Shown: positions 1-17,676 of the stretch, piece after piece
Layout of the letters: each line of letters begins with the position of its first letter
Position numbering within the stretch: the stretch's first letter is position 1
From: a virus
Lineage: Duplodnaviria > Heunggongvirae > Uroviricota > Caudoviricetes
Virus record (IMG/VR): IMGVR_UViG_3300045988_087939
Length of the DNA stretch: 17,676 nt
Reading direction: 5' to 3' (one strand)
Notes under the pieces: generated by a model
What the model was told of the DNA's origin: nothing
Database searches by the model: none
The model's input: only the letters and a program-made list of their open reading frames with translations
Translations under genes and position numbers: made by a program

Positions 1-1
1 C

Positions 2-424
2 ATCTGCTCAGTCCTACCCATCCCGGGTAACCCCCGCCCCCCCCCGCCGTACATGTTTACCGAGGAGGTGGCGCTCGCGGCCATGCGCGCTCACGCTGCC
101 GGTGAGTCTGTGGATACCCGCCTGCTGACGGAGACCCTTGAACTGACCGCCACGGCTGACATGCCTGATGAAGTGCGCGCAAAGCTGCACAAAATCACCG
201 GTCTGTTTCTGCGTGACGGTGGTGATGCCGCCGGTGCGCTGGCACACCTGCAACGTGCGACACAGCTCGACTGTCAGGCAGGCGTCAAAAAAGAGATTGA
301 ACGACTGGAGCGGGAGCTGAAACCGAAGCCGGAGCCGCAGCCAAAAGCGGCCACCCGCGCCCCGCGTAAGACCCGGAGCGTGACACCGGCAAAACGTGGA
401 CGCCCGAAAAAGAAAGCCAGTTAA
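2..424 (+). CDS. M: Terminase small/endonuclease subunit (P2 gpM-like), C-terminal part; 5' end lies outside the window
   Basis: Frame is open from the window edge to a TAA at 422-424. Basic K/R/P-rich C-terminal tail (…KRGRPKKKAS). It sits immediately upstream of L, as M does in P2. No SD precedes the internal ATG at 53, so the gene continues upstream. Confidence 0.65.
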   Translation: MCSVLPIPGNPRPPPPYMFTEEVALAAMRAHAAGESVDTRLLTETLELTATADMPDEVRAKLHKITGLFLRDGGDAAGALAHLQRATQLDCQAGVKKEIERLERELKPKPEPQPKAATRAPRKTRSVTPAKRGRPKKKAS

Positions 425-523
425 CAACCGAATGCGCCCCGCGCCAGGGCGGCACGCCGGTCAGTGAGGGTGAATCACCTGACACTGCACCGGCGTCCAC
501 CGCCCGACTTTTCAGAGGTAGTC

Positions 524-1033
524 ATGATGACGCTGATTATTCCGCGAAAGGAGGCTCCCGTGTCCGGTGAGGGTACGGTGGTCATCCCGCAACCGGCAGG
601 CGACGAGCCGGTGATTAAAAACACGTTCTTTTTTCCCGATATCGACCCGAAGCGCGTCCGGGAACGTATGCGCCTTGAGCAGACCGTCGCCCCCGCCCGT
701 CTGCGTGAGGCCATCAAGTCAGGCATGGCTGAAACAAATGCGGAGCTGTACGAGTACCGCGAACAGAAAATTGCCGCCGGTTTTACGCGTCTGGCGGACG
801 TTCCGGCGGACGACATCGACGGTGAAAGCATCAAAGTTTTTTACTACGAGCGCGCTGTGTGTGCGATGGCGACCGCGTCGCTTTATGAGCGTTACCGCGG
901 CGTGGATGCCAGTGCCAAGGGCGACAAGAAGGCCGACAGCATTGACAGCACCATTGATGAGCTGTGGCGGGATATGCGCTGGGCGGTGGCGCGCATCCAG
1001 GACAAGCCGCGCTGCATCGTGAGTCAAATCTGA
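524..1033 (+). CDS. L: Head completion/stabilisation protein (P2 gpL-like)
   Basis: 169-aa ORF from ATG 524, preceded by AGAGG; the listed ORF starts earlier at a GTG at 464. Length and position match P2 gpL. Its stop overlaps the X start (TGATGA). Confidence 0.85.
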   Translation: MMTLIIPRKEAPVSGEGTVVIPQPAGDEPVIKNTFFFPDIDPKRVRERMRLEQTVAPARLREAIKSGMAETNAELYEYREQKIAAGFTRLADVPADDIDGESIKVFYYERAVCAMATASLYERYRGVDASAKGDKKADSIDSTIDELWRDMRWAVARIQDKPRCIVSQI

Positions 1034-1236
1034 TGAAGACCTTTGCGCTACAGGGCGACACGCTCGACGCCATTTGTGTCCGGTATTACGGGCGCACTGA
1101 GGGCGTGGTTGAGACCGTGCTCGCCGCAAATCCGGGACTGGCTGAACTGGGTGCGGTGCTGCCACACGGCACCGCCGTCGAACTGCCCGACGTTCAGACC
1201 GCGCCCGTGGCTGAAACTGTCAATCTGTGGGAGTAA
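1033..1236 (+). CDS. X: Tail protein X (P2 gpX-like)
   Basis: 67-aa ORF starting at the ATG overlapping the L stop. Size and position match P2 gpX. Confidence 0.8.
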   Translation: MKTFALQGDTLDAICVRYYGRTEGVVETVLAANPGLAELGAVLPHGTAVELPDVQTAPVAETVNLWE

Positions 1237-1239
1237 CGC

Positions 1240-1521
1240 ATGACAGCAGAAGAAAAAAGCGTCCTGTCGCTTTTCATGATTGGGGTGCTGATTGTTGTCG
1301 GCAAGGTGCTTGCCGGTGGTGAACCCATCACCCCGCGTCTGTTTATCGGGCGCATGTTGCTTGGTGGTTTTGTCTCGATGGTTGCCGGTGTTGTTCTGGT
1401 GCAGTTTCCTGACCTGTCACTGCCTGCGGTGTGCGGCATTGGCTCCATGCTGGGTATCGCCGGTTATCAGGTGATTGAGATTGCCATTCAGCGCCGCTTT
1501 AAGGGCAGGGGGAAACCGTAA
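1240..1521 (+). CDS. Y: Holin (P2 gpY-like)
   Basis: 93 aa with hydrophobic transmembrane stretches and a charged C-terminus (RRFKGRGKP). Lies directly upstream of the endolysin; its stop overlaps the K start (TAATG). Confidence 0.88.
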   Translation: MTAEEKSVLSLFMIGVLIVVGKVLAGGEPITPRLFIGRMLLGGFVSMVAGVVLVQFPDLSLPAVCGIGSMLGIAGYQVIEIAIQRRFKGRGKP

Positions 1522-2018
1522 TGCCGGTAATTAACACACATCAGAATATCGCCGCCTTTCTCGACATGCTGGCCGTGTCCGAAGGGACGGCGAATCATCC
1601 GCTGACGAAAAACCGGGGCTATGACGTGATAGTCACCGGACTGGACGGGAAGCCGGAAATTTTCACCGACTACAGTGACCACCCGTTCGCGTATGGCCGA
1701 CCGGCGAAGGTGTTTAACCGTCGCGGTGAAAAATCCACGGCCTCCGGTCGCTATCAGCAGCTTTACCTGTTCTGGCCGCATTACCGCAAACAGCTTGCCC
1801 TGCCGGATTTCAGTCCGTTGTCACAGGACAGACTCGCCATTCAGTTGATCCGCGAACGCGGTGCACTGGATGACATCCGGGAGGGACGCATTGAGCGCGC
1901 CATTTCACGCTGTCGCAATATCTGGGCGTCCCTGCCGGGTGCCGGTTACGGTCAGCGTGAGCATTCACTGGAAAAACTGGTCACCGTCTGGCGTACCGCT
2001 GGCGGCGTACCGGCTTAA
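1521..2018 (+). CDS. K: Endolysin / lysozyme (P2 gpK-like)
   Basis: 165 aa, the same length as P2 gpK, at the canonical position between holin and lysA. Confidence 0.88.
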   Translation: MPVINTHQNIAAFLDMLAVSEGTANHPLTKNRGYDVIVTGLDGKPEIFTDYSDHPFAYGRPAKVFNRRGEKSTASGRYQQLYLFWPHYRKQLALPDFSPLSQDRLAIQLIRERGALDDIREGRIERAISRCRNIWASLPGAGYGQREHSLEKLVTVWRTAGGVPA

Positions 2019-2032
2019 ACGGAGTAAACACC

Positions 2033-2458
2033 ATGAAGAAATTATCCCTTTCACTGATGCTGAACGTGTCGCTGGCGCTGATGCTGGCACTGTCCCTGAT
2101 TTACCCGCAGAGCGTGGCCGTCAGTTTTGTCGCTGCCTGGGCGATTCTGGTGACGGTTATCTGTGTGGTTGCCGGTGGTGTCGGCGTGTATGCCACTGAG
2201 TATGTGCTGGAACGCTACGGGCGGGAGCTGCCGCCGGAATCGCTGGCCGTGAAGATTGTCACGTCGCTGTTTTTGCAGCCGGTGCCGTGGCGCAGACGGG
2301 CGGCGGCTCTGGTAGTGGTGGTGGCGACGTTTATCTCGCTGGTCGCTGCCGGGTGGATTTTTACCGCGCTGATTTATCTTGTGGTGTCGCTGTTTTTCCG
2401 GCTGATACGTAAAGCCTGTCGTCAGCGTCTTGAGGGGCGGGAACTATGTCAAAGCTGA
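2033..2458 (+). CDS. lysA: Lysis regulatory membrane protein LysA-like
   Basis: 141 aa, very hydrophobic with multiple predicted transmembrane segments. Position after K, as in P2. ATG at 2033 is preceded by GGAG. Confidence 0.8.
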   Translation: MKKLSLSLMLNVSLALMLALSLIYPQSVAVSFVAAWAILVTVICVVAGGVGVYATEYVLERYGRELPPESLAVKIVTSLFLQPVPWRRRAAALVVVVATFISLVAAGWIFTALIYLVVSLFFRLIRKACRQRLEGRELCQS

Positions 2459-2871
2459 TGATTGTGCTGGTCGTGTTGCTATCGCTGGCGGTGGCCGGTC
2501 TGTTTCTGGCGAAGCATGAAAACGCCAGGCTGCGCGTCTCGCTGGACAGGGCGAACAATGTCGCCAGCGGGCAGCAGACGACCATCACCATGCTGAAAAA
2601 TCAGCTTCATGTTGCGCTCACCAGGGCAGACAAAAACGAGCTGGCGCAGGTGGCACTGCGTCAGGAACTGGAGAACGCCGCGAAGCGTGAAGCACAGCGC
2701 GAGAAAACCATCACGAGGTTACTTAATGAAAACGAAGATTTTCGCCGCTGGTACGGCGCTGACCTGCCTGATGCTGTGCGCCGGTTGCACCAGCGCCCGG
2801 CCTGCACCGACGCCAGTGATTGTCGCCAACGCCTGCCCGAAAGTGAGCCTTTGCCCGATGCCGGGCAGTGA
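2446..2871 (+). CDS. lysB: LysB-like inner-membrane spanin (Rz-like)
   Basis: 141 aa with an N-terminal transmembrane helix followed by a charged helical periplasmic region. Overlaps the lysA stop and contains the embedded lysC start. Confidence 0.82.
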   Translation: MSKLMIVLVVLLSLAVAGLFLAKHENARLRVSLDRANNVASGQQTTITMLKNQLHVALTRADKNELAQVALRQELENAAKREAQREKTITRLLNENEDFRRWYGADLPDAVRRLHQRPACTDASDCRQRLPESEPLPDAGQ

Positions 2872-3016
2872 CCCGCAGACGAACGGCGATTTAAGTGCCG
2901 ATATCCGGCAGCTTGAGAACGCGCTGGCACGCTGTGCCAGCCAGGTAAAAATGATTAAACACTGTCAGGACGAAAACGATGCTCAAACCCGACAGCCTGC
3001 GCAGGGCGCTGACTGA
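2726..3016 (+). CDS. lysC: LysC-like outer-membrane lipoprotein spanin (Rz1-like), start embedded in lysB in the +1 frame
   Basis: 96-aa product from ATG 2726: MKTKIFAAGTALTCLMLCAGC… with a lipoprotein-type signal and Cys, then a Pro-rich segment. Starts inside lysB and extends beyond it, as in P2. The listed ORF 2609-3016 has a non-ATG upstream extension that I do not use. Confidence 0.75.
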   Translation: MKTKIFAAGTALTCLMLCAGCTSARPAPTPVIVANACPKVSLCPMPGSDPQTNGDLSADIRQLENALARCASQVKMIKHCQDENDAQTRQPAQGAD

Positions 3017-3446
3017 TGCCGTCACGGTGCTGAAAACCAGCCCCGAGATGCTGCGGATATTCGTGGATAACGGGAGTATTGCCTCCACACTGGCGACGTC
3101 GCTGTCATTTGAAAAGCGTTACACGCTCAATGTCATTGTGACCGACTTTACCGGTGATTTTGACCTGCTCATCGTGCCGGTGCTGGCGTGGCTGCGGGAA
3201 AATCAGCCCGACATCATGACCACCGACGAAGGCCAGAAAAAGGGCTTCACGTTTTATGCGGACATCAACAATGACAGCAGCTTTGATATCAGTATCAGCC
3301 TGATGCTGACCGAGCGCACGCTGGTCAGTGAGGTTGACGGCGCGCTGCATGTGAAGAATATCCCGGAACCCACGCCGCCGGAGCCCGTCACCCGCCCGAT
3401 GGAGCTTTATATCAATGGCGAACTGGTGAGCAAGTGGGATGAATGA
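2979..3446 (+). CDS. R: Tail completion protein R (P2 gpR-like)
   Basis: 155 aa, the length of P2 gpR. Syntenic, overlaps the S start. Confidence 0.88.
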   Translation: MLKPDSLRRALTDAVTVLKTSPEMLRIFVDNGSIASTLATSLSFEKRYTLNVIVTDFTGDFDLLIVPVLAWLRENQPDIMTTDEGQKKGFTFYADINNDSSFDISISLMLTERTLVSEVDGALHVKNIPEPTPPEPVTRPMELYINGELVSKWDE

Positions 3447-3891
3447 GTTTAAGCGTTTTGAAGACCGGCTGACCGGACTTATTGAATCGCTGTCACCGTC
3501 AGGGCGTCGGCGACTGAGTGCCGAACTGGCGAAACGTCTGCGGCAGAGTCAGCAGCGTCGGGTGATGGCACAGAAAGCCCCGGACGGCACCCCCTACGTG
3601 CCACGCCAGCAGCAGAGCGCCAGAAAAAAGCCCGGTCGTGTTAAGCGAAAAATGTTTGCGAAACTTATCACCAGTCGTTTTTTGCATATCCGCGCCAGCC
3701 CGGAACAGGCATCAATGGAGTTTTACGGCGGGAAGTCACCGAAAATCGCCAGTGTGCATCAGTTTGGTCTGTCGGAAGAAAACCGGAAAGACGGTAAGAA
3801 AATTGATTATCCGGCGCGCCCTCTGCTCGGCTTTACCGGTGAGGATGTGCAGATGATTGAAGAGATTATCCTGGCTCACCTTGAGCGTTAG
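3439..3891 (+). CDS. S: Tail completion protein S (P2 gpS-like)
   Basis: 150 aa, the length of P2 gpS. Syntenic. Confidence 0.88.
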   Translation: MNEFKRFEDRLTGLIESLSPSGRRRLSAELAKRLRQSQQRRVMAQKAPDGTPYVPRQQQSARKKPGRVKRKMFAKLITSRFLHIRASPEQASMEFYGGKSPKIASVHQFGLSEENRKDGKKIDYPARPLLGFTGEDVQMIEEIILAHLER

Positions 3892-3910
3892 TTTTATCCA
3901 GGCAGAGGCT

Positions 3911-3947
3911 GATGCGCAATTAAACATTGAGCGGCCATGCTGGTCGC
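3911..3947. terminator. Stable hairpin between convergent genes S (+) and the cargo gene (-); possible bidirectional terminator
   Basis: Perfect 13-bp inverted repeat TAAACATTGAGCG (3911-3923) / CGCTCAATGTTTA (3935-3947) around an 11-nt spacer whose ends can add 3 more pairs. No strong U-tract on either side. Confidence 0.45.
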
Positions 3948-3962
3948 TCAATGTTTAGAGGT

Positions 3963-4748
3963 TTATGAGTGATTTTTATTTGATGCTTTGTATTCTAAAA
4001 CCTTCTTATTGGCGTAAAAGAATTTTGTATATGACAGGAATATAACCAGACCTGAAGTGAAATAGACGAGGGATAGTATTAATAATGCTTTTTTGTGACT
4101 GTTATTATCTTTAATCTCCTGGCTTAACCATTCGGAGTCCTCCTCGTTTAGCTGTAAGAGCTTATTGCAGGCGATTTCAGGAAGTGTGTCTTTTATAAAT
4201 ACGTTTTGCAGTCTCTTGCAATCGGCAAGGCTATAAGTTTTATTAAATTCAACTGCTTTATTTTTGAAGGATAAAAGAACTTTGTCACTATAAACATAGT
4301 ACATCATGTTTTTATATGGTATGCCTATGGCATCCCTTACTATAACGGATTGTTCGTTGTGTATGTAACATGCGAGGAGAATGTAAAAAATACTGGCCAG
4401 AATTACAATTATTGTTTTAATTATGTGTGGTGGTTTTGTTATGTCACCCCAGATGCGAGTAAGGAAAAAATACGATGTTTTTAGTTTTCCATCAATCAGT
4501 CCCTGCTGTATCATTCTCACATTTTCAATGCCTGATACATTGATTCCGTTAATTATTTTAAATAGTTGAATGTCGCGCCACTCGCGGTCAAGTCTTTTTA
4601 ATTTTTTGTCTGAATATCCAAAATTGAAATAATGTGCAATAAGCCTCATAAGGTTACTTTTACCAAAGCTAAAAAATGCTAATACTGCAAAGCTACAAAG
4701 GAAAAAAACGATTAGCCCCCACACATTAGTCACATTATAGCTGACCAT
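3963..4748 (-). CDS. AT-rich cargo (moron) gene: hypothetical 261-aa membrane protein with three predicted transmembrane segments, function unknown
   Basis: Reverse-strand ORF with a strong SD (AAGGAGAG) 4 nt upstream of the ATG. About 33% G+C in a sampled line against roughly 60% in flanking phage genes. Hydrophobic segments near residues 10-28, 103-123 and 220-240. Occupies the S-V junction, where P2 carries orf30. Confidence 0.8.
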   Translation of the reverse strand: MVSYNVTNVWGLIVFFLCSFAVLAFFSFGKSNLMRLIAHYFNFGYSDKKLKRLDREWRDIQLFKIINGINVSGIENVRMIQQGLIDGKLKTSYFFLTRIWGDITKPPHIIKTIIVILASIFYILLACYIHNEQSVIVRDAIGIPYKNMMYYVYSDKVLLSFKNKAVEFNKTYSLADCKRLQNVFIKDTLPEIACNKLLQLNEEDSEWLSQEIKDNNSHKKALLILSLVYFTSGLVIFLSYTKFFYANKKVLEYKASNKNHS

Positions 4749-4763
4749 TACGCTCTCCTTGGA

Positions 4764-4784
4764 TGTTGTCTGGTAGTTCTACAA
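4764..4784 (+). promoter_or_regulatory. Candidate late-promoter activator (Ogr-type) dyad upstream of V
   Basis: TGTTGTCTGGTAGTTCTACAA contains TGT-N11-ACA (4767-4783), about 50 nt upstream of a TATATAT -10-like element near 4808-4814. P2 late promoters carry a TGT-N12-ACA element near -55, so the spacing is off by one. Confidence 0.3.
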
Positions 4785-4831
4785 ATGAATCCAGATAGCA
4801 TAACTTTTATATATTGTGCAATCTCACATGC

Positions 4832-5467
4832 ATGAACACTCTCGCAAATATTCAGGAACTCGCGCGCGCACTGCGCAACATGATTCGCACCGGCATTATC
4901 GTCGAAACCGACCTTAACGCCGGTCGCTGCCGCGTGCAGACCGGCGGCATGTGCACCGACTGGCTTCAGTGGCTGACCCATCGCGCAGGACGTTCGCGCA
5001 CATGGTGGGCACCTTCCGTGGGGGAACAGGTGCTGATTCTGGCCGTGGGTGGTGAACTCGACACGGCGTTCGTTCTGCCGGGGATTTATTCCGGCGATAA
5101 CCCCTCGCCGTCTGTGTCGGCGGATGCCCTGCATATCCGTTTCCCTGACGGGGCGGTGATTGAATATGAACCCGAAACCAGTGCACTCACGGTAAGCGGA
5201 ATTAAAACGGCCAGCGTGACGGCTTCTGATTCTGTTACTGCCACGGTGCCGGTGGTCATGGTGAAAGCATCAACCCGCGTCACCCTGGACACCCCGGAGG
5301 TGGTCTGCACCAACAGGCTGATTACCGGCACGCTGGAAGTGCAGAAGGGCGGGACGATGCGCGGCAACATTGAACACACCGGCGGTGAACTCTCATCAAA
5401 CGGTAAGGTACTGCATACCCATAAACACCCCGGCGACAGCGGCGGCACAACCGGGAGTCCTTTATGA
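4832..5467 (+). CDS. V: Baseplate spike/assembly protein V (P2 gpV-like)
   Basis: 211 aa from ATG 4832, the length of P2 gpV; the listed ORF begins at an upstream TTG at 4814. Overlaps the W start (ATGA). Confidence 0.88.
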   Translation: MNTLANIQELARALRNMIRTGIIVETDLNAGRCRVQTGGMCTDWLQWLTHRAGRSRTWWAPSVGEQVLILAVGGELDTAFVLPGIYSGDNPSPSVSADALHIRFPDGAVIEYEPETSALTVSGIKTASVTASDSVTATVPVVMVKASTRVTLDTPEVVCTNRLITGTLEVQKGGTMRGNIEHTGGELSSNGKVLHTHKHPGDSGGTTGSPL

Positions 5468-5811
5468 CAGCGCGTTATCTCGGAATGAATCGCAGTGATG
5501 GCCTGACTGTCACTGACCTTGAGCATATCAGCCAGAGTATCGGCGATATCCTGCGCACACCGGTCGGCTCACGGGTGATGCGTCGTGATTACGGCTCGTT
5601 GCTGGCATCAATGATTGCCCAGCCGCAGACCCCGACGCTTGAGTTGCAGATTAAGGTCGCCTGTTACATGGCGGTGCTGAAATGGGAACCCCGCGTCACC
5701 CTGTCATCCGTCACCACTGAGCGCAGTTTTGACGGGCGAATGACGGTCACGTTAACCGGCCAGCACAACGACACCGGCCAGCCACTTTCATTAACCATCC
5801 CTGTGAGTTGA
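5464..5811 (+). CDS. W: Baseplate wedge protein W (P2 gpW-like)
   Basis: 115 aa, the length of P2 gpW. Syntenic. Confidence 0.88.
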   Translation: MTARYLGMNRSDGLTVTDLEHISQSIGDILRTPVGSRVMRRDYGSLLASMIAQPQTPTLELQIKVACYMAVLKWEPRVTLSSVTTERSFDGRMTVTLTGQHNDTGQPLSLTIPVS

Positions 5812-5815
5812 AACC

Positions 5816-6724
5816 ATGCCGATTATCGACCTGAACCAGCTACCCGCACCGGATGTGGTCGAGGAGCTGGACTTTGAAAGCATTCTCGCTGAACGCAAGG
5901 CGACACTGATTTCCCTTTACCCGGAAGATCAGCAGGAGGCGGTCGCCCGTACCCTGACACTGGAATCTGAGCCTCTCGTCAAACTGCTGGAAGAAAATGC
6001 TTATCGTGAGCTTATCTGGCGTCAGCGTGTGAATGAGGCCGCACGGGCGGTGATGCTGGCCTGTGCCGCCGGTAATGACCTTGATGTGATTGGTGCCAAT
6101 TACAACACCACGCGCCTGACTATCACCCCGGCAGATGATTCGACCATTCCGCCGACACCGGCAGTGATGGAATCTGACACAGATTATCGTCTGCGTATTC
6201 AGCAGGCTTTTGAGGGCTTAAGCGTCGCCGGGTCAGTGGGAGCCTATCAGTATCATGGTCGCAGTGCTGACGGGCGTGTCGCGGATATTTCTGTCACCAG
6301 TCCGTCTCCTGCCTGTGTCACCATCTCTGTGCTGTCACGTGAAAATAACGGCGTCGCATCCGAAGACCTGCTGGCTGTGGTGCGTAACGCCCTTAATGGC
6401 GAGGACGTCAGGCCGGTGGCCGACCGCGTGACCGTGCAGTCTGCCGCCATCGTTGAATACCAGATAAACGCCACGCTTTACCTTTACCCTGGTCCCGAAA
6501 GCGAACCCATCCGCGCTGCCGCTGTGAAAAAGCTGGAAGCGTATATCACGGCACAGCACCGGCTGGGGCGCGACATCCGTCTGTCTGCCATTTATGCCGC
6601 TTTGCATGTGGAAGGTGTGCAGCGTGTCGAACTGGCTGCACCACTGGCCGACATCGTGCTCAACAGTACGCAGGCGTCTTTCTGTACCGAATACCGCGTC
6701 GTGACCGGAGGCTCGGATGAGTGA
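5816..6724 (+). CDS. J: Baseplate assembly protein J (P2 gpJ-like)
   Basis: 302 aa, the length of P2 gpJ. Overlaps the I start by 8 nt. Confidence 0.88.
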   Translation: MPIIDLNQLPAPDVVEELDFESILAERKATLISLYPEDQQEAVARTLTLESEPLVKLLEENAYRELIWRQRVNEAARAVMLACAAGNDLDVIGANYNTTRLTITPADDSTIPPTPAVMESDTDYRLRIQQAFEGLSVAGSVGAYQYHGRSADGRVADISVTSPSPACVTISVLSRENNGVASEDLLAVVRNALNGEDVRPVADRVTVQSAAIVEYQINATLYLYPGPESEPIRAAAVKKLEAYITAQHRLGRDIRLSAIYAALHVEGVQRVELAAPLADIVLNSTQASFCTEYRVVTGGSDE

Positions 6725-7247
6725 TTCGCGACTGCTGCCGACCGGCTCATCACCGCTTGAGGTCGCCGCCGCAAAAGCCTGTGCGGAAATTGAAAAAACG
6801 CCGGTCAGTATTCGTGAGCTGTGGAACCCGGACACCTGTCCGGCAAATCTGCTGCCGTGGCTGGCGTGGGCGTTTTCGGTCGACAGGTGGGATGAAAAGT
6901 GGCCGGAAGCGACAAAACGCGCCGTTATCCGCGATGCGTATTTCATCCACTGTCATAAAGGCACAATAGGTGCAATCCGGCGTGTGGTGGAGCCGCTCGG
7001 CTATCTCATCAACGTGACGGAGTGGTGGGAAAACAGTGACCCGCCCGGCACCTTCCGGCTTGATATTGGTGTACTGGAAAGCGGCATCACAGAGGCAATG
7101 TATCAGGAAATGGAACGGCTGATTGCTGATGCCAAACCTGCAAGCCGCCACCTTATTGGCCTGAACATTACCCGGGACATTCCCGGCTACCTGTTCGCCG
7201 GTGGTGTGGCTTACGACGGCGATGTAATTACGGTTTACCCCGGATAA
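6717..7247 (+). CDS. I: Baseplate protein I (P2 gpI-like)
   Basis: 176 aa, the length of P2 gpI. Syntenic. Confidence 0.88.
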   Translation: MSDSRLLPTGSSPLEVAAAKACAEIEKTPVSIRELWNPDTCPANLLPWLAWAFSVDRWDEKWPEATKRAVIRDAYFIHCHKGTIGAIRRVVEPLGYLINVTEWWENSDPPGTFRLDIGVLESGITEAMYQEMERLIADAKPASRHLIGLNITRDIPGYLFAGGVAYDGDVITVYPG

Positions 7248-7257
7248 GTGAGGAATA

Positions 7258-9576
7258 ATGAGCACAAAATTCAGAACCGTTATCACCACTGCCGGTGCAG
7301 CAAAGCTGGCAGCGGCAACCGCACCGGGAGGGCGGAAGGTCAACATTACCACGATGGCCGTCGGGGATGGCGGTGGTAAATTGCCTGTCCCGGATGCCGG
7401 ACAGACCGGGCTTATCCATGAAGTCTGGCGACATGCGCTGAACAAAATCACCCTGGACAAACGAAACAGTAATTATATTATCGCAGAGCTGGTTATTCCG
7501 CCGGAGGTGGGCGGTTTCTGGATGCGTGAGCTTGGCCTGTACGATGATGCGGGAACGCTAATTGCCGTGGCGAACATGGCTGAAAGTTATAAACCCGCTC
7601 TTGCCGAAGGCTCAGGGCGTTCGCAGACCTGCCGCATGGTCATCATCGTCAGCAGTGTGGCCTCAGTGGAGCTGACCATTGACACCACAACGGTGATGGC
7701 AACGCAGGATTACGTTGATGACAAAATTGCAGAGCATGAACAGTCACGACGTCACCCGGACGCCTCGCTGACCGCAAAAGGTTTTACTCAGTTAAGCAGT
7801 GCAACCAACAGCGCGTCTGAAACACTGGCCGCAACGCCGAAAGCGGTAAAGGCCGCCTATGACCTTGCTAACGGGAAATATACCGCACAGGACGCTACCA
7901 CAGCGCGAAAAGGTCTTGTCCAGCTCAGTAGTGCCACCAACAGCACGTCTGAAACGCTCGCCGCAACACCAAAAGCGGTTAAGGCAGCGTATGACCTTGC
8001 TAACGGTAAATATACTGCACAGGACGCCACCACAGTGCGAAAAGGTCTTATCCAGCTCAGTAGCGTCACCAACAGCGATTCTGAAACGCTTGCGGCAACG
8101 CCAAAGGCGGTAAAGGCAGCGTATGACCTTGCTAACGGGAAATACACTGCACAGGATGCCACCACGGCGCGGAAAGGGCTTGTCCAGCTCAGTAGCGCCA
8201 CCAACAGTGATTCTGAAACGCTGGCCGCAACACCAAAAGCGGTGAAGTCTGCCTATGACAATGCTGAAAAACGTCTTCAGAAAGATCAGAACGGTGCGGA
8301 TATTCCGGGAAAGGATACCTTCACGAAAAATATCGGTGCCTGTCGTGCTTATAGCGGCGCTTTGAGCACTGAAGCCGGAAACTGGACAACCGCTCAGTTT
8401 ATTGAATGGCTGGATTCCCGTGGTGCATTTAATCATCCGTACTGGATGTGCAAAGGCTCCTGGTCATATGCAAATAACAAAATCATTACGGATACCGGAT
8501 GTGGTGATATCCACCTGGCTGGTTGTGTCGTCGAGGTCATGGGAACTAAATCTGCAATCACTATCCGAGTGACCACGCCGACAACATCAAGCGGTGGCGG
8601 TACAACCAGCGCACAATTCACTTACATTAATCATGGGGACGGCTACTCCCCCGGCTGGCGTCGTGACTGGAATCGTCAGGGCGACGCAATGACCGGAACG
8701 ATTAATCAGGACGGTGGAAGCCAGAATGCCTATATGTCTACGGCCTTATGTTCAGGCACAAGAGGCGGCAAAAAATATCTCAGAAAGTTTCGTGGTGGAG
8801 AAGGAGACACTATCTGGCATGAAACAGTACAGGGCGGGGTAGTTCGTTGGGCGACTGGTAATACTGATGCTCAGGAAGAATTATCACTCAGCTCCGCTTA
8901 TGGTCTCCGTTCAAGAGGTGAGATTACATCACTCAGTGCTAATGGTCTGCGCATTGCTTATGGCAATTATGGATTCTTTATCAGGAATGATGGCGGCAGC
9001 ACATATTTAATGCTGACGGCCTCTGGCGATAAATTTGGGACATGGAACGGCTTAAGACCGCTGACTATCAATAACGCCAATGGCGGAGTGTCAATGGGGC
9101 ATGGCCTGAGTGTTACAGGTGATATTGTCTCAAGTACCAAAGTACGTGCCGGTAGCGGGAAAAAGTTCACGGTCAGCAGCAGCAATACATCCACGAAGGA
9201 AGCCGCATTCAATTTGTGGGGAAACTCAAGTCGTCCTGTGGTGGCTGAATTAGGTGATGATGCAGGCTGGCATTTTTACAGTCAGAGAAATACAGATAAC
9301 AGCATCACTTTTGCTGTTAACGGGCAGGTATCACCATCTAACTATGGCAACTTTGATTCACGCTATGTCCGGGATATCCGGCTTGGTGGTGCTGCCACAT
9401 ACAAACCTGCGAACAATGGTATGACATGGACACATCAGGCACCGTCCGGGTGTGTATATTCCGGCATTATTGTTCAGGATACCGGCTCAAACTCTGCCGA
9501 TAACATTGGTGGCGTATATTACAGACCGGTGCAGAAATACATTAACGGGACTTGGTATAACGTGGCGCAGGTATAA
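7258..9576 (+). CDS. H: Tail fiber protein (P2 gpH-like) with a conserved N-terminal domain, four tandem fibre repeats and a divergent receptor-binding region
   Basis: 772-aa ORF with SD GTGAGGAA. The N-terminal ~170 aa and the C-terminal tail (…IQKYINGTWYNVAQV) resemble P2 gpH as I recall it. Four 44-aa repeats (…QLSSATNSxSETLAATPKAVKAAYDLANGKYTAQDATTARK). Central part is lower in G+C (about 42-43% in sampled lines). Confidence 0.88.
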   Translation: MSTKFRTVITTAGAAKLAAATAPGGRKVNITTMAVGDGGGKLPVPDAGQTGLIHEVWRHALNKITLDKRNSNYIIAELVIPPEVGGFWMRELGLYDDAGTLIAVANMAESYKPALAEGSGRSQTCRMVIIVSSVASVELTIDTTTVMATQDYVDDKIAEHEQSRRHPDASLTAKGFTQLSSATNSASETLAATPKAVKAAYDLANGKYTAQDATTARKGLVQLSSATNSTSETLAATPKAVKAAYDLANGKYTAQDATTVRKGLIQLSSVTNSDSETLAATPKAVKAAYDLANGKYTAQDATTARKGLVQLSSATNSDSETLAATPKAVKSAYDNAEKRLQKDQNGADIPGKDTFTKNIGACRAYSGALSTEAGNWTTAQFIEWLDSRGAFNHPYWMCKGSWSYANNKIITDTGCGDIHLAGCVVEVMGTKSAITIRVTTPTTSSGGGTTSAQFTYINHGDGYSPGWRRDWNRQGDAMTGTINQDGGSQNAYMSTALCSGTRGGKKYLRKFRGGEGDTIWHETVQGGVVRWATGNTDAQEELSLSSAYGLRSRGEITSLSANGLRIAYGNYGFFIRNDGGSTYLMLTASGDKFGTWNGLRPLTINNANGGVSMGHGLSVTGDIVSSTKVRAGSGKKFTVSSSNTSTKEAAFNLWGNSSRPVVAELGDDAGWHFYSQRNTDNSITFAVNGQVSPSNYGNFDSRYVRDIRLGGAATYKPANNGMTWTHQAPSGCVYSGIIVQDTGSNSADNIGGVYYRPVQKYINGTWYNVAQV
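7780..8259 (+). repeat. Tandem 132-bp (44-codon) repeat, about 3.6 copies, inside the tail fiber gene
   Basis: Units begin at 7780, 7912, 8044 and 8176 (the last is partial). Protein-level identity is near-complete while the DNA differs at many wobble positions. Confidence 0.85.
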
Positions 9577-9579
9577 TTT

Positions 9580-10107
9580 ATGCAGCATTTGATAAATATA
9601 ACGGCAGGTAATCCAAAAACGGTTGAACAATATCAATTGACAAAAGACTTTGATGTTGTCTGGTTTTTTTCAGAAGATGGTAAGAACTGGTACGAAGAAC
9701 AAAAGTATTTTGCTGATGACACGCTAAAAATAGCGTACGACAAAGATAATATCATCCGCTATGTGGAAAAGGATGTGACAGCTATCAGACCGGATGGATT
9801 AAGTGTTGTTGAAGTGGCGGATATTACTGCTAACCGACGGGCGGACATTTCAGGGAACTGGATGTTTAAGGACGGCAAAGTGATTAAACGCATTTATACG
9901 GCAGAGGAATTGCAGCAGCAGGCAGAAAACCGGAAAGCCAGACTTCTTGCAGATGCTGAATCCGTGATTTTGCCGCTGGAGCGTGCTGTCAGACTGAACA
10001 TGGCAACAGATGAGGAGCGTAGCCGACTGGAAGCATGGGAACGCTACAGCGTTCTGGTCAGTCGTGTGGATCCTGCAAATCCTGAATGGCCGGAAATGCC
10101 GCAATAA
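9580..10107 (+). CDS. G: Tail fiber assembly protein / chaperone (P2 gpG-like)
   Basis: 175 aa, the length of P2 gpG. Immediately follows H; the C-terminal part resembles tail-fiber-assembly proteins. The N-terminal part is AT-rich (about 32% in one sampled line). Confidence 0.85.
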
Positions 10108-10141
10108 GTTGTATGATCTCTGGAGTGAGCAAACGTATCTA

Positions 10142-10183
10142 TGGCACAGAGTTAAGCCTAATCTGACAGTACGCTCTGTGCCA
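10142..10183. repeat. Inverted repeat/hairpin just downstream of G
   Basis: TGGCACAGAG (10142-10151) pairs with CTCTGTGCCA (10174-10183), a 10-bp stem with a 22-nt spacer, about 35 nt after the G stop. No U-tract follows. Confidence 0.3.
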
Positions 10184-10310
10184 GGAGCGGATACTTTAAT
10201 GTTCTATCACTATTGGATATGATTATCATGAAACTACCTTAAATTAACATCTTGCTAAAGATGCAACCAAAAGTTACCTTCAGGGAATTGTGAGCTGATA
10301 AGAAGAATAG

Positions 10311-10339
10311 TTGTATCTAATAAGATGTTGAGTTTTAAT
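10311..10339 (+). promoter_or_regulatory. Candidate sigma70-type promoter for the ATPase-Toprim cargo gene
   Basis: TTGTAT (10311-10316), 17-nt spacer, TTTAAT (10334-10339), about 30 nt upstream of the ATG in an AT-rich intergenic region. A strong SD (AAGGAGGG) follows at about 10354-10361. Confidence 0.3.
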
Positions 10340-10369
10340 TAAACTCCATGCGAACAAGGAGGGCAAAAA

Positions 10370-11983
10370 ATGAGCAATTCATTTTCAATTACACTACCTA
10401 CAAAAGAAAAAGACCTAGCGGAAATAGAGACTAATCAGAGCGTGCTTATTATCGGTGCGAATGGCTCTGGAAAGTCTCGCCTTGGGACATGGATGGATCT
10501 AAAATCTCCTCAAAGAAATATTGTTCATCGTATTTCCGCTCAGCGGGCTTTAGCGATGCCTGACCATACAACACCAACTTCGCTTCAACAAGCACAGAAT
10601 AATTTACTCTATGGAATTGAAAATTTGGAAGGGTCGGAACTACTTTGGTATAAAGAGAATTATCGCTGGGGAAGTAAACCTGCCATATCATCATTAAATG
10701 ATTATGGTAAATTAATGGTGTATCTCTTTTCAGACAAAATTGAAGAAAACTCGAAATATATTGAATTAGTTAAATCTTCAGAAAAAAGAATTGAACCAAC
10801 GACGACTAAATTAGATAAAATTAAATATATTTGGGAAAAAACATTACCTCACCGAGAGCTTGTTTTAGGCGGTTTGACAATTCAAACACGAGCAAAAGGA
10901 AATAACGAGGCTGTCTATAACCCCTCGGAAATGAGCGACGGTGAGCGAGTTATTTTCTATCTGATTGGGCAATGTCTTGCAGCACCCGAAAATGGAATTA
11001 TTGTCATAGACGAGCCAGAAATTCATCTTCACAAATCTGTACAAGTTCCATTATGGAAGGATATAGAAAAACTCCGACCTGATTGCCTGTTTGTATATAT
11101 GACTCATGATACTGATTTTGCTGCAGCACTGCATGATGCAAAGAAAATCTGGTTAAAAAGTTATGATGGTTCCAGTTGGGATTGGGAAGATGTTCCCGAT
11201 GTCGAAGGCCTACCAGAAAGTTTATTAATTGAAATATTGGGTAGTAGAAAACCAATTGTTTTTGTTGAGGGGGAAAATGGAAGCTATGATGTATCCCTTT
11301 ATCGTGCTGTGTTAAATAGTTATCTAGTGATACCATCTGGTTCTTGTAGTCAAGTAATACAAAATGTTAAAGCTCTAAGAGCCAGTGAAAAACTCCATTA
11401 TATGGAAGTTTTTGGTATTATTGATAGGGATAGACGTGTTGAAAATGAAATTCAATCGCTTCTGGAATACGGTATTTATACTCTAAGCGTGGCTGAAGTC
11501 GAAAATCTCTTTTGCGTTCCGGAAGTTATAACTTTAGTTAGCGAACGATTAGTCAGGAATCCAGATAAAGATCTACAATCAGTTAAAGATTTTGTGTTCC
11601 GTAAAATATCCTCAGAGCTGGATACTCAGATTTCACTGCGTGTGGCTGGCGAAATTAAATTCATGCTTAATTGTTTTGATGAAAAAGCAAAAGGGGTCGA
11701 TGCTCTTAGTAGAGCTCTTGAGTTGTTGACGTCACAAATTAATGTTAAAGAGCTTTATGATGAAAGTTTATCTCTGTTTAATAATGCAGTTGAGAAACGT
11801 GATTATCTTCTTGCATTAAAACTTTATAACAGGAAAAGCCTTTCATCCCAAGTAAGTAAGCATCTGGGGCTGGCTAATGGACAGCTTGCTGAATTAGTGG
11901 TCAGGATGGCTAATAATGAAAGTGGAGAGTCAATGAGAAATGCTCTCAGACCATATTTTGGTGAGTTTTCGAGTAAAATATAG
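10370..11983 (+). CDS. Cargo gene in the G-FI (Z/fun) hotspot: ABC-type ATPase fused to a Toprim/DUF4435-like putative nuclease domain; candidate single-gene anti-phage defence protein (OLD-like or fused PARIS-like)
   Basis: 537 aa. Walker A GANGSGKS (aa 29-36, nt 10454-10477); signature-like MSDGER (aa 188-193); Walker B IIVIDEPE followed by HLH (aa 210-221); H-loop-like YMTHD (aa 243-247). C-terminal half has Toprim-like motifs: IVFVEGENGSYD (aa 296-307), IIDRDRR (aa 350-356) and VAEVEN (aa 374-379), then a helical tail. G+C is about 25-43% in sampled lines. Confidence 0.8.
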   Translation: MSNSFSITLPTKEKDLAEIETNQSVLIIGANGSGKSRLGTWMDLKSPQRNIVHRISAQRALAMPDHTTPTSLQQAQNNLLYGIENLEGSELLWYKENYRWGSKPAISSLNDYGKLMVYLFSDKIEENSKYIELVKSSEKRIEPTTTKLDKIKYIWEKTLPHRELVLGGLTIQTRAKGNNEAVYNPSEMSDGERVIFYLIGQCLAAPENGIIVIDEPEIHLHKSVQVPLWKDIEKLRPDCLFVYMTHDTDFAAALHDAKKIWLKSYDGSSWDWEDVPDVEGLPESLLIEILGSRKPIVFVEGENGSYDVSLYRAVLNSYLVIPSGSCSQVIQNVKALRASEKLHYMEVFGIIDRDRRVENEIQSLLEYGIYTLSVAEVENLFCVPEVITLVSERLVRNPDKDLQSVKDFVFRKISSELDTQISLRVAGEIKFMLNCFDEKAKGVDALSRALELLTSQINVKELYDESLSLFNNAVEKRDYLLALKLYNRKSLSSQVSKHLGLANGQLAELVVRMANNESGESMRNALRPYFGEFSSKI

Positions 11984-12134
11984 TTATACAGAGTGCATAA
12001 TACTTATCGTGACTGTGGTTGGATGATGTGTGTGGTTCATGTGTCTGCTCCTCGCTCACAGCAGGCTGTCAGATTTGATAGCGTTTGGGCTATGTAAATT
12101 GTCAGTTGGAAAATGAGTGAGTGCAAGTCAGGAC

Positions 12135-12162
12135 AGGCGGGCGAATTGCCCGCCTTTTCTTT
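12135..12162 (+). terminator. Rho-independent terminator downstream of the cargo ATPase-Toprim gene
   Basis: GC-rich stem GGCGGGC (12136-12142) / GCCCGCC (12148-12154) with a 5-nt loop, followed by TTTTCTTT (12155-12162). Confidence 0.7.
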
Positions 12163-12165
12163 ATC

Positions 12166-12190
12166 TGTTGTTTCATCCACTGACCAGACA
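12166..12190 (+). promoter_or_regulatory. Candidate late-promoter activator site upstream of FI (P_F-like)
   Basis: TGTTGTTTCATCCACTGACCAGACA begins with the same TGTTGT hexamer seen upstream of V and ends in ACA, about 70-90 nt upstream of the FI ATG. Spacing does not match TGT-N12-ACA exactly. Confidence 0.25.
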
Positions 12191-12258
12191 GGTCAAATAG
12201 CGTCTCAGGCACTGCCCAATAGAAAATAGTTGCACCCATTAACCACGGAGTTAAACGG

Positions 12259-13449
12259 ATGAGTGACTATCATCACGGCGTGCAGGTGCTGGAGATTAAC
12301 GACGGCACCCGCGTCATTTCCACCGTATCCACCGCCATTGTCGGCATGGTCTGCACGGCCAGCGATGCGGATGCGGAAATCTTCCCCCTCAATAAACCGG
12401 TGCTGATTACCAATGTGCAGAGCGCAATTGCAAAGGCCGGTAAAAAAGGCACGCTGGCGGCATCGTTGCAGGCCATCGCCGACCAGTCAAAACCGGTCAC
12501 CGTTGTCGTGCGTGTGGAAGACGGCACCGGCGAAGACGAAGAAACGAAACTCGCGCAGACTGTTTCCAATATCATCGGAACCACCGACGAAAACGGTCAG
12601 TACACCGGACTGAAAGCCCTGCTGGCGGCGGAGTCGGTAACCGGTGTTAAACCGCGTATTCTTGGTGTGCCGGGGCTGGATACCAAAGAGGTGGCTGTTG
12701 CACTGGCATCAGTCTGTCAGAAGCTGCGCGCTTTCGGGTATATCAGCGCATGGGGCTGTAAAACCATTTCTGAGGTGAAAGCCTACCGCCAGAATTTCAG
12801 CCAGCGTGAGCTGATGGTCATCTGGCCGGATTTCCTCGCATGGGATACGGTCACCAGTACCACCGCCACCGCGTATGCCACCGCACGTGCGCTGGGTCTG
12901 CGTGCCAAAATCGACCAGGAGCAGGGCTGGCATAAAACGCTGTCCAACGTCGGGGTGAACGGTGTTACCGGCATCAGCGCATCTGTATTTTGGGATTTGC
13001 AGGAGTCCGGCACCGATGCTGACCTGCTTAACGAGTCAGGCGTCACAACACTGATTCGCCGTGACGGTTTCCGCTTCTGGGGTAACCGTACCTGCTCTGA
13101 TGACCCGCTGTTCTTCTTTGAAAACTACACCCGCACCGCGCAGGTGCTGGCCGACACGATGGCTGAGGCGCACATGTGGGCGGTGGACAAGCCCATCACC
13201 GCAACGCTGATTCGCGACATCGTTGACGGCATCAATGCCAAATTCCGTGAGCTGAAAACAAACGGCTATATCGTGGATGCGACCTGCTGGTTCAGCGAAG
13301 AATCCAACGATGCGGAAACCCTCAAGGCCGGAAAACTGTATATCGACTACGACTATACCCCGGTGCCTCCTCTTGAAAACCTGACCCTGCGCCAGCGTAT
13401 CACCGATAAATATCTGGCAAATCTGGTCACCTCGGTTAACAGCAATTAA
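12259..13449 (+). CDS. FI: Contractile tail sheath protein (P2 gpFI-like)
   Basis: 396 aa, the length of P2 gpFI. Syntenic; high G+C. Confidence 0.9.
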   Translation: MSDYHHGVQVLEINDGTRVISTVSTAIVGMVCTASDADAEIFPLNKPVLITNVQSAIAKAGKKGTLAASLQAIADQSKPVTVVVRVEDGTGEDEETKLAQTVSNIIGTTDENGQYTGLKALLAAESVTGVKPRILGVPGLDTKEVAVALASVCQKLRAFGYISAWGCKTISEVKAYRQNFSQRELMVIWPDFLAWDTVTSTTATAYATARALGLRAKIDQEQGWHKTLSNVGVNGVTGISASVFWDLQESGTDADLLNESGVTTLIRRDGFRFWGNRTCSDDPLFFFENYTRTAQVLADTMAEAHMWAVDKPITATLIRDIVDGINAKFRELKTNGYIVDATCWFSEESNDAETLKAGKLYIDYDYTPVPPLENLTLRQRITDKYLANLVTSVNSN

Positions 13450-13461
13450 GGAGCCTGACCG

Positions 13462-13980
13462 ATGGCAATGCCGCGCAAACTCAAGTTAATGAACGTCTTT
13501 CTGAACGGCTACAGCTATCAGGGCGTTGCAAAGTCCGTCACGCTGCCAAAACTGACCCGTAAGCTCGAAAACTATCGCGGTGCGGGGATGAACGGCAGCG
13601 CACCGGTAGACCTCGGCCTTGATGACGATGCCCTGTCAATGGAGTGGTCGCTCGGTGGTTTCCCGGATTCGGTTATCTGGGAGCTTTACGCAGCAACCGG
13701 TGTGGATGTCGTGCCGATTCGTTTTGCAGGCTCTTACCAGCGCGACGATACCGGCGAAACGGTGGCCGTCGAGGTGGTCATGCGTGGACGTCAGAAAGAA
13801 ATCGACACCGGCGAGGGTAAACAGGGAGAAGACACCGAGTCGAAAATCTCTGTGGTCTGCACCTATTTCCGGCTGACGATGGACGGTAAGGAGCTGGTCG
13901 AAATCGACACCATCAACATGATTGAGAAGGTGAACGGCGTCGACCGGCTGGAGCAACACCGCCGAAATATCGGCCTGTGA
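13462..13980 (+). CDS. FII: Tail tube protein (P2 gpFII-like)
   Basis: 172 aa, the length of P2 gpFII. Immediately follows the sheath gene. Confidence 0.9.
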   Translation: MAMPRKLKLMNVFLNGYSYQGVAKSVTLPKLTRKLENYRGAGMNGSAPVDLGLDDDALSMEWSLGGFPDSVIWELYAATGVDVVPIRFAGSYQRDDTGETVAVEVVMRGRQKEIDTGEGKQGEDTESKISVVCTYFRLTMDGKELVEIDTINMIEKVNGVDRLEQHRRNIGL

Positions 13981-13987
13981 TTTTCAT

Positions 13988-14008
13988 CCGGTCAGCCTGG
14001 CTGACCGG
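13988..14008 (+). terminator. Hairpin between FII and E; possible partial terminator or RNA processing structure
   Basis: CCGGTCAG (13988-13995) / CTGACCGG (14001-14008), an 8-bp stem with a 5-nt loop, right after the FII stop. Only TT follows, so it is weak as an intrinsic terminator. Confidence 0.3.
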
Positions 14009-14036
14009 TTAACCCTGATTCAGAAGTGAGAAAACC

Positions 14037-14312
14037 ATGAACAAAGAAAATGTGATTACCCTGGACAATCCGGTCAAGCGTGGTGAGCAGGTTATCGAAC
14101 AGGTCACGCTGATGAAACCCAATGCCGGGACGCTGCGCGGTGTCAGTCTGGCTGCGGTCGCAAACTCCGAAGTCGATGCACTGATTAAGGTGCTGCCGCG
14201 CATGACGGCACCGATGCTGACCGAGCAGGAAGTCGCCGCGCTGGAACTGCCTGACCTTGTGGCGCTGGCCGGTAAGGTGGTCGGTTTTTTGTCGCCGAAC
14301 TCGGTGCAGTAA
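14037..14312 (+). CDS. E: Tail assembly chaperone E (P2 gpE-like), the zero-frame product
   Basis: 91 aa, the length of P2 gpE. Contains the slippery heptamer near its 3' end. Confidence 0.88.
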   Translation: MNKENVITLDNPVKRGEQVIEQVTLMKPNAGTLRGVSLAAVANSEVDALIKVLPRMTAPMLTEQEVAALELPDLVALAGKVVGFLSPNSVQ

Positions 14313-14464
14313 CGTTCCCGAAAAATCTGTCGGTCGATGACCTGATGGCGGATGTGGCAGTGATATTTCACTGGGCGTGGTCTTGCGTATATCCCATGAG
14401 CCTGACCGAACTCATCACATGGCGCGAAAAGGCGCTCCGGCGAAGCGGAAACACGAATGAGTAA
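14037..14464 (+). CDS. E+E': Tail assembly chaperone E+E' made by a programmed -1 ribosomal frameshift
   Basis: Slippery T_TTT_TTG at 14285-14291 in the E frame. The -1 frame is open from 14291 to a TAA at 14462-14464, encoding VAELGAVTFPKNLSVDDLMADVAVIFHWAWSCVYPMSLTELITWREKALRRSGNTNE, and overlaps the T start. Confidence 0.75.
14285..14291 (+). promoter_or_regulatory. -1 programmed frameshift slippery heptamer (T TTT TTG)
   Basis: X_XXY_YYZ heptamer in the E reading frame, at the same relative place as the P2 E/E' shift. Confidence 0.7.
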
Positions 14465-15572
14465 CAATGTAAAATTACAGGTATTGCTCAGGGCTGTTGA
14501 CCAGGCATCCCGCCCGTTTAAATCCATCCGCACAGCGAGCAAGTCGCTGTCGGGGGATATCCGGGAAACACAAAAATCACTGCGCGAGCTGAATGGTCAC
14601 GCATCCCGTATTGAGGGATTTCGCAAGACCAGCGCACAGCTCGCCGTGACTGGTCATGCACTTGAAAAGGCACGGCAGGAGGCCGAAGCCCTTGCCACAC
14701 AGTTTAAAAACACTGAACGTCCGACCCGTGCTCAGGCGAAAGTGCTGGAATCCGCAAAGCGTGCGGCGGAGGACTTACAGGCGAAATATAACCGCCTGAT
14801 AGATTCCGTTAAACGCCAGCAGCGGGAACTGGCCGCTGTGGGAATTAATACCCGCAATCTTGCACATGATGAGCAGGGACTGAAAAACCGTATCAGTGAA
14901 ACCACCGCACAGCTTAACCGTCAGCGTGATGCGCTGGCGCGTGTCAGTGCGCAACAGGCAAAACTTAACGCAGTAAAACAGCGTTATCAGGCCGGAAAGG
15001 AACTGGCCGGAAATATGGCCTCAGTGGGCGCTGCCGGTGTGGGGATTGCGGCGGCGGGAACGATGGCCGGAGTTAAGTTGCTGATGCCCGGTTATGAGTT
15101 TGCGCAGAAAAACTCAGAATTGCAGGCCGTGCTCGGAGTGGCAAAAGACTCCGCCGAAATGACCGCACTACGCAAACAGGCGCGCCAGCTCGGCGACAAT
15201 ACCGCCGCCTCGGCGGATGATGCGGCCGGTGCACAGATAATCATCGCGAAAGCGGGTGGGGATGTTGATGCCATTCAGGCGGCAACGCCGGTCACGCTGA
15301 ATATGGCGCTGGCGAACCGCCGCACGATGGAAGAAAACGCCGCCCTGCTGATGGGGATGAAATCCGCCTTTCAGCTTTCAAACGATAAGGTCGCTCATAT
15401 CGGGGATGTTCTCTCCATGACGATGAACAAAACCGCCGCCGATTTTGACGGCATGAGCGATGCGCTGACCTATGCCGCACCTGTGGCAAAAAATGCCGGT
15501 GTCAGCATTGAAGAAACCGCCGCAATGGTCGGGGCGCTGCATGATGCAAAAATCACAGGCTCAATGTGTTAA
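14457..15572 (+). CDS. T: Tail tape measure protein (P2 gpT-like), N-terminal fragment; reading frame ends prematurely
   Basis: 371-aa ORF, helical and Ala/Gln-rich as tape measure proteins are. Ends at TAA 15570-15572; the protein continues in another frame (next feature). Confidence 0.8.
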   Translation: MSNNVKLQVLLRAVDQASRPFKSIRTASKSLSGDIRETQKSLRELNGHASRIEGFRKTSAQLAVTGHALEKARQEAEALATQFKNTERPTRAQAKVLESAKRAAEDLQAKYNRLIDSVKRQQRELAAVGINTRNLAHDEQGLKNRISETTAQLNRQRDALARVSAQQAKLNAVKQRYQAGKELAGNMASVGAAGVGIAAAGTMAGVKLLMPGYEFAQKNSELQAVLGVAKDSAEMTALRKQARQLGDNTAASADDAAGAQIIIAKAGGDVDAIQAATPVTLNMALANRRTMEENAALLMGMKSAFQLSNDKVAHIGDVLSMTMNKTAADFDGMSDALTYAAPVAKNAGVSIEETAAMVGALHDAKITGSMC

Positions 15573-16918
15573 GCCGCCTGCAGGTACCGACGGGAAAAGC
15601 ATGGGATGCTCTCAAAGAGCTTGGAGTGAAAACCTCAGACAGCAAAGGAAACTCCCGGTCAATATTTACCATTCTGAAAGAAATGCAGGCCAGTTTTGAG
15701 AAAAACCGGCTCGGTACTGCCCAGCAGGCTGAATACATGAAAACTATTTTCGGGGAGGAGGCCAGCTCAGCCGCCGCCGTGCTGATGACTGCCGCCTCAA
15801 CCGGAAAGCTGGACAAACTGACCGCTGCGTTTAAAGCCTCAGACGGGAAGACCGCCGAGCTGGTAAATATCATGCAGGACAACCTAGGCGGTGACTTTAA
15901 AGAGTTTCAGTCCGCTTATGAGGCGGTGGGGACTGACCTGTTTGACCAGCAGGAAGGCGCGCTGCGTAAGCTCACGCAGACGGCCACAAAGTATGTGTTA
16001 AAACTCGACGGCTGGATACAGAAAAACAAATCACTGGCGTCAACCATCGGCATCATTGTCGGTGGTGCACTGGCGCTGACTGGTGTCATCAGTGCCATTG
16101 GCCTCGTAGCCTGGCCGGTTATCACCGGCATTAATGCCATCATCGCGGCAGCAGGCGCAATGGGTGCAATCTTCACGACGGTTGGCAGTGCCGTTATGAC
16201 GGCCATCGGGGCGATTAGCTGGCCGGTTGTGGCTGGGGGGGGCGGCCATTGCGGCCGGGGGGTGGTTTTAGTGCCTGCCGCCATTGTCGCCGGGGCGTTG
16301 CTTATCCGTAAATACTGGGAGCCTGTCAGCGCATTCTTTGGCGGTGTGGTTGAAGGGCTGAAAGCGGCATTTGCGCCGGTGAGGGAGCTGTTCACGCCAC
16401 TGAAACCGGTGTTTGACTGGCTGGGCGAAAAGTTACAGGCCGCGTGGCAGTGGTTTAAAAATCTGATTGCCCCGGTTAAAGCCACACAGGACACCCTGAA
16501 CCGTTGCCGTGACACGGGGGTCATGTTCGGGCAGGCACTGGCTGACGCGCTGATGCTGCCGCTTAATGCGTTCAACAAACTGCGCAGCGGTATTGACTGG
16601 GTACTGGAAAAACTCGGGGTTATCAACAAAGAGTCAGACACACTTGACCAGACCGCCGCCAGAACTCATGCCGCCACGTATGGCACCGGTGGTTATATTC
16701 CGGCGACCAGCTCTTATGCATGTTATCAGGCTTATCAGCCGGTTACGGCACCGGCTGGCCGCTCTTATGTGGACCAGAGTAAAAACGAATATCACATCAG
16801 CCTGACGGGTGGTACTGCGCCGGGGACACAGCTTGACCGCCAGTTACAGGATGCGCTCGAAAAATACGAGCGGGATAAACGTGCGCGCGCCCGTGCCAGC
16901 ATGATGCATGACGGTTAA
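15566..16918 (+). CDS. T: Tail tape measure protein (P2 gpT-like), C-terminal fragment in a different frame
   Basis: 450-aa ORF whose frame is open from 15545 and has no ATG near its start. The two fragments together total about 819 aa, close to the ~815 aa I recall for P2 gpT. Contains Gly/Ala-rich hydrophobic segments. Confidence 0.75.
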   Translation: MLSRLQVPTGKAWDALKELGVKTSDSKGNSRSIFTILKEMQASFEKNRLGTAQQAEYMKTIFGEEASSAAAVLMTAASTGKLDKLTAAFKASDGKTAELVNIMQDNLGGDFKEFQSAYEAVGTDLFDQQEGALRKLTQTATKYVLKLDGWIQKNKSLASTIGIIVGGALALTGVISAIGLVAWPVITGINAIIAAAGAMGAIFTTVGSAVMTAIGAISWPVVAGGGGHCGRGVVLVPAAIVAGALLIRKYWEPVSAFFGGVVEGLKAAFAPVRELFTPLKPVFDWLGEKLQAAWQWFKNLIAPVKATQDTLNRCRDTGVMFGQALADALMLPLNAFNKLRSGIDWVLEKLGVINKESDTLDQTAARTHAATYGTGGYIPATSSYACYQAYQPVTAPAGRSYVDQSKNEYHISLTGGTAPGTQLDRQLQDALEKYERDKRARARASMMHDG

Positions 16919-16932
16919 GGAGGTGACGAAAA

Positions 16933-17412
16933 ATGATGCTCGCGTTAGGTATGTTTGTTTTTATGCGCCAGACGCTGCCACACCAGACCATGCAGCGTGA
17001 ATCAGATTATCGCTGGCCGTCAAATTCCCGTATCGGCAAACGGGATGCCTTTCAATTTCTCGGTGTGGGTGAGGAAAACATCACGCTTGCCGGTGTGCTT
17101 TATCCCGAACTGACCGGCGGAAAGCTGACGATGACCACGCTCAGGCTGATGGCTGAGGAAGGCCGGGCGTGGCCGTTGCTGGATGGCACTGGCATGATTT
17201 ACGGCATGTATGTCATCAGCAAGGTGAGTGAAACAGGGAGTATTTTCTTTGCAGACGGCACACCCCGAAAAATTGATTTTACGCTGTCGCTCACCCGCGT
17301 TGATGAATCACTGGCCGCGCTGTATGGCGATATCGGTAAACAGGCGGAATCGCTCATCGGTAAGGCTGGCAGTATGGCGACCAGATTCACGGGGATGACG
17401 GGGGCGGGATAA
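16933..17412 (+). CDS. U: Tail protein U (P2 gpU-like)
   Basis: 159 aa, the length of P2 gpU. SD AAGGAGGTG precedes it. Its stop overlaps the D start. Confidence 0.88.
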   Translation: MMLALGMFVFMRQTLPHQTMQRESDYRWPSNSRIGKRDAFQFLGVGEENITLAGVLYPELTGGKLTMTTLRLMAEEGRAWPLLDGTGMIYGMYVISKVSETGSIFFADGTPRKIDFTLSLTRVDESLAALYGDIGKQAESLIGKAGSMATRFTGMTGAG

Positions 17413-17676
17413 TGTTGGATGCGCTGACATTTGATGCAGGCAGTACGCTGACGCCGGATTACATGCTGATGCTCGACAGCAGGGATATTACCGGCAATAT
17501 CAGCGACCGTCTGATGAGCATGACCCTGACGGATAACCGGGGCTTTGAGGCTGACCAGCTTGATATTGAACTGAACGATGCCGACGGGCAGGTCGGGCTG
17601 CCGGTTCGTGGCGCTGTCCTGACGGTGTATATCGGCTGGGGAGGGGTGTTGCTTGGTTGGTCACGGCAGGAATTTC
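17412..17676 (+). CDS. D: Tail protein D (P2 gpD-like), N-terminal part; 3' end lies outside the window
   Basis: ATG at 17412 overlaps the U stop (TAATG). The frame is open to the window end (MLDALTFDAGSTLTPDYMLMLDSRDITGNISDRLMSMTLTDNRGFEADQLDIELNDADGQ…). Position matches P2 gene D. Confidence 0.8.
   Translation, partial: MLDALTFDAGSTLTPDYMLMLDSRDITGNISDRLMSMTLTDNRGFEADQLDIELNDADGQVGLPVRGAVLTVYIGWGGVLLGWSRQEF

Follow-up and report, generated by a model that had tools for sequence, protein, structure and literature searches.

The gene that lies between S and V in the window (the whole stretch of 17,676 nucleotides of Caudoviricetes DNA that was analysed) is orf30 of phage P2 itself and has already been described. 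We count it as known because the encoded protein was 99.6% identical to Orf30 of P2 (AF063097) over 261/261 residues in a tblastn comparison, i.e. with one amino-acid difference. In addition, it matched PHROG 2407, the family of the P2 counterpart (AAD03281.1; 9439-10224 in AF063097), over its full length with an E-value of 5.5e-149. The DNA of the segment was 98.9% identical to phage P2, and a prophage of E. coli strain MB07081 was 100% identical to the window over the orf30 segment. Gene length, position between S and V, orientation, terminator and P_V region are shared with P2. An earlier reading, made from the sequence only, had located the gene where P2 carries orf30 but had not recognised it as orf30 itself. 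At the Z/fun locus the window carries a cargo gene other than that of P2.

In the P2 record, orf30 is labelled 'nonessential'. Papers that mention it give it as unknown and count it among three loci at which P2-like phages differ (PMC3091744, PMC2771037, PMC6823313), and recent large surveys of the P2 hotspots nowhere name the gene. What the present analysis adds are the topology and the domain conservation of the protein, a probable link to the family DUF6216, the long-standing synteny of the slot and a connection to a published result on H-NS.

The S-V interval

The window covers late genes of a P2-type prophage, and the plus strand encodes every one of R, S, V, W, J, I, H and G. Positions 3892-4831 are exactly the interval from the stop codon of S (ending at 3891) to the start codon of V (4832). 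It contains a single long open reading frame, 3963..4748 on the minus strand, which starts with ATG and codes for 261 amino acids. The GC content of the interval was 34% and that of the reading frame 33.8% (GC3 35.9%), compared to 52.5% in the window. Averaged over 300 bp, the GC content was about 0.57 outside the interval and sank to values of 0.33-0.37 from 3900 to 4800. The AT-rich segment of about 0.9 kb, its one gene opposite to flanking late genes and the near-perfect Shine-Dalgarno sequence were all as the sequence-only reading had described them. The features of the interval are, in the order of the plus strand:

3920..3958, both strands: perfect-stem hairpin between the convergent S and orf30, a bidirectional terminator; in P2 the O operon terminator
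3963..4748, minus strand: orf30 coding sequence, 261 amino acids plus stop, same in kind as P2 Orf30 (AAD03281.1)
3966..4025, minus strand: basic C-terminal tail, residues 242-261, predicted cytoplasmic, with conserved N247 and K254
4026..4088, minus strand: TM3, residues 221-241, from hydropathy and the AlphaFold2 model
4089..4358, minus strand: predicted periplasmic domain, residues 131-220 (90 amino acids), beta-meander plus helices, with a cysteine pair
4359..4415, minus strand: TM2, residues 112-130, from hydropathy and the AlphaFold2 model
4416..4661, minus strand: predicted cytoplasmic helical domain, residues 30-111 (82 amino acids), 15 K/R versus 7 D/E, with the family motif
4662..4724, minus strand: TM1, residues 9-29, from hydropathy and charge; N terminus predicted outside, hypervariable among alleles
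4749..4831: 83-bp spacer between the divergent orf30 and V, holding P_V and the orf30 5' region; part of the replaced segment
4755..4760, minus strand: Shine-Dalgarno sequence AAGGAG, 6 nt upstream of the orf30 ATG, from sequence; near-invariant in 70 loci

Alleles and selection

Nine alleles were sampled, some from phages and others from chromosomes of E. coli; all were 786 bp long and free of indels and stop codons at a nucleotide divergence of up to 14.6%. Between diverged alleles the dN/dS of orf30 was 0.41-0.61, while the flanking S and V gave 0.03-0.22. Among 80 IMG/VR contigs we found 73 intact copies of 261 amino acids and one truncated copy (L094, 222 amino acids); three were cut by contig ends, and the remaining three are diverged homologues whose length call hinges on the choice of the start codon. 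The outcome foreseen by the sequence-only reading for a non-coding remnant, an AT-rich segment kept in relatives with its frame disrupted, was thus not what these contigs displayed. The 70 close copies comprised 53 nucleotide alleles and 45 protein variants. We pooled pN/pS over pairs of these copies; because the pairs are non-independent, the following values are a rough measure:

whole orf30 gene: pN/pS 0.50
TM1: pN/pS 1.48, 15/21 sites variable
predicted cytoplasmic domain: pN/pS 0.34
TM2: pN/pS 0.70
predicted periplasmic domain: pN/pS 0.28
TM3: pN/pS 1.47 (few sites)
C-terminal tail: pN/pS 0.33

The pattern is clear. The soluble domains are constrained, and the membrane anchors vary freely or are possibly under diversifying selection. 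Because the gene is intact and under purifying selection in relatives, the comparison of alleles shows that orf30 is a genuine, selectively maintained gene and no chance reading frame.

Predicted topology of Orf30

The description of the product as a Lys/Asn-rich membrane protein with three hydrophobic segments was borne out. Three 19-residue windows exceeded 1.6 on the Kyte-Doolittle scale (approximately residues 9-29, 112-130 and 221-241), and the protein contains 25 Lys and 19 Asn. No K/R precedes TM1; loop 1 has 15 K/R versus 7 D/E, loop 2 has 13 versus 13, and the tail contributes 5 K/R. Because this charge distribution obeys the positive-inside rule, Orf30 is predicted to be a three-pass inner-membrane protein with the N terminus outside; loop 1 and the tail would be cytoplasmic and loop 2 periplasmic.

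Conservation was assessed in an alignment of 26 of 36 relatives (see below). Loop 1 carries the motif W-x-D-x-Q-L-F-[KR]-x-x-N-G-I-N-V, and Q61, G68, N70, D76 and G87 are conserved. In loop 2, C194 is invariant and C177 is present in at least 90% of the family members. A conserved cysteine pair occurs only within this predicted periplasmic loop. A disulfide bond between C177 and C194 in the periplasm is probable from this conservation, and the fit of the pair to such a bond supports the predicted topology. An AlphaFold2 model calculated from the family alignment was confident, with a pLDDT of 84 and a pTM of 0.71. It places three to four helices in the cytoplasmic domain and a four-strand beta-meander with two helices in the periplasm; a long last helix takes in TM3.

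Homology and fold searches

A scan of 1.8 billion representative proteins retrieved only 36 relatives of Orf30; those with a named source genome came from E. coli, Serratia and Enterobacter. Orf30 had no match in Pfam at E-values up to 10 and matched none of the families in PADLOC-DB v2 (5027 models). The PADLOC matches of the 26 aligned relatives were noise only, with E-values of at least 0.0067 and one member each. A match of Orf30 to an NCBIfam tick protein was likewise noise (E 0.018, 15 bits versus a cutoff of 120). The view that the protein is without recognisable motifs thus agrees with Pfam, NCBIfam and PADLOC. The profile search of the PDB returned noise with E-values of at least 0.09, and Foldseek of the Orf30 model against viral structures (BFVD) gave nothing under an E-value of 0.06. 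The remote-homology and structure search that the sequence-only reading had proposed, run by profile and with Foldseek, accordingly yielded no informative relative. No sequence or fold link of Orf30 to known defence, exclusion or structural proteins was found; homology to a structural phage protein is what that reading had named as evidence against its candidate.

The family DUF6216 (PF19723) deserves separate treatment. Orf30 itself stayed below its gathering threshold of 27.3 bits, with no match at E-values up to 10, and ten of the 26 relatives matched DUF6216 weakly. The relative P0028, 25% identical to Orf30, scored 28.9 bits over the full length, i.e. above the curated threshold. Comparison of the Orf30-family alignment with that of the DUF6216 clade by hhalign gave a probability of 64% and an E-value of 6.4e-5 over 104 columns only. 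These columns cover the C-terminal half of the periplasmic domain, TM3 and the tail; the cytoplasmic motif in the N-terminal part of the Orf30-clade proteins lies outside the alignment.

E. coli BL21(DE3) carries a DUF6216 gene, ECD_RS04470, antisense in the S-V slot of the P2-like retron-Eco1 prophage near 0.885 Mb; the site of the orf30 prophage of REL606 is empty in BL21. The BL21 protein was 23% identical to Orf30 over 172 residues (E 0.067) and had no match in isolated phage genomes. DUF6216 and Orf30 share a length of about 250-270 amino acids, AT-richness, the antisense location in the S-V slot of P2-like prophages, a collinear membrane architecture and a cysteine pair in the loop before the last transmembrane helix. 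On the other hand, Orf30 itself obtains no score from the Pfam model, and pairwise and profile similarity are weak and partial. The shared genomic niche is stronger evidence for the link than the profile match. Taken together, Orf30 probably represents a small family of the Enterobacterales at the margin of DUF6216, of which it is not a proven member.

History of the S-V slot

In phage fiAA91-ss, which lacks orf30, S and V are 66 bp apart. The similarity to the window ends just past the stop codon of S and restarts at the start codon of V. The same 66-bp spacer is found in WPhi, L-413C and many others, with a span of 1155 bp compared to 2029 bp. Approximately 20 of 76 closely related phage records carry orf30, and most others have the empty 66-bp spacer. 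In R18C the slot is occupied by an unrelated gene on the plus strand for a soluble protein of 246 amino acids. Of 5426 complete E. coli genomes, 464 (about 8.5%) contained the orf30 segment, 460 of them at full length, and in every case it lay on a chromosome. Since a P2-type gene V was located at 1812 places in 1583 E. coli genomes and orf30 at 483 places, about 27% of P2-type S-V junctions carry orf30. The comparison across relatives thus confirmed a variable insertion, with most junctions empty and another gene in R18C. The S-V site is polymorphic, yet its cargo is far less diverse than that of the old/tin and Z/fun hotspots.

The antisense arrangement between S and V was seen in all 80 IMG/VR loci with visible flanks. 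It extends to remote homologues: P0028 (locus L024) is encoded on the opposite strand between V and S of a P2-like prophage, a Serratia homologue of 24% identity lies antisense in the S-V slot, and so do six IMG/VR homologues of 31-40% identity and one from an Enterobacter MAG. Where the flanks of diverged loci were compared, V was 63-86% and S 40-51% identical to those of the window. Because homologues of 24-40% identity keep slot and orientation beside a diverged V, the orf30 family looks like an old, fast-evolving resident of the S-V slot and not like a recent random insertion.

The gene is also found where the phage is defective or gone. In the defective prophage of REL606, orf30 is intact while S and the portal gene are truncated. 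A Serratia remnant retains an orf30 homologue beside ecotin with the phage genes gone, and in Enterobacter a homologue stands alone as an AT-rich islet surrounded by genes of the chromosome. At the loci examined no conserved partner gene of orf30 homologues was seen.

The gene had been called a horizontally acquired moron. Its flanking genes are adjacent in close relatives and its GC content is deviant, so the notion of an extra AT-rich gene at a polymorphic site holds. A recent random acquisition looks less likely, as the relatives appear to be old in the slot.

Expression signals

The hairpin at 3920-3958 folded with -26.8 kcal/mol on the plus and -21.3 kcal/mol on the minus strand (z about -6 on both); Rfam gave only sub-threshold matches to it. 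At the other end of the gene, the activator (Ogr) site of P_V maps to about 4763-4790 with coordinates transferred from the P2 record. The spacer between orf30 and V existed in 9 sequence variants among 70 loci, compared to the 53 alleles of orf30. A search for a sigma-70 promoter upstream of orf30 gave no match of 9/12 or better. Thus orf30 has a strong hairpin terminator at its 3' end, yet its upstream region is devoid of a sigma-70 match at that level, which suggests that its promoter is weak, unconventional or regulated.

In BL21 the 'DUF6216' gene of the P2-like prophage is reported to coincide with an H-NS ChIP-seq peak and to be derepressed in hns/stpA mutants (bioRxiv 10.64898/2026.09.05.749240). 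ECD_RS04470 is the sole gene annotated as DUF6216 in the prophage stretch examined. H-NS silencing therefore has direct evidence in the remote BL21 relative; for orf30, which is itself AT-rich, we infer it.

Possible functions of Orf30

We tentatively favor the view, with a confidence somewhat short of even, that Orf30 is a prophage-expressed envelope protein which excludes other phages. An accessory role on the side of the prophage follows from its being nonessential in P2, from its presence at about 27% of the junctions and from its retention in a defective prophage, a remnant and an islet. Because orf30 is antisense to the late operons, has its own terminator and is very AT-rich, we infer that the prophage transcribes it separately from the late genes, at a low level which would be set by H-NS. 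Orf30 would then act as a single-protein barrier in the inner membrane to the benefit of the lysogen. Its periplasmic domain might meet the ejection machinery of an incoming phage or an inner-membrane host factor used by the phage. Genome entry would be blocked, i.e. superinfection exclusion, with adsorption unaffected, and the conserved cytoplasmic domain may anchor or regulate the block. As the fold searches were uninformative, this mechanism is drawn from context and topology alone. Against exclusion speak the missing PADLOC match, the lack of homology to the exclusion protein YmfE (see below), the low diversity of the cargo and the absence of an evident sigma-70 promoter.

The retention of orf30 in remnants and solitary islets shows selection at the level of the host and leaves defence unspecified. 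The gene might accordingly serve lysogenic conversion outside of phage defence, e.g. tolerance of stress or of bacteriocins and tailocins, a surface property or transmembrane signalling. A periplasmic disulfide domain combined with a cytoplasmic domain resembles a layout for transmembrane signalling. On the other hand, no similarity to known immunity, transport or signalling families was found, and the strict tie to one P2-like slot across genera suggests a phage-related role. We consider a conversion factor of this kind unlikely, though worth bearing in mind.

Abortive infection would draw on the same contextual evidence as exclusion. Orf30 would be inert in the inner membrane until its cytoplasmic or periplasmic domain senses a phage, then oligomerise, collapse the membrane potential and kill the cell before phage release, like RexB but as a single protein. 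With its three transmembrane helices and two conserved soluble domains the protein fits a layout of sensor plus pore, and silencing of the BL21 homologue by H-NS would suit a potentially toxic product. Yet the gene has no partner, the protein lacks known sensor or effector domains, and PADLOC gave no match. The reading is further weakened because the transmembrane helices, which would have to line the pore, are the least conserved part of the protein (pN/pS of 1.48 in TM1). We judge it to be rather improbable.

The chances are slimmer still that orf30 is an accessory of the phage life cycle, where either the protein or the DNA segment modulates late expression, lysis timing or tail assembly. 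The segment does provide the P_V region as well as a terminator for the late operon upstream; moreover, the orf30-V spacer varies far less than the gene, and the slot is kept across diverged P2-like phages. However, the gene is annotated as nonessential, is antisense to both late operons and is absent from about 73% of the close relatives, which have their own 66-bp spacer instead. It also persists in defective prophages without virion capacity and in phage-free islets. This explanation is thus weakened, since the gene is non-essential, most relatives lack it and it survives in dead prophages.

Finally, that orf30 is a decaying or selfish remnant without function, its reading frame kept by chance or hitch-hiking, might be argued from a function unknown for about 30 years, the lack of an evident promoter and a constraint relaxed relative to S and V (dN/dS 0.45 versus about 0.1), but is hardly credible because it is contradicted by intactness and purifying selection: 53 nucleotide alleles with a maximum divergence of about 14% preserve an uninterrupted 786-bp frame, 73 intact copies face one truncation, pN/pS of the soluble domains is about 0.3, and motifs persist in relatives of only about 20% identity.

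Among the genes of the classical model phage P2, orf30 is one of the few without an assigned function. With this analysis, what was an 'unknown ORF' becomes a concrete candidate for a role in phage exclusion or lysogenic conversion. It makes orf30 directly testable and reveals no surprising new system. If orf30 were a defence gene, a well-studied group of phages would gain a third immunity locus together with a new family that acts at the membrane; if not, it is an ordinary accessory gene. The broader proposition that Orf30 and DUF6216 form an unrecognised single-gene membrane family directed against phages, with S-V as a third, ancient and H-NS-quiet immunity locus and with a fold and an inner-membrane mechanism of their own, is doubtful at present and clearly more likely to be wrong than right.

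Comparison with known systems

The old, tin and fun/Z genes of P2 encode soluble proteins with demonstrated exclusion phenotypes. Like orf30 they are AT-rich, non-essential cargo in fixed slots and vary between relatives. In contrast to the very diverse cargo of the old/tin and Z/fun slots, the S-V slot mostly contains a member of the orf30 family or is empty. As cited in a 2024 preprint on the hotspots, the exclusion known from P2 lysogens is credited to old, tin and fun/Z, which speaks against such a role of Orf30.

The second comparison is with YmfE ('Kunado') of e14, an H-NS-silenced membrane protein which is reported to block T5-like phages after adsorption (bioRxiv 10.64898/2026.09.05.749240). 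No homology to Orf30 was detected (hhalign probability 0.1%), and the likeness is one of analogy only. For YmfE, silencing by H-NS and an exclusion phenotype have been reported, and Orf30 differs from it in the type of prophage and in the locus. Both are AT-rich prophage genes which act, or would act, as a single gene for a multi-pass membrane protein. By this analogy we consider YmfE/Kunado the functional model most similar in logic to Orf30.

Variation in orf30 and its spacer

Close alleles of orf30 differ in the first predicted transmembrane segment of the encoded membrane protein:

4662-4724, reverse strand: TM1 of Orf30 (residues 9-29), hypervariable among close alleles

Here 15 of the 21 sites were variable. 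The pN/pS of TM1 was 1.48, compared with about 0.3 for each of the soluble domains, as a rough measure pooled over non-independent pairs among 70 close copies. The hypervariability of TM1 may be due to diversifying selection or may reflect an unconstrained anchor.

The spacer at 4749-4831, which separates orf30 from the divergently oriented V, was nearly invariant with 9 variants in 70 loci; the adjacent orf30 had 53 alleles with a divergence of up to 14%. The sequence of the late promoter PV differed between phages that carry orf30 and those with the empty 66-bp spacer, so this promoter moves together with the cargo.

Other cargo of the S-V slot

Two relatives carry other genes in the slot between S and V:

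L006 (Serratia liquefaciens P2-like prophage), 9085-9879: S-V slot with two AT-rich genes, for an Orf30 homologue and a 264-aa protein
L020 (phage R18C), 583-1323, same strand as the late genes: alternative cargo gene for a 246-aa soluble protein

The 264-aa protein, for which no Pfam family was found, has a hydrophobic N-terminal region followed by a long charged remainder, probably a coiled-coil. The R18C protein displays Cys-x-x-Cys, His and Cys-x-x-Cys-Asn motifs and a weak match to HNH_5 (E 0.0096).

Orf30 in defective or probably decayed prophages and in isolation

In the defective P2-like prophage of E. coli REL606 (L017, 2096000-2122000) orf30 is intact, while a truncated S gene directly adjoins a truncated portal gene. 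Its old/tin hotspot holds an 'ABC-three component system' and an AAA ATPase, its Z/fun position a glycosyltransferase.

An ASCH-domain gene and ecotin were recurrent neighbours of Orf30-family genes (L005, L007, L008 and L009, from Serratia and a metagenome). Some genomes have a P2-like prophage integrase or a gpR fragment right beside this spot, which resembles an attachment site from which a prophage would have decayed, leaving the membrane-protein gene behind.

A further homologue lies in a bacterial chromosome:

L022 (Enterobacter sp. ECC-219), 5600-7200: solitary islet of about 1.5 kb with an Orf30 homologue (35% identity)

The islet has 36-40% GC against a background of 55-65%, and is flanked by an ECF sigma factor/Dsb gene cluster on one side and a chemoreceptor gene on the other; no phage genes were found within 6 kb.

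The gene at the Z/fun position

A further AT-rich stretch (GC 0.35-0.39) surrounds a second cargo gene of the window:

10370-11983, forward strand: 537-aa ORF at the P2 Z/fun position, flanked by the genes G (tail-fibre assembly) and FI (sheath)

This is probably the moron that the sequence-only reading had listed first. The product matches DUF4435 (E 1.9e-20) as well as AAA_21/ABC-type ATPase domains, and its sole match in an isolated phage is a protein of Oenococcus phage phi9805 (28% identity). A role in defence is likely, and the product resembles OLD in its ATPase-plus-nuclease layout.

Follow-up and report, generated by a model that had tools for sequence, protein, structure and literature searches.

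The repeat catalogued as PF03406 was first noted in the lambda Stf fibre, and knowledge of this domain was called scant in that earlier paper (PMC3368898). A closely related described fibre is gpH of phage P2, for which AF3-derived trimer models were fitted into a low-resolution fibre map in a 2026 preprint (10.64898/2026.09.14.750843). In this preprint, gpH is a ~54-nm homotrimer whose parts are an adaptor, 'two repeat domains (RBPseg-D19)', domains for extension and anchoring, and a distal end with a knob of the Gp34 type and a tip resembling that of Mu. The N-terminal domain of the P2 fibre binds gpI, and the anchor domains of the retracted fibre contact specific sheath layers (10.64898/2026.09.14.750843). 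The D19 domain class is also present in T4 gp34-like fibres (PMC12143355). For phage Mu, just the N-terminus of the fibre gp49 was modelled in the cryo-EM study (PMC11915804). The published P2 pseudotyping paper makes no mention of the repeats.

Herein, a stretch of viral DNA of 17,676 nucleotides (the window) was analyzed. The window is the late-gene region of an E. coli P2-like (Peduovirus) prophage, and the gene at 7258-9576 is the P2 gpH-type tail fibre of this prophage. The identity of the gene follows from the Pfam matches, the gpI-gpH-gpG order, and the 100% match to annotated E. coli prophage genes. The gene is 100% identical to the RefSeq CDS 'tail fiber protein' WP_000104737.1 of E. 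coli MB07081, and two E. coli chromosomes carry the 100% identical CDS. Some match to the gene occurs in 2,415 E. coli genomes, and a match that covers at least 80% of it in 173 complete ones. The genes in the window run gpJ-gpI-gpH-gpG and then sheath, and the P2 order is identical from gpJ through gpG. All features are listed in Table 1.

Table 1 Features of the fibre locus, with positions counted from the first letter of the window.
Feature	Position	Strand	Basis
Baseplate_J (gpJ)	5816-6724		Pfam
Tail_P2_I (gpI)	6717-7247		Pfam
gpH-type tail fibre gene, 772 aa	7258..9576	+	ORF, translation, Pfam PF12571, four PF03406 stretches and PF21446
N-terminal baseplate-adaptor domain, residues 1-173	7258..7776	+	PF12571 Phage_tail_fib on residues 1-151, E 3.1e-58
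Repeat unit A (KGFTQLSSATNSASETLAATPKAVKAAYDLANGKYTAQDATTAR)	7777..7908	+	In-frame unit alignment
Repeat unit B	7909..8040	+	In-frame unit alignment
Repeat unit C	8041..8172	+	In-frame unit alignment
Terminal partial unit D, ~29 codons, ending at the AATPKAVK junction	8173..8259	+	In-frame unit alignment
Distal receptor-binding part, mosaic	8260..9576	+	Mu S-type structure matches, PF21446
Antisense ORF, 214 aa, kept open by the repeat; spurious	7792..8436	-	Without Pfam match
Antisense ORF, 115 aa; spurious	7857..8204	-	Without significant Pfam match
gpG-type tail fibre assembly chaperone	9580..10107	+	PF02413 Caudo_TAP, E 7.4e-35; MB07081 annotation 'tail fiber assembly protein'
Sheath gene	12259-13449		Pfam

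The array contains 3.66 in-frame copies of a 132-bp (44-codon) unit at 7777-8259, and it sits between the N-terminal baseplate adaptor and the mosaic, Mu-S-like receptor-binding part. A sequence-only reading of the window had placed about 3.6 copies of a 44-codon unit in the tail fibre gene at 7780-8259; both the coordinates and the count were right. Tandem Repeats Finder reported 7804-8259 with a period of 132, 3.5 copies, 87% matches, 0% indels, and a score of 681. A repeat search returned three 226-nt copies spaced 132 nt apart, with the first at 7776. The 132-bp periodicity that had been expected was also clear from self-identity over 7777-8259, which reached 86% at shift 132 and 84% at shift 264, against a mean of 25.7% (sd 3.7, maximum 33.7%) at the remaining shifts from 20 to 299. 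The periodicity is bounded by ~7777-7780 and ~8259. At the protein level the units start at residues 174, 218, 262, and 306, with a spacing of exactly 44.

The unit matches the Pfam family PF03406 (Phage_fiber_2) in four stretches with 249.6 bits and E 9.4e-76, where the curated gathering cut-off is 22 bits. The best stretch aligns residues 170-210 with profile positions 1-41 of 42. The above-threshold profile match is accompanied by tandem units of ~40-44 residues in a protein with the fibre domains PF12571 and PF21446, and these place the unit in the family. The repeat is the already catalogued 'phage tail fibre repeat' and an ordinary feature. The sequence-only reading had not recognised the unit as the long-known PF03406. 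The distal part aligns with Mu structures in two stretches, one with the S/S' chimera 8ju3 at residues 333-487 (E 2.9e-69) and one with Mu S 5yvq at residues 544-771 (E 1.1e-41), and PF21446 (Gp34_trimer) lies on residues 541-604.

Units A to C are nearly identical as protein and diverged at synonymous sites, as had been noticed from the sequence. In pairwise comparison, 4 of 44 residues differ, against 17-24 of 132 nucleotides, and 12-19 of the nucleotide differences fall at third codon positions. Nei-Gojobori estimates between the paralogous units gave dS of 0.47-1.16, dN of 0.05-0.11, and dN/dS of 0.05-0.12. Because dN/dS is this low, the unit peptide is under strong purifying selection, and the earlier suggestion of selection on the protein repeat is borne out. 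The peptide is also nearly invariant across Enterobacteriaceae genera with saturated N-terminal dS.

The age of the array was read from comparison of each unit with units in other phages. Units of the window differ from their positional counterparts in other phages by 2-9 nucleotides per 81 nt, versus 11-19 from their own paralogues. For unit A, the nearest unit in every relative is the first one, at 3-8 differences in 81 nt, where its own paralogues are 16-19 away. In relatives with a B-type unit, unit 2 is the orthologue of unit B (again 3-8 differences). The orthologue of unit C is unit 3 in the four-copy phages and unit 2 in fiAA91-ss and STYP1, with 2-9 differences over the 81 nt. The units A-B-C-D are old paralogues, each with a positional orthologue in related phages. 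Since the units are closest to their positional counterparts, the four-unit array is older than the divergence of these phages. Orthologous dS within the array is 0.15-0.28. For the N-terminal domain, orthologous dS against P2-group phages is 0.07-0.11 (codons 1-173 against AF063097 gpH: dN 0.018, dS 0.109), and the paralogous unit dS is 5-10 times this value. The synonymous sites of the units have drifted apart with age, and the peptide was held by purifying selection; age and purifying selection on the peptide suffice for the pattern of synonymous divergence.

Copy number was then compared among related fibre genes. The best 120 protein matches were biased to many-copy and partial proteins, so the census was made from loci retrieved by the N-terminal domain alone, which makes retrieval independent of repeat number. 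Among 76 complete IMG/VR genes with an N-terminus at least 98% identical, 15 carry two copies, 2 carry three, 50 carry four, and 9 carry five; 15 of the 76 genes are exactly 772 aa long. At 37 Enterobacteriaceae loci, one genome per species, 0 to 4 copies were found by counting pattern, and the spacing was always 44 residues. Named phages with two copies are P2, P2_AC1, and HQ103; those with three are P37, fiAA91-ss, and STYP1; those with four are vB_YpM_46, the 'P2' isolate NC_070905, P2_2H4, and vB_EcoM-12474III. Overall, the copy number of gpH-type fibres ranges from 1 to 6, with 2, 4, and 5 common in close relatives; matches in the protein database have 3-6 copies. An exhaustive search with one unit found the repeat in 1,695 representative clusters. 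These clusters reach 14-17 more diverged matches in a single protein, and 11-12 near-identical copies occur in other fibre families. PF03406 stretches per protein range from 1 to 17 across the family. The array had been called expanded. This description does not hold: four copies are the modal state in close relatives, gpH-type fibres with five or six copies exist, and the finding is ordinary.

The order of unit types was determined in 90 close relatives. The string A-B-C-D was found in 45, A-B in 18, A-B-C-C-D in 8, A-B-B-D in 5, A-B-D and A-C-C-D in 3 each, and A-C-D and A-B-B-C-D in 2 each. Unit A is always first, D-type units are normally last, and copy-number variants differ by whole 132-bp units. 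A young unit pair is present in 8 of 10 five-copy arrays, where the extra unit has 0-7 differences per 81 nt from its neighbour. The B-B pair of one relative (L027) is identical, and P2_AC1 and P2_2H4 carry hybrid units with an A-type 5' half and a B-type 3' half. From the gain and loss of whole internal units, with A first and D normally last, we infer that unequal homologous recombination is ongoing in the arrays of the relatives. Such recombination between units would remove or duplicate internal units and thus change the copy number.

The distal module always joins within the last unit, directly after AATPKAVK, and this holds for all 13 post-array module classes. The last unit is at once a repeat and a splice point for distal modules. 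Between copy number and the class of the distal module there is a tight link. The P2-type module is found with two copies in 17 of 17 genes, the window-type module with four copies in 22 of 24, and one further module class with five copies in 8 of 9. This link may come from co-inheritance or from length matching, and much of the copy-number variation may result from inheritance with the module rather than from free tuning of length.

The proposed role of the repeat is that of a modular spacer. By analogy with the P2 fibre, each unit would form one discrete 'repeat domain' of the shaft in the homotrimeric fibre. The copy number would then set the length of the proximal shaft, and with it how far the distal modules reach and in what geometry they dock. 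A PDB sequence search with the repeat region matched only Mu S and the S/S' chimera (E about 1e-12), the others, with E >0.4, being noise, and the repeat is clearly visible in none of the solved structures. An AlphaFold2 monomer model of residues 141-381 was built from a 21-sequence alignment and used for secondary structure only, as its 3D fold is unusable (mean pLDDT 38.6, pTM 0.33). At this low confidence, the model gives each unit a short strand and a helix of 11-12 residues.

Several other explanations were weighed against this reading. The canonical P2 gpH (AF063097), P2_AC1, and HQ103 have two copies, and the array of the window could accordingly be imagined to have grown from a P2-like ancestor with two copies only recently and only in this prophage, by slippage or duplication. 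This is extremely improbable, as a near-identical unit pair is absent in the window, where even the two most similar units differ at 11 of 81 nt, the A-B-C-D order with orthologous units recurs in half of the close relatives, and 173 complete E. coli genomes have a match over at least 80% of the gene. Genes with two copies invariably have another distal module and are a different mosaic, not an ancestor. Recent expansion in this prophage was rejected on unit orthology, and the earlier argument against recent slippage stands for this array, its four units being positional orthologues of the units of other phages. As an alternative to that argument, selection against recombinational collapse had been raised, in which the synonymous divergence is itself selected and codon scrambling blocks the collapse of the array. 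The minimal efficient processing segment of RecA recombination is roughly 23-27 bp. The longest identical runs in the array, 26 bp between neighbouring units and 23 bp at two-unit distance, are near this segment, and four copies are kept in most genes of the window's distal-module class. However, when the same 49 differences were placed at random, with or without the codon-position classes kept, the longest run had a mean of 27.7-28.8 bp and an sd of ~7, with 27.7 +/- 6.8 bp for the randomisation that kept the classes, and the observed 26-bp run was typical of this null (P 0.43-0.53 for a longest run of at most this length). Age alone predicts a divergence of this size, given the ratio of paralogous to N-terminal orthologous dS. 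Nor are the arrays protected, as relatives show losses (A-B-D, A-C-D), young duplicates, and an identical B-B pair. The proposed selection against collapse is thus improbable and finds no support in the run lengths.

The antisense ORFs at 7792-8436 and 7857-8204 had been read as spurious, and this was confirmed. Their length could speak for a real overlapping gene, and the 7857-8204 frame shares the sense wobble position, so that it would look conserved. However, significant Pfam matches were found for neither ORF, and the first codon position of the 7792-8436 ORF lies on the sense wobble position. In none of the 90 relatives was either frame free of stops within the array; the counts vary from 1 to 3 in the 7792-8436 frame, with extra stops in 28 of 90 relatives, and from 1 to 7 in the 7857-8204 frame. 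The unit differences lie at sense third positions, and the ORF length scales with copy number. A real antisense gene has next to no probability and was rejected on the Pfam result and the stops in relatives; both ORFs are by-products of a repeating unit without antisense stops. A role at the DNA level deserves more weight. The repeat could be a conserved homology patch for the exchange of distal modules, with extra copies as more targets for crossover. The fixed junction of all 13 module classes in the last unit agrees with this, as do the same repeat unit behind unrelated N-terminal domains in other fibres and in Mu S, and the A/B hybrid units. Against it, the peptide is conserved far more than the DNA, as the dN/dS between units indicates, which points to selection on the protein. 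A homology patch is a tentative, rather unlikely reading, which would complement the structural role and not replace it. A less probable and quite speculative reading concerns the copy number itself, which could be co-selected with the distal module, either for docking of the retracted fibre in register with the sheath lattice or for reach of the tip through O-antigen or capsule. Co-selection would explain why each module class has one characteristic copy number despite the variants made by recombination.

Taken together, the data argue with high probability for a 3.66-copy PF03406 array in the proximal shaft of gpH, made of old A-B-C-D paralogues, gaining and losing whole units by recombination, and presumably acting as a length spacer.

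As a discovery the array has little weight, since the repeat is a curated Pfam repeat and other E. coli genomes encode an annotated RefSeq protein identical to the gene product. A two-copy version was already described structurally as the 'repeat domains' of the P2 fibre. The useful results are the ordered A-B-C-D architecture in P2-group fibres, with gain and loss of entire units, and the conserved AATPKAVK in the last unit as a natural splice point for distal modules. The unit architecture and the junction are practical for the engineering of chimeric P2 and tailocin fibres and for the annotation of fibre genes. The link between copy number and module provides a testable hypothesis of length matching.

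P2 gpH (AF063097) is among the closest known fibres. It had been given as ~670 aa with fewer copies against 772 aa here, which is accurate, as gpH of P2 has 669 aa and two units and the fibre of the window has four. The difference in length had been set beside the copy number. This accounts for the larger part only: of the 103-residue excess, 88 residues come from the two extra units, and 15 come from the different distal module. Units A and B of P2 are orthologous to those of the window (3 and 8 differences in 81 nt), and the N-terminal adaptor (dS 0.11, dN 0.018) and the gpI-gpH-gpG order are shared. After the AATPKAVK of its second unit, P2 gpH continues with an unrelated module, 'TVMDETNKKAPLNSPALTG...' ('TVMDETNKK...'), of 425 aa versus 440 aa in the window. 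A knob of the Gp34_trimer type and a tip like that of Mu are common to both fibres, as stated for P2 in the preprint (10.64898/2026.09.14.750843) and as given for the window's fibre by the PF21446 and Mu S matches. The repeat domains of P2 gpH were put in RBPseg class D19 by the same preprint. D19 occurs in T4 gp34-like proximal long tail fibres, and the short tail fibre of T4 has a part similar to it (PMC12143355), so the link of the repeat to T4 fibres is literature-based.

The four-copy Peduovirus fibres vB_YpM_46 (764 aa), NC_070905 (736 aa), P2_2H4 (748 aa), and vB_EcoM-12474III (642 aa) share the A-B-C-D array with the window. Array dS against the window is 0.15-0.28, and the differences are confined to the extreme C-terminal, receptor-binding portion. 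The Yersinia phage vB_YpM_46 has 96.6% identity over 92% of the window's gene. Mu S/gp49 (5yvq, 9ki1; chimera 8ju3) has one repeat copy followed by the same 'NA..RL.KD.NGADIP' linker as the window, and its distal domains are homologous to those of the window's fibre (E 1.1e-60 and 1.1e-90). Mu S differs from the window's fibre in its lone repeat, its N-terminus, and the invertible G segment that switches S and S'; an invertase and an invertible segment are absent at the window's fibre locus. In the PF03406 family as a whole, the same tandem unit of ~42-44 residues is found in a trimeric fibre protein without essential difference from the window, and the 3.66 copies of the window lie within the range of the family.

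The interval between the fibre chaperone gene gpG and the sheath gene of the prophage holds an ORF that matches the fused AriAB model over its full length (PADLOC, E 1.9e-187). This model represents single-gene PARIS anti-phage defence, and the DUF4435 and AAA_21 domains were both identified in the product by Pfam. The RefSeq name of the product is 'DUF4435 domain-containing protein', and nothing more. In P2, the same interval is occupied by fun(Z), which lies on the opposite strand, whereas the window carries the AriAB-type gene.

Two further ORFs are placed between the tail-completion genes and the spike gene gpV. Neither had any match in Pfam or PADLOC. The pair may be moron or defence cargo, in which case the prophage would have another variable spot here, its second.

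Candidate defence and cargo ORFs in the window, with strand and source of the assignment
Feature	Length (aa)	Position	Strand	Assignment
ORF	261	3963-4748	-	'hypothetical protein' in MB07081 annotation
ORF	128	4748-5134	-	no Pfam or PADLOC match
Fused AriAB-type ORF	537	10370-11983	+	PADLOC model match

The prophage of E. coli strain MB07081 is identical to the window across most of its length, and the differences include the following. In the tape-measure gene (14457-16918), 22 bp of MB07081, GGCGGGGACGGGAAGCCGTGCC, are absent from the window at about 15565, so that the 815-aa gene is broken into two ORFs, one of 371 aa and the other of 450 aa. This gap indicates either a defective, frameshifted prophage or a sequence error. 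At 14375-14387, within a GpE-family tail assembly ORF, 9 positions are substituted within 13 nt (window, GCGTGGTCTTGCG; MB07081, CCGCCATCAGAAC), and the surrounding region is identical.

Related loci show signs of possible rearrangement within the fibre repeats. The first repeat unit is a hybrid in L004 (P2_AC1) and L008 (P2_2H4), with a type A 5' half and a 3' half bearing the type-B signature. A unit of this kind points to an exchange between adjacent units, by either unequal crossover or gene conversion. Three fibre proteins from the database search, with unrelated N-termini (P0121, P0122, and P0123) carry 7-12 near-identical copies of the 44-residue unit of the window. These copies follow a higher-order period of roughly 101 residues, in which the 44-residue unit alternates with a longer unit containing GKAPSSHTHPWNQITGVPTASLTA, and some of the three proteins are terminated by the P2-type distal module. 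Loci of gpH-like type with 73-79% identity to the N-terminal domain of the window fibre were found in three genome contigs (L096, L114, and L119), whose record titles name a Sporobacter termitidis MAG, a Vagococcus sp., and a Chryseobacterium sp. These records are most likely mis-binned or contaminated assemblies, because the P2-type prophage is enterobacterial.

The distal half of the window fibre, residues 333-771 (8254-9573), has a mosaic make-up, with parts of Mu type. The S' portion of the S/S' chimera of Mu (8ju3) is matched by residues 333-487, and Mu S itself (5yvq) by residues 544-771. In Mu, such modules are used in alternation via inversion of the G segment, whereas in the window fibre both are fused within one polypeptide.

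Follow-up and report, generated by a model that had tools for sequence, protein, structure and literature searches.

PARIS anti-phage systems are recognised, under the published detection rule, by an ABC ATPase of the AAA_15 or AAA_21 type, either of which suffices (Rousset 2022, PMC9122126). A merged ariAB family has already been catalogued (Rousset 2022, PMC9122126; Burman 2024, PMC11464382), and the merged clades have their origin in clade 9 of the two-gene PARIS (Burman 2024, PMC11464382). In the PARIS papers, the AriB substitutions E26A and E90A give inactive mutants; for the fused AriAB, we found no experiments in the literature searched. Published work already describes the G-FI (fun) site as a defence hotspot (Vassallo 2022, PMC9519451; Egorov 2024 preprint), in agreement with the initial annotation, which had recognised G-FI (Z/fun) as an anti-phage hotspot. 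According to a survey published in 2026 on the defence loci of P2 and P4, the mechanism of cassette exchange is yet to be elucidated; candidates were discussed and none was settled on.

The 17,676-nt stretch of viral DNA analysed here (the window) belongs to an E. coli P2-like prophage in which an AT-rich insert separates the tail-fibre assembly gene G from the sheath gene FI. We consider it highly probable that the gene in this insert is a merged, single-polypeptide PARIS (AriAB), borne as AT-rich cargo in the G-FI (Z/fun) hotspot. The cargo has a G+C content of 36.6%, compared to 54.4% in the remaining window, and the value in 300-nt windows lies at 31-41% over 10150-12100 and at 52-59% downstream. 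The AT-richness described initially is therefore real, but the figures given for it (25-43% against about 60%) are replaced by these. Similarly, the span 10108-12258 first proposed for the island does contain an AT-rich insert between G and FI but also includes backbone. Indeed, homology to the P2-like phages Wphi and P24B2 stops at about 10184-10187 and restarts at about 12042-12044, which sets the limits of the cargo given in Table 1. Among the ORFs of at least 60 aa between G and FI, a single one, of 537 aa, is substantial, as had been claimed. The others are two antisense frames contained in it, plus an ORF of 70 aa that overlaps the end of G and for which a family search returned no match.

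Table 1. Coordinates of the features of the G-FI junction, numbered from the first letter of the window.
Feature	Position	Strand	Evidence
Tail fibre assembly gene G (flank)	9580..10107	+	Caudo_TAP E = 7.4e-35; RefSeq annotation
Left arm of the slot (inverted-repeat arm 10160-10199)	10137..10199	+	Alignment; conserved in P2-like backbones and Proteus/Providencia sites
AT-rich cargo DNA proper	10188..12041 (about)	.	36.6% G+C; backbone homology limits (Wphi, P24B2)
Shine-Dalgarno AAGGAGGG, 6 nt before ATG	10356..10363	+	Read from the sequence
ariAB, fused PARIS protein (very probable), 537 aa, intact	10370..11983	+	ORF/translation; PADLOC AriAB; PHROG 25246; RefSeq WP_000071451.1
N-terminal ABC-ATPase half, residues 1-288	10370..11233	+	Walker A, Q58, signature, Walker B, H246
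C-terminal DUF4435/Toprim nuclease half, residues 293-537	11246..11983	+	Acidic residues E300, D352/D354, E376/E378
Right arm of the slot (inverted-repeat arm 12036-12075)	12036..12083	+	Alignment; inverted-repeat search
Intrinsic terminator AGGCGGGCGAATTGCCCGCCT + T-run	12135..12165 (stem 12135-12155)	+	Terminator scan; conserved in Wphi, P24B2
Tail sheath gene FI (flank)	12259..13449	+	Phage_sheath_1 E = 1e-33; RefSeq annotation

The motifs quoted in the initial annotation are all present as described, and so is the Shine-Dalgarno sequence. The ATPase half contains GANGSGKS (residues 29-36, including K35), MSDGER (188-193), IIVIDEPE (210-217) and THD (245-247), and the Toprim half contains VEGE (299-302, with E300), DRD (352-354) and E376/E378-N379. 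All 32 aligned homologues (58-91% identity) keep K35, D214/E215, H246, E300, D352/D354 and E376/E378/N379 unchanged. With B185 as the reference (AriA K39/E393, AriB E26/E90), both the ATPase and the Toprim catalytic residues are intact; reading from the B185 sequence, E300, D352/D354 and E376/E378/N379 of AriAB correspond to E26, D88/E90 and E122/N123 of AriB. The AlphaFold models are confident, with a pLDDT of 89.4 for the full-length protein and of 91.9 for the C-terminal domain. In the ATPase half, a helical insertion of about 100 aa (residues ~61-160) is predicted, with four helices between 72 and 158.

The PADLOC AriAB model (PDLC02982) matches the protein end to end, residues 3-534 aligning with positions 25-568 of the 570-position profile (E = 1.9e-187, 622 bits). 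Pfam DUF4435 (PF14491) scores 74.1 bits over residues 293-426, against a cut-off of 27, and reaches E = 2.5e-21 when the C-terminal half is scanned alone. Of the two ATPase profiles, AAA_21 is above its threshold (40.8 bits, cut-off 27) and AAA_15 falls below it (26.6 bits, cut-off 32.1), so that the Pfam check suggested initially succeeded for DUF4435 and AAA_21 but not for AAA_15. Thus the ATPase of the PARIS rule is present through AAA_21, together with the DUF4435 effector domain and the fused-system profile. The protein also matches PHROG 25246 (E = 1.9e-269). When the N-terminal half was scanned alone, the best model after the fused one was AriA (54 bits), ahead of NsnB (42.8), mad3 (39.8) and GajA (37). 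The C-terminal half alone scored 66 bits with the AriB model, on which the B185 AriB itself scores 34.7 bits. Fold comparison agreed with these assignments, the predicted structures of the two halves matching the AriA and AriB folds. No other defence family or solved structure is closer to the N-terminal half than AriA, or to the C-terminal half than AriB.

The proposal of a one-gene ABC-ATPase and Toprim/DUF4435 defence candidate is therefore supported by DUF4435, AAA_21, PADLOC AriAB and the structure models, and the question of whether it is OLD, PARIS or a new family is answered by the catalogued merged PARIS (AriAB). The gene itself is thus already known: it adds one more member to a catalogued defence family, at a hotspot that is itself published. 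Its link to PARIS rests on shared profiles (DUF4435, PADLOC AriA/AriB) and on fold, as direct sequence similarity is very weak. A phmmer search of the protein against the PDB gave no match at E <= 0.01. In the PDB, the family profile picked up AriA alone, at E = 0.025 and along the stretch of the signature and Walker B, with no match to AriB; hhalign of this profile against the B185 and O42 AriB sequences gave no significance. With all three approaches weak or null, a direct sequence link to characterised PARIS was dropped.

The closest competing reading makes the protein a class 1 nuclease of the OLD family, comparable to P2 Old, that would degrade DNA and respond to a cellular perturbation such as RecBCD inhibition, instead of acting as a PARIS-type tRNase. 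We find this unlikely. The architecture is admittedly alike, with an ATPase followed by a Toprim in one chain, GajA and the Thermus OLD nuclease are among the top whole-chain Foldseek matches, and PARIS itself has been placed in the OLD-like systems, as class 4 (Burman 2024, PMC11464382). The nuclease half speaks against it: its domain is DUF4435, and no other Toprim-type family, Toprim_Old included, matches at E <= 0.01, so an OLD-type Toprim is not its best match. Moreover, PADLOC AriAB and AriB outscore all OLD-like and ATPase-Toprim models, ATPase-Toprim_I-B reaching just 31 bits. A housekeeping role, as the ATP-binding subunit of an ABC transporter or another such ATPase, is suggested by the 'ABC transporter' label of PHROG 25246, by several JGI names for transporter ATPases ('EcfA2') and by weak ABC_tran and NCBIfam matches. 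But every NCBIfam match lies far under its cut-off (e.g. 30 versus 380 bits), ABC_tran scores 19.2 bits for a cut-off of 25, there is no membrane component adjacent or nearby, and the C-terminal half has a Toprim/DUF4435 nuclease fold in a gene located in a phage defence hotspot. The domain architecture effectively refutes this explanation, to which we give almost no weight.

The protein could instead be one half of a two-component system (Gabija GajA with its GajB helicase, Septu or AbiL), inactive alone, whose partner is elsewhere or has been lost. We regard this as very improbable. The nuclease domain, which comes in trans in those systems, is here part of the same chain, and the cargo, as claimed initially, holds one gene and leaves no room for a second one, such as a GajB UvrD-like helicase; the GajA model covers only the ATPase region, at 35 bits. 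Homologues about 538 aa long number at least 2748 and occur in Gammaproteobacteria, cyanobacteria, Bacteroidota and Brocadiales; the best 120 of them, from several phyla, are 58-99% identical to this AriAB. Conservation of the ~538 aa length and of 58-70% identity across phyla argues for a self-sufficient unit. A conserved partner gene was also sought among the ORF neighbours in Marinobacter, Anabaena and two Proteus contexts, four genomic settings in all, and rejected: the neighbours are dissimilar except within the same Proteus island, and none is common to the Marinobacter, Anabaena and Proteus contexts. AriAB, the merged PARIS protein, requires no conserved partner gene.

How ariAB is expressed can be partly deduced from its surroundings. 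The gene runs in the same direction as the late V-W-J-I-H-G operon, with no terminator ahead of it, and is therefore also transcribed by read-through late in the lytic cycle. For the lysogen to express it, a promoter would be needed within about 10190-10369. A scan for the sigma-70 consensus yielded no site in 10108-10369, and the five sites over the whole region are no excess over shuffled sequences (6.0 +/- 2.7), which leaves the 'plausible promoter' of the initial annotation unsupported, though one may be present. The terminator, for its part, sits in a 215-bp segment about 95% conserved in P2-like phages bearing other cargo. Since it is conserved in Wphi and P24B2, it is that of the P2 backbone, ahead of FI, and not that of the cargo. 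An island with its own terminator was accordingly ruled out, and the description of the insert as an autonomous moron is not supported, the terminator being backbone and no consensus promoter having been detected. We also observed that the 230 bp upstream of ariAB accompany the gene into Proteus chromosomes with 89% identity.

By analogy with the two-gene PARIS of B185, the ATPase half would serve in the lysogen as an ATP-dependent sensor of a protein of the infecting phage. Sensing would activate the Toprim half, probably by making the nuclease domains dimerise. This half, presumably a two-metal ribonuclease as in B185, would cut host tRNA, stop translation and abort the infection, and the prophage-bearing population could in this way be shielded from competing phages. 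One step must differ. Merged AriAB is widespread, and the activation demonstrated for B185 PARIS, in which the nuclease leaves the ATPase scaffold and then dimerises, cannot operate as such in a protein whose halves are covalently linked. Activation would have to be a rearrangement in cis or of an oligomer, or to follow proteolytic separation.

The second aspect of this locus is its borders. The cargo is bracketed by two arms, of which 30 of 40 positions are complementary (10160-10199 versus 12036-12075), forming an imperfect inverted repeat of about 36-40 nt. In 60 shuffles, the best 40-nt inverted match averaged 25.0 +/- 0.8 and never exceeded 27; the consensus arms are complementary at 32 of 36 positions. 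The left arm holds a 9-bp internal dyad (GGCACAGAG...CTCTGTGCC), and its core pattern is matched by 120 IMG/VR loci. In E. coli P2-like phages, 75 viral contigs show the same arms at the G-FI junction, around AT-rich cargo of 41 different clusters, with cargo genes in either orientation (24 plus, 17 minus). A second P2-like lineage has the arms as well, at its S-V junction, and one locus there was confirmed to contain both cargo and a right arm; a search of the window's own S-V junction for a second arm copy found none. Furthermore, at a chromosomal site of Proteus/Providencia the arms bracket AriAB, a DUF3800/PDC-S51 protein and nucleotidyltransferase cargos.

What could these arms be? The idea that selection maintains a stem, of RNA or DNA, which would loop out the cargo was rejected. 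Of the 51 unique arm pairs, essentially all have the same four positions mismatched, a permutation test gave no within-locus covariation (508/5000 overall and 886/5000 when limited to the variable inner part), and the cargo lies in either orientation. Integron attC sites, Gin/Hin-type invertase sites and ERIC-type repeats were set aside as unlikely on inspection by eye, the attC-like GTTRRRY core not being conserved between loci. The arms could serve a recombinase as sites of homology or recognition, or they could be what is left of a long palindrome interrupted at its centre by the cargo. We tentatively propose, with rather less than even confidence, that AriAB sits in a portable, orientation-free cassette slot defined by paired, conserved, imperfect inverted repeats. 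We found no description of inverted repeats at the Z/fun hotspot in the literature searched, which covered openly accessible P2 papers, and the conserved repeats around this insertion slot may be new.

For the gene, the practical gain is a correct label, because RefSeq names WP_000071451.1 only as 'DUF4435 domain-containing protein'. This compact native E. coli AriAB of 537 aa would be a convenient model of an ABC-ATPase sensor switching on a tethered Toprim RNase. The arms, which surround this cargo and many others across various sites and elements, offer a testable handle on the exchange of defence cassettes. If defence cargo is swapped between phages and chromosomes by way of these sequences, the mechanism still lacking for the rapid turnover of defence genes described in P2-like phages would be provided.

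In conclusion, this AriAB can be placed among its closest known systems, which also include the Gabija GajA and Septu/retron PtuA ATPases. P2 Old is likewise a single-chain ABC ATPase with a Toprim, a prophage-borne exclusion gene acting by abortive infection; however, it is a class 1 OLD located at another P2 hotspot (A-Q), whereas AriAB is at G-FI and has a DUF4435/AriB-like nuclease and not a Toprim_Old. The B185 two-gene PARIS (AriA6:AriB3 complex; PDB 8ux9, 8v46) consists of separate proteins, in contrast to the covalent fusion found here, and is only about 12-18% identical to it in sequence. The signature motif is at residue 188 in AriAB and at about 366 in B185 AriA, and the insertion between Walker A and signature, of about 100 aa, is some 180 aa shorter than in AriA. 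The coiled-coil/trigger-binding insertion of AriA, with which that protein builds a hexameric propeller scaffold, is thus mostly absent, and trigger sensing may therefore differ. With the merged PARIS (PADLOC AriAB; 'merged 1/2' of Burman 2024; the single-gene fusions of Rousset 2022), the gene shares an AAA_21/AAA_15-type ATPase and DUF4435 in one stand-alone chain; we detect no difference from this group, of which it is a member.

The sole substantial gene between G and FI is ariAB, which encodes a 537-aa protein and has a strong Shine-Dalgarno sequence ahead of its ATG, and all the ATPase and Toprim-style motifs quoted in the initial annotation were found at the residues it gave. In an alignment of 32 homologues (58-91% identity), G29, G32, G34, K35, Q58, S189, G191, E192, D214, E215 and H246 are invariant in the ATPase half, as are E300, D352, D354, E376, E378 and N379 in the nuclease half. 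Both proposed domains were recovered by Pfam above the gathering score (DUF4435, 74.1 bits, residues 293-426; AAA_21, 40.8 bits), and the fused-PARIS model AriAB of PADLOC (PDLC02982) matches the protein end to end (E = 1.9e-187). AlphaFold2, run with the 32-sequence alignment, gave a confident model of the full-length chain (pLDDT 89.4, pTM 0.78) and one of residues 285-537 (pLDDT 91.9, pTM 0.86); for the whole-chain model, Foldseek listed GajA, OLD and PtuA among solved structures. A single chain carries both domains with their catalytic residues, and it has no partner gene.

The initial annotation had hesitated between OLD, PARIS and a new family. In a separate scan, the N-terminal half alone matched AriA (54 bits) ahead of NsnB, mad3, GajA, AbiLi and PtuA, and the generic AriB model gave the C-terminal half alone 66 bits, versus 34.7 bits for the structurally characterised B185 AriB. 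Pfam DUF4435 (hmmscan) is likewise reached by O42 AriB and by the window protein but missed by B185 AriB. Fusions of this kind have been described: Rousset et al. 2022 (PMC9122126) had AAA_15+DUF4435 and AAA_21+DUF4435 fusions among their profiles, and Burman et al. 2024 (PMC11464382) divided PARIS into 11 clades, including two of merged ariAB with a single origin in clade 9. The P2 hotspot that Rousset et al. analysed is a different one from G-FI, namely A-Q (old/tin) (PMC9122126). Vassallo et al. 2022 (PMC9519451) reported a second defence-enriched P2 locus, which contains fun, the preprint of Egorov et al. 2024 recovered the Z/fun hotspot, and a 2026 survey placed one P2 hotspot among the tail genes. 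The reading of the gene as a defence candidate is supported, and the question resolves to a merged PARIS (AriAB) gene at the G-FI hotspot, both of them already catalogued. What lends it slightly more interest is how the fused form would be activated, together with the inverted-repeat arms that bracket the slot. We found no paper in the searchable literature with an experimental test of any merged AriAB.

Existing names for this protein are of little help. It matches PHROG 25246 (E = 1.9e-269), which is filed under morons and whose label, 'ABC transporter', is misleading; no NCBIfam model matches near its cut-offs, hence the RefSeq name is merely 'DUF4435 domain-containing protein'. The PADLOC and PHROG profiles reach 24-71 positions upstream of the protein start, and the window holds no earlier in-frame start upstream of the ATG at 10370. 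At least 2748 homologues came up in a word-indexed search. Among them, the 120 best are mostly full-length (about 530-560 aa, 58-99% identical) and span Enterobacterales, Marinobacter, Pseudoalteromonas, Psychrobacter, cyanobacteria, one Bacteroidota MAG and Brocadiales. Three are shorter (P0013, P0014 and P0029; 383 or 427 aa, 71-79% coverage, 84-100% identity) and probably reflect mis-called starts or truncated copies. The genes next to ariAB in Marinobacter, in Anabaena and in two Proteus contexts are unrelated (toxin-antitoxin genes in one, a Fic gene and an integrase fragment in another), which supports a self-sufficient one-gene system.

The RefSeq gene order is that of P2-type late genes: capsid, terminase small subunit, lysis, R, S, V, W, J, I, H and G, followed by the ariAB gene and then by FI (sheath), FII (tube), E, T, U, D and ogr. 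The tail fibre H (7258-9576) joins a P2-type N-terminal collar domain and fibre repeats to a trimerisation domain like that of T4 gp34 (Pfam Gp34_trimer, E = 1.1e-24). Identity to the Wphi and P24B2 proteins is just 74-76% for G but 95-99% for FI; this fits the receptor-binding module swapping reported beside the G-FI hotspot. The 2151-bp span first delimited as the island is 100% identical to a P2-like prophage segment in E. coli MB07081 and MEI4B-1023, and at least 99.7% identical in four more complete genomes. Among 5426 complete E. coli genomes, the full island is present in only 6, against 962 with a match to the conserved flank. One (L127) of the 120 listed IMG/VR loci sampled via the flank motif has it as well; in the database comparison it was absent from all deposited phage genomes.

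The AT-rich composition of the insert was confirmed, but the contrast is smaller than originally described (36.6% G+C in 10188-12041 vs 54.4% elsewhere in the window). In alignments to Wphi and P24B2, two phages with different genes in this place, P2 backbone homology stops at ~10184-10187 and restarts at ~12042-12044, giving a cargo of ~1.85 kb. The transcription signals first ascribed to the island were not supported. The hairpin at 12135-12155 sits in a backbone segment common to P2-like phages whatever their cargo; it is the intrinsic terminator that closes the V-to-G late operon together with the cargo. Our sigma-70 consensus scan found no promoter between G and the ATG, without excess over shuffled sequence. 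As ariAB is co-oriented with G and no terminator lies in between, read-through from the late operon should transcribe it. To be expressed in the lysogen, ariAB needs a promoter of its own, which probably lies within the 230 bp upstream of the gene, as this segment was inherited together with ariAB in Proteus (89% identity).

Coordinates of the features discussed (window positions unless a contig is named)
Feature	Position	Strand	Remarks
ariAB	10370-11983	+	
Tail fibre assembly protein G	9580-10107	+	Pfam Caudo_TAP
Left arm of slot	10137-10199		Inverted-repeat arm 10160-10199
Right arm of slot	12036-12083		Inverted-repeat arm 12036-12075
Sheath FI + tube FII	12259-13980		Pfam Phage_sheath, Phage_tube
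Left arm at S-V junction	IMG/VR contigs L058, L110, L112, L114, L122, L126		

An 89%-identical AriAB is also found in Proteus loci that have no P2 context, and the DNA they have in common with the window runs from 10136-10137 to 12064-12079, slightly overshooting the cargo and entering sequence that is also P2 backbone. The two arms form the best inverted repeat of the region, with 30 of 40 positions complementary, whereas the best 40-nt inverted match in 60 shuffled controls averaged 25.0 +/- 0.8 and never exceeded 27. The core pattern of the left arm was found in at least 120 IMG/VR loci (L015-L134), which we analysed together with other loci; the inverted-repeat observation also covers L002, L003, L006, L009, L013 and L014. 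Both arms were present in 75 loci among the matches listed and the other loci, giving 51 unique arm pairs. These loci hold 41 cargo clusters of 0.8-5.8 kb, every one AT-rich (32-45% G+C); in 24 clusters the main ORF is plus-strand, in 17 minus-strand. The left arm also has a 9-bp dyad of its own (10137-10183), GGCACAGAG-N22-CTCTGTGCC, with the core AATCTGACAG in the loop; no T-run follows it, and it is kept in nearly all P2-like loci sampled.

Are the arms a stem or two sites? The consensus arms, AATCTGACAGTCCGCTCTGTGCCAGGAGCGGACATT and AATGTCCGCTCCTCGCTCAAAGCAGACTGTCAGATT, are complementary at 32 of 36 positions. The remaining four are mismatches in almost every pair, and no within-locus covariation between arms was detected among the 51 unique pairs, which speaks against a selected stem. 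From these alignments, the arms are probably two conserved inverted sites. We found no mention of inverted repeats at the G-FI slot in the searchable literature, a set that leaves aside subscription-only older P2 papers. The 2026 survey states that the recombination processes at these hotspots are still to be elucidated, and its discussion that transposable elements are not found there in significant numbers.

Within the window, the arms are confined to G-FI. A second P2-like lineage (~60% protein identity) has the left arm immediately downstream of S, ahead of V, in at least six of its contigs, and in L110 both arms were confirmed, the right one after a 3.7 kb cargo. Since S-V is a different inter-operon junction, the arms appear portable between hotspots. 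The S-V junction of the window, which corresponds to this arm-flanked hotspot, has no arms; it carries an opposite-strand ORF (3963-4748, 261 aa, RefSeq 'hypothetical protein' WP_000255496.1) with no PADLOC match, possibly another moron or a further candidate for defence. Arms are also present at a conserved Proteus chromosomal site near fic, ychF and pth, with the same immediate flanks in Providencia, where they bracket AriAB, a nucleotidyltransferase (opposite strand) or a DUF3800/PDC-S51 protein. The slot in L052, an E. coli P2-like G-FI locus, and that in Providencia stuartii (L014:5583-6806) are each occupied by a DUF3800 protein with a match to the PADLOC candidate PDC-S51 (E = 2.5e-105 and 2.7e-73, respectively), and its orientation relative to the arms is opposite in one of the two. 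PADLOC models were matched by four of nine cargo representatives.

Direct sequence similarity to the studied PARIS systems is nearly absent: phmmer of the window protein against the PDB gave no match, the family profile missed AriB and hit AriA at no better than E = 0.025, around the signature and Walker B, and hhalign against two AriB sequences was not significant. Membership therefore rests on profile definitions and fold, and by both the protein is a PARIS member. The motifs of B185 AriB (sequence from Rousset Table S2), VEG-x-x-D (E26), D-R-E (D88/E90) and L-E-N (E122), have counterparts in the same order and spacing, VEGENGSYD (E300), DRD (D352/D354) and VEN (E378); PARIS studies have used E26A and E90A as catalytically dead versions of AriB. 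The ATPase half is much smaller than AriA, with the signature motif at residue 188 instead of ~366. In the AlphaFold2 model, the insertion between Walker A and signature consists of four helices (residues 72-158), which stand in place of the long coiled-coil and insertion domains from which AriA forms a hexameric propeller with trigger-sensing pores.

The published PARIS mechanism involves a scaffold, Ocr sensing, AriB release, dimerisation and cleavage of tRNA-Lys/Thr/Asn, features that differ or may differ in AriAB. By analogy with B185 PARIS, the most likely mechanism is that the ATPase half would be an ATP-dependent sensor of a phage protein, and that the Toprim half would then act as a two-metal RNase on host tRNA, aborting the infection; we infer the trigger, target, oligomeric state and phenotype of AriAB from the same analogy. 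Unlike in B185 PARIS, the covalent fusion rules out simple release of the effector, and the most economical alternative would be activation through a rearrangement within a dimer or oligomer, pairing two Toprim domains.

Follow-up and report, generated by a model that had tools for sequence, protein, structure and literature searches.

Gene T of phage P2 encodes the tail length tape measure protein gpT (NP_046782.1). In P2, as in pro147, it is a single open reading frame (ORF) of 2,448 nt (815 aa) placed immediately after E/E'. These two upstream genes use a programmed -1 frameshift at the heptamer T_TTT_TTG (PMC3091744). Disrupted copies of T are likewise found in otherwise P2-like prophages of E. 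coli. In the truncated allele P0032 (strain KTE6) a 1-nt deletion at T position 981 shortens the protein to 336 aa, and the same truncated T occurs in four IMG/VR loci.

The DNA analysed here (hereafter the window, 17,676 bp) is one complete low-coverage metagenomic contig from JGI/IMG. Its ORF layout and its matches to 97 phage records assign it to an E. coli prophage of the P2-like (Peduovirus) group, whose late and tail genes it covers in the order M', L, X, Y, K, lysA, lysB/C, R, S, a 261-aa minus-strand gene, V, W, J, I, H, G, a 537-aa insert, FI, FII, E/E', T, U and D'. The succession FI, FII, E(E'), T, U, D is identical in the window, P2, pro147 and the prophage of E. coli MB07081 (NZ_CM129880.1), and T accordingly occupies the position of a P2-type tape measure gene, between the tail chaperone genes E/E' and U-D. 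The E/E' frameshift site is intact in the window (T_TTT_TTG, 14285-14291, plus strand), and both E and E+E' are translated as in P2. According to the P2 annotation this is the operon's genuine frameshift site; it is located 1.3 kb upstream of the break in T that is the subject of this work.

The 537-aa gene (10370-11983, plus strand) lies between the tail-fibre assembly gene G and the sheath gene FI, which is the Z/fun position of P2. It is a single-gene fusion of AriA and AriB of the PARIS anti-phage system (PADLOC AriAB, E 1.9e-187), with the Pfam domains AAA_21 and DUF4435; PMC9122126 refers to PARIS fusions of this single-gene kind. In the assembly collection, 443 blocks list exactly this protein, and the insert led us to ten closely related prophages. 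The 261-aa gene (3963-4748, minus strand) between S and V is kept in all related prophages. It had no match in Pfam or PADLOC and corresponds only to phrog_2407, a family of unknown function; it could be a moron or a defence candidate. In one relative (L012, GCA_016231085.1) positions 1-12587 correspond to window positions 370-12956, the prophage stops inside FI just past the PARIS gene, and host efflux genes follow the breakpoint: this prophage is a truly decayed remnant that has retained its defence gene. Many distinct, overlapping P2-like contigs with 95-99% mutual identity are present in the IMG/VR dataset 3300045988, which suggests a pooled catalogue of many assemblies rather than one metagenome assembly.

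In the window, two frames are needed to read the P2-type gene T (14457-16918), as the ORF list and its translation demonstrate. The N-terminal piece (14457-15572, plus strand) comprises 371 codons plus TAA; frame 0 starts from ATG 14457, continues through ...ALHDAKITGSMC and ends with ...KITGSMC and TAA 15570-15572. The C-terminal piece (15566-16918, plus strand; 450 codons) is in the -1/+2 frame. This second frame is shut by TGA 15542-15544, is open from 15545 (CKNHRLNVLSRLQVPTGKAW...) to 16918, and has its first start at GTG 15566. An earlier note on this DNA had described T as interrupted and distributed over two overlapping frames, the first ending at 15570-15572 and the other open from 15545, and translation confirms these coordinates.

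Both pieces pass the Pfam gathering score (33.2 bits) for PhageMin_Tail (PF10145). Residues 239-370 of the N-terminal piece cover profile positions 1-133 (97 bits) and residues 1-63 of the C-terminal piece cover positions 141-201 (33.6 bits), while an intact relative spans positions 1-201 in a single stretch (153 bits). The match of both pieces to one domain indicates that a single gene is interrupted within its conserved core and that the split is no accident of ORF layout. Nucleotide identity to P2 gene T is 96-97%, and 96.1% across the whole gene, yet the single ORF of about 815 codons that characterises a P2-type tape measure is here replaced by 371 and 450 codons in two frames.

The cause of the break is evident from the alignments to P2, pro147, E. 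coli MB07081 and two further contigs treated below (UViG_3300045988_123538 and NODE_278). Each displays a 22-nt gap after position 15565 with clean flanks. The segment missing at the junction 15565/15566 is GGCGGGGACGGGAAGCCGTGCC, which represents the codons A-G-T-G-S-R-A plus 1 nt; relatives read ...GGCTCAAT GGCGGGGACGGGAAGCCGTGCC GTGTTAAGCC... at this site. At the protein level GSM[AGTGSRA]VLSRL is deprived of seven codons plus one base, inside the PhageMin_Tail core. A short out-of-frame deletion in the motif GSMAGT...LSRL had been among the suggestions of the earlier note and proved exactly right, and the alignment to intact tape measure genes of P2-like phages, which it had recommended, located the exact lesion.

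The same alignments contradict the other suggestion, that a single-nucleotide indel, e.g., a homopolymer error in the A5 run (15548-15552) or a change at ATGTG, shifted the frame. A 1-nt change within 15545-15570 would formally fuse both ORFs, but the sequence is identical to the relatives on both sides of the 22-nt gap, the A5 run included, and a single-base indel is therefore excluded; we attribute practically no probability to it. The length of about 819 aa predicted for the restored ORF likewise does not hold, as the uninterrupted protein has 815 aa in canonical relatives and 827 aa in NODE_278. Slippage between direct repeats or across a hairpin was considered as the origin of the deletion and rejected. 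The microhomology at the junction is limited to 1 nt (G), no hairpin in the deleted 22-mer is better than shuffled controls (z -0.9 to -1.6), and the junction thus carries no signature of replication slippage.

An overlap of two frames in a tail gene operon also raises the question whether the break is decoded on purpose, either by a programmed -1 frameshift in 15545-15572 or by stop-start coupling resulting in a two-piece tape measure. The downstream T frame is indeed -1 relative to the upstream frame, the A5 run falls within the overlap, and the C-terminal piece begins exactly at the P2 residues VLSRLQ. However, the overlap 15545-15572 does not contain any X_XXY_YYZ heptamer. The only in-frame heptamer, A_AAA_AAT at 15488, lies upstream of the -1-frame stop TGA 15542, and rescue of the frame is therefore impossible there. 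A shift at the A5 run would exchange the conserved ITGSMAGTGSRA for NHRLN. Shuffled sequences fold as well as 15540-15595 does (z +0.68), i.e., a stimulatory downstream structure is absent, and the two-frame layout is not conserved, because T is one ORF in 97 of 108 relatives and in the other assembly of this strain. Without a usable slippery site, structure or conservation, the programmed frameshift was rejected, which agrees with the earlier note, where the lack of a slippery heptamer had been taken to make such a shift unlikely. As for the coupling, GTG 15566 overlaps TAA 15570 (GTGTTAA) and an AGG is found 7-9 nt upstream, so that a restart is conceivable. It would generate two polypeptides (residues 1-370 and about 379-827) that together form a working tail-length ruler, in which case the deletion would be real and the gene alive. 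We regard this restart as highly improbable, and assign an equally slight chance to purposeful decoding of the break in general.

Comparisons with the nearest relatives provide insight into the origin of the deletion. Over 370-17639 a single SNP and four local anomalies distinguish the window from the MB07081 prophage; with one or two SNPs set aside, the two agree across about 16 kb. The window's rare SNPs at 58 and 5618 are shared by UViG_3300045988_123538 and by NODE_278 of the ENA assembly ERZ1745635 (NODE_278_length_58385_cov_5.08; 58,385 bp, coverage 5), the latter found via the rare gpW variant that results from SNP 5618. A literature search on dataset 3300045988 and assembly ERZ1745635 gave no result. 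In NODE_278 the same prophage sits within an E. coli chromosome, at the same site as in MB07081, beside trhP. Over 4457-17639 it differs from the window only in a 13-bp patch, described below, and in the 22-bp deletion. UViG_3300045988_123538 equals the window at 42-14374 and 15566-16279. The PARIS gene is common to the window and all three of these relatives.

The 22 bp missing from the window are present in NODE_278, UViG_3300045988_123538 and MB07081, which also differ from it in having the canonical 13-mer in E' and canonical sequence at the positions of the window ends. Gene T is uninterrupted in NODE_278 and encodes 827 aa, compared to 815 aa in MB07081. Returning the 22 bp to the window in silico results in an 827-aa protein for which the exact match on record is that of NODE_278. 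The same strain is accordingly represented by two other assemblies, NODE_278 and UViG_3300045988_123538, in which the lesion does not occur.

The deletion is accompanied by further anomalies. At the left end of the window, positions 1-41 display 16 mismatches to MB07081, UViG_3300045988_123538 and NODE_278, all three of which are canonical here; the mismatches are C-biased and densest at the tip. At the right end, positions 17638-17676 copy the true gene D sequence with increasing decay and a bias to G. A scan of IMG/VR for this end garbage resulted in no match. Because the errors are denser toward the ends and the bias is strand-symmetric (C left, G right), both ends may be interpreted as uncorrected 3' read tails.

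A scrambled patch is located in the E' frame (14375-14387, plus strand), where 13 bp are replaced at the same length, GCGTGGTCTTGCG for CCGCCATCAGAAC, with 9 mismatches. The patch is G/T-biased, changes PPSEL to AWSCV in gpE+E', and is private to the window; neither IMG/VR nor the complete E. coli genomes contain it. A small inversion was rejected, since the reverse complement of the canonical 13-mer does not give the patch. The patch breaks a perfect 10-bp inverted repeat of the relatives (CTGATGGCGG at 14343-14352 / CCGCCATCAG).

The third kind of anomaly is found within T itself. Positions 16236-16276 (plus strand) repeat the 35-41 nt that follow them, offset by 1 nt, rich in G and with many errors, after which the true sequence restarts. 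The net effect of this pseudo-duplication is an addition of 36 bases (16241-16276), in frame, which encode GGGGHCGRGVVLVP. The identity of the 36-bp segment to the adjacent sequence is high at first and then falls along its length. In NODE_278 the segment is internal and contributes to the 827-aa T, whereas in UViG_3300045988_123538, the one IMG/VR contig that contains it, it forms the last bases, the contig ending immediately after it at window position 16279. None of the 5,426 complete E. coli genomes, the GTDB representatives and the JGI metagenomes contains the segment, and the junction between insertion and true sequence had no match in the IMG/VR scan. A natural allele of T was considered here and judged improbable, given this absence, the uniform length of 812-815 aa among 97 intact T genes and the decay that resembles a read tail, although the segment is internal in NODE_278. 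It is probably read-tail garbage that was joined back to the true sequence.

The window, NODE_278 and UViG_3300045988_123538 have the rare SNPs and the odd 36-bp segment in common, the latter being terminal in one of them, which suggests that they derive from the same sample, or even from the same reads. Localised biological hypermutation was also considered as a common source of all patches. We regard it as very unlikely, as the signature is found at both contig ends, the G/C bias is strand-symmetric and the sister contigs are canonical.

The rarity of the lesion was assessed against several collections. A 21-mer across the junction had no match in the GTDB species genomes (185,579), IMG/VR or the JGI metagenomes, and neither the 5,426 complete E. 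coli genomes nor the 50,697 phage records contained a junction 40-mer (20 nt per side). Homologous T genes are present in 1,599 of these 5,426 genomes, and the spacing is intact in the best 40 of the 1,599. The 371-aa and 450-aa products are each found once among about 15 billion proteins, only on a JGI/IMG contig of 17,676 bp; as this is the length of the window, the window is a whole contig. Look-ups of both exact fragments in a gene-position index gave no hit. The lesion, a 22-bp deletion, is unique to the window contig; the recurrence in independent genomes or assemblies that marks an inherited pseudogene was not observed.

Broken T genes as such are commonplace in prophages and draft assemblies, as evident from about 108 other P2-like T loci, of which 97 are intact (812-815 aa only) and 11 disrupted. 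Some of the disruptions are indels of a single nucleotide; the others are a 20-bp deletion, one of about 1 kb, and insertions 2.2-2.6 kb long. The 336-aa allele P0032 is found on 247 contigs, complete E. coli chromosomes among them; it is therefore real and inherited, and constitutes a widespread T pseudogene lineage.

We consider the frame break in T to be a probable artefact of assembly or sequencing. This reading is the most likely one because the deletion is found only in a single, error-ridden contig, while the gene is intact in two assemblies of the same strain. Further signs of error in this contig are both ends, the 13-bp patch and the 36-bp duplicate; the lesion sits together with at least three other anomalies within 3.3 kb, and their technical origin is evident or probable. 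The deletion would then belong to the same class of errors. A mis-join where reads were very sparse or missing may have caused the loss of the 22 bp; this loss shifts the frame inside the PhageMin_Tail core and leaves ORFs of 371 and 450 codons. On the other hand, a clean 22-bp deletion with error-free flanks is atypical of short-read base-calling errors, which counts against an artefact.

We also have to consider that the 22-bp deletion is real, i.e., a very recent, private inactivating mutation in the lysogen or in a subpopulation, by which T became a pseudogene. The error-free flanks are consistent with such an event, as are the frequency of broken T among prophages (11 of about 108 other loci), the example of a truncated allele that is inherited, and the relative L012, which lost everything downstream of its PARIS gene. 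T is annotated in P2 as an essential tail gene. A recent mutation that is real would become conceivable if the three contigs did not share a sample. Against this stand the singleton status of the lesion in every collection searched, the intact gene in both other assemblies of the strain, the three or more error patches in close proximity, and the microhomology of a single nucleotide at the junction. A real deletion is thus possible but clearly the less likely interpretation. The earlier note had left the choice between a tail-defective, cryptic prophage and an assembly error. The assembly error is now best supported and the tail-defective prophage less favoured, as two assemblies of the same strain are intact; the 36-bp pseudo-insertion, the 13-bp patch and the end garbage, all missed at that time, have changed the balance between the two.

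The consequences for the biology of the prophage depend on the reading. Should the sister contigs represent the prophage correctly, its T is an ordinary tape measure gene with one ORF and nothing about it is unusual. If the deletion is real, the prophage could excise, replicate, package and lyse, but not build tails; it would have been disabled only recently, with its PARIS defence gene still in place, which would be an ordinary and very recent step in prophage decay. None of the three readings (artefact, private deletion, purposeful decoding) is novel. A naive annotation of the window would result in a tail-defective or cryptic prophage, though the same strain elsewhere has an intact T. Recognition of such signatures, namely end garbage, a scrambled patch and a degenerate duplicate, prevents the over-calling of pseudogenes and frameshifts in metagenomic viral catalogues.

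Compared to known systems, the T gene of the window shares with P2 gpT its position in the operon, from E/E' to U-D, and its Pfam domain. It differs from P2 gpT by the lack of 22 bp (AGTGSRA plus 1 nt), hence its division into 371 and 450 codons, and by the extra G-rich segment of 36 bp, which is lacking in P2 and in all complete E. coli genomes searched. The programmed -1 site of E/E' belongs to the same operon and its T_TTT_TTG is intact in the window; unlike this site, the break in T is devoid of a slippery heptamer and not conserved in relatives. Another parallel is provided by the inherited T pseudogenes of P2-like prophages in E. coli such as P0032, in which the tape measure gene of an otherwise P2-like prophage is likewise frameshifted, but that allele is dispersed over its 247 contigs, whereas the lesion of the window is found once.
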